This document shows, one piece after another, positions 1 through 64,000 of a stretch of 64,000 nucleotides of DNA. The position numbers and the translations under genes are program-made. Positions within the stretch are counted from its first letter, which is position 1, and each line of letters opens with the position of its first letter. The notes below the pieces were generated by a model. It had not been told where the DNA came from and made no database searches. It saw nothing but the letters and a program-made list of their open reading frames with translations. This DNA comes from an uncultured Gemmatimonadales bacterium (GTDB taxonomy: Bacteria > Gemmatimonadota > Gemmatimonadetes > Gemmatimonadales > GWC2-71-9), in contig CAWGED010000003.1 in the NCBI GenBank assembly GCA_963821525.1, positions 90,522-154,521 of the forward strand, in the 5' to 3' direction.

Positions 1-1
1 G

Positions 2-1459
2 TTGATGCGTGATGGCAGGACCGAGCGCGCGTGGGGTGACGCCGCCGGATCCTCCTTGCTGAATCGCTTCACTTTCCACGCGGCCCGGTGGGGGCTGATC
101 CTCATCCCGGCGCTGGCCACCCGGCTGGCATATCCTCCGACGACCACCGGCGGCTTCGTCCGGACCTGGGTCGGCCCCGTTCTCTACAATCTCGTCATCC
201 TCTCCATCTTCTGGCTGCTGCTCGCGTTCTATCGCCGCGAGACCTATCGACGGCTGCGGGAGATGGTGTTTTTTACCGCCCTGTTCACGCTCTCCATCGT
301 TCTCGGGGATCTGCTCGACGGGCTGTTTCCGGCCCGTGCCGAACCGCTGCCAATCCCGCTTGCGGCTATCCTGGTCACCCTTCTCTATAACGGTCGCATC
401 GCGATCACCTGCGCCATCACCCTGGCACTCCTGCTGGGAACCCAGGGCGGTCAGACCGACGCCGCGACACTCTTCTTCGGGATCGCGGGCGGTGTGGCCG
501 GTGCCATCAGCATGCGCGTGGTGCGGCGCCGCAGCCAGGTCCTCGTCAGCATCGCGGCGATCACCCTCGCCTACGCCATCGCGGGGTTCACCTACGGGTT
601 GATGGCCGGGTGGACAGCGGACGACATGCTTCGGAGCGCGGGCATCGGCGGGATCGTCGCCCTGGTGAGTACGTCGGTCGCCATGGCCCTGCTGCCGCTC
701 GCCGAATGGCTTACCCGCATCACCACCGATCTCCGGCTGCTGGAGCTGGCGGACCCGTCGCGCCCGCTCCTCAAACGCCTGGCCACCGAGGCTCCCGGCA
801 CCTGGGCCCACAGTCTCCAGATGGCCAACCTCTGTGAAGTCGCGTGTAACGCGATCCAGGCCAACGGGCTGCTCGCCCGGGTCGGCTGCTATTATCACGA
901 TGTCGGCAAGCTGGTCGGCCCGCTCTACTTCGCCGAAAACCAGCAGGGCGGGCGCAATCCGCACGACGATCTCAAACCGGAGGACTCGGCGCGCATCATC
1001 AGGCAGCACGTGGTCTACGGATTGGAGCTGGCCGACCAGGCCCGATTGCCCGAAGTGGTTCGAGGATTCATCGCGGAGCACCACGGCACCAGCAGGATGG
1101 AATACTTCTTCGAGCAGGCCCAGAAGCCTGACGGCGCCGCATCGGGAGACGAGAGCGCCTTCGAGTATCCTGGCCCCCGGCCCCGGACCGCGGAGACCGC
1201 CGTCGCCATGCTCGCCGACAGCGCCGAGGCCGCGGTGCGGGTACTGGATGAACCGACTCCGGAGCGGGTGAGGGAAGCGGTGGATTTCCTGGTCGCGCAG
1301 AAGATCGCCGCCGGCCAGCTGAGGGAGGCACCGCTCACGCTGCGGGACCTGGACCGCGTGAGCCAGGAGTTCGCCCGGCTGCTCGCCGGTATGTACCATA
1401 CCCGCGTCGAGTATCCCAGCGGTGCGGGTGGGATCACGGCTGACTTTGGCCGTGACTAG
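2..1459 (+). CDS. 7TM-HD (HDIG) membrane phosphohydrolase, PgpH/YqfF-like
   Basis: Multiple TM helices, then EAPGTWAHS, YYHDVGK, YFAENQ, IAEHHGT, YPGPRP, MLADSAEAA; sits upstream of ybeY as is usual for this family. Confidence 0.9.
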   Translation: MMRDGRTERAWGDAAGSSLLNRFTFHAARWGLILIPALATRLAYPPTTTGGFVRTWVGPVLYNLVILSIFWLLLAFYRRETYRRLREMVFFTALFTLSIVLGDLLDGLFPARAEPLPIPLAAILVTLLYNGRIAITCAITLALLLGTQGGQTDAATLFFGIAGGVAGAISMRVVRRRSQVLVSIAAITLAYAIAGFTYGLMAGWTADDMLRSAGIGGIVALVSTSVAMALLPLAEWLTRITTDLRLLELADPSRPLLKRLATEAPGTWAHSLQMANLCEVACNAIQANGLLARVGCYYHDVGKLVGPLYFAENQQGGRNPHDDLKPEDSARIIRQHVVYGLELADQARLPEVVRGFIAEHHGTSRMEYFFEQAQKPDGAASGDESAFEYPGPRPRTAETAVAMLADSAEAAVRVLDEPTPERVREAVDFLVAQKIAAGQLREAPLTLRDLDRVSQEFARLLAGMYHTRVEYPSGAGGITADFGRD

Positions 1460-1889
1460 GAGATTGAGCCAGCGTCCGCCGGAGGTGCTTGTGAGCGGCC
1501 GAAGCAAGCTCTCCGCGACGCGAGTGCGACGGATCGTTCGGAAAGTGCTGGCGGCCGAGCGACGCCGCGCCACGGTGTCGGTGACTTTTATCGGACCGAC
1601 CCGAATGCGGCGGCTCAACCGGGAGTACAAGAGGCATGACCGGCCGACCGATGTCATCTCGTTCCACCTGCCGGGGCCCGATGGGAGCCTGGCGGGAGAC
1701 ATTTACATCTGCCCGGCGGTCGCGGCACGCGAAGCAAAGGCGGCCGGTGTGACTCAGGCCGAAGAGTTGGCTCGCCTTGTAATTCACGGCACCTTGCACG
1801 TGCTGGGTTACGACCATCCCGAAGGTCGGGGACGGACCACTTCGGTTCTCTGGCGACGGCAGGAGCGATACCTGGAAGCGCTGACGTGA
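1452..1889 (+). CDS. ybeY: rRNA maturation endoribonuclease YbeY
   Basis: LNREYKRHDRPTDVISF, GDIYIC, HGTLHVLGYDH motif; GTG start overlaps the upstream stop. Confidence 0.95.
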   Translation: MTRRLSQRPPEVLVSGRSKLSATRVRRIVRKVLAAERRRATVSVTFIGPTRMRRLNREYKRHDRPTDVISFHLPGPDGSLAGDIYICPAVAAREAKAAGVTQAEELARLVIHGTLHVLGYDHPEGRGRTTSVLWRRQERYLEALT

Positions 1890-3083
1890 TAGAAACACTG
1901 CACTACTTCATCACCCCGCTCGCCACCCTGATCTTCGCGTTTTGGGCGGCATGGCTCTCCTTTGCGGGAGAGGCGGATGCGGACGTCCCTCATATCCTCG
2001 CGGACGAGCAGCCGACCGGTGAAAGCGGACTCCCTCCGGCGCGGGCGCTGTATGTCGCGCACCTGGCCCTGCTGGTGCTGGCGGGCGCCGCTGCGGGAAT
2101 CGCCGAATCGTGGTGGGCGCGTCCTGCCGGGGGAGCGCTCGCTCGGCTGCTTCTCGCGGTGGGACTGGTCTGGATCGTCGGCAATATTCTCCCGCGCTTC
2201 CTGGCATCCGTCGCGCCCGACTTGCCCGCCCTCGCGCGTCCGTCGGCGATCCGCTCCCTGCGACTCCTGGCCCCCGGTCTTCGCCTCGCGGCCTGGGCCG
2301 ACCGGAAGATCCGCCCGGTCAAACGGCGGGAATACCGCGAGTCCGGCGCCACCCGCCGCGACATGCTGCTCGGCCTCTTCTCCCTGGCCGACACGACGGT
2401 CGCCGAGGTGATGACTCCCCGGATCGATATCATCGCGGTCGATGCGTCGGCCACCAGGGACGAAGTGGTCGCGACGCTCCAGGGCTCCGAACACGCGCGG
2501 CTCCTGGTGTACGAGGAGCACCCCGATGCGGTCATCGGCGTGCTCTACGCCAAGGACATGCTCGCCCGATTGCCGGAGGGCGACGATGCCGAGCCATGGA
2601 ACGCCCTGATCCGGCCTGCGGCCTACGTCCCGGAAGGGAAGACACTCGATCGCCAGCTGCGCGACTTCCAGCGGGGGCCAAGCCATCTCGCGGTCGTGGT
2701 GGATGAATTCGGCGGCACCGCGGGCATCGTGACGTTGGAAGACATCCTCGAACAGATCGTTGGTGAGATCCAGGACGAGCACGACACCGATGAGGCCATT
2801 CCGGTTCAGGAGCTTCCCGCGGGACGGCTGTCGGTCGAAGGCGGCGTGCCACTCTCCGAGCTTGAAGCGATTCTCGGGACACAGCTTCGGTCGGGAAGAC
2901 GTGACCACCGTGGGTGGCTTGATGCTCGACGCCTTTGGCCGGGTACCTCGCTCGGGTGAGGCGGTCGCAGTTGATGGGATTCGCTTCGCGGTGGAGCAGG
3001 TGGCCCGCAGGCGGGTCAGGCGGGTCCAGGTGGAGCGGCCCACCGCGCCGGCCGCGGCCGAGGCAGAGGAGGCGGCCGAATGA
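1886..3083 (+). CDS. Hemolysin/CNNM-CorC family protein (TM + CBS pair + CorC_HlyC), frameshift ~2880
   Basis: EVMTPRIDI, HLAVVVDEFGGTAGIVTLEDILEQIVGEIQDEHD; C-terminal TTVGGLMLDAFGRVP lies in another frame. Confidence 0.85.
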
Positions 3084-4288
3084 TCTGGATCGTCTTCTCG
3101 ATCGGCATCCTCCTCGCGGTCATCGGCGCCACCTCGAGCACCGCCCTGGTTTCCATGAGCCGCCTCGAGCTGGTGCAGGCAGTCTCCCGGCAGCTCCGCG
3201 GCGGACCCGGCTCCCTCGCCTGGCTGGCCGAGATGGAGACCTACCTCGGCATCACCGCGGCGCTCACCGCCCTCGGCATGACGATACTCGGCGTGGCCAC
3301 ACCGGCGCTGTTCACCGGTGTGAGCCTGCTCGGATTCTTCGCGCTGATGATCCTCGTGGTCATCCCCGTCGTGCTGTTCGGCGGTTACCTGCTGCCCCGC
3401 TGGGTGGCTCGCTCCCGTCCCGAGGCCTTCCGCGCCGCCGTCGTGCCGGTGCTGCGGCCCGTTTCCGCCCTCTTCACTCTGTTCCTTCCCTCACGCGCCG
3501 GGACGTCCAGCGCCGATCTCCGCACCATCTGGCGCCAGGGTGCCGCGTCCGGTATCGGTGGCGACGAAGAGCTGATCATGGTGGGCGGTGTCATGACCTT
3601 CGCCGAGCGAGCGGTACGGGAAGTGATGACTCCACGCACCAATCTCGTGGCGATTCCGGAAGACGCGCCGCTGGATGAGATCGCCGCGGTCTTCGCTCAG
3701 AGCGGATACAGCCGGCTTCCGGTCTACCGCGGGACGCTGGATGAAATCGTCGGGATGCTGCACGCCTTTGACCTCTTCAAGCTGCAGCCGGGAGACCGGC
3801 TCCCGATTCGCCCGGTGGCCAACGCGCCAGCGGGACGGAACTGCGGTGACCTGCTGCTCGACATGCAGCGGGAGCGGCGCCATCTCGCCGTAGTCCTGGA
3901 CGAATTCGGGGGAACGCTGGGCATCGTCACCTTCGAGGACCTGCTCGAGGAGCTGGTGGGCGAGATCTTCGACGAGTTCGACGAAGGCGCCGGCGGGGCG
4001 GGTGGTGCCACGCTGACGCTGTTCGAGACCGACGGCGCCACTCCGATCTCCGCCATCGAGGAGCGGTTCGATCGCAAGCTGCCCACCGCGACGACCAGCA
4101 CGGTTGCCGGTCTGCTCGCCGAGCTGGCCGGACGGATTCCGGTAGCCGGCGATCGCTTCATCATCCGGACCCTGCAGTTCGACGTGGTCCAGGCCTCGCC
4201 CACCAAGGTGGAGCGCGTGCTGATTCGCCTGGTGCCTCCGCCGCCCGTGCTGCTCGCTCCGCCTCTCTCCGAGGATTCCCGGAAGTGA
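3080..4288 (+). CDS. Hemolysin/CNNM-CorC family protein
   Basis: TM N-terminus, EVMTPRT, SGYSRLPVY, VLDEFGGTLGIVTFEDLLEELVGEIFDEFD. Confidence 0.9.
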   Translation: MIWIVFSIGILLAVIGATSSTALVSMSRLELVQAVSRQLRGGPGSLAWLAEMETYLGITAALTALGMTILGVATPALFTGVSLLGFFALMILVVIPVVLFGGYLLPRWVARSRPEAFRAAVVPVLRPVSALFTLFLPSRAGTSSADLRTIWRQGAASGIGGDEELIMVGGVMTFAERAVREVMTPRTNLVAIPEDAPLDEIAAVFAQSGYSRLPVYRGTLDEIVGMLHAFDLFKLQPGDRLPIRPVANAPAGRNCGDLLLDMQRERRHLAVVLDEFGGTLGIVTFEDLLEELVGEIFDEFDEGAGGAGGATLTLFETDGATPISAIEERFDRKLPTATTSTVAGLLAELAGRIPVAGDRFIIRTLQFDVVQASPTKVERVLIRLVPPPPVLLAPPLSEDSRK

Positions 4289-5622
4289 ATCCTTCGAGAA
4301 TCGTCCAGTCTCTGCTCGGTCTCATCCGAGTGGGCGATCTCAAGCAGTTCCTTCTTCGGGCCGAGAAAACCGAGCCAGCCGACCTGGGAGACGTCCTGGC
4401 GTCCCTGGACGATCAGGAGCGCCTCGCCGTCGTGAAGCAGCTGCCGCCCCGGCTTTCCGGGCGTGCGCTGCTCGAGATGCCGGACGAGACCCAGGCCGAA
4501 GAGACGCTGGTCGCCCTCGAGTCCGAGACCGCAGGAGAGATCGTCGAGGAGCTGCCGGACGACGAGGCGGCGGACCTGGTCGGCGCGCTGGACCCGGAGG
4601 ACCAGCAGCGAATTCTGGCCGAGGTCGAGGACCGGGCCGATGTAGAAACGCTGCTCCGCTACGATCCCGAGACCGCCGGCGGCATCATGACCGCGCATGT
4701 GGTCTCGGTGCGGGAGGACAGCACGGCGGCGGAAGCGATCGATGCTCTGCGAAAGCAGGCGGAGGAGGTCGAGGATTTCCCCCACGTCTTCGTGGTGGAC
4801 TCGGATCGCAAGCTGGTCGGGGTACTGCCGCTCAAGGGGCTGGTCATGAGTCCCGCGGACCGGCCGGTCCGTGAGTTCATGGAAAATGCCGACGTGCGGG
4901 TGGCGCCGGAGGAGGACCAGGAGGAAGTCGCCCGGCTCATCAAGCGCTACGACGTGGCGGGCGTGCCGGTGGTGGATGCGGCAGGACGGCTGCTGGGCCA
5001 GGTCACCTTCGACGACGTCATCGACGTGGTGGAAGAAGAGCAGACCGAAGACATGCTCCGCTTCGGTGGCGTCTCCGCCGATGAGGAACTGGGCGCCCGG
5101 TGGACCACCGCGGTGCGGAGCCGGTTGCCCTGGCTCTTCGTCAATCTGCTCACCGCCTTCATGGCCGGCGCCGTGGTCTACCTGTTCAAGGACACCGTGA
5201 CCCGGACCGTGGCGCTCGCGGTGTGGATGCCGATCATCGCCGGAATGGGCGGCAACGCCGGGACTCAGGCTCTCGCGGTGACGGTGCGACGCCTGGCCCT
5301 GGGACTCATTCCGCCCGACCGCTTTTTTCGGGTAGTGGGGAAGGAGATTCTCGTCGGACTGGTCAACGGGCTTGCGATCGGCGTCACGGTATCAGTCGTT
5401 GCGGTCGCGATGGGAGGGGGAGCTGAGCTGGGGCTTGTTGTGTTCCTCGCGATGGCCGGCAATCTCTTCGTCGCCGGCTTCGCCGGGGCGTTCATTCCGA
5501 TTCTGCTGGAGCGGTTCAAGGTAGATCCTGCGATCGCGTCCTCGATTTTCGTTACTACCTTCACCGATGTCTGCGGTTTCCTCCTTCTGCTGGGTCTGGC
5601 CGGAACGCTCCTGACGCGGTGA
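4285..5622 (+). CDS. mgtE: Magnesium transporter MgtE
   Basis: MgtE-N, CBS pair, RLPWLFVNL, GMGGNAGTQ, DPAIASSIFVTTFTDVCG. Confidence 0.95.
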   Translation: MNPSRIVQSLLGLIRVGDLKQFLLRAEKTEPADLGDVLASLDDQERLAVVKQLPPRLSGRALLEMPDETQAEETLVALESETAGEIVEELPDDEAADLVGALDPEDQQRILAEVEDRADVETLLRYDPETAGGIMTAHVVSVREDSTAAEAIDALRKQAEEVEDFPHVFVVDSDRKLVGVLPLKGLVMSPADRPVREFMENADVRVAPEEDQEEVARLIKRYDVAGVPVVDAAGRLLGQVTFDDVIDVVEEEQTEDMLRFGGVSADEELGARWTTAVRSRLPWLFVNLLTAFMAGAVVYLFKDTVTRTVALAVWMPIIAGMGGNAGTQALAVTVRRLALGLIPPDRFFRVVGKEILVGLVNGLAIGVTVSVVAVAMGGGAELGLVVFLAMAGNLFVAGFAGAFIPILLERFKVDPAIASSIFVTTFTDVCGFLLLLGLAGTLLTR

Positions 5623-5665
5623 GCCACACGCTGTGAGCCGGGCATGGTGACTGCTGGAGGCTGAT

Positions 5666-5975
5666 GTGATTGCCAGGCTGTGGCGCGGTTTGGCTCGCCC
5701 AAGTCAAGCCGGGGCGTACGAGGAACACCTACGCAGGCACACATTCCCGGCGCTCAAGGAGATTCCTGGGTTCGTCGATGCCTCGATACTGCGCCGCCCG
5801 GTCGAGGGTGGGGTCGAGTTTCTTATCAGTGACCCGGTGGGCATCGATGGAGGCAATAGAGAGCTTTGCCGGATCGGACGCCGAAGCCGCAGTGGTCCCT
5901 GCCGAAGTGCAAGAGATGATGATTGAATACGATCGACGGGTTAACCATTTCGAGGTGATGGATGGGTGCGGGTAA
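5666..5975 (+). CDS. Antibiotic biosynthesis monooxygenase-like (Dabb) protein, frameshift ~5828
   Basis: MIARLWRG...AYEEHL...GVEFL joined to VTRWASMEAIESFAG...HFEV across two frames. Confidence 0.7.
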
Positions 5976-6044
5976 GATCAAGCATTGACCTCATACTTGA
6001 CGGATTTCAAATAACACCGGCCCGGCAGGCGGATGTGCTGGCCC

Positions 6045-7127
6045 ATGCCTGAACGAAGCATGCCTCTCTGGACCTGGCTCATCCCCCTCCTGGCGCTTGC
6101 CGTGCTCGGCATTGCGCTCGCGGCTGGCGTGGGTCCCATCCTCGCCCTGCTCTGCGGGGCGGCGTTGATCGGGTCGGTTCTCGTCGCTGTCCATCATGCG
6201 GAAGTCGTCGCCCACCGCGTCGGCGAGCCCCTCGGCACGCTCGTGCTGGCCCTGGCCGTGACGGCGATTGAAACGGCACTCATCCTCTCCATGATGATTG
6301 CCGGTGGCGAAGAGATGGCGGTCTTGCCGCGTGACACGATCTATTCCGCGGTGATGATCATCTGCAATGGGGTCGTAGGCCTGTGCATTCTCGTGGGCGG
6401 TCTCGCGCACCGGGAGCAGACCTTCCGTGTGGAGGGGGCAGGTGGAGGGCTTGCAGCGTTGATTGTGATGGCCTCGCTCGCGCTGGTTCTGCCGGTCTTT
6501 ACCATCACCACACCTACCGGGACCTACAACACCCCGCAACTCGCGTTCGTGGCGGTGGCCTCGGGCTCCCTCTGGGCGATTTTCGTCTTCGTTCAGACCG
6601 TCCGCCATCGCGACTACTTCATCCCGGTAACCGACGCCGCCAATCCCGAGGTACAGGCCGAGCGTCCGACGACGAAGGTGGCATGGGCGAGCTTTGGGTT
6701 GTTGGTGGTGTCGCTGGTGGCGGTGGTAGGCCTGGCAAAGATGCTGTCGCCCACGATCGAAGGGGCGGTCGAGGCGGCCGACGCGCCGCGTACCGTGGTC
6801 GGCATAGTGATCGCGGCACTGGTCCTGCTGCCGGAGACGTGGGCCGCGGTGCGTGCCGCCCGGGCGAACCGCATCCAGAGCAGCATGAACCTGGCGATCG
6901 GCTCGGCGCTCGCCAGCATCGGCCTCACCGTCCCAATAGTCGTGATCGCATCGATCGTCTTTGGCTTGCCCCTGGTCCTGGGCCTGGGGGCCAAGGATAT
7001 GGCGATGCTCGTGGTGACCTTCCTGGTAAGCGCAGTCACCCTCGGCACCGGCCGCACCTACATGATGCAGGGGGCGGTGCACCTGGTGCTGTTTGCGGCC
7101 TTCCTGTTCCTGGCTTTGGTGCCCTGA
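6045..7127 (+). CDS. Ca2+/H+ antiporter (ChaA/y4hA-like, CaCA family)
   Basis: HHAEVVAHRVGEPLGTLVLALAVTAIE, LLPE, MNLAIGSALASIGLTVP; highly hydrophobic. Confidence 0.9.
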   Translation: MPERSMPLWTWLIPLLALAVLGIALAAGVGPILALLCGAALIGSVLVAVHHAEVVAHRVGEPLGTLVLALAVTAIETALILSMMIAGGEEMAVLPRDTIYSAVMIICNGVVGLCILVGGLAHREQTFRVEGAGGGLAALIVMASLALVLPVFTITTPTGTYNTPQLAFVAVASGSLWAIFVFVQTVRHRDYFIPVTDAANPEVQAERPTTKVAWASFGLLVVSLVAVVGLAKMLSPTIEGAVEAADAPRTVVGIVIAALVLLPETWAAVRAARANRIQSSMNLAIGSALASIGLTVPIVVIASIVFGLPLVLGLGAKDMAMLVVTFLVSAVTLGTGRTYMMQGAVHLVLFAAFLFLALVP

Positions 7128-7474
7128 CAAAGCATTGGACTAGCCACGAAAACAGAGCGGGCGCAGGATCTCTCCCACGGCCGCGGACGCGGCGCGGAGC
7201 GCGAGCCGGAGGGGGGGCGAGGGGAGGAGAGCGCAGAAAAGGAGGAGCCGAAGAGGCGAGCACCGCGGCAAACCACCCGACACGCCACCACGCGCAGCCC
7301 CCCCCCACGTCCCCCCCCCCCCCCCCCGCGCTCCCGCCCTTCCTGCACCCTCTGCTTTCTCTTTCCCCCTCCCTTTCCTGACCTCGCGTGCCTCGCGTGC
7401 CTCGCCTTCTGTCCCTTCTTGGCGCCCTCCGTCAGGTGCTTGTCTTTTGCTGTATCCGGTCGTGGCTGACTCCT

Positions 7475-7514
7475 GAAAAACAGAGCGGGCGCAGGATCTC
7501 TCCCACGCCCGCTC
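7475..7514 (-). terminator. Intrinsic terminator of the epoxide hydrolase gene
   Basis: Stem GAGCGGGCG(7483-7491)/CGCCCGCTC(7506-7514) followed on the minus strand by TGTTTTT. Confidence 0.6.
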
Positions 7515-7560
7515 CCCTCTCCCCGCTCCCCTCTCACCGCTTACCGCTCACCGCTCACCG
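7510..7560. repeat. Tandem heptamer array (CCGCTCA/CCGCTTA)
   Basis: ctcaccgcttaccgctcaccgctcaccg; contains the corrected TGA stop of the upstream gene. Confidence 0.85.
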
Positions 7561-8779
7561 CAGCGACCTGAGCCCCGTCCGCACCTCGTCAACGAAAGAG
7601 TTCCGGCTGTTCCCAGGCCGCAAAGTGGCCGCCTTTCTCCACCTTGTTGTAATGGATCAGTTTGGGATACGCCCGCTCGGCCCAGCTCCGCGGAGCTGGA
7701 TACAGCTCGTCAGGAAAGACGCTTACGGCAACCGGGATGGAGACGCCTTTGGCATTGAAATACCCTTTCCCCCAATACTCCCAGTAGAGACGGGCGCCAG
7801 AGAGCGCCGTGTTGGTCAACCAGGTGATCGTGATGTTGTCGAGGATGTCATCGCGCGTGAGGCCCTCAGACTGTCCGTCAAAGACGCGGGCGATGAGCTC
7901 GTAGCTGCGCGCGTCGTGGTCAAGGAAATAGGCCGCCAGGCCGACGGGTGAGTCCGCGATTCCGTACAATGTTTGCGGTCGCAGCCCCATCTGGAATCCA
8001 TAGGCGATTCCCTTTTGATACACGAACTGCAGACGGTCGTAAGCGAGTTTCTCGTCGGCCGAGAGGCCCGATGGCGCCGGCGCCCCGGAAAAGGCCGCCC
8101 CATCAATCTCGGCTGGAAAGATGCCGGCCATGTTGGTGTGAATGCCGAGCAACTCCGGGGCTGCGTGTACGCCCATAAGATCGGTGATGACCGCGCCCCA
8201 ATCGCCGCCCTGCGCCACGAATTTCGTGTACCCGAGGCGCTTCATCAACACGACCCAGGCACGTGCGATGTGGTCGGGGCCCCACCCGGTCGTGGATGGT
8301 TTGCCCGAAAAGCCGTAGCCGGGGATCGAGGGAATTATCACGTCGAACGCGTCCGATGCGCTCCCGCCATGCTCGGTGGGATTGGTCAGCGGATCGATGA
8401 TCTTCATCTGTTCGATGATCGAGCCGGGCCATCCGTGAGTAACGATCATAGGCAACGCATTGTCGTGTTTTGAACGGACGTGAATGAAATGAATGTCCAG
8501 CCCATCGATCTCGGTCATGAAATTCGGCAGGGCAATCAGTTTTGCTTCGATCTTGCGCCAGTCGTAGTCTTCTGCCCAGTAACGGGCGAGTTTCTGCATC
8601 GTCGCCAGCTGGACACCTTGTGATTCATCCGTGACGGTCTCCCGTTCAGGCCACTTCGTCGCGTTGATACGGGTGCGCAACTCGATAAGGTCCGCCTCCG
8701 GAACGGCGGTTACCTGAAACGGACGAACAGCGGCCTTCTCACTGGCCGTCTGTGGGGCAACTTCTGTAGTGGTAGCCAT
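7555..8779 (-). CDS. Epoxide hydrolase (EHN + alpha/beta hydrolase)
   Basis: HGWPGS, PSIPGYGFS, QGGDWG nucleophile, GGHFAAWEQP; removing one T near 7595 restores ELFVDEVRTGLRSLR*. Confidence 0.9.
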
Positions 8780-9124
8780 CGGTGCTTCTCCATAAAGCGA
8801 AGTGACAGGTACGTCTGGCCTAGTTACAAAGCCGATACGTGAAGGTTTCCTTTCTCGGTAGTGAGATGGTATTACTTGTGAGCGCTCGCTGGTTGCCAGG
8901 TTGTGGGCATGCCGCCAGGACGACGGGGACAAGCCGCCACCGGTGCACTTCTACCAATGAAAGAGTGATTGTTCTCACACGGGGGCGCTCCCCTGTGCGT
9001 TACGTGCTCATCTGTACAGTCGCGAAGTGTCAGGCATTACCGGGCGAGCCGCGAAAGATGCACAGTACACGGGTGCCTCGATGGGGACTATTGGACGATG
9101 GTGCCATCGGGGAGGGACCAACCG

Positions 9125-9189
9125 CTGAAAACAAAGCGGCGTGGGATCTCTCCGACGCCCGCTCACCGCTTACCGCTCACTGCTCACCG
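9125..9189 (-). terminator. Terminator hairpin plus heptamer array downstream of the TonB receptor; near-copy of 7475-7560
   Basis: ctgaaaacaaagcggcgtgggatctctccgacgcccgctcaccgcttaccgctcactgctcaccg. Confidence 0.65.
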
Positions 9190-9191
9190 TA

Positions 9192-11981
9192 TTACCACCC
9201 CAGAATCATCTCCGCCCTCGTATACAGGAACCGTCCGTTATAACCAAACGGCGACGCAGCGGCCCAGGGGAAGGTGTTGTCGTTGTTGTTGAACTCCGCC
9301 TTCGGCTGGTCGGGATAAGTATCGAAAACGTTCCGAGCGCCGACCGAGAGATTCACCTGGTCGAAGCGATACCCGATCTCGAGGTCAACCAGGGTCTTGG
9401 ACCCGTACTCCTCGCGATCGGTGAAGCTTGGCTGCGCCGAGGCGAAGCCGCCAAAGTAACTGACGCGTCCCAGGGTATGTACCCGCCCGGTGGAATAGTT
9501 GGCCTGCAGGGTGCCGCGCCAGTCGGGCCGTTCCTCCTCGATGCCAACCTGGGTCACGAGGTCCAGGACGCTGGTGTAAGTCGAGCCGGTACCCTGGAGA
9601 ATGGCGGGGGGTGGATCGACGTGGGTGATCTTGTTCTTGGTGTAGTTCACGCCGAGGTTCAGATCCAGGCTCCCATTGCCGGTGGGCACCACCCAGTCGG
9701 CGGTGAAATCGACGCCGTCGGTCTTGGTGTCCAGCCCGTTGGTGAAGAACTGAACTCCCGCAATGTTGCCGAAGCCCGAGTCGGCAAGGATTTGTTGGGA
9801 GACGGCGTCATTGAACGTCGCGCCGAGCAGGATCCGATCGTTGATTGTGATGTGGAAGTAGTCTGCCGTGATCGTGAAGTTGTCGGCCGGCGTGAAGGCG
9901 AACCCGGCGCTGTAGTTGACCGAGGTCTCGTCCTTGAGCGGCTTGGCACCGAAGATCTGGGATGCCCGATTATTTACCGGGAAGTTCCCGATCTCCTGGA
10001 ATTGCCCTCCGATGACGTTCGTCGTGACATGGCTGAAGAAGCTTTGGGCCAGGCCGGGTGCCCGGAACCCCGTGCTGGCCGCGCCCCGCAGCACGAACCG
10101 CTTGGTGGGCTGGTATCGCAAGGCCAGCTTGCCGGTGACCCGGTCGCCGAAGTCGCTGTAGTTCTCATACCGTCCGGCGACATTGACCAGGAATTGCGAC
10201 GTCAGGTTGGTTTCGAGGTCGAGATAGGCCCCAACATTCGCCCGGCTCTCGTCCGCCTCGTCTGCTGGCCGGAATCCGGCAAACACCGAGGAACCGCCCG
10301 GTGAGAGATCACCCGGAACGGCGACGCTGTCCTGCGCGGCGTGCCCCCCATTCACGTAAGAAGCGAATTCGCCCGCGTAAATGTTGTAGTACTCCCGCCG
10401 CCACGCCCCGCCGATGGCGAAGTTAAGCGGGTTGGGGAGACCCAGGTTGAGCGGCTTCGACAGGTTGAGCCCGACCAGGACTTCGCTGCGCTGCAGCGAG
10501 CCGGCGTCGAACGAAGTCTGATTCGGGATGCCGGGGTCGTCCGCGTTACCCAGTATCCCGTCGGCTCCTGGAGCGGTGGGGATATCGAGACTGGGTCCCA
10601 GCGAAGGATTGTTGGTGTTGTCCAGATCGTAGTCGAACCGGTTTAGCCCCCAGGAGACCCCCGCGTCAGCCGCCCACCCGCCAATGCTGGTGCGAAAGCC
10701 ACCCGCTGCTGAGTAATCGTTCACCTTGGGATGGAACTCCGGCAGGAATCCTTGGGGGTAGATCTCCTGCCAGTTGCGGCTGCTGTCGAAGTAGCGCCAG
10801 AAACCGTTGCCGGTCCCTCTCCGATAACTGTATCCGCCGAAGGCGTAGAACTCGGTGGTCCCGGCCTGGTTGAGCGGCATCCGGAAGTTGGCGAACGTCA
10901 TCACGTCCTTTTCCAGGCCATCGCCCCAGTGGTAGTTGGGCTGGGGGAGGGAATTCCGCTTCTCGATGATCTCCCCGTTCTTGGGGTCGATCAGGTCGCC
11001 AATACCCTGTTGGTTCACCAGGAAGGAGTCCGGCCAGGCCCGGTTGGTAGGGTCCCGGTGCTGATATTCACCGAACACGCTCAGTGAACCGCGACCGAGG
11101 CCGATCCCGACCCCGCCGTTGATGTTGGTGAAGGTGCCGTCATCGGGATAATCGTCGGTGACGTACTTTCCCGCGTCCACATTGATGAACGGAGAGAATT
11201 TGCCCTCCTTCATCACGATGTTGACTACACCCGCAATGGCGTCGGAGCCGTACTGCGCCGAGGCGCCGTCCCGCAACACCTCGATCCGCTCGATCGCCCC
11301 ACCAGGGATTGCATTGAGATCGACACCCGACGATCCGGCGCCCATGCCGTAGGCGAAGGTGTTCAGCACCGCCATCTGATGCCGCCGCCAGCCGTTGATC
11401 AGGACGAGCGTGTGGTCAGGACTCAAACCGCGCAGGGTGAAGGGCCGGACGATATCGTTCGCATCCGTGACGCTCTGCCGCGGGAAGTTGACCGAAGGGG
11501 AGAGCGACTGGAGAACCTGGCTGGTTTCGGTGGTGCCCTGCTGCTGGATATCTTCTGCAGTGTAAACGTCCACCGGGACGGCGAGTTCCTCGGCCGCAGT
11601 GTGGCGGGCCCGAGAACCGACCACCACGTCAATCGGTGCCAGCTCGACCGGTGAACGGTTCATGGTGAAGTTCAGCGCCACCACGTCAGCCTCGACGACG
11701 GTCACGCTGGAAGCGGCCTCGGCGAAACCGATCGCATGAACCGTCACTGTCACCTGCCGGGCCGGCACACTGTGGATGGTATAACGTCCTGAGGCCGTCG
11801 TTGTGGTGCCCAGGCTGGTGCGATCAACCGTGACGATCGCACCCACAATCGGCGCACCCGCGCTGTCCACCACCTGGCCCTGGATCGTCCCGGACTGTGC
11901 GGCAAGGCTAACGAGAGGCAGGCACAGGAGTGCAGCGACCAGGCCGAGTCGAAAGGATTGTCGGACGAGAGATGGCGACAT
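9192..11981 (-). CDS. TonB-dependent receptor with N-terminal carboxypeptidase-regulatory-like domain
   Basis: Signal peptide, plug motifs LRGLSPDHTLVLING and IERIEVLRDGASAQYGSDAIAGVVNI, beta-barrel, aromatic C-terminus. Confidence 0.92.
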   Translation of the reverse strand: MSPSLVRQSFRLGLVAALLCLPLVSLAAQSGTIQGQVVDSAGAPIVGAIVTVDRTSLGTTTTASGRYTIHSVPARQVTVTVHAIGFAEAASSVTVVEADVVALNFTMNRSPVELAPIDVVVGSRARHTAAEELAVPVDVYTAEDIQQQGTTETSQVLQSLSPSVNFPRQSVTDANDIVRPFTLRGLSPDHTLVLINGWRRHQMAVLNTFAYGMGAGSSGVDLNAIPGGAIERIEVLRDGASAQYGSDAIAGVVNIVMKEGKFSPFINVDAGKYVTDDYPDDGTFTNINGGVGIGLGRGSLSVFGEYQHRDPTNRAWPDSFLVNQQGIGDLIDPKNGEIIEKRNSLPQPNYHWGDGLEKDVMTFANFRMPLNQAGTTEFYAFGGYSYRRGTGNGFWRYFDSSRNWQEIYPQGFLPEFHPKVNDYSAAGGFRTSIGGWAADAGVSWGLNRFDYDLDNTNNPSLGPSLDIPTAPGADGILGNADDPGIPNQTSFDAGSLQRSEVLVGLNLSKPLNLGLPNPLNFAIGGAWRREYYNIYAGEFASYVNGGHAAQDSVAVPGDLSPGGSSVFAGFRPADEADESRANVGAYLDLETNLTSQFLVNVAGRYENYSDFGDRVTGKLALRYQPTKRFVLRGAASTGFRAPGLAQSFFSHVTTNVIGGQFQEIGNFPVNNRASQIFGAKPLKDETSVNYSAGFAFTPADNFTITADYFHITINDRILLGATFNDAVSQQILADSGFGNIAGVQFFTNGLDTKTDGVDFTADWVVPTGNGSLDLNLGVNYTKNKITHVDPPPAILQGTGSTYTSVLDLVTQVGIEEERPDWRGTLQANYSTGRVHTLGRVSYFGGFASAQPSFTDREEYGSKTLVDLEIGYRFDQVNLSVGARNVFDTYPDQPKAEFNNNDNTFPWAAASPFGYNGRFLYTRAEMILGW

Positions 11982-12047
11982 CGAACCCTCCGGAGTGGGT
12001 GGGCGAGTCTATGTTGTTCTGGCAGAGTGCGGCAGGGGTGCTTCGCG

Positions 12048-12076
12048 AGGATACGGCGCAATCGGTCGTCCGTCAA
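12048..12076 (-). promoter_or_regulatory. Sigma70-type promoter for the TonB receptor
   Basis: Minus strand TTGACG-N17-TATCCT; GGAGGG SD before the ATG at 11981. Confidence 0.6.
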
Positions 12077-12096
12077 GCAAGCCCCATCGCTGACCG

Positions 12097-12693
12097 ATGA
12101 CCCTCGAGCAATTCCTGTCCCAGTACGGGCTCATCGCCCTGTTCCTCCTCGCCACCGTCGAAGGCGATGCCAGCCTCATTCTCGCGGGGATGCTGGCCCA
12201 TCGTGGCGTGCTCTCGTTGCCAGCCGTCATTATCGCGGGAGCAGCAGGAAACTTCGTGGGAGACTGCGCCTGGTATTTCCTCGGACGGCAGGCCCGGGCC
12301 CGATTGCGCGACAGCGCGATATATCGCCGTGCCGGCCCCTGGATCGAGCGAGTCGCCTCGCGCCTTGGCAGCTGGCAACTCCTGCTCGCCCGCGTGGTGT
12401 ATGGCACCCGCAATGCGAGTATGGTCTTCTGGGGCCAGGCCCACCTCCCCTTTCAGCGCTTCGCCCTCACCGACCTGCTGGGCTGTTTCCTCGCCTCGAC
12501 AGGGTTCGCCTTGCTGGGATACCTGACCAGTCAGGGCGTGGAACACCTGCTGGGCCAGGTCAGGCGACTCGAGGTCGGGTTGCTGATCACGCTGGTCATT
12601 GCAGCTGTGGTCATCGCCTTCATGACTTGGGAGGTAAAGCGGGCGAGCGACAAGACCGATCCCCCGGAGGCCGGCCCTGCCGGGGGTGGCTAA
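12097..12693 (+). CDS. DedA family membrane protein
   Basis: YGLIALFLLATVEGD, GNFVGDCAWYFLGR, ARVVYGTR. Confidence 0.85.
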   Translation: MTLEQFLSQYGLIALFLLATVEGDASLILAGMLAHRGVLSLPAVIIAGAAGNFVGDCAWYFLGRQARARLRDSAIYRRAGPWIERVASRLGSWQLLLARVVYGTRNASMVFWGQAHLPFQRFALTDLLGCFLASTGFALLGYLTSQGVEHLLGQVRRLEVGLLITLVIAAVVIAFMTWEVKRASDKTDPPEAGPAGGG

Positions 12694-12720
12694 CTGCTTG
12701 CTAACATGCGAACTTACAAC

Positions 12721-13782
12721 ATGGCCCAAGGCGATCAGGTCGCTGCACTGCGGGGCGGGAATGTGCCGGTGCTGGCCCGGGCGATCTCCCAGGTGGAGAA
12801 CGGCCGTGCTGGATTCGAGGCGCTGCTTTCCGCGATTCATCCCACCCTCGGCCATGCTCGACGGATTGGCATCACCGGGCCCCCGGGAGCCGGGAAATCC
12901 ACCCTGACCGAGCGGCTGGTGCAGGTGTTGCGGGCCAAGGGACACACCGTGGCGGTGGTCGCCGTCGATCCAACCAGTCCATTCACCGGTGGCGCATTAC
13001 TGGGCGACCGAATCCGGATGGAGTCCGTGGCGCTGGATCCCGGGGTCTACATCCGGTCCATGGCCACGCGCGGCTCGCTCGGCGGACTCGCCACCACCAC
13101 GCGCGAAGTCTGCGATGTGCTGGATGCGGCGGGGTTCGACCGGATTCTCATCGAGACGGTCGGTGTAGGCCAATCGGAACTCGACGTTGGCCGCTCGGCC
13201 GACACCACGGTGCTCGTGCTGGTGCCAGAATCGGGAGACGGGATTCAGACCCTCAAGTCGGGCGTGATGGAGATCGGCGACGTCTTCGTGGTCAACAAGT
13301 CGGATCGTCCGGGCGCTGATCGCCTGCGCCAGGAGATCGAGATCACGTTGGGCATTCGAGCAGGGAACGCGTACCGGCACGTGAAGGCACATCACGGGGT
13401 CAGGGCGGGCAAGCACGCACCGGGCGGACGCGAGGGGGCGATCGGGACGGACAGGGCGGGCGAGACCAGCGCGGACTGGGCGCACCCCGTACTCGGAACC
13501 GTCGCCTCGAAGGGTGAAGGGATCGAAGTGCTGGCCGACGCGCTTGATGGTCATCACCAGTGGCTCACCGAGACCGGTGAATTGGGTGACCGTCGCCGGC
13601 GCCGCCTGGTCGAACGCACCCGGGAAGTCGTGGATCGCGCGTCCCGGCAGTGGATCTGGCAGGAGACGGCCGCCGAGCAAATGATCAATGACCGGCTCGA
13701 CGACCTCGCCGCCGGGCGCACCAGTCCTTACGAAGTAGCTGTCGAAGTGCTGGACGGGCTCAAACAGGGGACAAGGGTATGA
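12721..13782 (+). CDS. meaB: Acyl-CoA mutase-associated GTPase chaperone MeaB
   Basis: [46 protein letters not shown]. Confidence 0.93.
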
Positions 13783-15499
13783 CCACGTTCGACGCCGACC
13801 TCTCGATGCGTCACATGGCTGACCGGCTCGAGACTCAGGAACGGGAGCTCGAGGAGCTGCGAGCCGAATTGCGCGCCTGGCGGGAACAGGTCGCCAAGCT
13901 GCCGATGCGAGAGGACGTGGACTTCACTTCGGTCTCCGGCCGCAATGTGGAGCCGGTCTACACCGCACTCGATCTCGACCCCCACAGCGTCAGCTCGACT
14001 ACGCTGCCGGGAGATTATCCCTACACCCGCGGCATCCATCCCACGATGTACCGGGGCCGGCTCTGGACCATGCGGCAGTTCGCCGGGTTCGGCACGGCGC
14101 GAGGACACCAACGAGCGCTACAAGTTCCTGCTGGCTCACGGGCAGACCGGACTCTCGGTGGCGTTCGACTTCCCAACGCTGATGGGCTACGACTCGGACC
14201 ATCCGCGGTCCGAGGGAGAAGTCGGCAAGTGCGGCGTCGCGATTTCCAGCGCCCAGGACATGGAGACCCTCTTCGACGGCATCCCGCTCGACAAGGTCTC
14301 CACCTCGATGACGATCAACGGTCCCGCCGCGATGCTCTTCTGCTTCTACGTCGCGGCGGCGGAGCATCAGGGGGTGGACATCGCGAAGCTCCAGGGCACG
14401 ATCCAGAACGACATGCTGAAGGAATACATGGCGCAGCATGCCTGGATCTTCCCGGTCGGAGCCGGCGCTCAAGGTCATCGTGGACATGTTCGAGTGGGCG
14501 TCCACCAATACGCCGAATTGGAATACCATCTCCATCTCGGGCTACCATATCCGGGAAGCCGGCTCCACCGCGGCCCAGGAGCTGGCCTTCACGCTCGCCA
14601 ACGGCTTCAGCTACGTGGAGCACGGAGTGGCGCGGGGGCTCGACGTGGATTCCTTCGCGCCGAGGCTCTCGTTCTTCTGGGACGTGCACAACGACTTCTT
14701 CGAGGAAGTCGCCAAGATGCGCGCCGCGCGGCGGATCTGGGCCCGCACCATGCGGCAGAACGCTACGGGGCGCAAGAATCCCCGGAGCTGGCAGATGCGC
14801 TTCCACTGCCAGACCGCGGGCGTGACGCTCACCGCGCAGCAGCCGCTCAACAACGTCGTTCGCGTCGCCTACCAGGCGCTCGCCGCCGTGCTGGGCGGGA
14901 CCCAGTCGCTGCACACCAACGCCCTCGATGAGACGCTGGCGCTTCCCACCGAGGAGTCGGTCCGGGTCGCGCTGCGCACCCAGCAGATCCTCGCCTACGA
15001 AACCGGCGTTCCCAACGTCGCGGACCCGCTGGGCGGGTCTTACTACATCGAGGCGCTGACCGACGGGCTGGAGCGCGAGGCCGACGGGTTGTTCGCCGAG
15101 ATCGAGGCGCAGGGCGGGGTGGTCCCGGCGATCGAGTCGGGGTGGTTCCAGCGGCAGATCGCCCAGTCCGCCTCGCGCTTCCAGGACGAAGTCGAGAAGG
15201 GACGCAAAGTGGTGGTTGGACTGAACATGTTTACCGGGGAAGACGAGGCGGCGCCGGAGATTCTCAAGATTGGCGAGCAAGCCGAGCGGTCTCAGCGGGA
15301 ACGGATGGCGAAGCTGCGGGCAACTCGGGACACCAACGCGGTCGATCAGAAACTCGAGGCTCTGAGAGCCGCCGCGGCCTCCGATCAGAACATCATCCCG
15401 GCGATGCTGGACTGCGCCCGGGCCTATTGCACTCTCTACGAAATCCGCCACGTTCTGGAAACGGTGTACGGGACGTATCGCGAGCCGGTGTTTTTTTAG
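13779..15499 (+). CDS. B12-dependent acyl-CoA mutase large subunit, isobutyryl-CoA mutase (IcmA)-type; frameshifts ~14100 and ~14460
   Basis: [74 protein letters not shown]; no B12-binding domain. Confidence 0.9.
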
Positions 15500-15582
15500 G
15501 AGTCGAGAGTCTAGAGTCTAGAGTCGAGAGTCTGAGTCCGCCAAGCATTGACTCGAGACTCCAGACTCTAGACTCCAGACTC
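15500..15582. repeat. Inverted pair of heptamer arrays (GAGTCKA)n ... (GACTCNA)n
   Basis: gagtcgagagtctagagtctagagtcgagagtctgagtc - loop - gactcgagactccagactctagactccagactc. Confidence 0.9.
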
Positions 15583-15593
15583 CTCACCAAACC

Positions 15594-16747
15594 ATGAACG
15601 ACCAACAAATCGCCAAGACTCTCGCCCGTCTCACCAGGCTGAAGACGGACGATCATCGGATAGTCACCTGCTACCTGAAGCTGGAACTGAGCGATCGGTC
15701 GCGGGGCAAGTATCTGATCAAGCTGAAGAACCGGGTGAAGCGGGCCGAGGCGGCGTTGCCGGAGATCGGCCTCTCCCGCACGGTGCAGCAGGAAGTCCAG
15801 GACGACCTCCAGCGCATCATGGAGCACCTGCGGGAACCGGCCCGCCTCCCCTCGACTCACGGCGTCGCCATTTTCGGCTGCAAGGCGCTCAAGCTCTTCG
15901 AAATACTGCCGCTGCCCGCGGTGCATCGCTCACGGCTCGGCGTGGATCGTACGGCGCTGGTTCGGGAGCTGGCGTCGGCCGAGGATGAATTCGGCACCCT
16001 GTTGACCGCGGTGGTGGATCGCACGACCGCGCGATTCTTCCAGGTCACCGCGTTCGGAGCCGAGGAGTTGCCGAGCCTCGAGGCGGTACGCGCAGGCGGA
16101 GTCCCAAGTTCCGGAGTCACGAGGGCCCCCCGGGCATGGGAGAGCGAGCCTGGAACAACCGGATCCGCAACGAGCGCCAGCGCCATTACGAAGCCGTGGC
16201 GCAACGTCTCTTCGATCTGCACCGGAAGCATCCGGTTCACGGCATCGTGCTGGCGGGTCGGAGCGACGCGCAGGCGGTCGAGGACTTCCTCCATCCGTAC
16301 CTGGTCGAGCGGCTGATGGGATCGGTCCAGCTCGATCCGAAGGACGCGGCGCCGTCGGTGGTTCACGAGGCCACCCTGGCAGTGCGGGAGGCATTCGAGC
16401 GCGCCGCCGAGCGCGAGGCCGCGCACGACCTTTCCGAGGGACTGGGAAACGGCTGGGCGGTCAACGGATTGGACGAGAGCCTCCTCGCCCTATCCAAGGG
16501 TCAGGTGCGAACCCTGCTCGTCGACGCGGAAGCCGGCGGTCCGGGATACCGCGGCGCCCAGTCGGGACGGCTGGTGAGTGAGCCCGACCAGCTCCTTCGC
16601 GGTGAAGGTGACCCGGTTCCGGTGATCGACCTCGTGGACGAGGCGATCGAAGACGCGCTGCGCCAGCGGGTCAAGGTCGAGGTGGTGTACGATGGCGAGG
16701 CCCGCCGTGCCGTGAACGGGCTGGCCGGGTTGCTCAGGTTCCGGTGA
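15594..16747 (+). CDS. Bacterial archaeo-eukaryotic release factor-like protein (baeRF10/aeRF1-pelota fold), frameshift ~16100
   Basis: [53 protein letters not shown], terminal GLAGLLRFR as in aeRF1/pelota. Confidence 0.8.
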
Positions 16748-17430
16748 AGATCGCAGCGGTCCTGTTCGACGCCGGGAATACCCTGCTGTTCCTCGACTAC
16801 GAGCGCCTGGCCCGCGAGGTCGGCGCCGCGGTCGGGGTGCCGCTCACAGCACAGGGCCTCGAGGCTCAGTCCGGCGAGGCGGCGCTCCAACTGGAACGGT
16901 CGGATACGTCGGATCACGACCGGGCCACCCGCTACCTCGAGAGTCTCTTCCTCCTGGCCGGCGTGCCTCGGGAGAAGCTGGGGTTGGTGCGGGACACCCT
17001 GCTGCGCCTGCACGGCGAGCGCCATCTGTGGAGCGCCATGCATCCCGGTACTCCCGCGGCACTCGCCCGGATGAGACAGGCCGGTCTCCGCCTCGGCGTC
17101 GTGTCCAACAGCGACGGACGAGTCGAAGAGGCTCTCGCTGCGGCGGGGATTCGAGCCGACTTCGAGGTGATCGTGGACTCGCGGCTCGTGGGGTTCGAGA
17201 AGCCGGACCCGCGGATCTTTCAGGCCGCGCTCGAGCCGCTGGGCATCGCACCGGAAGGTGTCCTCTACGTCGGCGACATTTACGAAGTGGATGTGGTCGG
17301 CGCCCGGCGGGCCGGCATGGATGTGGTACTGCTCGATCCGGCCGGCAACCACGCCGGGCGCGACGTGCAGACTGCCCCCAGCATCGCGGCCGTGGCCGAT
17401 CTGATTCTGTCCCTCACCCCCGAGCCCTGA
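16744..17430 (+). CDS. HAD-IA family hydrolase
   Basis: [36 protein letters not shown]. Confidence 0.9.
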
Positions 17431-17441
17431 CTCGAGCACTC

Positions 17442-17876
17442 ATGTTCGCCACTCTGAACAGGAAGTCCCCGGCCCGCCCGATTCGCGTGCTCGTAGCGAA
17501 GCCCGGCCTGGATGGCCACGATCGCGGAGCCAAGGTGGTGGCCGCGGCGTTGCGAGACGCCGGCATGGAGGTGATCTACACCGGGCTGCACCAGACTCCC
17601 GAGATGATCGCCAGCGCGGCGATTCAGGAAGACGTGGACGTGGTCGGCCTCTCGATTCTCTCGGGGGCGCACATGACGCTCTTTCCCCGGGTGCGCAAGC
17701 TGCTCGTTGACCAGGGTCGCGGCGATATCCTGGTGACCGGCGGAGGGATCATCCCGCAGGAAGACATGGATGCTCTCGAAAAAGGGGGGATGGGCCGCCT
17801 GTTCGGACCCGGCACCCCGACCTCGGATCTCGTCAGCTACATCCAGTCCTGGGCCGCGGAAAACCTCCAGGACTGA
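17442..17876 (+). CDS. Cobalamin-binding small subunit of acyl-CoA mutase (IcmB-like)
   Basis: [14 protein letters not shown] (DxHxxG), [19 protein letters not shown]. Confidence 0.93.
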
Positions 17877-17880
17877 CCCG

Positions 17881-19528
17881 GTGACCGCCTCCAAGTCCGT
17901 CCCCCGAACTTCTCGTCTGCGTACCCTGAGCGATGAGTACCTCGCCCTCGCCGCCAAGCTGCGGCAGGGCGGGGGAGCCAAGCGCATCGCGAAGATGCAC
18001 GAGAAGGGTCAGCTGGCGCCGCGCGAGCGAGTCGAAAAGCTGCTGGATGCGGGAAGCCCGTGGCTCGAGATCGGACTCCTCATCGCCTACGACCAGTACG
18101 ATGGTCAGGCGCCCGCCGCCGGAGTCATCACCGGGCTCGGCGTAGTCGAGGGACGCGAAGTCGTCGTGGTCGCGAACGATGCGACCGTGAAGGCCGGCTC
18201 CTGGTGGCCCGAAACCATCCGCAAGATCGTCCGCGCCCAGGAAATCGCGATGCGCCAGCGGATCCCCATCATCTATCTGGTGGACTCCGCCGGCGTGAAT
18301 CTGCCGTATCAGGGCGGGGTCTTTCCGGGGCAGTATGGCGCCGCTCGCATCTTCCACTACAACTCGATCATGCGGCGCTATCTCCACGTGCCGCAGATCA
18401 GCGCGGTGATGGGGAGCTGCATCGCCGGCGGCGCGTACCTGCCGGCGTTGTCCGACGTCATCTTCATGGTGGACGGTACCAGCTTCATGGGACTGGGCGG
18501 CCCGAACCTGGTCAAGGGCGCTACGGGTCAGACGGTGGATGCCGAATCGCTGGGCGGTGCCCGGATGCATACCGAGGTGAGTGCCGTGGCGCATTACCTC
18601 GCGGCGAACGACACCGAGTGCCTGGCGAAGATCCGGGAGTATGTCGGCCGGCTGCCCCGCCATGAGGGAGTGCAGCACCGTCTGAGGAAGACGAAAGCGC
18701 CGGCGCGTCCGCCCGCCGATCTCTACGATCTGCTGCCCCACGACCACCGCATGTCGTACGACATGACGGCGCGTGCTCTCCTGCCTTCTGGATGGCGGAG
18801 CGCTGGAACAGTTCCAGCCGGGTGTCGCGGCCGAGATCATCTGCGGCCACGGGCACATCGAGGGTCGTCCCGTCGCGGTCCTCACCAATGGGCGCGGGAT
18901 CATCAAAGGCAAAGCCGGCGAGCGGCCGAAGTTCGGCGGTATCATCTACACCGAGAGCGCCGAGAAGGCTGCCTTCTTCATCGAGACGGCGAGCCGCGAG
19001 CGGCTGCCGATGCTCTTCGTGCAGGATGTGAGCGGGTTCATGGTCGGTCCCGAGGCAGAGCAGTCAGGGATCATTCGGGCGGGCGCGCGCTTCGTCGAGG
19101 CGATGGCCACCGCGGTGGTGCCCAAGATCGTGCTCACCATCAATCACGCCTCCGGCGCCGGCTACTACGCGATGGCAGGGCAGGGGTTCGATCCCGATTT
19201 CATCCTGAGCTGGCCCACCGGCCGCATGGCGGTCATGGAAGGCGAGTCTGCCGTCGAGGCGGTGCACGGACCGGAACTGACCAAGGCGCGTGCCGCCAAA
19301 GGCGCCCCGCCGCCCGAGGTGCAGGCCTCGGTGGATGCGATGCGCGCCGACTACGAGCATCAGCTCGACGCCAAATACGCCGGCGCCCGGGGCTACGTGG
19401 ACGCGATCGTCACCGCGGATGAGACCCGAGACCAGCTTGCCTTTCTGCTCCGCGTAACCAGCAACTACGCCGGCCCGCATCTCGGGCCCTTCGTACTCGA
19501 TCCTCTCGACCTGGCGCTTCCCCGGTAA
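17881..19528 (+). CDS. Acyl-CoA carboxylase carboxyltransferase (beta) subunit, frameshift ~18770
   Basis: ANDATVKAGSW, LVDSAGVNLP, GSCIAGGAY, LGGARMH, QDVSGFMVG, GAGYYAMAG. Confidence 0.9.
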
Positions 19529-19538
19529 CGGCAACGAC

Positions 19539-22357
19539 GTGAGAACCATCCGAGCCATTCGCGCCCTGAGCATCGCGGCGCTTTCTCTTTCCTGCTCCCA
19601 GGCTACCCAGCAGGCGGCACCGGGTCCCGATCCGGCCGCGGTTGCGACGGCAGCCCCTGTCGAAGCCGACACGACCGGTCCATCACAACCGATCCTGCCG
19701 CCCCGCGAGGCGTTTACCAAGGGCTGGATGCCGCTCGCCGCCACGGGAGTGATCGAGTTTCGCAAGGCGTATCCCACCTACGACGGCCGCGGTGTCCTGA
19801 TCGGCATCCTGGACAGCGGGATCGATCCGGGAATTCCCGGCCTCTCCACCACCTCGACCGGAGAGCGGAAGATCCTCGATCTGCGGGACTTCTCCGGTGA
19901 AGGCGAGGTGAAGCTCGAGAAGGGGGCTCCGTCGGGAGATACCGTGGTGATCGCGGGCAAGCGGCTCGGTGGCTTTTCCCGAATTCGGACCACCAACGCC
20001 GCGGGACCCTGGTATGTGGGCACTGTCGCGGAGTTGCCGCTGGGCGAGATGCCCGCGTCCGACCTGAACGGCAACCGGAGCGACGCCGATACCCTGCCGA
20101 TCGTGGTGACCCGGGCCAGCGACGGCTGGGTTCTCTTCATCGACAGCAACGGCAACGGCTCCCTCGGCGATGAACGGCCGGTCCACGATTATCTCATCGC
20201 CCGCGAGGTCTTTGCCTGGAGCACCGGGAAGGCGACGCCCAACCGTCACCCTGGCCGCCAACTTCCGCGACAACCGCGGAGTTCCGTCGCTCGATCTCTA
20301 TTTCGACACCAGCGCACACGGATCCCACGTCGCGGGCATCGCGGCGGCGCACGACATGTACGGGGTGAAGGGATTCGACGGCGTGGCGCCGGGAGCGCAG
20401 CTCCTCGGACTCAAGATCGCCAACGACGCGCAGGGCGGAATCTCCACCACCGGCAGCATGCTCCGGGCGGTGGACTACGCCATCACATTTCGCCCACCAG
20501 CGCAGCATGCCGCTCGTGCTCAACATGAGTTTCGGTGTGGGCAACGAGGCGGAGGGGAAGGCGCGCATCGATCAGCTGATCGACTCGGTGCTCCAGGCCC
20601 ATCCCGACGTGGTCTTCACCATCAGCGCCGGCAACGACGGGCCGGGACTCTCGACCATGGGATTTCCCGGCTCGGCCAATCGCGCGCTTACGGTCGGTGC
20701 CGACGTTCCCGGCCGTGATGCTCGGTGCGGTCACCAAGCCGGCCAGCGATCCGGTCTGCCTATTTCAGCGCCCGTGGCGGGGAACTCGCCAAACCCGATA
20801 TCGCCGCTCCGGGTCTGGCCTACTCCACCGTGCCGCACTGGAATGTGGGAGACGAGCGGAAGGGTGGCACCAGCATGGCCTCGCCCCACGCGGCGGGACT
20901 CTCCGCTCTGCTCGTCTCGGCGATTACTCAGCGAGGGGAGAAGGTTGACGCTCGGCTGATCAAGCAGGCGTTGATGGTCACCGCTCGGCCGGTTCCCGAT
21001 CAGACCATCCTGGATGAGGGTACCGGCGTGCCCGATGTGAGAGCGGCTATGCGGTGGCTGGAAGGTTCTCACGCCGTGCCCGAGGTGGATGCGCGCCCGG
21101 CGGACCATGGAGTCACCGCCGCGTTCCGCCCCAACGGCCTCGAGGCTGCGGGCGACACGGTGCAGAGCTTCGTGCTGCAGCGGAGCGCCGGCGGACCGGA
21201 GTCGTTCTCGCTTCGAAGCAACGCCGGATGGTTACCGGCGCCGAACACGGTGGACATGAAGGAATCCTCCGCCCGGCTCGACCTGCGCTACCGGCCCGAG
21301 GCATTGAAGAATCCTGGCGTGTACACGGGTGTCGTCTCCGGATGGACCAGTGATACCATGGCCGGTCCCGCGTTCCGGCTGGTCAACACCATCGTGGTAC
21401 CCGCCATCGGTGCCCGGATCGAAACCGATCCTCAACTGATTCCACCGGGAGGCCAGCGTCGCCTCTTCTTCCGCGCCGAGGCGGGACGGCCCTTCTTCGT
21501 CGCTCGCGGCGACCACCTCTCGTCAGGAGCAGGCGCAAGCCTTTCTCCATGAGCCTGGCGGGCAGCCATATCGGGAAGCCAACGGCATTCCGGCCGGATC
21601 GGGCGACGATGCCGCGCTCTACGTGGTGGACGGACGTGATGTGGTGACTGGGTTGTACGAAACGATCACCGTCGCTCCGCCGCTCCAGTCTACGACGTCG
21701 CTCACCGTGATCGAGCAGAGCCCGCTGGTGATCAACGGCACGCGCGACGCCGGGGGCATCACGATCACGCTCCAGAATGCGGAGAGCAGCGCCGTCACGA
21801 CCCAGCCCTTCGTGGTTCTGGTCGGAGCCGAACGCACCGCGACCATTACCGGCCACGGGTCAGCGGTGGATCCCGTCGCCTTTGGCATACCCGACTGGGC
21901 GATCCACGCCACGGTGGATGTGAGCATGGATCCCGCGCAGTGGCCTCGCTTCACCGACTTCGGACTCACGCTCTTCGATTCCGCCGGCAGGCAACTCGGC
22001 AAGCAACCGCTCAACTATGCGCTGGGCCGGCTCCACGTCGACCTGCCTGGGACTGCCTTAGGCGGTGCGGTGAAGCTCTTCCCCGGTCTCGCCGACCCGA
22101 CGAGCGAAGCGCCGTGGAGTGCCGCTCTCTCGATCCGCCTCTACGCCGACTCGTCACACGTAGAACGTCTGCCCGGCTCGCAGATCACCCTGCCCCCGGG
22201 GGGAACCGGTACGGTGCACATCGCGATGCCGAGCCAGTCGCCCGTTTCATTCGGACCCGGCTTCGCTCCTCTTGGAATTGTCGTGGTACCGGTAGGAGAC
22301 CGGACCTGGACTCGGGAGATCGGATTCCCCGAGCCGGGCGCGCCGCTCTCTCCATGA
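19539..22357 (+). CDS. S8 serine peptidase lipoprotein, tripeptidyl-peptidase II-like; several frameshifts
   Basis: Lipobox [13 protein letters not shown] (D), [10 protein letters not shown] (H), SAGNDGP (N), GTSMASPH (S); long D-H insertion. Confidence 0.82.
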
Positions 22358-23735
22358 CCAAGGCCAGCGTCCGCGTCGCAGCGGGTCAGGGCTTCTGGGG
22401 CGACTGGCTCGAGGCTCCGGTCCGCCAGGTCGAAGGCGGGCCGATTGACTACCTCATGATGGACTACCTCGCCGAGGTGACCATGTCCATCATGCAGAAA
22501 CAGAAGTCGCGTGACCCGAACGCGGGCTATGCGCGGGACTTCGTTCCACTGATCGAGCGAATTCTCCCGACCCTCGTGTCCGAAGCGCATCCGGGTGACC
22601 TCCAACGCCGGAGGCGTGAATCCTCGTGGCTGCGCCGAGGCGGTGCTCGCGCGTGGCTCGAAAGCTGGGGTTCGCGGGCAAGGTGAATGTCGGCCTCGTT
22701 TCGGGGGACGATATCCTGCCGCGCCTCGACGAGCTCATTGCTCGTGGCCACGAGCTGCGCGACATGGACACCGGCCGGCCCCTCAGCGACATTCGCGACA
22801 AGGTCCTCTCCGCCAACGCCTACCTCGGCATGGGCCCGATCGTCGACCGCGCTGGAACAGGGTGCGGACATCGTGGTGACCGGCCGGGTGACCGACACCG
22901 GTCTGACGCTCGGTCCACTCTTCCATGAATTCGGCTGGCGGACCAACGACTGGGACAAGGTCGCCGCGGGAACCGTGGCGGGGCATATCATCGAGTGCGG
23001 CGCCCAGTCGAGCGGTGGGAACCTGCTGCGCGACTGGCGGAAGGTGCAGGGCCTCGCCAATCCGGGCTTCCCGATCGTCGAGGCCTCACCCGATGGGACG
23101 TTCGTGGTAACGAAGCATCCCAAGCACCGGCGGTATCGTGAACGTTCCGAGCGTGACGGAGCAGCTGGTCTACGAGATGGGAGACCCGCACTCCTACATC
23201 ACGCCGGACGGCGTCGCCGACTTCACCACCATCCAGCTGAAGCAGGCCGGCAAGGACCGAGTGCAGGTGAGCGGCATCAAGGGCGGGCCGAAGACCCCGA
23301 TGCTCAAGGTGTCGATCGCCTACTTCTACGGATACAAGGCGGTGGGAACGCTGGTCTATTCCTGGCCCGAGGCCTACGACAAGGCCAAGGCCGCCGACCG
23401 CATCCTTCGCCAGCGGCTCAAGGACCTGGGGCTCGAGCTTCGAGCAGATCCTGACGGAGTTTGTCGGAGTCGATGCGACCCACGGACGTCTGGCGGGCCC
23501 GGCTTCACCGGATGCTCCCGAGGTGCAGCTCCGCATCGGTGTGCGAGCCCGGGAGAAGGCGCCGGTGGATCGTTTCACCCGAGAGATCGCACCGCTGGTG
23601 CTGACCGGGCCGCCGAGTGTGACCGGGTTTGCCGGCGGCCGGCCGCAGGTGGAGGAGGTCGTCGCCTACTGGCCGGCGCTGATCGATCGGAGGGAGATTG
23701 AGCCCGGCGTGAAAGTCGAGATCCTAAAAGCGTGA
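22354..23735 (+). CDS. Acyclic terpene utilization AtuA family protein (DUF1446); several frameshifts
   Basis: [62 protein letters not shown]. Confidence 0.88.
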
Positions 23736-23818
23736 GCGGTGAGCAGTGAGCGGTGAGCGGGAAATGTCTGATGATGCCGATACGCGGCCCGCTCACCGCT
23801 TACCGCTTACCGCTCACC
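23732..23818. repeat. Inverted pair of heptamer arrays (GTGAGCG)4 ... (CCGCTYA)4
   Basis: Left arm begins in the atuA TGA stop; right arm ends 4 nt before the next ATG. Confidence 0.9.
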
Positions 23819-23822
23819 AACT

Positions 23823-24218
23823 ATGAGCGACACGATGGCGCGGAAATCTCCAACAAAACGAACGCCCGGGACCACTACCGTCCAGCTCAGATGGCTGGCG
23901 CACGCACGCTCGGGCGACAAGGGCGACACCGCGAACGTGGGCCTCATCGCGCTCGAGCCGGAGTATTTCCCAGTCCTGGTCAAGCAGGTGACCGTGGCCA
24001 GGGTTCAGCGGCACTTCAAGGGCATGGTGCGCAGCGTCGATCGCTACGTGCTCCCCAATCTGAACGCGCTCAACTTCCTCCTGCACGGTGCCCTCGACGG
24101 CGGCGGGACCATCTCGCTCAAGACCGACGCGCAGGGGAAGGTGTATTCGACGGCGCTGCTTGCGGATGGCGATTCCGGTGCCGGCGGGTGTCGCGAGAAA
24201 GGTCAGGGGCGTAGGTGA
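23823..24218 (+). CDS. AtuA-related small protein (C-terminal ferredoxin-like module)
   Basis: LAHARSGDKGDTANVGLIA, LPNLNALNFLLHGALDGGG, LKTDAQGK; C-terminus probably frameshifted. Confidence 0.85.
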   Translation: MSDTMARKSPTKRTPGTTTVQLRWLAHARSGDKGDTANVGLIALEPEYFPVLVKQVTVARVQRHFKGMVRSVDRYVLPNLNALNFLLHGALDGGGTISLKTDAQGKVYSTALLADGDSGAGGCREKGQGRR

Positions 24219-24305
24219 TAGGTGTCGGGAGCACGGTCGGTCTCTCCTATCCCTGACGCCTAGACACCTACCCCCTACCGCCCTGACCCCTGACACCCTG
24301 AGCCT
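24197..24305. repeat. Degenerate inverted heptamer arrays (GGTCAGG/GTGATAG ... CCTGACC/CCTACC)
   Basis: ggtcaggggcgtaggtgataggtgtcggg ... ccctgacgcctagacacctaccccctaccgccctgacccctgacaccctga. Confidence 0.6.
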
Positions 24306-24306
24306 G

Positions 24307-25055
24307 ATGACCATCTCTCGTCGCTCCGGAAGGCGTCCTCACCCTCACCCTCAACCGCCCCGAGAAGCGGAACGCACTCGACACGCCGACCCTCGATGCG
24401 CTGCGCGCGGCGTTGGATCAGGCCGAGCTCGACGCGCAGGTGCGGGTGGTCGCGATACGGGGGGCGGGGAAGGACTTCTGCGCCGGGGCGGATCTCAATG
24501 AGCTGCTCGCGTCGGCCGACAAATCGCTGGCGGAGAACGAGGCGGCGGCACTCCGGTTGGGAGGGCTGTTCGTCCGGATCCGCACCCTGCCCAAGCTGGT
24601 CGTCGCGGTCGTGCACGGTCGGGCGTTCGCGGGAGGGGCCGGGCTGGCCACGGCGTGCGATCTCGTACTGGCGACCAGCTCGGCGCAGTTCGGCTATCCC
24701 GAGATCCAGCGCGGCTTCGTGCCCGCGATGGTGATGACGATGCTCCGCCGCAGTGTGGGGGAGAAGATCGCGCTCGATCTCGCGGTGACCGGGCAGGGTG
24801 CTGACCGCGGCCGAGGCGCAGGCCGCCGGGCTGATCTCGCGCTCGATTCCCGATGGCGAGTTCGAGCAGACCGTGAACTCCGTGCTCACCGCTCTGTCGC
24901 AGACCAGCGCCAATGCTCTCGCCCTCACCAAGCGGCAGTTCTATGAGCTGGACGGGCTTCCGTTCGCGGACGGCATCGGACTTGGTGCCCGGGTGAACGC
25001 CCTGGCTCGTGCCCACCCCGACTTCCGCACCGCGATCGCGGCCTTCCTGAAGTAG
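24307..25055 (+). CDS. Enoyl-CoA hydratase (methylglutaconyl-CoA hydratase-like); frameshifted, start uncertain
   Basis: LTLNRPEKRNAL, DFCAGADL, AFAGGAGLATACD, FGYPEIQRGFVPA. Confidence 0.85.
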
Positions 25056-25070
25056 GACCCATCCGAGCTA

Positions 25071-25290
25071 CCGCAAAAGCGCGCGCAGAGACGCAGAGGA
25101 CGCAGGAGCTGGTACTCTCTGTGCCTTTCGTGTATGTAGCATCTGATGTGCGCATGCCGAATTGATGCAACTACAAACACAGAGACACAGTACGCGAAGA
25201 GTTAGTACTAATAGTCGCTCGTGTTCTCTGCGTCTTTGCGTCTCTGCGTCTCTGCGTTTGCTTTGTGTCCTTCGTGTCTTTGTTTGCATT
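25071..25290. repeat. Inverted octamer arrays (CGCAGAGA)n ... (TCTCTGCG)n in an AT-richer spacer
   Basis: cgcagagacgcagaggacgcag ... tctctgcgtctttgcgtctctgcgtctctgcg. Confidence 0.75.
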
Positions 25291-25354
25291 AATTCTGGAC
25301 TAGATCGCGTAAATAGGGATGACGGGTCGGTTGGGCCGGCTTGCAGTCTTGGGT

Positions 25355-27171
25355 ATGGCCAATCGTCGTCCCCCAGCGCCTGGAGAGGCGCGCAACTTCT
25401 CCAGCGCCACTTCGGCTACCCTGACTTCCGCCCCGCCCAGCGACGGGTAGTGCAGTCGGTGCTCGCGGGTCGGGATACCCTCGCGGTCCTGCCTACGGGT
25501 GGCGGGAAGTCCATCTGCTTTCAGCTGCCCGCCCTCGTCCTCGGCGGGTTCACCATCGTCGTCTCCCCCCTCATTTCCCTGATGCAGGATCAGGTCGCCG
25601 CTCTCCGGGCGCGGGGGATCTCTGCGGCACTGCTTAACAGCAGCCTGACCCGCAACGAACAACAGCGAGTTCTCGACGAGGTCGTCGCCGGGCAAATTCC
25701 GCTCCTCTACACCTCACCCGAGCGACTGGCAAGTCTGGCAACGAGTCTGCGCCAACACCAAGCCACGCCGCGACTCCTCGCCATCGACGAGGCGCACTGC
25801 ATCACCGAATGGGGACACGATTTTCGGCCGGCCTATCGCGCCCTGCGCCGGCTCCGCTTCGCCCTCGGAAAACCTCCCGTCGTCGCGCTGACCGGCAGCG
25901 CTACTCCCGAAGTCCGCCAGGACATCACCGCCGCACTCGGCCTCCGCAGCCCCGATCTCCACCTCGGCTCGTTCGACCGGCCCAACCTCTGGTTCGGCGT
26001 GGTCCGGGTTCGAGACGAGCGAGAGCGGCTCGAGCGGCTGCTCTCTCTCCTGCGGGAGGAGGACCGACTGGCCATCGTCTACGCCCCGACCAGAAATACC
26101 GCCGAGGGTCTCACCCGGGCGCTCAATCGGGCGGGCTTTCGTGCCGCACCGTACCATGCCGGTCTCAACAAGGCGGGTCGAGTCGAAGTGTTGCGACGGT
26201 TCCTGGAGGAGGATCTCGAGGTCGTTACCGCCACCTGCGCCTTCGGGATGGGGATCGATCAGCCCCGAGTGAGGCTGGTCGTGCACTGGACCATGCCGCC
26301 CACTCCGGAGTCTTACTACCAGGAGGCTGGGCGGGCCGGGCGGGATGGAGGATTCGCTCGCTGCGTGCTCCTCGCGGGTCGCAACGACGCCGTTCTCCAT
26401 CGCCGCCAGCTGGAGGTCACCTTCCCGCCGAAGCAGTTGTTGCAGCGCATCTGGTACGAAAAGGACGGGAGACGCGGGGTTCCGGCCAACGTGCTCGCCT
26501 CGGCCGACCGTCTCTCCCGCGAGCTTCACCCTGAACGCGGTGCGGTGGATTGGCGTCCGGTAGAGGCGCGGAGGCAGAAGGCGGCGGAGCGCATAGCCGC
26601 GGTGGAGAGCTACGCTGAGGGGAATGGATGCCGTCGCGCGGCCTTGCTCCGCTATTTCGGTGAGACGCTCGGTCAATGCTCGGGGTGTGGTCGCTGCCGG
26701 AGGAGGATGAGCGAGAAGCGACTCGACCCGGTCGCCGCCGGAAGGTATCGCCGGCTGTTGCGGATCTTCTCGGGCGGCAAGGCGCCATGGGGCGGAGCGT
26801 TGATCGAACCGGATGTCCTTCGTAGCCTCGCCGAATCGCCGCCGGGCAATTCGGATCAGCTCGCCGCGGTGCCGGGTGTGGGCCCCTCGCTCGCCGAACG
26901 GTTGGGTGCCGTCATCCTCGGCGCCCTCGAGGCCGGACCGGCGGCCGAATCCCCGGAATGCCCTCCGCTCCATCAGGCCCTGCGAGACTGGCGCCGGACG
27001 GTAGCTGACGGGATGGGCGTCCCCGACTACGCCGTCCTCCCGGACGCCGTCCTGGCCCGCATAGCCCAACAAAGGCCCCAGGATCGGGACGGGCTTCGGG
27101 TCATTGAGGGACTGGGCCCCCGGGCGCTGGCCAAATGGGGGGATACGCTCCTCAGTCTGAGCCTGCAGTAG
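25355..27171 (+). CDS. recQ: RecQ family ATP-dependent DNA helicase with HRDC domain(s); start approximate
   Basis: FGYPDFRPAQ, PTGGGKS, IDEAHCITEWGHDFRP, YHAG, AFGMGID, YYQEAGRAGRDG, CRR...CSGCGRC, HRDC (LRDWRR...PDYAVLPD). Confidence 0.9.
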
Positions 27172-27245
27172 TCCTTCCGGCCCGTCCGTGTCAGGTTCCC
27201 GCCCGGTTCCGCGCATTCCTGAACGGACTATTTCAGGAGCAAGCG

Positions 27246-27749
27246 ATGGGTTTCCGTATCCGCCGGGCGGTTCCTCAGGATTCCGCCGCAGTGCGACGAC
27301 TGGTGGCGAGGTCGTTGTTGGGCCACGGGCCGGAGGTTGGCCATTCAGAGCGACTCGAGGTTGCCCTCGACCGCGTGGTGGGCCCCGACTGGGAGCCCTT
27401 CGCCAAGGGCACGTACTTCCTGGTCGAGCAGGGAACCCGGGTCTTGGGGATTGGCGGCTACGCTCCCTCGGGCCGGCCATTCGGTACAGCCCGGATGCGC
27501 CACTTCTACGTGGATCCGGAGTTCAGCCGCCAGGGCATCGGGAGCTGGCTGCTCACCGTGGCCGAAGGGCGGGCGTTGACCGAGGGATTCCGCAGTGCCG
27601 ATTGTGTCGCGATGCTGAATGGCGAGCAATTCTTCGGTGCCAACGGTTACGTCCCCGTTGATCACACCGCGGCGACGCTGCCGGGTGGGTGGTTGTCCCG
27701 CGGCCTGCGGATGCGGAAGAACCTGGCCAGCGCGGTGAAGGCAGCCTGA
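27246..27749 (+). CDS. GNAT family N-acetyltransferase
   Basis: AGGAG SD; RHFYVDPEFSRQGIGSWLL acetyl-CoA motif. Confidence 0.85.
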   Translation: MGFRIRRAVPQDSAAVRRLVARSLLGHGPEVGHSERLEVALDRVVGPDWEPFAKGTYFLVEQGTRVLGIGGYAPSGRPFGTARMRHFYVDPEFSRQGIGSWLLTVAEGRALTEGFRSADCVAMLNGEQFFGANGYVPVDHTAATLPGGWLSRGLRMRKNLASAVKAA

Positions 27750-27760
27750 TGCCTCTCGCT

Positions 27761-27847
27761 GATTGCCGATTGACGATTTCCGATTGCCGATTGAGAGCAA
27801 CGAACGTCAGATCTGCGGTCAATCGGCAATCAGCAATCGGCAATCGG
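27761..27847. repeat. Inverted heptamer arrays (GATTGCC)n ... (CAATCGG)n between convergent genes
   Basis: gattgccgattgacgatttccgattgccgattg - loop - caatcggcaatcagcaatcggcaatcgg. Confidence 0.9.
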
Positions 27848-27856
27848 TTCGAATTG

Positions 27857-30621
27857 TTAACCCTCGCCGCCGTGGCAGGTCTCAAGGAAACCGGTAACGC
27901 TCGACGGTCGTCCCGGAACGCCACCAGGTCGCGGTACGCAGACGAATGAATCCAGGGGAGGCCTCGCAGTCCCAGGCGCGAGGCTTCCCCGAACAGCGCC
28001 AGAGCCCCTGTGTAGTCTCCCTGGATCGCAGCCATTCGAGCGCGAAACATCGTGTACTCTCCACGCTCCGCGGGTGCGACGGCGCCCAGCGTGTCGGGTG
28101 CGGACCCGGTGCGCGCTGCGGCGAGAGCGGCGAGCGCTCGGTACTGCAGCCGGTCCGGGTCCTTCACTGCAAGCGAATCGAAGATCCGGCGGCTCCGCGC
28201 CCATTCGCCGAGGTCATAAAGCGCGCTCCCCAGCCAATAGAGATGGGACTCGTCCCCCGGTTGTACCCGGAGCTGTCCCTCAAGCCATGACTTGCCGCGA
28301 ATCAGGTATTGGGTGCCGGCCTCGGTCCAACCGTGGGTGACCAGCTCTTCGCCCGCCACGACCATCGCCGCGCCTTGAGACCAGTAGGTAGCCGGCGGCA
28401 GAGCACGAGCGACAAAGAGCACGGTGTCGACCGCCGCGGCCCGTCCCTCCGCCGCCAAAGCGCGCACCTCTAGCGTGAGCCCCACGCGTCGATCCGGATA
28501 CCGGTAGCGGAGTTCCCGCGCAGCCTCCAGCTCGCGCTCGTGATCTCCCACCAGATGGAGCGCGTGAGTGAGCTGAGTCCAATAAGAGGACCAGCCTCTC
28601 ATGTCTCCCCGCTCCGGCTCGAGAGTCTCCAACGCCGCGAGCGCCTCCTGAGGACGGTCCGTTGAGAGGCTCGCCACCGCCAGGTTGTAGGTCGCCATCG
28701 ACGCGGGAGCCTCGGCGGACGCCTTTCGGAGTGCGATGACCTCGGCCTCGCCGTCTCCCGCCAGGAGTGCGTCGAGTGATTCGAGCCGCAATCGCTGGTA
28801 GTCTCCCAGCTTCGACTCCCGGAGGTGGATCTCCCGCACGATGGAATCGGTCAGCTTCGCATCGCCCAGGTTCCAGCTCGCAATGCCGGCACTGAGGAGG
28901 GCGCCGACGAATTCGGTATCGGCCAGGAAGGCACGGCGGTACGCTGTCATGGCACCCACATAGTCCTGGTTCCGGAATCGCTCCGCTCCTCCCTCGAAGA
29001 TCTGATAGGCTTCGAACGTGGGCGGCCGCTGCTCCAGCTGTCTCGCATGAGTGATCTCGTCCTCGGTCCACAGCGCGATCATTCCCATCAACCGGTCGCG
29101 CATCGCCTCGATTCCGACCTGCGGCGCCGTGCGGCTGGTCATGATCGGCGCGATGGTGCCGAGCACGCGGCCCCGAACGGCGTCCGCCACTTCGAGCCGG
29201 AATTGCAGCGAATCGCCAAGCAGATAGTAGGAGCCGGTCACCACCGTGCCCGCACCGGTTTCCTCTCGCAGGAAGCTGACGGGATTAACACTGCGGCCGG
29301 CCTCGCGTTGCGTCTGGAGCAGCTGGCTCGCTTGAAGAGACGTGGGCCAGGGAACAACAGGGACGAGACCGGTCGCCTGCAGTCCCTGAGTGAGCCAGTC
29401 ACCCGCCATTCGGCCCCAGGGGTCGAGACTGGGATCTCCGGTCTCGTTGGTGAATCCGAGGACGGTGATCGGCGTCGGCAGACTGCCTGCGCTCGGCGGA
29501 GGGGGTCGAGTGGCTCGCCAGACGGCAAAGCCGCCGAGGGAGAGCACGACCGCCACGGCCAGCAGGGCCAGGCGCGAAAGGGACCTGCGGGGTGTCGCTG
29601 CGGTAGTCGGGACGCCGAGTGCGTCCAGCGCCGCTACGATCTCCCCGGCATTCGCCGGGCGGCGGGACGGTTCGGTCGCAAGGCAGCGCGCTACCAGCCG
29701 GGCAACGGATTCCGGCAGCTCCAGCCGATGGGCTCGGACTCCGCCGGTGTCCACCTCTCCCGCTTTCTCCGGCGGCAGCGGCAGCCTGCCGGTCAGCGTC
29801 TCATGGGCCAGGGTGCCCCAGGCGTAGAGGTCGGCGCGATGGTCGAGCGAGGGGTCGGAGATGCGCTGTTCGGGAGGCATGTAGGCCGGCGTGCCCACGG
29901 CGAACCCGTGGTCCGTCAGCTCCATCGAGTCCTGCTCGTCCACCAGCTTTGCTATTCCGAAATCCATCAGGAAGGCATGGTTCCCCACCCAGAGCACGTT
30001 GCCCGGCTTGAGGTCCCGGTGCACCACGCCGGCGCGGTGAGCATGCGCCAGTGCGTCTGCGAGATCTCGCAGCAGGGACAACGCATCACGAATGGGAAGG
30101 GGACCAGCCCGGTCCAGTCGCTGCCGCAACGTCTCTCCTTCGACGTACGGCATGACGTAGTACAGGAGCCCCCGCGCTTCGCCCGAGTCGATCAGGCCAA
30201 GGATATGGGGATGAGCCAGACGGGCGGCGATCCGGACTTCTCTCAGGAACCGGTCAACGCCGTAGCGGGCGGCGATCTGGGGCTTGAGAACCTTGATGAC
30301 CACACGACGCCCGTGCTTTTTCTCGTGGGCCAGGAAGACCGACGCCATGCCGCCCTCACCCAGGAGCCGCTCCACGTCGTACCGGTCGGCCAACGCCTCG
30401 GCGACGGTTTCCTGAAGCACGGCGCGCGTGTCGGGGACAGCATCGCTCTCCAGGATCCCCTGGCGCAGCTGGTGCGCCTTGAGCATGGCGTAGACCTCGG
30501 CCCGAAGGGCAGGGTCGTCGGCACAGGCCGATTCCAGCCAGTTCGCCCTCGCTTCTTCGGGCAACTCGAGCGCCTGGTCGAAGAGGTTGCTCAGCCGGTT
30601 CCAGCGAGGATCCGAAGTCAT
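27857..30621 (-). CDS. Membrane Ser/Thr protein kinase with TolB-like/TPR C-terminal region
   Basis: LGEGGMASV, VIKVL, HRDLKPGN, DFGIAK, GTPAYMPPEQ, TM, FTNETGDP; as assembled it reads to 27553, true stop probably ~27857. Confidence 0.9.
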
Positions 30622-31195
30622 CTCGAAGGATAGAGCTCCTTGTAGAGCCAGGCCCGCGCCTTGAGCCAGTCCCGATGCACAGTGCGTTCGCTCACCCCGA
30701 GCAGCTCTCCGATCTCCGCATCGGTGAGACCCGAGAAATAGCGGAACTCCACGACGGTCTGGAGCCGCGGCGCCTGCTCTCCAGGCGAGTCAGCGCGTCG
30801 TCCAACGCCAGAATCTCGTCCGAAGGCATCTCCTCGCCCGGCGCCAGTCCGTCGATCGTGGTGTGGTAGAAGGCCCCGCCGCGCTTTCCGGCGTTCCTGC
30901 GACGAGCATGGTCTACCAATACCTGGCGCATGGCCCGCGCGGCGACACCGAGGAAATGCGCTCGATTGTGCAGGGGCTCCGGGGTGGGACCGGCGAGTTT
31001 GAACCAGGCCTCGTGAACCAGCTCGGTAGGACGCAGGGTGTGGTCCTCGCGTTCCCGACGAAGCGCCCGCTGCGCAGCGCGGCGCAGCTCATCGTAGACC
31101 AGGGGGAACAACTGATCGGCCGCCTTCTCGTCTCCGGTGCGGAGGCGCTGAAGCAAGCCGGTGACCTCTCCTGCAGGATTGGAATCCTGGCTCAT
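30618..31195 (-). CDS. ECF sigma factor (TIGR02999-type, kinase-associated), frameshift ~30770
   Basis: VTGLLQR, LFPLVYDELRRAA, HTLRPTELVHEAW, AARAMRQVLVDHARRR, DWLKARAWL; ATGA overlap with the kinase. Confidence 0.9.
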
Positions 31196-31251
31196 GTGGC
31201 TGGACTATCACTCACCGTTTGATCGTTCGTCGAGTTCTGGTCCGCCGCCCC

Positions 31252-32423
31252 TCAGTGCTTCTCCACCCGATAGATCCGCCCCGACGCCATCACCCATACA
31301 GCTCCCCTCGAGCGTCCTCGCCAAAGGATACGGTGTTATCAGCTAAGCCATTCACCAGTGGGATCGGAATTTCAGGCAGCAACTCCTGGGGATACTCTCC
31401 ATCCAGCTGAAGCTGCGGATCCCCGGAGCAGAAAGTCCCCATAGAAGTAGGTGCCCTGTGAACTCAGGGGAAGTCCTGGCCCGATGCACATACCCGCGCC
31501 GTCACCGGCAGGCGAGTCCGTGCGGATACTCGAACACCGGTTCCACCAAGCCGAGGGTGAAACAATTGGTACTCGGCTGGAAACAGTTCTTCCCCTCCTC
31601 GATCGGCCAGCCGAAGTTGTTCCGCCCACGACGGGTGCCGGGACATGATCAACCTCCTCCCACAGTCCTCTCCTGACATCGCCGATGTAGAGGTCTCCGT
31701 TGGCGCGGTCGAAGCTCCAGCGCCACGGATTGCGGAAGCCGAGCTGCCAGATCTCCCCCCGCCATCCGGGTCTGCCGACGTAGGGATTATCCGGCGGAAC
31801 CACATAGGGTGCCGCACCATCAACGTCGAGGCGGAGAATCTTCCAGTAGCGATGTGCTGTCCTGCGCATGACTGGCCGGACCGCCATCACGTCCCCGTCG
31901 CCCAGACTGATGTAGAGCTTGCCATCCTGTCCGAACGCGATCATCCCGCCGTAGAGCACGGCGGTGGCCGATTGAACCTGCCCAGGATCACCTTGCGGCT
32001 CGCCGGGTCGGCAGTGTCGAAATCGGAATTCGCCTGATATTCCACGACCCGGGTATTGGCGCCGTTGTCTACGTAGTAAACGAAGAGTCGCCGGTTCTGG
32101 GCATACTGCGGGTGAAAGGCCAGAGTGTATACCCCATACTCGTGTCCTTGCCCGGTGAGACTGGTAAGGTCGAGGAACGGGTTGGGCTGGCGGACGCCGT
32201 CCTTGAGCAGCCAGATCTTCCCACCCCGCTCGATCACTATCGTGCGGTGGGTGTCGCCCGGCGGAGCGGTCAGGTAGACCGAGAAGTCATACCCGCTGTC
32301 CACGGCGGCGAGTACTAGACCCGAGCCGGGCTCCGAGGGGGACGAGGACGAATCGCTACAGGCCGTGGCGGCGACGACCCCCAGGGTCGCAAACCAGGCC
32401 AGCCGGGTCGGATACGTCTGCAT
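31252..32423 (-). CDS. PQQ-dependent sugar dehydrogenase (GSDH) lipoprotein; multiple frameshifts
   Basis: Lipobox AATAC, LAFHPQY, GGMIAFGQDGKLYISLGDG, KILRLDVD, GFRNPWRWSFD, SFGEDARGELY. Confidence 0.85.
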
Positions 32424-32469
32424 GGCTGAAAGATAGATCAGACCGGGCCAATCGTTATATTTGCTGCCC

Positions 32470-33686
32470 ATGGATCCCTCACTCTATTTCTCCGAGCAAC
32501 ACCACCAGGTTCGCGAGATGGTCCGGGAGTTCTCCCGGAAGGAAGTGGCGCCCGTCGCCCGCGATCTGGATCGCACCGCCGAATTCCCCTGGTCCAACAT
32601 CAAGCAGATGGGCGAGCTTGGCCTGCTCGGCGTGCCCTGGAGCGAGGAGCTGGGCGGGGCAGGGATGGACCAGCTTTGCTATTACATCACGATCCACGAA
32701 ATGGCAAAGGTGGACGCGAGTCACGCGCTCACCATCAGCGCTCACACCAACCTCGGCACCTCACCGATCGTCGAGTTCGGCACCGACGAGCAGAAGAAAC
32801 GCTACGTCCCGCTGCTCGCATCGGGGAAGGTGATGGGAGGATTTGGACTGACCGAAGCCGGCGCTGGTAGCGATGCAGGGGGAACGGCGACCACCGCCGT
32901 CGCCAAGGGTGACCACTACGTCATCAACGGCGCCAAGGTCTTCATCACTCACGCAGGTGTGGGCGAGATCTTCGTCGCTACCGCGCGCACCGAGCCCGGC
33001 AAAGGAAACCGCGGCATCACCAGCTTCATCGTCACGAAGGACACGGTTGACATCGACAAGTGCCGCCAGGTCGGCGTCGGCCACGCGGAGGATCTGCCGA
33101 AGATTGCCGGAGTGAGGGCGGGAAGAAGGAAGACAAGATGGGCTGGCGCGCCAGCGACACCCGCGAGCTGATCTTCGAGGATGCCAAGGTTCCCAAGGAA
33201 AACATGCTCGGCAAGTCAGGCGAGGGATTCGTGAATTTCCTGAAGACGCTCGACGCCGGCCGGATCGGCATCGCCGCGCTCTCGCTCGGCATCGCCGAAG
33301 GCGCCTATGAAGCGGCGCTCAACTACGCGGGCGTCCGCAAACAATTCGGAAAGCCGATCGGCTCCTTCCAGGGCGTCCACTTCCAGCTGGCCGACATGGC
33401 GCTCGAGATCGAGGCCGGCACCCATCTGCTCTACCACGCCGCCTGGCTCAAGCAGAACGGGAAGCCGTTCAAGAAGGAAGCGGCGATGGCCAAGCTGTAC
33501 TGCTCGGAGCTGGCGATGCGCGTCACCACGAAAGCCGTCCAGATCTTCGGTGGATACGGTTATACCACCGATTATCCGGTCGAGCGCATGATGCGGGACG
33601 CGAAAGTCTGCGAAATCGGGGAGGGAACCAGCGAGATCCAGCGTATCGTGATCGCCCGCCAAATCCTGGGGGACGTGGTTCAATAG
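32470..33686 (+). CDS. Acyl-CoA dehydrogenase (short/branched chain), frameshift ~33120
   Basis: [55 protein letters not shown]. Confidence 0.93.
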
Positions 33687-33705
33687 CCGTAACCGACCCG
33701 AAATA

Positions 33706-33734
33706 TTGCTCTAAACTCATTCGATCCATATATT
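33706..33734 (+). promoter_or_regulatory. Sigma70-type promoter positioned for a leaderless transcript
   Basis: TTGCTC(33706-11)-N17-TATATT(33729-34), ATG 7 nt downstream at 33741. Confidence 0.7.
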
Positions 33735-33740
33735 TAGCCC

Positions 33741-33913
33741 ATGTCTCCGGCATACATGGGCTCTTGGCTTCTCGGCTGGACGGCCGCCTGGTTGTGGCGC
33801 GCCGGCTGGTGGGGAGTCGGCTCCGTTGCCCGGGCGGAACTCCTTCCGCCTGCTCAGTTTCGCAGTATCGGGTCATGTAGTTCCCGCCGGGGTCCCCCCC
33901 GGCGTTCGCGTAG
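33741..33913 (+). CDS. Putative leaderless Trp-rich leader peptide with RGPP motif upstream of rne/rng
   Basis: MSPAYMGSWLLGWTAAWLWRAGWWGVGSVARAELL...SSRRGPP; one extra C in the C7 run gives RGPPPAFA* (TAG 33911-13). Confidence 0.45.
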
Positions 33914-34047
33914 TGCCGTCTCTTCTCCTTTGGCTGGCCCAGCGCTGTCCGCGGCCGGCCGAATCCCCATTTCGATGACCAGTGCGGCCCCACCCGGGAG
34001 TTTTAGCGATCCTGGGCTTTGGTGGAACGCGGTCGAGGTTCCCACGC

Positions 34048-35761
34048 GTGAAGCGCGAGATTCTCATCAACGGAAGCCAGCGGGAAACCCGCGTGGCAAT
34101 TCTCGAGGACGATCGTTTAGTCGAACTGCTGGTGGACCGGGCCGACCACCGGCGTACCGTTGGAGACATTTACAAGGGTCGGGTTGAAGCAGTTCTGCCC
34201 GGGATCCAGGCGGCCTTCGTTGACATAGGCCTGGAAAAAAGCGCCTTCCTGCACGCCTCCGATCTCCTCGAACCCGACGAGGACGAGGAGGATTCCGACG
34301 AAAACGAAGACGCCTTCGACACCCCCGATCCGGGGCTCGCAATCGAACAACCGGAGGAGGCTGTCGCGGCCGAGGATACCGGCGGGAACGGCGGAAGCGC
34401 AGGGAATGGCGGGAACGGCCGCCGTCGCCGCGAGCGTCGTGGTCGCCGGGCCGGAGATCCCAACAGTGGCTCCGCCTCCGAGCCGCGCCAGCGCGAAGTG
34501 CACCCTCGCCGTCCCCTCCCCAACATCCAGGATGTTCTAAAGAAGGGCCAAACCCTCCTTGTGCAGGTCACCAAGGAACCGATCAGCACCAAGGGCTGCC
34601 GGGTCACGGCGCAGATCTCCCTGCCGGGTCGCTTCCTGGTCTACATGCCGTACGCCTCCAAGGTCGGGGTCAGCCGGAAGATCGAGAGCCGCGAGCTACG
34701 CGGCCGCCTGCGGGAGATGGTGAGCGGTCTTGTGCCCAAGGATTCCGGCGGCATGATCGTCCGCACCGTCGCCGAGGGGGTGACGGAAGAGCATTTCAAG
34801 CGCGAGGTGGATTCGCTCCTGCACGCGTGGAAGAAGATCAACCGGAAGGAGACCTTCGTCCGCGCCCCCGCACTCGTTCAGCGGGAGACCAGCCTCACCC
34901 GCGGCATCATCCGCGATCTCTTCAGCGCCAAGGTTGACGCGCTGCACGTGGATTCGAAGGAGCTGTACAACGAGGTAGAGCAGTACCTGAAGCAGATCGA
35001 TCCGGAGCTGATGTCCCGGGTGACGATGTACAACGACTCGACCTCGCTCTTCGACAAGTTTGACGTCGAGAACGAAATCCGGGATCTGTTCAAGGCCCGC
35101 TGCGATCTCCCGACCGGCGGCTACATCATCATCCAGCCCACCGAAGCGCTGGTCTCGATCGACGTCAACACCGGTCGCTACACCGGCAAGAAGGATCCCG
35201 AGAAGACCATCCTCAAGACCAACCTCGAGTCGGCACGCGAGATCGCGCGGCAGATCCGGCTCCGGGACATCGGCGGGATCATCGTCTGCGACTTCATCGA
35301 CATGGAGAGCCGGCAGAACCGGGACCGGGTGCTCCAGGAGCTCCGATCCCACCTGGGTCGAGATCGGGCCCGGACCAAGGCGTTCGCCGTGTCGGAGCTG
35401 GGTCTGGTCGAGATGACCCGCCAGCGGGTGCGCCCATCGCTCTGGCATTCGATGACCACCGAATGCCCCAGCCTGCGCCGGGACCGGACGGGTATTCACG
35501 CCGGAAGCGGTGGCCCGCCGGCTGGAGCGGTCCCTCAAGCGGGCAGGGAGGGAGCGCCGGGAGCGGCAGATCGCGGTCCGGCTGCACCCGGAGGTAGCGC
35601 TTTATCTCCTGGAAGAGGAGCCCAAGCTGATTCACACCCTGGGCAAGGCCACGGGGCTGGAGCTGGAGGTGCGGGACGACCCGATGATGCGGCTGGACGA
35701 GTTCCGGCTCATGAGCCGGCCGGCCGGGCGGGACGTGACGGAGCTTTACGCGGTCGCCTAG
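34048..35761 (+). CDS. Rne/Rng family ribonuclease (RNase E/G), frameshift ~35475
   Basis: GDIYKGRVEAVLPGIQAAFVDIG, VQVTKEPISTKG, SIDVNTG, IRLRDIGGIIVCDFIDM, GLVEMTRQR. Confidence 0.95.
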
Positions 35762-35800
35762 AGGAGACCTTGGCAGGGGTTCGGTTCGGCGTGTTCGACT

Positions 35801-35860
35801 CGTCCGCCCGTCCGCCGGTCCGGTCAGTACGTCCGCCGGTCCGTTGTCCGCCCCGTCCGC
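35801..35860. repeat. Degenerate octamer array (CGTCCGCC)n
   Basis: cgtccgcccgtccgccggtccggtcagtacgtccgccggtccgttgtccgccccgtccgc. Confidence 0.6.
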
Positions 35861-35867
35861 TTGCCCC

Positions 35868-35896
35868 TTGCTAGAACCCCATCCGCCAATTAGAGT
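35868..35896 (+). promoter_or_regulatory. Sigma70-type promoter for rplU-rpmA
   Basis: TTGCTA-N17-TAGAGT. Confidence 0.55.
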
Positions 35897-35939
35897 TACG
35901 GGCTCTTTTCCACCCGTTTTCGACTACGAGTCGGTACCC

Positions 35940-36254
35940 ATGTACGTAATTTTCCGTGCGCTCGGCAAACAGTTCCGGGCAGAAAAAGGCCAGACGGTCC
36001 GTCTGCCGCTGATGGATGCGGAGCCGGGCAGCAAGGTCACCTTCGATGAGGTGCTGCTTTCATCGGATGGGGAGACCATCAACGCCGGCACCCCGCTGGT
36101 AAAGGGTGCGAAGGTCGTGGCCGAAGTCGTCGGGATGGGCAAGGAGCCCAAGATCTACGTCTGGCGCTTCAAGCGCCGGAAGAACGTGCGCCGGAAGACC
36201 GGCCACCGTCAGAAGTTCACCGAAGTGCGGATCACCGACGTGAAGGTCGGCTGA
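35940..36254 (+). CDS. rplU: 50S ribosomal protein L21
   Basis: [17 protein letters not shown]...[18 protein letters not shown]. Confidence 0.97.
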
Positions 36255-36261
36255 GGGCGAT

Positions 36262-36531
36262 ATGGCACACAAGAAAGGCGTAGGCTCGAGCCGCAACGGC
36301 CGCACCAGCAATCCGAAGTACCTCGGCGTGAAGCGCTACGGTGGGGAGCAGGTCACCGCGGGCAACATCCTGGTGAAGCAGCGCGGTACCAAGTTCCACC
36401 CCGGCAAGAATGTCGGCCGCGGCAATGACGACACCCTGTTCGCCCTGGTGAACGGCACCGTCAAGTTCGAGCACAAGGACAAGAAGCGGATGCAGGTTTC
36501 CGTCTATCCCGCGGTGGCTTCCGCGAGCTGA
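36262..36531 (+). CDS. rpmA: 50S ribosomal protein L27
   Basis: [14 protein letters not shown]...[19 protein letters not shown]. Confidence 0.98.
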
Positions 36532-36574
36532 TTCGCTCCGTCCTGAAACATCTCGCCAAAATCACCGTTAGATT

Positions 36575-36606
36575 CCCCCTGTAGGGTCAACCACAGGGGG
36601 ATTTTC
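36575..36606 (+). terminator. Hairpin after rpmA that overlaps the RBS of the next ORF
   Basis: CCCCCTGT-agggtcaacc-ACAGGGGG followed by attttc. Confidence 0.4.
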
Positions 36607-36939
36607 ATGTCCGGTATTCTCGACAAACTGAACAAGGAACTCGAGCAGTTCGGCCGGCGGGCTCAGGCCGCGCTCGATGAAGGGAAACTGCAGCTGGAGC
36701 GGATGCGCCTGCGCCGGGAGCAGGACGAGGCGGCCCGCCAGCTGGGGATGCTGCACTATCGGAAGACTCGGGGGCAGGAAGTCGATCCCCTGGAGCTCGA
36801 CGCCTACCTGGTCAAGCTCGACAATCTGGCCACCGCGCTGGCGCGGGTTGACCAGGACATCGCCGCGACCAAGCGGGAGGAAAGTCCCGAGAGCGAATCG
36901 GCGGAGACTCCAGCCGAGCCCGCGGCACGGTCAGACTGA
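36607..36939 (+). CDS. Hypothetical coiled-coil protein
   Basis: Intact 110-aa helical ORF with typical codon usage. Confidence 0.7.
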   Translation: MSGILDKLNKELEQFGRRAQAALDEGKLQLERMRLRREQDEAARQLGMLHYRKTRGQEVDPLELDAYLVKLDNLATALARVDQDIAATKREESPESESAETPAEPAARSD

Positions 36940-36990
36940 AGGACTGGCTGGAGACGAATGCAACCTGTCGTCCGGCTGCCAGCGCAGCCG

Positions 36991-37527
36991 TTACAGCGAG
37001 CGTGACATGACCCGATCGCGCTGGCGATCGGTCCCCACCATGAACGAGTGCTCTCCCACGTCCACGAACCCACACTTCCGGTAGAACGCCTGGGCCCGGG
37101 CGTTTCGTTCCCACACGCCGAGCCAAAGAGTTCTGGCTCCTCTGCGGATTGCTTCTTCGTCCACCGCCGCCATCAACCGTCGCGCCAACCCCTGGCCCTG
37201 CCAGGGGGAGTCCACGTAGAAGCGATACAACTCGATCGGCGCTTGGCCGGTGACGCATGATGGTGCGGGGCCGGTTCGGACCTGCGCGTACCCGGCCAGA
37301 CTTTTTCCCTCCTCCGCGAGCAGCGTCGTCCACGCAGGATCCCGGAGCTCGGCGCCCTGCTGGGCCGGCCCATAGGCCTTGGCGAGATAGAGTGCCAGGT
37401 CTTCTGGGGTGTTCTCCGCTCCGAACGGCTCGCTGAAGGTGCGCGCGGCGAAGCGGGCCAGCTCCTCGGCGTCACTCACCTCCGCCTTCCGGATGAGAAA
37501 GCGGCCCGTCGGCTCTGCGGTCTGCAT
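36991..37527 (-). CDS. GNAT acetyltransferase (PaiA-like)
   Basis: ELYRFYVDSPWQGQGLA, LWLGVWERNARAQAFYRKCGF. Confidence 0.9.
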   Translation of the reverse strand: MQTAEPTGRFLIRKAEVSDAEELARFAARTFSEPFGAENTPEDLALYLAKAYGPAQQGAELRDPAWTTLLAEEGKSLAGYAQVRTGPAPSCVTGQAPIELYRFYVDSPWQGQGLARRLMAAVDEEAIRRGARTLWLGVWERNARAQAFYRKCGFVDVGEHSFMVGTDRQRDRVMSRSL

Positions 37528-37528
37528 C

Positions 37529-37906
37529 TCAATCACCCGTGGGAACGATGCCGGCTCCCTCGACCATGAGGATCACGGTGCGTTCCGGTGCCCTGGGCCG
37601 GTGCCGGACACCCTTGGTCACGACAAACGCCTTCCCCGGGGTCAGCTCGACGCTCTTGTCTTCCATGTCGATGATGAACCGGCCCTCGACCACGTAGAAG
37701 AATTCATCGAGGTCGTCGTGCTTGTGCCAGTGATACTCGCCCTTCACCACGCCGAGCCGTACGACCGACTCATTGACCTGGCAGAGGGTCTGGTTGAACC
37801 AGGGATGGGTAACCTCAGACACCAGCTTCGGGACATCAATCACCGCGAGCTGCGGGAAGAGGATGTTGAGACGAGTGTCGTATGGGTGGGTTGTTTGCTC
37901 GGACAT
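37529..37906 (-). CDS. Cupin domain protein
   Basis: GEYHWHKHDDLDEFFYVVEG, GVRHRP. Confidence 0.88.
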   Translation of the reverse strand: MSEQTTHPYDTRLNILFPQLAVIDVPKLVSEVTHPWFNQTLCQVNESVVRLGVVKGEYHWHKHDDLDEFFYVVEGRFIIDMEDKSVELTPGKAFVVTKGVRHRPRAPERTVILMVEGAGIVPTGD

Positions 37907-37983
37907 GATTGGGGCCCTCGGGGCTAGGTCGTCTGCCGGACCTCTCAACATAGTGAGGGCATGCCCGGACCGGGCAAGAAGGG

Positions 37984-38654
37984 TCAGCCCTGGCTGGCCG
38001 TGCGGTGGTGACCGGTCGTCCGGCGTCGCCGCATCTCCGCATCGAAGGTCTTGGAGTGATAGCAGAGCCGGACCCAGAGGATCCACAGGGCGAGGTTGAT
38101 GGCGAGGCCCAGCCACGGCTGATAGAACGCGACCGCGGTTGCGACCAGGTACACTGCGGGGCCCACGGCGTAGGAGCCGCGGATCCGTGAAATCTCCTCC
38201 GGAGTGACCTCCTCCTTGAACAGGTTGCCTCGATGGATGGTGTAGAACAGGAGACTCCAGGAGAGGCTGTTGGGAACGAAGGTGGCGCAGTAGAACGCCA
38301 CCGCCGCACCCGCGTCGGGTGTCGCGAGATGCTCGGCCAGGACCGCGGTGGGGAAGGGAACGAAGGTGACGGTGAGCAGCAGCAACCCATTGGCGAAGAA
38401 GAACGGATAGTCCACCGCCTCGACCATCCGGATCAGCTCGTGATGGTTGACCCACATGACCAGATCACGAAGAAGCTGAGCAGGAACGCGAGGTAGGAGG
38501 GCCAGAGACCGACGAGGGCGGTCCAGATGTGTTCCTCCGGGCCCGCGTGCGGAACCTTGATCTCGAGGATCAGCAGGGTGATCGCGATGGCGAAGACGCC
38601 GTCGCTGAAGGCCTCGACCCGGGTGGTGCCTTCTTTCATCGGCTTCTCCTGCAT
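37984..38654 (-). CDS. TMEM175 (DUF1211) family K+ channel, frameshift ~38460
   Basis: RVEAFSDGVFAIAITLLILEI signature; SYLAFLLSF, WVNHH, FVPFPT. Confidence 0.88.
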
Positions 38655-38879
38655 GGCGTCAGCAGCCACCTGCGTTCACCAGCCGCTATCACTCAGAGCG
38701 TTCGGCGCGTTCCCCGAGACAGCTAGCGTACCAGAACCTGCCAGAACCATACCGCACTGTGGTAAAGCCCGACAAGAAGAAGGGTTCCGATCAGCAGCGC
38801 GCCAAGCGGGACGAGGAACCTTGCGGCGCCATGACTCCTGAGCCGTTGACGCTCAGCTCTTCCAGTGCGTCGGACCGAG

Positions 38880-39259
38880 TCACCTCGCCACGGCGATGGC
38901 TTCGATCGAGAACTTAAGTCCCCGTGGCAGGGCGACAACCGGCGTTGAACGGACTGGTGGCGAAGCGGGAAAGAATCGGCAAAGAGCTCGTTGAGGCTCG
39001 CGAACGCCTCGGCTTCCGTCACGAAACAGGTCACTTTCACGACCTGATCCATGCTGCTTCCTGCATCCTCCAGAAGGATGCGGAGATTGGTGAACGCCTG
39101 CCGGGCCTGGGCGAGGAAGCTGTCGCCGGCCGCCTTGCCGGTCGCGGGGTCGATGCCCGCCTGGCCGGCTGTGAAGATGAGGTCTCCGACTCGGACGGCC
39201 TGCGAGTAGGGGCCGAGGCGCGGGATACGGGGAGTATCGATGACGGTCTTGGTGGGCAT
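38880..39259 (-). CDS. RidA/YjgF family protein, frameshift ~38970
   Basis: GPYSQAVRVGDLIFTAGQ, VVKVTCF, PVRSTPVVALPRGLKFSIEAIA. Confidence 0.88.
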
Positions 39260-39299
39260 TGGGTTCGAAGCCTGATGAAGGGGCAGTTCCGACGGCAAC

Positions 39300-41030
39300 A
39301 CGGCTGAGAAGCTGAACACTGCATCCGCTCGGACGGCCTGCTCCAGTCTTTACCACTACGCCGTGGCAATGTCTCCGGCTTCAAAAAAGAAGAGGTAGCC
39401 TCGAACTATCGAAATCGTCGTGTCGCCTTGCATCACTCCGAGGCGTTCACTGTTGCTTTGAACTGCGATGGAGCAGACTACTTCGGCGCGAAATGGCAGT
39501 CGAGAGGTTACCGACACACGGTCGCCTGACGAGACAGACCTCGCTCCGGGAGAGAAACGCTTGGGCTGAGGCGATGACGCTGGGGTAGGGCGGCGTAGCG
39601 GCACTGGAGTCGGTAACATAGGAGACCAGGCGGCGCGCAGATCTGTGATGAGGCCCACGTCTCGACGAAGACTTCAGATCGACCGCTGCGGGTTTCGGAA
39701 CGCCGTCTCAACCGCCTTCAAGATCGATTCGGGCGCAACCTTCGCGCTCAAGGTCGAGGTCTCCCCTAGAGTCTGCCAGGGTCCGGGCCCAGTGACGCCC
39801 GAGAAGCTCCGAGCACTCCCCGTCACCACAGGGTCAGCGAGAGGCTTGCCAGTACCGGTGCGAGGAGCCTCCTACGATCACTCATGGTCCCGACCCTCCC
39901 GAACACTGAAGGGTGGTCCGATCGGCCTAAACGACTTCACGGCAGCGTCAGTGTACCGTTCAGGCGATCTATTCTGGCGCGTCTCTAGTCGAAGATCTCA
40001 CACCTTGGGGCATACACATTTGCTCCACAGCCAGCGCAGGGGGCATTCAGAGGCACGGGCGGCAGGCCGATTGGCTCAGACTCATAGTTACGTTGCTCCG
40101 CCCAGATACCATCCTCCCCATCCTCGGTGACCGCCGTTGCTGTCCAGTGCCAGGCCGAAACGGTTGCATCGATGACATAGGCGTCGCAGGAGACCACATG
40201 AGGTACGAGGGTCGTCGACTCGGGTATCGAGGCCGGGCACCGTGCCCCGTTCGTGAATCAGAAGGAGGTGATAGTCCACCGCCTCGGGAACTGGCGTCCA
40301 GGTGAAGGCAGACCTGGAAGCTCAGTAGCCATGGTGGCGAGAACGCGCATCCGGTGGCCGGGTGTGTTCTCCCTGATCAGCTCCGTCGTCACCGGAGTCG
40401 AAGGCTCGGGGCGGCCGATGGTAGGACTGGGGGAGCCCACGGAGACCGCAGGCGAGAATAGAAATCGGGCGAGAGGGAGCAGCGCGAGCTTCGGGGGAAA
40501 CCGTCAGATCTGACCTCGCTACCTTGATGTGGCGCTCAAGGGACGCGCTCACAGGCCTAGAAGGCAACCAATCGGAGTGCGGGATCAGATGACCCAAACG
40601 CGACCGGACTCCGGCTCGCGGCTATCCTGACCTCCATTGAGACGACAGCGACCGTCAGGTGCAGACGCTGGGTCGGGGACGGTTCATGCCTCCTGGAATG
40701 CCCATGGGCTCCGATGGACGCCAGCTCTCCAGCCAGCTCTTCCAGTGTGCGAAGATCCTAAGTCGGGTCATAGTCGGGGACGTCCTTTGGTGCCAGTGTG
40801 TCCAGCACGACGAACTCGACCCGTCGGGGCCGAGGGTATCCGAGTCCGCCTGAAGTGCCTGATTCGGGTCAGCGTTGAGTCGAGCTGTGCGCGCTGTCGG
40901 TTTAAGAGCGCATAAGGTCACGGCCGGCCAGGACGAGGGTCTGCCGTTCGCCGTGTTCCGAACGGCTCCGACGGCCAATGGACCGTGGCCGTTTCCTCTG
41001 TCTCCCTAGAATTCGGGCCTTGCGATCAGG
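39300..41030 (-). pseudogene. Decayed, fragmented sequence, probably cassette-gene remnants
   Basis: Only short stop-interrupted ORFs, lower GC than the flanks; no family recognised. Confidence 0.35.
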
Positions 41031-41066
41031 GATCGCCATGGCTCCATGCCCAGTGGGAAGGCGGCC

Positions 41067-41092
41067 GCCTAACGGCAGAGGGCTTGTTAGCC
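41067..41092 (-). mobile_element. Collapsed attC site (R'' and R' retained, core deleted)
   Basis: Minus strand GGCTAAC-AAGCCCTCTGCC-GTTAGGC; the TAA in R'' is the corrected stop of the kinase gene. Confidence 0.6.
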
Positions 41093-42640
41093 GGCGCTCC
41101 ACTCCGCCAGGTAATTGTCCTAACGCCGTCAGGTCAACCGGCTTAACAAGGTGTGCGTCGAAGCCAGCTTCTTCGGAGCGGCGGCGGTCTTCCTCCTGAC
41201 CCCACCCGGTCAGAGCCACCAACTTCAAACCCTTCTGGTGCTGTTCTCGAATGCGGCGAGCCGCTTCGTAGCCGTTGAGTCGTGGCATGCCGATGTCGAG
41301 CAAGATGACATCAGCTCGAAACGTCACCGCCCTCTCAACCGCCTCGAGTCCGTCGTGGGCGGTGTCCACTGTGTGGCCCAGCAGTTTCAACAGCATGGCG
41401 AGGCTGTTTGCCGAGTCGCGGTTGTCGTCCACGACCAGAATGCGACGGGGAACCGTTGCCACCGGTTTGACGCCGGAGGGCTGTCGCGGCGGTGCCGGCG
41501 ACCGGCCGCGCAGCAGAGGCAGGCGCACAACGAATTCACTTCCTTGACCGGGGCCCGCGCTGCGAGCTTCGACCGTCCCGTTGTGCATTTCCACCAGTTT
41601 CTTGACCAGGGTCAGACCGAGGCCCAACCCGTCGCGCGCGCGCTCCAGCGAAGTATCGACCTGCGCGAAGAGTTCGAAGATTCGGCCAAGCTGGTCCGCG
41701 GCAAGGCCGATGCCTGTATCTCGGACCCGGACCACCGCCTGGTCGCCTTCTTCCTCGACCGTTAGCCAAATGCGACCGCCCTTATCGGTGAACTTGCAGG
41801 CATTGTTCAGCAGGTTGCCGACAACCTGCGCCAGCCGAACCGGGTCCCCGGCGACGTAAAGAGGTTTGGGCGGAAGCGTGACGGTGATTTCATGACCGAG
41901 GCTCTCGCAGAGCGGCCGGATCGTTTCGACGGCATGGTTCACGACCGGGGCGAGCTCGGTTCGCTCCTTGCGGAGTTCGATCTTGCCCCGACTGATGCGG
42001 CTGACGTCGAGCAGGTCGTCAACCTGGCGTACCATGTGCTCCACCTGCCGGTCCAGGATTTCGGCAGCCGATCGGACGGTCTGCTGCGTCACCGTCTTTC
42101 TGCAGCAGGATTTGGACGGCGTTGCGGATCGCGGCCAGCGGGTTGCGGAGTTCGTGGGCCAGCATCGCCAGGAATTCGTCCTTACGTCGGTCGGCCTCGC
42201 GCAGCGCTTGTTCGGCGCGGGTGCGCTGCGTCACATCGGCAAAGAGCACCGCGACGTGCCGCTCCGGCCAGCCGTTTGCCCGAAAGGCGTAGACATCGAA
42301 GTATCGGTGCAATCCGCTGTATTCACCGGAGAATCGAATGCCCTCGCCGGTGAGCGCCACCTTGCCGTAGTTTTGCAGCCAATGCGATTCGATGGTAGGA
42401 ACGAACTCCAGCATGCGCTTTCCGACCACGTCGTGCATTCCCGCCTGGCGCTCGAAGCTGCTGTTCACTTCAATGAAGCGGTAATCGACGGGTTGCTGCT
42501 GAGCGTCGAAGAGGACTTCGATGATGCAGTAGCCCTCATCCATGGCGTCGAAGAGGGTGCGGTAGCGCTCCTCTCGATCGCGCAGAGCTTCCTCGGCACG
42601 CTTGACCGCTATGATCGAGGGTGACGGATGTCGAGTTCAT
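41087..42640 (-). CDS. PAS-HisKA-HATPase-REC hybrid histidine kinase, frameshifted, probably 5'-truncated
   Basis: [56 protein letters not shown]. Confidence 0.88.
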
Positions 42641-42740
42641 GCGTAGTCCGAGGGCAGGTCGCGAGGCGGCCCGCATTATCGGACATTCTACAGCGAACCA
42701 GATCCCGAGCTCGGCAAGACACTCGGACCTCGCTCGGACG

Positions 42741-42769
42741 CGCTTGACGGCTGCATGCGCCGGTTAGGC
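42741..42769 (-). mobile_element. Left half (R''-L'') of an attC site; right half missing
   Basis: Minus strand GCCTAAC-CGGCGC-ATGCAGCCG, parallel to the intact attC at 46157. Confidence 0.7.
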
Positions 42770-43428
42770 CGCCACGTATATGCTCCCGCAGAGTGGCGGC
42801 GTGCCTAGCGGATCGGTCGCGGCGCCGCAGGCCCGCGCGACGGAGCTGGTGCGGCTGTCGAGGCGCGGCAGCGCCCGACTGGGGCCCGGGGCCGTCCTGT
42901 GCGCCAGCGATGCGCGAGCGCCCTGGCGCAGCACGATCGCCTTACATCCCCGCGCCGGGCTGGTCGTCACCCGCGCGGGTCCGCCGCCCGGGCACCCGGC
43001 CGCCGCGGCCCGATGGACGCGCCCAATGCGTCTGGACCACCGACTCAAGGCAGTTCTGTGGGAAGACCAGTACTGTATCCGCTACGTGGCCGATGATTAC
43101 AGCCGGCTGCTCTCGCTGCAGGCGCTCACCAGCACCAGGCGGAAGCCGGTCTTCGTCGGCCTTTGGGAGTACGGCCTCCGCGCACGTCAAACGGGTGCCC
43201 ACCGGCGCTCGGGCGGCTCTCTCTGTGGTGGCTCCGCTGATCTCCGACTCCCGACCGCTCCCGCGCGACGGCCGCATGACGCTGCCCGGCGCTAGGCCGA
43301 GTGCCCCGGCCCCAAGGCACCGCGGGCCGCGCCCGTTTCGATACCTGGCGCCAGTTCAACCTCCGCCGCAGAGCGCTAGACCGCCGCTTCTATCGGCTCG
43401 CCCGGCCGTATCCCCCTCGTCGTCGGCA

Positions 43429-46034
43429 CTATGAGGTCGCCGCTCGCGGTCGCTGTACAGAGTGGGTATCAGCAACGCTGGCGTACGTCGGTCGTCGAGA
43501 TCGACGACCGCGTGGGACGTGTATTCGGCGCTCCTCGGCCGCTTCCACGAGGACACGCTCCGCATCGAGAGCTCGGCGCCAGCACCGGCGCCACGGTGAC
43601 CGATGTCCCCCACTTGAATCTGCCCGTAGTGCAAGAAGCGGATCGACGCGTGTGCTCGAGACGGGCTGGGATGGCAGTCGCGAGGCTGGCGACACCGAGA
43701 AGGACCGCTGTCGCAATCAGGAGTGTCACTCCGTCCGTCGGAGCCACGTTGTAGAGCAGTGGAACCAGGAGACGGTTCGCAAGGAATGCCCCGAGTAGAC
43801 CCCACGAGCACTCCACCCGCTGCGACTGTGAGCCCGCGGCGCATGACCATCCGCTGCAGATCCCATGGTGCGGCCCCCAAGGCGAGCCGAATGCCGAGTT
43901 CTCGTGTGCGCTGGCGGACCATCGCCGCCATGACGCCGAACAGACCGACAGTCGCTATGGTCAACGCAGCAGCCGCGAACACCGCCAGAAGAAGAGCGTT
44001 CATTCTGGGCTGCGCCAGCGGTCCCTGGAGGAACGTCCCGAATGACGCGACGCTGACCAGGGCCACGCCTGGGGCGGTCTCGCCGATGACCCGGCGGATG
44101 GCGGATATCGGCCAAGAGGAGCGCTCCGTTCGGATCGCGAGTGATGTTGGCGCGAAGGGGAAGAATGACTGGTTCGAGCGGGAAGTAGATACTCGGGCGT
44201 GCTTCTCGCAGGTCCCGGTATCGCGTGTCGGGGACGACGCCGACAACCGCGAACACCCGGTCGCCGTCAGCCCCCATTAGCAAACGCTTCCCGAGCGGAT
44301 CGTCCCCTGGCCAGTAGTGCTCCGCAGCCGAGTGACTGACGACAACGACGGGCGGAGCGTCCTCGCGATCCTGCTCCGTGAAAGTACGACCGCGTAGCAC
44401 CGGAACGCCAACTGTTGTGAAGTAACCGGGGGCGACAACTTCCATATTGAGCATCGGGTTAGCGGCTGCTTCCTCCTGTGACTGGCCTTCGGCCGCCGGC
44501 GTTCCGTCCCATCCAGCATTCCCTGAGAAGGGAACGGCTACCACGGGTGAGACGGCACGGACACCCGGGATAGCCTCGAGCTGGGGCGTCGAGCTGCTTC
44601 AGCATCGCGCGTTGCTTCTCCGCGCTCGCGAGAAGGTCGGATCGAAACGCCAACTCGCCAATAAACAGGTGTGAGGGGTCCAAGGATACGTTCGGCTCTT
44701 TGCAAGTTGATGAGGCTCCTGGTAATAACGCCGGCTGCAGCGAGGACGAGAAGCGCAAGGGCGAGCTGAGCCGCCACCAGCGTTTCGGTGCCGACCCGGG
44801 ACCGACGTGTCGCGCTGTGGCCCGTGGCTGATCGGAGTGCCGCTTGAAGTTCAAGCCGTGACGTCAGGATCGCTGGGGCAAGTCCGAAGAGCAGGATCGC
44901 GACGGCGGTAATAGCAAGCGCGCTTACGAGCGCCAGTGGATTCAGATGGACTTCACCCAGCCGAGGTACATCTGGTAGGGCGAACGCGATGAAGAGCCGA
45001 ACAGACCCTGCCGCGACGGCAATTCCGAGCCCGCCGCCGGCGATCGCTAGCAAGGCGTTTTCCGTCAACAACTGCAGGGTGATCTGTGTGCGCGTCGCGC
45101 CGAGCGCTGATCGAACAGCAACCTCCCGCACGCGCGCTACCCCGCGTACGACGAGAAGGTTGGCGACATTGATGCACGTAACCAGGAGAAGCAAGCAGGC
45201 GGCGGCGGCGAAGGCGAAGAGCGCGGGGCGGACATCACCAATCACCAGCCGGGGCCACGAGGTTGCGACGCCATGCAGTTGGTTCTGCGAGGACGACGCG
45301 TCAGCGTGCTTGAGGAAGGTGGTCAGCTCGTTCCCGGCACTCGTCGGCGTGGCACCGGGGACAAGTCTTCCGATGACATAAAAGGCCATCAGGGACAGCG
45401 CATCGGGAGACAGGGAAGAGACGACAGGCGCCCAGAAGTCGGTGCCGTTGGGATAGTCCAGCCCCTCGGGCATCACACCAACGATGGTGTACACGGTGCC
45501 ATCGCCATACGTCACGATCTGTCGCCCGATTACTCCCGGATCAGCGCTAAACCGCTCATGCCAGGCCGTGTAGCTCAGGACTGCAACTGGTTCCGCCCCG
45601 CGTACGTCATCTCCTCGCCCCAGCGCGCGGCCCAGCGTTGGGTACACTCCCAGGACGTCAAAGAACTCGCCAGATACGAGCGCGCGCCGTAGCCGGGATA
45701 CTTGGTCGCCATCGCGAATCGGTATCGGTCCCGCGCCATTGTAGAGGAAAAGAGCGGCCCGCTCCAGCGTCCGCGTTCCCCGGGCAAAGGTGCGACCATC
45801 GGACAGACCGAGCGGGTAATTGAACGGGCGATCAGACCCTGTGCCCCAAAGCACGACGAGACGGGCCTGATCGCGGACCGGCAAATGGCGTAGCAAGAGT
45901 GCGTCAGCGACCGTGAAGACCGCGATCGAGAGGCCGATCCCGAGGGCCAGGATGGCGAGAGCTACGATGGCAACACCGCCCCAGCGGTGGAGGCTTCGTA
46001 CCGCAAGGCGGAGGTTGCAAATCGCTGTGTTCAT
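43429..46034 (-). CDS. ABC transporter permease (MacB/FtsX, ADOP duplicated type) carried as a gene cassette; frameshifted
   Basis: ILALGIG, LLLVTCINVANLL, REVAVRSALGATR, LVAAQLALALLVL, VRQRTRELGIRLALGA, RVDPLLALRAD; GAGG SD just after the attC R'. Confidence 0.88.
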
Positions 46035-46051
46035 GCGGACGCCTCGTGGCG

Positions 46052-46157
46052 GCCTAACGGACAGCGCGTCAGTTGCGGGCGACTCAGTTCGCCCGTGCGC
46101 CAACGGCTGGCTTCCTTTGAAAAGTTAGCGCCCGCCAACTGCACGCGCAGGTTAGGT
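46052..46157 (-). mobile_element. Complete integron attC site (106 bp)
   Basis: Minus strand ACCTAAC-CTGCGC-GTGCAGTTGGCGGGCG...CGCCCGCAACTGAC-GCGCTGTCC-GTTAGGC: RYYYAAC/GTTRRRY ends with an imperfect stem carrying two unpaired bases. Confidence 0.88.
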
Positions 46158-46375
46158 GCCGACCCTGCCATCGGGATCTGCCGAGCCGCGGAGCTTACAC
46201 CAGGACGGCCGGCGGCCTCTCGAAACTCCGGCCGGAGTGGCGCGCACGAACCTTCTTTTCGGCGGAGCAAACATCCCCGGAGGCGATTCGGAAGCTGGGC
46301 CGCCTCGTGGAGCGCTGCGACCCCGAGCCGCGGGACCATTCCGAGTTCACCATTAACAACAATGAACGGGAGTGC

Positions 46376-46382
46376 ACCTAAC
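46376..46382 (-). mobile_element. Cassette crossover core G|TTAGGT at the amidohydrolase stop codon (array boundary)
   Basis: The G of TAG is the G of GTTAGGTGC, perfectly complementary to GCACCTAAC (R'' at 46159-46151). Confidence 0.7.
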
Positions 46383-47626
46383 TAATACTTCGGCGGCAGC
46401 GTCTTGTACCGCTCCAGCAACTCCGTCTGCCGCGTCTCCTTCGAGATCTCGACACCCTTGATATACGTGTGTTCCGCCGCCGACGCGAAGTCGAGCGGGT
46501 CCCCACTCCAGACCACCACGTCGGCCACCTTGCCCGCCTCGAGGCTTCCGTATCTCCCGTCTACACCGAGGGCCTTGGCGGGCTCCAGGGTAATGGCGCG
46601 CAGCGCATCGTCCCACTTCATCCCGTTCCGCACTGCGTTGCCGGCCGAGAAACGAAGGTTGCGGTAGTTGCCGCGATCGGGCTCGATCAGGACGACGGGG
46701 ACGCCTGCCTCTCTCAGGATCGTCGCATTGTCGAGCCGCGGGGCCAGCCCGTCGAAGTTGGGCACATCGCTCAGCGGATTGAGCACCACGGGCACGCTGG
46801 CCGCCGCGAGCAGCTTGGCCACTTTCCAGGCCTCGGTTCCGCCCCGAATGACCAGCTTGAGGTGGTATTCGTTGGCCAGCCGGAGCGCGCTTTCGATATC
46901 GCTCTGCCGGTTGGCGATGGTGTAGAGCGGAAGCCGGCCTTCCAGCACCGGCACCAGCGCCTCCAGGTCCGCGGCCGGGGCCGACAGCTCCTGCATCTGG
47001 TTCTTCTTGTAGTCCGGAGTCCGCTTCCGGTACTCATCGGCGTCCTTGAACAGCTGCCGCAGCCGCTGGTACACTCCTGCCTTGCTGCCGCCCCCCGCTC
47101 CCTTGCTCTCGCTGCTCAGGTCCACCACCATCGCGACCGGATTCTGCGAAATCAGGTCTTCGATCCGGTCTCCCGAGAGATCGAGCAGCAGCGCCTGGCC
47201 CGCGACGAGACCTCCCTCCGGACCACTGACCGCGGTCGTCACCCCATCGGTTCGTGCGACGGGAATGAAGACCGACTGCGGGTTGATCCCCTCCGCCACG
47301 TTGAACGCGGCGTTGATGTCGCCCGACTTGGTGTCTTCCGAGGTCTGGGGAACCGATCCGACCTCATTCAGCCCGAGGTCGGTCCAGGCATGGAAGAGGC
47401 CTGGCGTTACCCATTTGCCCTTGGCGTCGATGACGGTGGCATCCGCGGGGACCGTGACACCGGCGCCGACCTGAAGTATCCGCCCATCCTTGATCAGAAC
47501 GGTTCCGTTCTCGATCCGAGGCCCGGAGACCGGATAGACCGTGCCGCCTTGAATGGCGATGGTCTGGGCATTGAGTCCCTGGGCGGCTAGCGCGACGAAG
47601 GTCAGCGCAAGTAGCTGGCGTCTCAT
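46382..47626 (-). CDS. Secreted amidohydrolase-family protein (probably the degenerate partner)
   Basis: Signal peptide, IDAKGKWVTPGLFHAWTDLG, GSLEAGKVADVVVWSGDP. Confidence 0.85.
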   Translation of the reverse strand: MRRQLLALTFVALAAQGLNAQTIAIQGGTVYPVSGPRIENGTVLIKDGRILQVGAGVTVPADATVIDAKGKWVTPGLFHAWTDLGLNEVGSVPQTSEDTKSGDINAAFNVAEGINPQSVFIPVARTDGVTTAVSGPEGGLVAGQALLLDLSGDRIEDLISQNPVAMVVDLSSESKGAGGGSKAGVYQRLRQLFKDADEYRKRTPDYKKNQMQELSAPAADLEALVPVLEGRLPLYTIANRQSDIESALRLANEYHLKLVIRGGTEAWKVAKLLAAASVPVVLNPLSDVPNFDGLAPRLDNATILREAGVPVVLIEPDRGNYRNLRFSAGNAVRNGMKWDDALRAITLEPAKALGVDGRYGSLEAGKVADVVVWSGDPLDFASAAEHTYIKGVEISKETRQTELLERYKTLPPKY

Positions 47627-49028
47627 CGACCCACCCCCGGCGCCGCGGTGCCCAGGTTGAAGTCGGTCTTGGGCTGGTGCGCCGGATCGTTCCGGTCGTA
47701 CACCAGCCAGCCATCGTTGAACACCCGCTCGGCCTTGCTGTAGACCGAGAAGGGATCTCCCGACCAGATCACCACGTCGGCGTGTTTGCCGGCTTCGAGG
47801 GTCCCGGTCGTGCTGTCGATGCCGAGTGCCCAGGCGGGGTTGGCGGTGAGCCAGCGAATCGCCTCCTCCCGAGTAGTGCCCAGGCCGGCGCGTATCCCGG
47901 CGTACATCGCCTTCGCCGCCTCCTGGTTGAGCCGCTGAATGCCGTCTTCAGAATCCGAGTGGATGATGGCGCGGGCGCCCGCCTTCTGAATCAGCGCGGC
48001 GTTCTCCCGCACCCCGTCGAACGATTCCATCTTGAAGCCCCACCAGTCGGCCCAGACCGATGCGGCGACACCTTCCTTCGCCAGCACGTCCGCGATCTTG
48101 TATCCCTCGACCACGTGATGGAACGACCGGATGTGGAATCCGAACTCCTTCGAGAGGTCGATCATCTGCAGCATCTCGTCGGCCCGGTAGCAGTGGTTGT
48201 GCACCAGGATCTTGCCCCGGAGCACATCCGCCAGCGTTTCCAGCTTGAGGTCACGAGCGGGAGGATCCCCGCTCTTGTTCTTGAGCCAGTTGTCCCACTT
48301 CCGCCGGTACTGTTCCGCGTCAATAAACGCCGCGCGATACCCGGCCATGTTGCCCATGCGAGTCGAGGGACCGCTCCGCTGGTAAACCCGCTTCGGGTTC
48401 TCGCCGCAGGCCATCTTCAATCCATATGGCGCGCCCGGATACTTCATCTCCTGGACGCTCCTCGCTGGAATCAGCCGGAGCGTCGCCGAACGCCCGCCGA
48501 TGAGGTTGGCTGAGCCGGGCAACGCTTGAATGACGGTGATACCTCCGGCAATGGCGAGCGGGATCTCCGGATCCTGGGGCCAGAAGCTGTGCTCGGCCCA
48601 GACGTTGGCGGTGACCGGATTGAAGTCGCCTCGTTCCCGTCGCTCTCCGCCCAGGTCCCCGGCGCCGCATACACGCCGAGGTGGCTGTGGTCGTCGATGA
48701 TTCCGGGAGTGACGAATTTCCCGGTTCCATCTACCACCACCGCGTCTGCCGGTGCGGTAGTGTCGGCACCGACCGATACGATCAACCCGTCCTTGAAGTA
48801 CACCGAGGCGTGCTGCATCTCCGGCCCCGCTGCCGTGAGGACCGTGGCGTTGCGGATGAAGACCGGAGGATTCTGTTTTCTCTGGTAGGTCGAGGGATAC
48901 TGGCTACGGAACTCGCTCTCTTCGCCTTCGGCGGGCTTGGGGCTCGTACTGGGAGGCGGTCCCGAGGAACAGGCACTCAACAGGACGAGCAGCCCGGCGA
49001 GCGCGTTGGGGAACGTGGTAGCTCTCAT
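47623..49028 (-). CDS. Amidohydrolase-family lipoprotein, frameshifts ~48520-48625
   Basis: Lipobox LLSAC, TPGIIDDHSHLG, KMACGENPK, HCYRADE, FHHVVEGY, IHSDS. Confidence 0.87.
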
Positions 49029-51110
49029 GGGGCGCGATTACCTCCCGTAGGAACGGCAACGAATTCCAGCGGTGTGCCGGCGACTGTCAGACGCAGCAAA
49101 CGGCGCGGAGGATCAACCGATACGTAGAAGGTCACCTTCTGCTCGTCTCCCTCGAGATCCGCCATGTAAGCCTGGAAGGAACCAGCCGGAACCGAAACCG
49201 TTCCCACGGCCCGCACCGTGAGGGTGAGCGTCCGGACTCGGTTCTGCCCCGAGGCGAACACCGGAATGGTCCACCGCAGATTCGGCGCCCACTTGAGAGC
49301 GGGGAGCAGAGCCTGGAGGGCATTGTCGTCCAGAATACCCGCGGGAACGATGGTGTCCACCGCCAGCGTCATCGGACCGTTCGGCCCGAGTACATGGGCC
49401 GAGCCTTTCACTTTACCGCTGCCATAGGCGAGATCGATCTTGGTGTCCTGGCCCCGCATCTTCCCGGTCTGGGCCAGGCTTCGCATGCGACCGGCCCGGT
49501 CCATCGAGACCTTGGTCGTCTGACTGATCACGTTGCCGATGTTGGTCGTTTCGGTGTAGAGCAGGCCGTCGCCGCTCTGCTCCAGGGTGGAGACTTGCAC
49601 TCCGACCGTCCGACCCTGCGCTACTACCAGGAGGCTGTCCTTCCTCGGCACGAGAAGAGTCGTATCGAGCTCCAGCACGGCGACCTTGGGCTCGAAATCC
49701 GCCGGCGTGAGGGCAGTCCCGTCAGGACCGATTACCGCAATCGGTGCAATCGTACTCAACCCTTTGTAAACCTGGCTCGCGTTTCCCACTACCACGATCA
49801 GACAGGAATCAGGCCGCACCACCGTGCGTGCGGCGGTTCTGAACCTGGTAGCGCTCAGTGATGCGACCTGTTTCCGATAGTTGGTGATCGAGCTGGCCGG
49901 CAAGCCCCATGCGCCGGGCCTTGAGGACCGCGCTGGCCTGCTGGTTCATCGACTGAATGCCGAGCGGGTAGCCTCCCGTCAGCTCCGCCTGGGCACGCTT
50001 CAATTCCTCGGGAGCAATCGTGTCGGTGCGGACCTTCCGCATCTGCGCCAGCAGCTCGCGCACCGCCGAATCGGTGACAGTGGCCCGCACTTCGGCACCC
50101 ACCTGGTACATGCCCAGCCCGTTGGTTTGCGACAGAGCGGAAGCAGGCGACTCGGCCCAGCGCCGCTCGTCGCGCAAGGAGCGAACGAGGCGGCTGTTCG
50201 ACGAGCCACCGAACACCCGGTCCACCACCGTGGCGGCGTAGTAGGTCGAGTCTCCTCCGCGAATCGTGGTATTGCCCATCAGAATGCTGGAGGTCTCGGC
50301 ACTGGGCACGTGCACCAGGATGATCCGGGTCTTCGCCCGAATCGGAGACTTGGCCGGTAGCGGCGCCGGGGCGACACCCTTCCAGTCTCCGAATGCGTCG
50401 GTCACCAGCTTGCGCGCGTCGGCCAGGGTGATATCGCCCGCAATCACCAGCTGCGTAGCCGAAGGGCGGAACCGGGCCAGCCGGAAGGCTTCGAGGTCCC
50501 TCCGTCCGACGTTGTTGAGCGTGAGTGGTGTGGACCTGATCGCATAGGGATGCGAGCCGTAGAGTGCGGCAAGAAAGATCCGCGAGGCCAGGTTCCCCGA
50601 TTGAGCGTTGTCGGCCTGAACGCTCGCGACTGCCTGGGCGCGGACCTTGTCTACTTCCTGCGGATCGAGATGCGGCCGGAGGACCGCGTCGGCCAGGAGG
50701 CCCATCGCGACATCGATGTGCTCTGACAGCGCATCAGCGGTGAGAGTCAGGAAATCGGGATCCACTGCTGCGCTCAGCGAACCACCCACCTGTTCGATCG
50801 CCGCGGCGACGCTGTCCGCGTCACGGCTTCCTGCTCCCCTGGTGAGCAGGGAGGCGAGCAGATCGGCGGTGCCGGCCTGACTGGCAGGATCGTAGGCAGT
50901 CCCCGCGGGCAGCGACATGGCCATCGACACCACGGGCTGCCGGTGATTCTCCAGCACCGTCACCTTGAGCCCGTTAGGCAGCACGAACGGCTGCAGGGCA
51001 GGGGCTGGAGCCGCTGCGACCGGAGTGGCCGCCGGTGGAGCTGTCGGGAATTGGGCCGCTGCGTTGCTCGCGATCAGCGACAAACCGAAGAACAGGACAG
51101 GCGATTTCAT
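49025..51110 (-). CDS. M16 (pitrilysin-like) peptidase, inactive subunit with C-terminal beta-rich extension; frameshift ~49890
   Basis: LPNGLKVTVLENHRQPVV, LLTRGAG, LVIAGDI, FGGSSNSRL; no HxxEH. Confidence 0.85.
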
Positions 51111-52516
51111 GACGAGGCTCTCCCCGGCTGAACGATGACAGTGAGCCCGTTCTGCGGGGTTAGATAGCTCGCCGCAACTCGCTTCACGTCCTCCGCCGTC
51201 ACCGCCATGTATCTCCCGACGTCCTTATTGACCGCGTCCGCCGATCCCAGGAACGTGGCGGCGTGCTGCAAAGCCTCGGCGACGTCCTGAACTCGCTGCC
51301 GGCTGTTGACCGCACCGGCCAGGAAGAAATTCTTGGCCCGAGTCAGCTCGGCATCGGTAACGCCCTTGGTCCCGATCTCGACCATCTGTGCCCGAAGCAA
51401 GGCGGCCACCGAATCTCCGCGGACGCCGGTGTTGGCCACCGCGAAGACCGCGAACACCGACGGCCCTCGGCGTCGGCTCACCAGGTCGGCCTGGATTCCT
51501 GCGACGAGATTCGCCTCACCCGAGAGCGCCACGGCCAATCGGGAATGGGTTCCCTGGCCGAGTATCAGGCCCAGCAGCTCGAGCGCCGGGGTGTCGGCGT
51601 GGTCGTGAGCCGGCGCGCGGAAGAAGAGACCGGCGCCGCCCAATTGTGCGGCTTGGTCCTTGATTTCCTTTCGAGACCCGGCCGCGCCCGTTCCCGGTGC
51701 GCAGGTGAACTTCGGTCTCTCAGGGCCGCCGGGAATGTCTCCGTAGTACTTGGTGATCAGGTCCTTCGCCGCAGCAGGGTCGAAGTCGCCGGTTACGGTG
51801 AGCCGGGCGTTGCGCGGAGTGTAGTAGGTAGAAAAGAAGGGCCGTATCGATGCCACCGTGGCGCTATCGAGCGCACCGGGAGGCGGCAGTGGCGCGTGGG
51901 CGTAGCCGTAGCAGGTGGTGGAATCGAACAGAGCTTCGGTGCCGAGCAGGAATGGGCTGGCGTAGGCCTGCTGGTCCACCCGGTAGCGCCGCTCGTCCCG
52001 CATAACTCTGCGTTCGACTGTCACCGCGGTGTCGTTCAGCGTCAGCGAGCGAAGGCGGTCCGCTTCCAGCCAGAGACCCAGAGCGAGCTGATTGGACGGG
52101 AGCACCTCGTAGAAGCGGGTGATGTCGTCCTCGGTGTCGCTGCTCGCATCGCCACCGGTCTGGCTCACCAGCCGGAGATGGGCACCGGGCTGCACGTTGG
52201 CCGAACCGTCGAACATCAGGTTCTCGGCGAGGTGGGCATAGCCGGCCTGCTTGGGACCTTCATCCCGCACCCCCACGTCATACCACACGCTCACTGCGAC
52301 GACTTGCGCGTTGTGGTCGGGGGACAGAATGACATCGAGGCCGTTGGGCAGCTTGTACTGCTCGACCGGTACCGCTCCGGGGAGCTTCGTCTGCGCCGCG
52401 CCAGTCTGTGGCACGGCGAAGGCCAGCAGGAGGCCGGAGAGCAACCGCCGAATTGTGGAGCAGGAGTTGTTTTGAGGCACCAGGGATGTACGACGCTCAG
52501 AAAGTGGGAGATTCAC
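51107..52516 (-). CDS. M16 peptidase family protein (HxxEN variant)
   Basis: LPNGLDVIL, VWYDVG, GYAHLAENLMFDGS, LWLEADRL, YYTPRNARLTVTGDFD. Confidence 0.88.
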   Translation of the reverse strand: MNLPLSERRTSLVPQNNSCSTIRRLLSGLLLAFAVPQTGAAQTKLPGAVPVEQYKLPNGLDVILSPDHNAQVVAVSVWYDVGVRDEGPKQAGYAHLAENLMFDGSANVQPGAHLRLVSQTGGDASSDTEDDITRFYEVLPSNQLALGLWLEADRLRSLTLNDTAVTVERRVMRDERRYRVDQQAYASPFLLGTEALFDSTTCYGYAHAPLPPPGALDSATVASIRPFFSTYYTPRNARLTVTGDFDPAAAKDLITKYYGDIPGGPERPKFTCAPGTGAAGSRKEIKDQAAQLGGAGLFFRAPAHDHADTPALELLGLILGQGTHSRLAVALSGEANLVAGIQADLVSRRRGPSVFAVFAVANTGVRGDSVAALLRAQMVEIGTKGVTDAELTRAKNFFLAGAVNSRQRVQDVAEALQHAATFLGSADAVNKDVGRYMAVTAEDVKRVAASYLTPQNGLTVIVQPGRASS

Positions 52517-53382
52517 CCGGCACGATCAGGATAGAGGCGCAGACCATTCTCACTCAGGATCTGCCGCTGAACCGCGGGCGGCAGAGGCAAGGCGAGAAAC
52601 TGATCGAGATTTTGACGCAGATCCTTGACGCCCGGGCTGGGCCAGTCGGTGCCCCACACAGTCTTGTGGGCGATTTCACCGAGGCGAGGAAAGTAGTCGA
52701 GCAGCTTCGCCGGCGGGATACCCGAGACCTCGAGCCAGACATTGGGGTGGCGCCGGAGGACGAAAAACGCCTCCTCGCCCCAGAGCGGCCGGCCGCCGTG
52801 GGCCATCACGATCTGGAGATCGGGGAAATCGATCGCCACATCGTCCAGCTCGAGCGGGTTGCCGTATTTGGATCGTGCGCCGGGGAAGATGCTGGTCCCG
52901 GTGTGGATCAGAACCGGCAGGCCTCGATCTTCCGCGCGACGATAGATCCGGCCCAGCTCCTCCAGTCCCTGCGTGTAGGCGTTGGCCGGAAACAGCTGGT
53001 GCGGCGGATGGATCTTGAGGCAGCGAATGCCCAGGCTGATCAGCCGGTCTACGTCCCCTTCGGGATCCTTGGTGAACCGGGGATGCACCCCGCCGAAGGG
53101 GAGCAGGCGCCGCGGATCGGCGGACGCGTACCGCGCGGCGAAGTCGTTGGTGGAATCGTCGAACCCCATGAGGTCGGGGCTCGGGTAGTTGATCAGTCCA
53201 ACCCGGTCGATTCCCGAGGCATCGAGAACCTCGAGCAGCGCCGCCGGATCCTCCATCAGGTGGATCAGCCGGTCCCAGTGATCCTCTTTGCCCTTCCGCA
53301 TCACCTCCATCACCGCCGGCTTGAGCTGCCGCCACGGCTGGATGTGGATGTGCAGGTCGGAGACCGGGTAGTCGGTGGACAT
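52513..53382 (-). CDS. Amidohydrolase_2 family protein
   Basis: DLHIH, LKIHPPHQ, LIHTG, MAHGGRP, WGTDWP. Confidence 0.9.
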   Translation of the reverse strand: MSTDYPVSDLHIHIQPWRQLKPAVMEVMRKGKEDHWDRLIHLMEDPAALLEVLDASGIDRVGLINYPSPDLMGFDDSTNDFAARYASADPRRLLPFGGVHPRFTKDPEGDVDRLISLGIRCLKIHPPHQLFPANAYTQGLEELGRIYRRAEDRGLPVLIHTGTSIFPGARSKYGNPLELDDVAIDFPDLQIVMAHGGRPLWGEEAFFVLRRHPNVWLEVSGIPPAKLLDYFPRLGEIAHKTVWGTDWPSPGVKDLRQNLDQFLALPLPPAVQRQILSENGLRLYPDRAG

Positions 53383-53395
53383 TGTCGGAAAAGCG

Positions 53396-53522
53396 TGAGA
53401 AGTGAGAGGTGAGAGGTGAGAAGGCTGTGATTCCCCAAGATGTTGTGCTTTCAAGCGGCCGTCGAATCCCCCAAGAATGTCATCTGACTCTCCCTCTTAC
53501 TTCTCACCGTTTCCCCTCTTAC
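53396..53522. repeat. Inverted heptamer arrays (GTGAGAR)4 ... (YTCTYAC)n
   Basis: gtgagaagtgagaggtgagaggtgagaag ... ctcttacttctcaccgtttcccctcttac. Confidence 0.8.
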
Positions 53523-53530
53523 CCGCCTTT

Positions 53531-54313
53531 TCATCGTCCCTTGAACTCCGCCTTCCTCTTCTCCAGAAACGCCTTCACCCCCTCCGCCTTGTCCTCGCTC
53601 GAGAACGCCAGACCGAAGAGGGCGGTTTCCTGCCGGAGCCCCTCGTCGAGCGAGCCGCGCACGGAGGCCCGTACCGCTTCCTTTATAAGGCGCAGTGCGA
53701 CGGGGCTCTTCTCGGCGATTCCGGCGGCGAGTCCGAGCGTGTGCTCCCGGAGCGCCGCCGCGGGAACCACCTCGTCCACCAGGCCGATGCGGAGCGCCTC
53801 AGCCGCGTCAATCAGCGCACCGCTGAAGAGCAGCTTGAGCGCGGTCCCGGTGCCTACCAGCCGGGGCAGCCGCTGCGTCCCGCCACCGCCGGGAATGATG
53901 CCGAGGTTGATCTCGGGCTGGCCCAGCTTGGCCGAGTCGGCCGCGATGCGGATGTCGCACGCCATGGCGAGCTCGCACCCACCGCCCAGGGCGAAGCCGT
54001 TGATCATCGCGATCACCGGTTTGGGAAACCGGTCCACCGCATCGAAGATCGTGGGCTCGTTCATGACCCGGTATTGATCGACCGGCGTCCGTCCCTCGAA
54101 CTCGGTGATATCGGCACCCGCCACGAAGGCCTTGTCCCCGGCGCCGGTGACGACCACGACCCGGATCGCATCGTCGTGGCGCAGCGTGTCGAGACTCTGG
54201 ATGAACTCTCTCCGCGTCGCCTGATCGAGCGCATTCCGCTTCTCGGCGCGGTTGATCGTCAGCACCGCAACACGGTCTATCTTCTCAACCAGGACATTGC
54301 TCGAAGTTGACAT
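53531..54313 (-). CDS. Enoyl-CoA hydratase (PaaF/Crt-like)
   Basis: AFVAGADI, ALGGGCELAMACD, GQPEINLGIIPGGGGTQRL. Confidence 0.92.
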   Translation of the reverse strand: MSTSSNVLVEKIDRVAVLTINRAEKRNALDQATRREFIQSLDTLRHDDAIRVVVVTGAGDKAFVAGADITEFEGRTPVDQYRVMNEPTIFDAVDRFPKPVIAMINGFALGGGCELAMACDIRIAADSAKLGQPEINLGIIPGGGGTQRLPRLVGTGTALKLLFSGALIDAAEALRIGLVDEVVPAAALREHTLGLAAGIAEKSPVALRLIKEAVRASVRGSLDEGLRQETALFGLAFSSEDKAEGVKAFLEKRKAEFKGR

Positions 54314-54332
54314 TATTCTGGAGCGTTGGTGC

Positions 54333-54406
54333 GTAGCTGTAGCTTAGTGAGCTGCTAGTCAATTACGCTAATAGCTAATAGCTAATAGCTAATAACTGAC
54401 AGCTCA
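54333..54406. repeat. Heptamer array (GCTAATA)4 with a degenerate partner arm
   Basis: gctaatagctaatagctaatagctaataactgacagctca. Confidence 0.85.
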
Positions 54407-55267
54407 CCTCGCCACCTGTAGAAGCCCTCCCCGCTCTTCTTGCCCAGCTTCCCCTCCGCCACCAGCCGCCGCAGGATCGCCGGAGGTTCGTATTGTGCCC
54501 CCCCCAGCGTCTGATGGAGATATTCCGCGATCTTGAGCCGCACGTCGAGCCCCACCAGGTCGGTCAGCTTGAGCGGGCCCATCGGGTGGTTGTAGCCCAG
54601 CTCCATGGCGCGATCGATGTCGGCAGCGCTCGCCACGTTCTCCTCGACCATGCGCATCGCTTCGAGTCCCAGGACGACGCCGAGCCGGCTGGAGGCGAAG
54701 CCGGGCGAGTCGCGCACCACGATGGCTTCCTTGCCCAACGCCTTCACGATCTCCAGGGCCTCGCCTCTGGCTTCCTCGGTCGTCCGCTCGTGAACCACGA
54801 TCTCCACCAGCTTCATCAGGTGCACTGGATTGAAGAAGTGCAGCCCCAGGAACCGGCCGGAGCAGGGCAAGTCGCTTTGGCGATCTCGGCGATCGAGAGG
54901 GACGACGTGTTGCTTGCCAGCAGGGCCCGAGAGCTTGGCGCTGGTCGCGGCCTTCTTGAGGACGGCCTGTTTGACGGCGAGGTCCTCGACCACCGCTTCG
55001 ATCACCAGATCCGAACCCCGCGCCGCTTCGACGATGTCCGAGGTCGGATGGATTCGTCGCTGAATCGCGTCCGCCACCGCCCGCTCCATCTTGCCGCGGC
55101 TCACGGCCCCGTCCAGGTTGCGCGCAATGCTGGCCTGCGCCGCGGCCAGTGCCTCGGGCCGCTCGTCGGTGAGCCATACGTCCCAGCCCGCGCCGGCTGC
55201 GGCCTGGGCGATGCCGATGGCCCATCGTGCCGGCGCCGATCACCGTGACCCGTTCAATCCCGCTCAT
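54382..55267 (-). CDS. 3-hydroxyacyl-CoA dehydrogenase (PaaH/Hbd-like), frameshifted
   Basis: VIGAGTMG, VIEAVVEDL, GLHFFNP, DSPGF, HPMGPLKLTDLVGLD, LGKKSGEGFY. Confidence 0.9.
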
Positions 55268-55984
55268 GCATGCCTCCGGTGACAACGGCGTGAATCAGGT
55301 CCGGAAAGTTGCCGCAGATCCCGTCTACTCCCATCTTCGCCAGACCAGAGATCTCCGCTTCCGTGTTCGCGGTCCAGGCGATGACCCGGCATCCTGCCTT
55401 GTGCATGAGCTGAACCAGGTCCTGGTCGATCAGGTGGGCTTCCTGCCATAGCACATCTGCTCCAGCGGTCTTCAGTACGGCAACGGGATCGAGCAGGTAC
55501 GAGGCGAGCAGCACGCCGCGCGCAAGGCTCGGCCGCTTCTGTCCGAGCCGAGCGATGATACGATGATCGAAGCTGTGCACGGCGTAGCGCTTGGGTGTCG
55601 GACCACGATCCAGCGTTTCGAAGCAGGCGATCATCGAACGATGCGGGAAGCGACTTCACCTCGACCCAGACATCGAGCCCGTCGAGCAGGGTCGAGCGCC
55701 TGGGCGAGGGTAGGAATCTCCTCCCCGTTCGGAAGCCGGTGGTGAGCAATGTCGGTCGAGGACAACCCCGAGATCAACCCAGCCCCGGCAATGGCGTAGT
55801 CGTGATGAACGATCAGGACGCCATCGCCGGTCGCGTGCACATCCAGCTCCACTCCGTCGGCACCGAGTTGCTTCGCCAGCCGGAAGGCGCTGGGGGAGTT
55901 CTCGTAGGCGATGCCGGAGGCGCCTCTATGCCCTATGCACGACGGGCGGCGGCCATCAGCCGTCAGCCATCGGCCGTCAGCCAT
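55254..55984 (-). CDS. Glycerophosphodiester phosphodiesterase family protein, frameshifted
   Basis: IGHRGASG..ENS, GADGVELDVHAT.DG...VHHD, VEVK, SFD, AWTAN, GVDGI. Confidence 0.88.
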
Positions 55985-56059
55985 TGATCGTCTGCTGACG
56001 GCTAACGCCTAGCGGCTGAAGGCGCCAATTACCAATTACCAATTGCCAATTACCAATTG
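55953..56059. repeat. Composite heptamer arrays (GCCRTCA)5 / (GCTRACG)n inverted pair, plus (CCAATTR)5
   Basis: gccatcagccgtcagccatcggccgtcagcc ... gctgacggctaacg ... ccaattaccaattaccaattgccaattaccaattg. Confidence 0.9.
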
Positions 56060-56069
56060 TAGTTCCTGG

Positions 56070-57224
56070 CTAGTTCTCATCCGCCTTCTTCGGCTCTATC
56101 CAATCGTTGTCCTTGAAGATGTCCCGCAACGCCGCCCGGTCTTCCGCCGTCGGCGTCACCGAGGCGATATACGCCGGGTAGGCCTCAGCCGAGAGCTCAT
56201 TGCCACTCACGTCGCAGGGCTTGCGCGCGTAGACGCCGATGCGGCGGTTGAACTTGAGTTCCGGCACATACAGATGCCGGTCCCTGTCAGCGATCGCCGT
56301 GTTGAGCCGAGCCACGAGCCGGACGATCTCCTGTCGGTATAGCTCGCGGCTGGCCTCGTTCAGGTGGGCAACATCGGCCGGATCGCTGGTCTCCCGTTCG
56401 TTGAACCGGCCCTTGAGACCCCATACGTAGGCCCAGTGCGCGCTCGACGAGTTGTCGGTGCCAAAGAGGTCGAACGCCGTCGGAATCCACTTGTTGAAGT
56501 AGCGCTGGATAATCTCCGGTGGAATCCGGCCGGCTTTCACGATCCGGAGCAGGCCGTTGTTCCCGGTGCCCAGGTGGAAGCTCTCCTCCTTGAGCATCGG
56601 TCCCATGGAACGGGCCAGGGGATGGAAAGCGGAGGTGGACAGCATCTTGAGCTGGAACTTCCCGTCCCGGTCGATGTACTGGGTGTAGGTAAAGAAGTCC
56701 AGCCAGTTCTCCACGATTTCATTGAAGGAGCCGAGCAGACGCTGGCCCTCCTCGGCCCGCCGCTCGAGTAGCTTCTGCGCCTCGCGTTTCCCCTCGTCCC
56801 CGAAGTGCTGGCACAACAGGTAAGACATCTGCCAGCCATGCCGCATCTCCTCGCTCATTACCCGCATCAGCGCGAAGAGGTCATAGTCGCTGGGCGCATT
56901 CTGAAGCAGCGCCCTCTGCTGTTCCACCGAGGCGAATTCGGTGTCGCCCTGATAGACGATCAGGTTGAGCAACGCGTCGCGGATCCGCTGATCCGGGATA
57001 TGCATGAGGGTGGGCCACTTGTTGCGGCCCTTGTAGTGACCGAACTCGATCATCTCCGCCTCGGGCTCGCCGAACTTCGCGTCGAAGCTGAAGGTCGCGA
57101 AGCTCTTGCCGCGAAATTCTTCGCTCACGGCGGAGCCCTTGAATTCCTTCGCGGCGACTCCAATGGAGTCCTGCCAGTAGTGGAAGTAGTCGATCCAGTC
57201 GTCGAAATTGTTCACTCGGCGCAT
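56070..57224 (-). CDS. BoxB-like diiron aromatic-acyl-CoA epoxidase (384 aa, PaaA/BoxB family)
   Basis: QGDTEFASVEQQR, SEEMRHGWQM (ExxH), IDRDGKFQL, MLKEESFH (ExxH). Confidence 0.85.
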   Translation of the reverse strand: MRRVNNFDDWIDYFHYWQDSIGVAAKEFKGSAVSEEFRGKSFATFSFDAKFGEPEAEMIEFGHYKGRNKWPTLMHIPDQRIRDALLNLIVYQGDTEFASVEQQRALLQNAPSDYDLFALMRVMSEEMRHGWQMSYLLCQHFGDEGKREAQKLLERRAEEGQRLLGSFNEIVENWLDFFTYTQYIDRDGKFQLKMLSTSAFHPLARSMGPMLKEESFHLGTGNNGLLRIVKAGRIPPEIIQRYFNKWIPTAFDLFGTDNSSSAHWAYVWGLKGRFNERETSDPADVAHLNEASRELYRQEIVRLVARLNTAIADRDRHLYVPELKFNRRIGVYARKPCDVSGNELSAEAYPAYIASVTPTAEDRAALRDIFKDNDWIEPKKADEN

Positions 57225-57235
57225 GATGGCCTCAT

Positions 57236-58034
57236 TCAGTAGCGAAAACGGGGAGGGCGTCTGCCCAGATATGCGGCGAGTCCTTCTGCCGCGTCGCTGC
57301 TTTGGAAACAGGCGAGCTGGTTGGCTCGCTCCAAGTCGAGCATGGTCGAGAAGTCGCGCGATTCGCCGGCGTAGACCGCGGCCTTCGAGAGTCCCACGGC
57401 CGGGGCAGGGAGGCCGGCTAGCGACGCCGCCCATTCGGCTGTTGCCGACTCCAGCTCCGCCGCCGGCACCACCTTGTTCACCAGCCCGAGTGCGAGACAC
57501 TCGGCGGCCGGGATCAACCGGCCCGACCAGAACAGCTCCAGCGCCCGCGCGGTCCCGACCTGCCGGGCCAGGAAATGCGTCGACCCGATGTCTGGATGCA
57601 GGCCGAGCTTGTGAAAGACGAAGCCGAGCGACGCCTGGTCTGACGCGATCCGGAGATCACAGGCCAGGGCGATCCCGGCACCACCTCCAACCGCGGGCCC
57701 GTTCAGGCTCCCCAGTACCGGCTTGGCGGTCCCTCTGAGCAGCGCGAACCAATTCGTTGCCGGCTTCGAGCAGGCGCATCGCATCGGCATGGCGTCCCTG
57801 GTGGACGCAGTCGTGCATGTAGCGCACATCGGCACCGGAGCAGAAGGCGCGGCCGGCACCCGTCACCACGATCGCGCGCACCGCGGGATCCCGCACCATG
57901 GCCTGCGCCGCGGCGACCATCTCTTCCCGCATCACGGCCTCGAAGGCGTTCAGCCGATCGGGCCGGTTGAGCGTCAGGGTGCCGACTCCGCCTGCTACCT
58001 GGAGCCGGACAAACTGGAAAGCATCACTGCTCAC
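57236..58034 (-). CDS. Crotonase-family isomerase (PaaG-like), frameshifted
   Basis: LNRPDRLNAF, AFCSGADV, GGGAGIALACD (no catalytic Glu), LGLHPDIGST (Asp). Confidence 0.8.
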
Positions 58035-58037
58035 CGA

Positions 58038-59240
58038 TCACTCCTTCACGCTCTCTACGACCAGCGCGATGCCCTGACCAACTCCGATGCACATCGATGC
58101 GACTCCGTATCGCCCGCCGGTGCGGCGCAGGGCATGCACCAGCGTCGTCAGGATCTTGGCACCCGAGGCGCCGAGGGGATGGCCGAGCGCGATGGCGCCG
58201 CCGTAGATGTTGACCTTGGCGGGATCGAGGCCCAGCTCGCGGATGCAGGGAATCGCCTGTGCCGCGAACGCTTCGTTCAGCTCGACCAGGTCCAGATCGG
58301 ACGCCTTGATGCCGGCGCGAGCCAGTGCCTTCCGCACCGCTGGCACCGGACCGATACCCATCACCGATGGATCCACTCCCGCGACGGCCGACGAAATGAT
58401 GCGCGCCATGGGTGAGAGACCCAGCTCCCGCATCGCGTCTCCGCTCACCACGGTCATGGCGGCAGAACCGTCGTTGATCCCGCTGGACGAAGCCGCCGTG
58501 ACGGTTCCATCGGTCACGAACGCCGGCTTCATCTTGGCGAGCGACTCGAGTGTCACCCCGGCCCGGGGATGTTCATCGGTGGTGAAGGACTTCCCGGCGT
58601 TCTCCTTGCCCGGCAACGGGACCGGCACCAGCTCGTCGGCGAAGACTCCAGAGGCGAGTGCCTTCTGCGCCCGGGCCTGGCTCTCCACCGCGAACGCATC
58701 CTGCTCCGCTCGCGAGACGCCGTATTGCGCCGCCACCTTCTCGGCGGTTTCACCGAGGGAGATGGTCCACTCCTTCTTCATCCTGGGATTGGTGAACCGC
58801 CAGCCCACGGTGCTGTCCGCCATCGGCGGCGGCGTCCGATTCCAGGGCGCTCCCGACTTGAGCATGACGTAGGGTGCTCGGGTCATGTTCTCGACCCCGC
58901 CGGCGATGAACACCGATCCCTCTCCTGAGCGGATCGCCTGCGCCGCGCTGATCACCGCCTGCAGGCCGGAGCCGCAGAGCCGATTCACCGTCTGCCCCGG
59001 AACTTCGACCGGCAACCCGGCGAGCAGCGCCGCCATCCGCGCGACGTTGCGATTGTCTTCGCCCGCCTGGTTGGTGCAGCCGAAGATGACGTCTTCGATT
59101 CGTGCAGGCGGGATTCCCGAACGCTCGACTACGGCCTTGACCGCAATGGCCGCGAGATCATCGGCCCGAACCTCGGCGAGTGCTCCGCCGGCTCGGCCCA
59201 CGGGAGTGCGCAGTGCAGTTGTGATGAAAGCGTCAGTCAT
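58038..59240 (-). CDS. 3-oxoadipyl-CoA thiolase (PcaF/PaaJ-like)
   Basis: GCTNQAGEDNRNVARM, NRLCGSG, ELNEAFAAQ, ALGHPLGASG, MCIGVGQG. Confidence 0.92.
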   Translation of the reverse strand: MTDAFITTALRTPVGRAGGALAEVRADDLAAIAVKAVVERSGIPPARIEDVIFGCTNQAGEDNRNVARMAALLAGLPVEVPGQTVNRLCGSGLQAVISAAQAIRSGEGSVFIAGGVENMTRAPYVMLKSGAPWNRTPPPMADSTVGWRFTNPRMKKEWTISLGETAEKVAAQYGVSRAEQDAFAVESQARAQKALASGVFADELVPVPLPGKENAGKSFTTDEHPRAGVTLESLAKMKPAFVTDGTVTAASSSGINDGSAAMTVVSGDAMRELGLSPMARIISSAVAGVDPSVMGIGPVPAVRKALARAGIKASDLDLVELNEAFAAQAIPCIRELGLDPAKVNIYGGAIALGHPLGASGAKILTTLVHALRRTGGRYGVASMCIGVGQGIALVVESVKE

Positions 59241-59245
59241 TCGGT

Positions 59246-59357
59246 TTAGCCGTCAGCCATCAGCTGTTAGCCGTTAGCGATTAGCGGTTAGCTGTTAACG
59301 TCTCACGTCCCACGTTTCACGCTTTTCCCTCTCACTTCTCACGTCTCACGTCTCACG
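59246..59357. repeat. Two unrelated heptamer arrays abutting: (TYAGCYR)n and (GTCTCAC)n
   Basis: ttagccgtcagccatcagctgttagccgttagc... then gtctcacgtcccacgtttcac...ctctcacttctcacgtctcacgtctcacg. Confidence 0.9.
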
Positions 59358-59361
59358 TTGT

Positions 59362-60795
59362 TCAGAGTCCCACCCACACCGTCTTCGTCTCCAGATACCC
59401 ATCCAGCGCCGTCCGGCCCAGGTCGCGGCCGAAGCCCGATTGCTTGTAGCCGCCGAAAGGAGCGGCGGGATCATAGATGTTGTAGGTGTTGATCCAGACG
59501 GTACCCGCCCTGATCGCGTGCGCCACGCGATGCGCCTTGGAGATGTCGCGGGTCCAGATCCCTGCCGCCAGGCCGTACATCGACTGGTTTGCGAGATGGA
59601 CGGCCTCCTCGACATCATCGAAGGCCAGCACGGCGAGGACCGGCCCGAAGATCTCCTCGCGGGAGATCGTCATCTCGGGCTTCACCCCGTCGAAGATGGT
59701 GGCCTCGACGAAGTAGCCCTTGCCGTTCACCTTGGCCGCGTTGCCGCCGGCCACGACGCTCGCGCCTTCCGCCTTTCCCTTGCCGATATAGCCCAGCACG
59801 GTCTCCTGTTGCTTCTTGGAGACCACGGCGCCGAGCCGGGTGTTCTTGTCGAACGGATCACCAGGGACCAGCTTCTTCGCCCGCTCGGCGAGCTGTTCGA
59901 CCACCTGGTCCTTCACTTTACTCTCGACCAGGAGCCGGCTTCCTGCGGCGCAAACTTCTCCCTTGCCGTAAAAGATTCCGTTCTGCGCTCCCTTCACTGC
60001 GGCACCCAGGTCCGCATCCGCGAAGACAATGTTGGGACTCTTGCCACCCAGCTCGAGAGTCAGCCGCTTCACGGTGTCGGCCGCGTCCTTCATGAGCCGC
60101 TTGCCGACCTCGGTCGAGCCGGTGAAGGAGATCTTGTCTACTCCGGGGTGCCGCACGAGCGCGGCTCCGGCGGTTGAGCCGGCACCGGGAACGACGTTGA
60201 ACGCTCCGGCCGGTAAGCCGGCTTCACGCATCACGTCCGCCATCGCCAGCGCGGTGAGCGGGGTTTCCGTCGCGGGCTTGAGCACCACTGTGCATCCAGC
60301 GGCCAGCGCAGGCGAGAATTTCCAGCCCGCGATGTTGAGCGGGAAGTTCCAGGGGACGATCGCGCCAACCACGCCGACCGGTTCGCGACGAATGTAGGTG
60401 AAGTAGGGACCTTCGACCGGCACCGTCTCGCCGCTCAACTTGTCGGCCCAGCCGGCGTAGTATCGGAGAGTCTCGATCGTCATCGAGACGTCGATCTTCG
60501 ACTCGAAGAAGGGCTTCCCGTTCTCGACCGTCTCGAGCTTGGCGACTTCATCGAGCCGGGAAGCGAGAATGTCGGCCGCCTTGGCCAGCATCGCGCCCCG
60601 CTTCCTTCCCGAGAGCTTGCGCCACTCGTCCGACTCGAAGCAGGTCCGCGCCGCACCAACCGCCGCGTCCACATCCCCCGCATCAGCCTCGGCCACCTGT
60701 GCCGCGACTTCTTCGGTCGCCGGATTGATGACGTCGAAGCGTTTCGCCCCGGTTGCCGGGCGCCACTCGTTGTTGATGAAGAGATCGGTGTGCAT
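59362..60795 (-). CDS. NAD(P)-dependent aldehyde dehydrogenase
   Basis: PWNFP, FTGSTEVG, LELGGKSP, GEVCAAGSR, EEIFGPV, PFGGYKQSG. Confidence 0.95.
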   Translation of the reverse strand: MHTDLFINNEWRPATGAKRFDVINPATEEVAAQVAEADAGDVDAAVGAARTCFESDEWRKLSGRKRGAMLAKAADILASRLDEVAKLETVENGKPFFESKIDVSMTIETLRYYAGWADKLSGETVPVEGPYFTYIRREPVGVVGAIVPWNFPLNIAGWKFSPALAAGCTVVLKPATETPLTALAMADVMREAGLPAGAFNVVPGAGSTAGAALVRHPGVDKISFTGSTEVGKRLMKDAADTVKRLTLELGGKSPNIVFADADLGAAVKGAQNGIFYGKGEVCAAGSRLLVESKVKDQVVEQLAERAKKLVPGDPFDKNTRLGAVVSKKQQETVLGYIGKGKAEGASVVAGGNAAKVNGKGYFVEATIFDGVKPEMTISREEIFGPVLAVLAFDDVEEAVHLANQSMYGLAAGIWTRDISKAHRVAHAIRAGTVWINTYNIYDPAAPFGGYKQSGFGRDLGRTALDGYLETKTVWVGL

Positions 60796-60805
60796 TCAGT
60801 CTCGG

Positions 60806-60958
60806 TCAGGCCGTCAGCCGTCAGCCGTTAGCCGTTAGCCGTTAGCCGTTAGCCGTTAGCGATTTAGCAATGGATTCTGGTGCCCCACCACCCACCTCCC
60901 CACATCCAAACATCCCCACATCCCTCATCCCTCATCCCTCAATCCCTCAATCCCTCAC
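60806..60958. repeat. Two unrelated arrays: (TYAGCCG)n and (ATCCCTC/AATCCCTC)n
   Basis: tcagccgtcagccgttagccgttagccgttagccgttagccgttagc ... catccctcatccctcatccctcaatccctcaatccctca; the latter begins in the TGA stop of the upstream gene. Confidence 0.9.
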
Positions 60959-61785
60959 TTCGCCTTAAACGTCGCCATCCTCTTCTCCGTGTACGCCGCA
61001 ATCCCTTCCTTCGCGTCTTCCGACTGGAACAGCTGCTGCTGCAGCTCGCGCTCGATGGCCAGGGCGCTCTCGAAGGGAATCTCGGCGCCGGACTGCACCG
61101 AGCGCTTGATGGCTCCCACGGCCTTGGAGGCCTTGTTGGGCGGGCAGAACTGCCGAGCGTAGAGCTGCACTTGATCCCAGAAGCCATCCGGCTCGAAGAC
61201 CTGGTTCACGACGCCCAGCTCCTGCGCCATCTCGAAGGAGAAGGTTTCGCCGGTGGCCATCAGCTCGATGGCCTTGGACTTCCCCACGATGCGGCAGAGC
61301 CGCTGGGTGCCGCCGGTGCCCGGGAGCACGCCCAGGTTCACTTCGGGGAGACCGATCTTCCCCGCATTGCGCCGCGCGATGCGAAGATCGCACGCCATGG
61401 CAATCTCGAGTCCTCCGCCGACGCAGTGGCCATTGATGGCCGCGATGGTGAGCTTCGGCGTCTGCTCCAGGCGGTTCAGCGTCTCGTTGGCGTGGAGACA
61501 GAAGAAGTACTTGAACCGCGGGGTGACACTGTTGAGCATCCCGATGTTGGCGCCGGCGGAGAAGAACTTCTCGCCGTGGCCGCGCAGCACGATCACATGG
61601 GCGTCCTCCGCCATGCGGGCATCGAGAATGGCGGCATCGAGCTGCCGCATCATTTCATAGGTATAGGTATTGGCCGGCGGATCGTTCAGCGTGATGATCG
61701 CGAGCCCGTCCTCGACTTCATAGTTCACCAGCACCTTGTCGGTGGGGGTCGGGGCGCCGGGACGCGGCGTGGCGGTGGCGGTCAA
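60955..61785 (-). CDS. Single-domain crotonase resembling the BoxC N-terminal (catalytic) half
   Basis: FSAGANIGML, KYFFCLHANETLN, GGGLEIAMACD, LPEVNLGVLPGTGG. Confidence 0.75.
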   Translation of the reverse strand: MTATATPRPGAPTPTDKVLVNYEVEDGLAIITLNDPPANTYTYEMMRQLDAAILDARMAEDAHVIVLRGHGEKFFSAGANIGMLNSVTPRFKYFFCLHANETLNRLEQTPKLTIAAINGHCVGGGLEIAMACDLRIARRNAGKIGLPEVNLGVLPGTGGTQRLCRIVGKSKAIELMATGETFSFEMAQELGVVNQVFEPDGFWDQVQLYARQFCPPNKASKAVGAIKRSVQSGAEIPFESALAIERELQQQLFQSEDAKEGIAAYTEKRMATFKAK

Positions 61786-61800
61786 GGGGGCGTTCCTCCG

Positions 61801-62403
61801 TTAGGGAGCAGTAATCCGTGTAGCGACGTTGGAGACCGGTGTCGTGTACCCGTTCAGGAAGAGGCGGGACATTTCCTCAGCCAGCTTCTCAGGCGGGAGT
61901 GGGCCGGTGGGATGATACCAGGTGTAAATCCAGTTGATCATGCCGAACAGGGCGAAGGCCGCGGTCTGCCGCGAGATCTGCGCTTCGGGTACCTGATCCA
62001 GCAGTTCGTGAAGCAGGTTGGCGTATTCCCGCTTGCGCCGGCGTAACTGCGCCCGCATCGTCCCTTCCAGCTCATCCGACTCGTGGGACAGGACCTTCAT
62101 CTCGTCCATGTGCGCGGCGAAGAAGGTCACGTGATGCTGGATGAATGCGGCGAGCCTGGCCTCGGGCTCCTCTCCCGCCTGGGCCACCGCCTCGCGGGCC
62201 CCGATGATCACCAGGGAAAAACAGCGATCCTGGATCAGGTAGAGAAGCTCCAGCTTGCTGGTTACATAATGGTAGATGCCGGCCAGGCTGAAGCCGCTGG
62301 CCTTGGACAGGTCCCTCATGGAGGTGGCCTGGTAGCCGCGCTCGGCATAGGTCCGGGCGGCAACGGTAAGGAGATGCTGGAGACGCTTGTCGTAGGCGAG
62401 CAC
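61801..62403 (-). CDS. TetR family regulator (PaaR/KstR2-like)
   Basis: HTH RGYQATSMRDLSKASGFSLAGIYHYVTSK; C-terminal FGMINWIYTWYHPTG. Confidence 0.9.
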   Translation of the reverse strand: MLAYDKRLQHLLTVAARTYAERGYQATSMRDLSKASGFSLAGIYHYVTSKLELLYLIQDRCFSLVIIGAREAVAQAGEEPEARLAAFIQHHVTFFAAHMDEMKVLSHESDELEGTMRAQLRRRKREYANLLHELLDQVPEAQISRQTAAFALFGMINWIYTWYHPTGPLPPEKLAEEMSRLFLNGYTTPVSNVATRITAP

Positions 62404-62408
62404 GGGCC

Positions 62409-62428
62409 GTCCGAACGTTCGTTCGGAC
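62409..62428. promoter_or_regulatory. Palindromic TetR operator
   Basis: GTCCGAACG-TT-CGTTCGGAC, perfect 9-bp arms, between the -10 box and the GTG start. Confidence 0.75.
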
Positions 62429-62431
62429 CGG

Positions 62432-62460
62432 AAGCTAGGCCGGCCCTCCCGGGCGGTCAA
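62432..62460 (-). promoter_or_regulatory. Sigma70-type promoter of the tetR-headed operon
   Basis: Minus strand TTGACC(62460-55)-N17-TAGCTT(62437-32). Confidence 0.7.
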
Positions 62461-62496
62461 GCTTAACGTTCGCCACGCCCCCGCGTCTTCCCTGAA

Positions 62497-63045
62497 ATGC
62501 CCGTTCCGGCCAGCCCCACGCCGCCTGATGACGCCGACCTCGTCCGCGCTTACCAGGGCGGCAGCGAGGCCGCGGCAACCGAGTTGGTACGCCGGCACGG
62601 GGCGCCGGTTGCCCGGTTTCTGGTGGGCCTGGGCGCCGATTACGCCGATATAGATGACCTGGTGCAGGAGACGTTCTTTCGAGCCTTTCGCCGGATCGCA
62701 GGCTGGCGGGGGGACGCCGGATTTCGAAGCTGGATCTTTACCATCGCGAGCAACTTGCTCAAAGACGAACACAGGCGCCGCAAGGCCCGGCGTTCGGTTC
62801 CGCTGGAGGACCATGATCTCCCCTCCCGGGACAATCCCGAATCGGCCTTCGCTCTGCGGGAGACGGAACGCCGGCTCGTGGCCGCGCTGCAGACCCTCCC
62901 CCGGCTGCAACGGGAGGTGTTCCTGCTTCGGGCCCAGCAGGGCATCGAGTACCCGGAGATCGCCACGACGTTGGGAACCACCGCGGGAGCCGCGCGGGTC
63001 CACTTTCACCATGCGGTGAAACGGCTCAAGGAGATGATCGCATGA
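62497..63045 (+). CDS. ECF RNA polymerase sigma factor
   Basis: DADLVRAY, DDLVQETFFRAF, FRSWIFTIASN, LPRLQREVFLL, YPEIATTLG. Confidence 0.92.
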   Translation: MPVPASPTPPDDADLVRAYQGGSEAAATELVRRHGAPVARFLVGLGADYADIDDLVQETFFRAFRRIAGWRGDAGFRSWIFTIASNLLKDEHRRRKARRSVPLEDHDLPSRDNPESAFALRETERRLVAALQTLPRLQREVFLLRAQQGIEYPEIATTLGTTAGAARVHFHHAVKRLKEMIA

Positions 63046-63542
63046 CCTCCTGCGAGGAAATGCTGGAACGGATGCCGGCCGTCGCCCTGGGCGAGGCGCA
63101 ATGGACCGATGAAGAGGCGTCGCATCTGGCGGGCTGTGCCAGTTGCCAGGCCGAATGGTCGTTGATCAGGAATGCTGTGGCAGTTGGGAGTCAGGCTCCG
63201 GCGCTGGATCTGGAGAAGACAGGCGCCGCGGTCCTTGCGCGTCTTCGTGCCGAGGGGCGAGAGAGGCGGTTGCGCCGAGCCGGGCTGCTGACCGGGCTCG
63301 CGGCGGCGGCGGCGGTGGCGCTGGTTGTGTGGAGCAGGGTACCGCACCATACCCAGCGGACTGTTCCTGAGGCCTTCCGCATCCCGGTCGCGGAACTCGA
63401 CTCGCTGGACAATGGAGAACTCGAATCGGTGCTACAGGATCTCGATGCCCCGCTCGGCGCGGGCACACTCAATAGCACTCCGGGTCTGGGAGACCTCGAC
63501 GACGTTCAACTGGAGCGGCTGCTCCGCTCCCTGGAGGGGTGA
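63042..63542 (+). CDS. Zinc-binding membrane anti-sigma factor
   Basis: HLAGCASC (HxxxCxxC) plus one TM helix; coupled to the ECF gene. Confidence 0.8.
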   Translation: MTSCEEMLERMPAVALGEAQWTDEEASHLAGCASCQAEWSLIRNAVAVGSQAPALDLEKTGAAVLARLRAEGRERRLRRAGLLTGLAAAAAVALVVWSRVPHHTQRTVPEAFRIPVAELDSLDNGELESVLQDLDAPLGAGTLNSTPGLGDLDDVQLERLLRSLEG

Positions 63543-64000
63543 TGCGGAACTTCTGGTTGGTCCCGCTGGTGTTTGGGCTCGTCTCACCGCTTGCCGCCCA
63601 GGAGCTGAACGACGACCCGAGGGCGAGCGACCTGCGGCGGCAGATCGAGGAACGCTTCACCGCCCGCGTGAAGGAAGAGCTGGCGCTCACCGACCAGCAG
63701 ACCACCCGCATGAAGTCCACGGTGCGGGACTGGTTCCTCAAGCGGCGGGACATGGAGGACGAGAACCGCCGACTCCGCGATGCAATGGCCGGCCAGCTGC
63801 GGCCCGGTGTCGCCGCCAATAAGGACAGCGTGGCGAAGCTTACCGATGCCATGCTGGACCTCAAGGTGCGCTACGCCGAGAGCTTCAAGGATGAGATCAA
63901 GGAGATGTCGGGCTACCTGGATCCACTGCAACGGGCCCAGTTCATGGTCCTGCGGGAACGCCTGATCGAGCGGGTACGTGAGGTGAGGGAGCAGCGGGAC
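63542..64000 (+). CDS. Spy/CpxP-like periplasmic helical protein (truncated by the window edge)
   Basis: ATG overlaps the upstream TGA; signal peptide, ELALTDQQ and LDPLQRAQF motifs; frame open to the end. Confidence 0.65.
   Translation, partial: MRNFWLVPLVFGLVSPLAAQELNDDPRASDLRRQIEERFTARVKEELALTDQQTTRMKSTVRDWFLKRRDMEDENRRLRDAMAGQLRPGVAANKDSVAKLTDAMLDLKVRYAESFKDEIKEMSGYLDPLQRAQFMVLRERLIERVREVREQRD

Follow-up and report, generated by a model that had tools for sequence, protein, structure and literature searches.

The Box pathway is so far known mainly from Proteobacteria; its references are Aromatoleum (Azoarcus) evansii and Paraburkholderia xenovorans, with the proteins BoxAB (PDB 3PER/3PM5), BoxC (2W3P, TIGR03222), BoxD and BoxR. 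The benzoyl pocket of BoxB comprises Q116, T119, S123, F193, F203, F206 and T210, and T210 is reported to set regioselectivity (available part of PMC5489048). The two catalytic Glu of BoxC sit in its N-terminal domain (available part of PMC4498308). The other system relevant here is the Paa pathway of E. coli, with PaaABCE, PaaG, PaaZ, PaaJ, PaaF, PaaH, PaaK and PaaX. Here we describe a variant hosted by Gemmatimonadales and Acidobacteriota, abundant soil groups whose role in plant-aromatic breakdown is unclear. It was found in 47 of the 120 Gemmatimonadales and 33 of the 201 Acidobacteriota sampled, and database labels for its genes read BoxB, PaaA/PaaI or plain hydratase.

The window (the whole stretch of 64,000 nucleotides analysed, from an uncultured Gemmatimonadales soil bacterium) carries a conserved operon controlled by a TetR repressor. 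A first-pass annotation had listed nine genes at 53531..62460. All nine are present in the order described, all on the minus strand, but three of them are frameshifted, the block reaches past 53531 to an amidohydrolase gene, and the tetR start is shifted. From high to low coordinates, the genes encode a TetR-family repressor (61801..62403; 200 aa from a GTG at 62403, with TetR_N and TetR_C_24), a one-domain crotonase akin to the catalytic domain of BoxC (60955..61785; 276 aa, a candidate ring-opening dihydrolase), an aldehyde dehydrogenase (ALDH; 59362..60795; 477 aa, a candidate semialdehyde dehydrogenase), a thiolase nearest to 3-oxoadipyl-CoA thiolase (58038..59240; 548 bits against a cut-off of 605; 54% identity to E. 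coli PaaJ), a PaaG-like isomerase-type crotonase (57236..58034; GLxPDxG motif, without the catalytic Glu pair), a short BoxB-type diiron oxygenase (56070..57224; 384 aa, a candidate benzoyl-CoA 2,3-epoxidase), a GDPD-family phosphodiesterase (55254..55984; missing from the acidobacterial versions), a 3-hydroxyacyl-CoA dehydrogenase (54382..55267), an ordinary PaaF/Crt-like enoyl-CoA hydratase (53531..54313; many related operons are without it) and, as ninth enzyme and last conserved gene, an Amidohydrolase_2 family protein (52513..53382), which is also found in Terriglobia, Thermus and one Haladaptatus cluster. A BoxD/PaaZ type was rejected for the ALDH, which is 26% identical to the ALDH domain of E. 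coli PaaZ.

The operon is no artefact and is conserved among Gemmatimonadales: gene order is maintained across 80 related loci, which excludes chance. GDPD is present in 75 of these loci, the dehydrogenase in 73, the thiolase in 71, the amidohydrolase in 67, the ALDH in 66, the first crotonase in 62 and tetR in 58, all counts being affected by the many loci that end at contig edges. The three genes that are frameshifted in the present assembly are single frames in relatives. The PaaG-like gene has one surplus base at about 57743 (compared with three relatives), the GDPD gene two frameshifts within 55621-55694, and the dehydrogenase gene one near 55215. Among loci with a match, a single frame is found in 72 of 74 for GDPD, 72 of 73 for the dehydrogenase and 71 of 74 for the PaaG-like gene (the last count is maybe raised by adjacent crotonases). 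On TIGR02280 (cut-off 345), intact PaaG-like relatives reach 224-241 bits.

The start of tetR is most likely 62403 rather than 62460, because a conserved 20-bp palindromic operator candidate (62409..62428, core CGAACG-NN-CGTTCG) lies immediately upstream. Among 59 tetR upstream regions this site is matched exactly in 45, with one mismatch in 11 and with two in 3, and it is the sole site of at least 20 bits in the 4.33-Mb genome. A promoter-like pair, TTGACC-17-TAGCTT at 62460-62432, directly ahead of the operator, was picked out by eye and is below the threshold of the promoter scanner, whose rule found no promoter. With presence set at 20 bits or more, the operator occurs in 5/5 further Gemmatimonadales operons, in 3/3 anaerobic benzoyl-CoA reductase loci (where it precedes bcrC by 62-150 bp; at the benzoyl-CoA reductase locus L141, BcrCBAD are all above cut-off) and in 4/11 canonical boxCB loci; it was found at 0/11 canonical paa loci and 0/9 stand-alone Hcr-like loci, and the Hcr-like gene of the window genome also has none. 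The best PDB matches of the repressor are TetR proteins, it shares 37-40% identity with the TetR proteins from three benzoyl-CoA reductase clusters, and its effector would be benzoyl-CoA.

The diiron protein had been described as BoxB-type from its motifs, and QGDTEFASVEQQR, DRDGKFQL, EEMRH and EESFH are indeed present. It scores 223.5 bits on TIGR03225 against a curated cut-off of 499.1 and has 384 aa against about 470 aa, having lost about 90 aa relative to BoxB through deletions of 19, 7, 19, 23 and 7+12 residues. It matches 3PER with an E-value of 8.7e-51, and its predicted model (pLDDT 94.8) has a TM-score of 0.88 to BoxB versus 0.52 to PaaA. All six iron ligands are kept: E96, E126, H129, D185, E214 and H217 correspond to BoxB E120, E150, H153, D211, E240 and H243. 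Five of the seven pocket residues are preserved, the differences being F206Y and T210I. Across 92 short-BoxB sequences (duplicates included), Q116, T119, S123 and F203 are kept in all and F206Y is found in all; F193 is kept in all 14 sequences aligned, and T210 is replaced by I or V in all members; these two differences weigh against the Box reading. In the tree, canonical BoxB forms its own clade (99; 100/100) with the short forms outside, maybe paraphyletic (AU p 0.30). Fold, ligands and phylogeny thus agree on a short BoxB-type enzyme that does not nest in the canonical BoxB clade; it would epoxidize benzoyl-CoA. In sister genera, the same operon has a divergent PaaA/C-type oxygenase in place of short BoxB, with xGDTELxS and DRAG where canonical PaaA has HAHSEIVG and DGAA. 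Short BoxB, divergent PaaA/C and canonical PaaA/C (38, 9 and 38 genomes) are mutually exclusive in the 120 Gemmatimonadales.

The first crotonase contains the quoted motifs AGANIGML, KYFFCLHANET and GVLPGTGG. In a gap-free BLAST alignment to the BoxC catalytic domain, its C96, E127 and E148 match BoxC C111, E146 and E168; MAFFT offsets the Cys by four columns. Cys111 is, we presume, a residue with a role in BoxC; the crotonase Cys is missing in Thermus, Haladaptatus and one Rokubacteria member, and the Glu pair is common to hydratases in general. On the BoxC model TIGR03222 the crotonase matches one domain with 80.6 bits (cut-off 712), and the FadJ-like gene of the same genome scores 74.6. Its best solved relative is 2PPY (E 3.7e-70), with BoxC mid-ranked among its PDB matches (E 3.5e-23); apart from BoxC itself, no solved structure is closer to BoxC than 2PPY, which belongs to the crotonase family. 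Crotonase and BoxC are grouped in two of three trees (SH 85; 100/99); the third joins BoxC with FadJ (SH 78), leaving the crotonase apart, and the AU test does not reject the BoxC+FadB/J grouping (p 0.435). The crotonase and BoxC share FCxx[AT]xE and GTGG, motifs that PaaF-like and PaaG-like sets do not have. The crotonase is present in 33/33 Acidobacteriota genomes with a BoxC-less oxygenase (related genomes, which may reflect few events), in 3/132 with none of these oxygenases and in 0/5 with canonical PaaA. It is also present in 23/36 genomes with intact BoxC, often adjacent to it, which counts against a ring-opening role. Judged from its sequence and occurrence, it is likely to open the ring. 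Of the BoxC-type claim, the alignment, Cys included, stands; the ring-opening identity goes no further than likely, since the gene also sits beside canonical boxC, the score is 80.6 bits and one of three trees disagrees.

The absence of partner genes noted earlier for the window extends to the genome, although its completeness of 81% (4.33 Mb) bounds every such call: no boxA (best match 23 bits), boxC, paaC, paaE, paaK or full paaZ was found, with a single PF05138 match. BoxR (XRE plus shikimate-kinase domain) was not found either, the sole trace being a partial match of 167 residues elsewhere in the genome. BoxA was not found in any of the 57 BoxB-type genomes among the 201 Acidobacteriota (eight candidates scored per genome). 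The operon holds no CoA ligase, and the best benzoate-CoA ligase candidate of the window genome is frameshifted and inside an anthranilate/tryptophan cluster. Benzoate-CoA ligases of at least 600 bits were in operon genomes in 7/7 cases (related genomes), and the related clusters of Thermus and Haladaptatus carry such ligases above cut-off; however, no ligase above cut-off was found in 20/47 operon genomes, which counts against the Box reading. An HcrCAB-like molybdoenzyme of three subunits is encoded unlinked to the operon (G000:C4:155918-159874). Its alpha subunit (760-861 bits) is found in 43 of the 47 Gemmatimonadales operon genomes, plus two partial cases, versus 1/73 others, counts drawn from related genomes that may reflect few events. 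The window genome's protein is below the cut-offs (HcrA 839.6 vs 994.55; HcrB 266.6 vs 404.55) and has CGPKRGHG versus CGAMRGHG in HcrA; the HcrA shortfall, the motif difference and the missing operator count against the Box reading. The beta subunit retains the extra [4Fe-4S] four-Cys insert; two Gemmatimonadales relatives are without the four-Cys pattern. Outside Gemmatimonadota, the enzyme lies within the operon in 6/12 short-BoxB loci, these from Acidobacteriota, and in one Terriglobia locus HcrA is above cut-off (1026.8 vs 994.55).

The first-pass annotation had left the aryl-CoA substrate open. It is now narrowed: the shared operator, the residues of the pocket, the ligases and the partner resembling the reductase favour benzoyl-CoA over phenylacetyl-CoA as the most likely substrate. 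We consider it rather probable that the operon is a benzoyl-CoA epoxide (Box-type) pathway assembled from other parts. Benzoyl-CoA, supplied by the HcrCAB-like enzyme acting on 4-hydroxybenzoyl-CoA and by enzymes of the benzoate-CoA-ligase family (both co-occur; their reactions are putative), would free the operator of TetR. The short diiron enzyme, an exchangeable cassette in this view, would use O2 and two electrons to form 2,3-epoxybenzoyl-CoA; we guess that a general carrier, probably free ferredoxin, delivers the electrons. In the weakest step, the single-domain crotonase would convert the epoxide/oxepin to 3,4-dehydroadipyl-CoA semialdehyde and formate. A bridge between Box and Paa, as suggested earlier, is borne out by gene content and the swappable oxygenase, but not by the substrate.

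It is unlikely that the substrate is benzoyl-CoA but the crotonase is a dehydroadipyl-CoA hydratase/isomerase of the lower pathway, with ring opening left to the PaaG-like protein, to the amidohydrolase or to an enzyme encoded at an unlinked locus. The gene's position beside intact BoxC, directly after boxCB in several loci, would fit, as would its ordinary Glu pair, its mid-ranked match to BoxC and the frequent lack of the second hydratase; proteobacterial box operons optionally include an enoyl-CoA hydratase thought to belong to the lower pathway (available part of PMC6449761). Yet the crotonase is invariable in BoxC-less genomes and dispensable with BoxC (Fisher p 7e-5, kin not independent), it has the BoxC motifs that the PaaF- and PaaG-like sets do not, and the amidohydrolase is in just 25/33 BoxC-less oxygenase genomes. 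The complete PaaG-, PaaF-, PaaH- and PaaJ-like set, the mutual exclusion of the three oxygenases and the PaaA/C-type module in sister genera would suit a phenylacetyl-CoA pathway with short BoxB for PaaABCE and crotonase plus ALDH for PaaZ. This is very improbable given the BoxB-like pocket, the non-canonical motifs of even the divergent PaaA, the missing operator at all 11 canonical paa loci and the missing crotonase in the five canonical-PaaA Acidobacteriota; phenylacetyl-CoA is, moreover, not a BoxB substrate (available part of PMC4498308). PaaK does not discriminate, being rare in both groups.

There is also a slim chance that, instead of feeding substrate, the HcrCAB-like Mo/FAD/Fe-S enzyme is the electron donor: it would oxidise some compound and supply the diiron centre with electrons via its extra [4Fe-4S] cluster. 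In favour of such a role, the enzyme accompanies both types of oxygenase almost one-to-one in Gemmatimonadales, the four Cys are kept in the window genome, and BoxA was not found in the 57 BoxB-type Acidobacteriota. Against it, 10/10 re-searched genomes with canonical BoxB and no BoxA are without an HcrCAB-like enzyme (all candidates scored), as are three Thermus/Haladaptatus plasmids; the Haladaptatus clusters have a 2Fe-2S ferredoxin instead, and the two relatives without the four-Cys pattern also disagree. We hold it equally hard to credit that the altered pocket shifts specificity or the attacked position towards a substituted substrate, for example hydroxy- or aminobenzoyl-CoA. The operator is common to unsubstituted benzoyl-CoA pathways, and the operon is without a ring-cleavage dioxygenase. 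The commonest ligase in family f1 does sit in an anthranilate cluster, but that cluster has its own flavin monooxygenase; the fixed changes F206Y, T210I/V and P121F, and the conserved amidohydrolase and GDPD, whose roles are unexplained, are what such a substrate might account for.

If the Box-type reading is true, it would alter the way in which soil genomes are interpreted for aromatic catabolism, would make benzoate enzymes of some PaaA-type proteins, and would place reductive dehydroxylation inside an aerobic pathway. Cultured hosts are at hand, with plasmid clusters in Thermus thermophilus and Haladaptatus, and a structure of the crotonase family, 2PPY, which we take to be a Geobacillus protein, is already solved. 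The genes responsible for the Box-type chemistry reportedly described for Bacillus stearothermophilus by Zaar in 2001 may be those of this variant. A wider view is tentative, and we think it doubtful rather than probable: major uncultured soil phyla and cultured Thermus/Haladaptatus would share a benzoyl-CoA hub, in which a one-domain BoxC ancestor opens the ring after any of four interchangeable diiron oxygenases (one a four-subunit PaaA-type acting on benzoyl-CoA), an O2-tolerant 4-hydroxybenzoyl-CoA reductase feeds it, so that aerobic breakdown of 4-hydroxybenzoate would start with loss of the hydroxyl, and one TetR/operator pair controls this route as well as anaerobic benzoyl-CoA reductase.

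Compared with the Box pathway, the operon shares the BoxB fold, the six iron ligands, five of the seven pocket residues, the Cys/Glu/Glu pattern of BoxC and beta-oxidation to 3-oxoadipyl-CoA. It differs in its shorter oxygenase outside the canonical clade, the lack of BoxA, a one-domain crotonase of 276 aa versus the 556-aa BoxC with its two crotonase domains, a generic ALDH, TetR in place of BoxR, an operon free of ligase genes and its association with an HcrCAB-like enzyme. With E. coli Paa it shares the CoA-thioester epoxide strategy, the PaaG-, PaaF-, PaaH- and PaaJ-like genes and, in sister genera, a PaaA/C-type module within the same operon; it differs in its one-subunit oxygenase with a benzoyl-type pocket, in its operator, and in PaaC, PaaE, PaaZ and PaaK not being found in the 81% complete genome. 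MbdR, the TetR regulator of the anaerobic 3-methylbenzoate pathway, shows that an aroyl-CoA can be the signal for a TetR protein (available part of PMC4424350), but it is weakly similar to the operon's repressor (4UDS, E 7.5e-5) and belongs to a different TetR subfamily. The best solved relative of the molybdoenzyme partner is HcrCAB (PDB 1RM6; TIGR03193-5; E 4.8e-191, next 2.2e-84), with which it shares the four-Cys insert of the beta subunit; the Gemmatimonadales form, however, is a sister subfamily below the cut-offs, is unlinked to benzoyl-CoA reductase and occurs with an O2-dependent oxygenase.

All genes and motifs named in the first-pass annotation are present among the ORFs analysed across positions 48000-64000 of the window. 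The gene order from tetR to the amidohydrolase gene (52513-53382), on the minus strand, is kept across related loci. The scan for such loci returned at least 600 stretches, 591 being relatives; among the best 80 of at least 591 relatives, 75 are titled Gemmatimonad*, one is 'bacterium HR33', three are Acidobacteriota and one is Rokubacteria. This assembly (19 contigs, 81% complete) carries frameshifts in the genes for the PaaG-like protein, GDPD and the dehydrogenase, but judging from sequence comparison these look like assembly indels, because the genes are intact in nearly all relatives and a ligase gene elsewhere in the genome is likewise split by a frameshift. Short tandem repeats with 7-base units occur in most intergenic gaps of the operon (60810-60860, 60915-60957, 59246-59358, 56025-56058, 55952-55984, 54367-54394 and 53395-53423), the unit differing from gap to gap. 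An ECF sigma factor gene with a likely anti-sigma gene is a conserved divergent neighbor (62497-64000; 54 of the 80 loci), and an M16 peptidase pair is often found downstream (49809-52516; 41/80 and 38/80 loci). A uracil-DNA-glycosylase-like gene lies inside two of the extracted loci (L092 and L157).

The 384-aa diiron protein (56070-57224; short BoxB) scores 223.5 bits against the BoxB profile (cut-off 499) and 44 bits against PaaA. Its predicted structure, built from a 54-row alignment (pLDDT 94.8), resembles BoxB structures with TM scores of 0.87-0.89, compared with about 0.5 for PaaA. When aligned to BoxB, using the iron ligands and seven-residue pocket list in the available text of PMC5489048, short BoxB keeps six out of six ligands and five out of seven pocket residues, with F206 replaced by Y and T210 by I or V across the whole family. 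The short length reflects several deletions scattered along the chain. In two trees canonical BoxB forms a separate, fully supported clade with the short forms outside it; in both, a BoxB-type superclade also takes in the short forms and a third class (∼420 a.a.), and the short forms are not recovered within it as one supported clade. The distinctness proposed at first pass, as against nesting in the BoxB clade with boxA elsewhere, thus holds: the short forms branch outside, and no BoxA was found in the window's genome (81% complete). Of 201 Acidobacteriota, 57 have a BoxB-type enzyme, in 36 cases as canonical boxB together with boxC, and BoxA was not found in any of the 57, so its absence is common in these phyla and not specific to the operon. 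Canonical boxCB genes without boxA are seen in acidobacterial loci L163-L167 and L186-L191. The third class, also from Acidobacteriota (L168-L173), consists of stand-alone BoxB-type diiron proteins, 30-36% identical, with the first-ligand motif altered to QASTELGSIQQH.

The oxygenase is a swappable cassette within the operon. We sorted 120 Gemmatimonadales genomes (each at least 90% complete) by the number and score of PF05138 hits: 38 have short BoxB, nine divergent PaaA/C, 38 canonical PaaA/C and 35 none, with no overlap. Loci were inspected in five, four and 11 genomes of the first three classes, respectively. All four divergent-PaaA loci contain the operon without short BoxB, and in the three free of contig-end cuts the PaaA/C-type genes lie between tetR and the first crotonase gene; the canonical paa clusters in the 11 genomes have a context unlike that of the operon. 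Divergent PaaA has BoxB-like residues near the first ligand. Thermus thermophilus and two Haladaptatus species also encode divergent PaaA/D/B/C on plasmids, in clusters that add a crotonase of the same family (41% identical) and a benzoate-CoA-ligase-family gene. Two Haladaptatus clusters (L121 and L123) contain UbiD-family decarboxylase pairs, and L123 a CoA transferase as well, a possible added feed into benzoyl-CoA. Two canonical paa clusters of Gemmatimonadales (L101:13841-15940 and L105:13401-15464) are without PaaK and beside a fused 2-oxoacid dehydrogenase E1, possibly a direct source of phenylacetyl-CoA.

The first crotonase (60955-61785) resembles a hydratase in a plain search, with solved structure 2PPY as best match and BoxC far lower; 2PPY is also the nearest solved protein when searching from BoxC (82 bits versus 66). 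The match to the BoxC N-terminal domain proposed at first pass, including its Cys, was recovered by BLAST, which aligns the oxyanion motif, the Cys and both Glu residues without gaps (34% over 223 residues). An FCxx[AT]xE motif is shared by 88 of 97 first-crotonase orthologs and 13 of 13 BoxC proteins, as against 0/32 PaaF-like and 0/88 PaaG-like proteins. A one-domain BoxC-like enzyme is plausible, because the active centre of BoxC is confined to its N-terminal domain according to the available text of PMC4498308. Two out of three trees (built from 67, 38 and 33 of the 104 representatives) join the first crotonase to BoxC and one does not, rows having been thinned and long branches removed by hand in the latter and in one of the joining trees.

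Among the 201 Acidobacteriota (completeness not stated), the first crotonase is found in all 33 genomes that have such an oxygenase and no BoxC (11 short BoxB, 10 third class and 12 divergent PaaA; 32/32 without G147, an unpublished genome counted as one row that has short BoxB, crotonase, Hcr-like enzyme and amidohydrolase), in 23 of 36 genomes with BoxC, in three of 132 others and in none of five with canonical PaaA; these counts rest on sampled, related genomes, and Fisher values are therefore overstated. This distribution is what a BoxC equivalent with partial redundancy would show. The first crotonase may instead be a lower-pathway hydratase, because BoxC retains its catalytic residues in the crotonase-bearing BoxC genomes. 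The amidohydrolase fits worse as a BoxC substitute (25 of the 33 BoxC-less genomes versus 33 for the crotonase).

Three lines of sequence-based evidence (operator sharing, co-occurrence with an Hcr-like enzyme, and ligases) point to benzoyl-CoA as the probable substrate. The HcrCAB-like (4-hydroxybenzoyl-CoA-reductase-type) enzyme is found in 43 of 47 operon genomes (45 counting partial hits; 42/46 without G075, an unpublished genome with short BoxB and Hcr-like enzyme counted as one row) versus one of 73 other Gemmatimonadales, a count that leaves out a separate higher-scoring class in seven other genomes (3/3 checked belong to reductase clusters). In Acidobacteriota, hits at E 1e-150 among the best five candidates per genome occur in 10/11 genomes with short BoxB, 4/10 with the third class, 12/12 with divergent PaaA, 23/36 with canonical BoxB/BoxC and 14/132 others. 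The hcr-like genes lie within the operon in six of 12 short-BoxB loci, and in seven further loci they accompany crotonase and PaaG-like genes with no oxygenase near. All seven ligase hits of at least 600 bits are in operon genomes, and 20 of the 47 have no ligase over the cut-off. A GctAB-type CoA transferase sits in the operon of some Terriglobia, but in Gemmatimonadales its presence does not follow that of the operon (13/47 versus 11/33; 80 of 120 genomes searched). The initial reading, a PaaABCE replacement acting on phenylacetyl-CoA, was dropped on the Hcr link, the plasmid clusters, the BoxB-like pocket and the absence of the operator at canonical paa loci.

An anthranilate-type cluster in the window's genome (contig C4, 282000-292000; L093; similar in L132-L134) has a frameshifted benzoate-CoA-ligase-family gene and genes for an SDR, a RidA-like protein, a crotonase, an acyl-CoA dehydrogenase, a salicylyl-CoA 5-hydroxylase-like protein and a tryptophan-dioxygenase-like protein (partly named by eye). 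Some Gemmatimonadales (L140, L141 and L142) have a full anaerobic benzoyl-CoA reductase cluster, with BcrCBAD over the cut-off in L141; an HcrA-like gene is present, and the FAD subunit scores as XdhB, not HcrB. In Terriglobia operons L157-L162 a small rhodanese-like protein (named by eye) is encoded upstream of hcrC.

The putative operator, a 20-bp palindrome (62409-62428), precedes tetR in all 59 upstream regions, with no more than two mismatches in any of them, and the window's whole genome has a single such site. Its core alone has one match in the window versus 0.53 expected (not significant), so its weight comes from conservation. Using a matrix trained on Gemmatimonadota sites, we observed it before bcrC in three of three anaerobic benzoyl-CoA reductase clusters, whose TetR is 37-40% identical, and in 4/11 canonical boxCB, 5/11 acidobacterial short-BoxB, 2/4 divergent-PaaA and 2/6 third-class loci. 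It was found in none of 11 canonical paa loci, 11 crotonase-surrounding loci in other Acidobacteriota and six plasmid or E. coli loci. Nor was it found at nine loci with stand-alone hcr-like genes (L139 has one 18.7-bit site) or at 12 ligase loci, which gives no sign of co-regulation for either. A promoter/terminator scan of the window yielded nothing useful.

Box chemistry proceeds through an epoxide, hydrolytic opening, semialdehyde oxidation, isomerisation, hydration, oxidation and thiolysis (available text of PMC4498308 and PMC6449761). With families, predicted fold, ligands, synteny, operator and co-occurrence established here, each step would fall to one of the operon genes; TetR would respond to benzoyl-CoA, and the Hcr-like enzyme would run towards benzoyl-CoA formation. 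The electron carrier might be a free ferredoxin: a 7Fe-type ferredoxin motif lies at position 209579 of contig C4, and the Haladaptatus clusters encode a 2Fe-2S protein. No FNR-type reductase domain (PF00175) was found in the window's genome (81% complete), and no dedicated NuoF reductase was seen, because both NuoF-like genes appear, from neighboring sequence read by eye, to belong to complex I and a formate-dehydrogenase-like cluster. Ring opening in the Box pathway releases formate, and this formate-dehydrogenase-like cluster (contig C19, 309976-314782), read by eye as including a NuoF-type subunit, could remove it.

Neither the operon nor the short BoxB family was found described in the open full-text literature searched, and the same holds for the operator and the Hcr link; subscription journals or supplementary genome tables could list such clusters. 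Gemmatimonad* and Acidobacter* are unmentioned in the available text of PMC13186573, and that of bioRxiv 10.1101/2025.11.25.690425 gives benzoyl-CoA gene annotation counts in soil MAGs. Compared with known systems, the operon would work like the Box pathway, yet its proteins fall outside BoxB and BoxC, and the operon outside the Box system, as these are defined.
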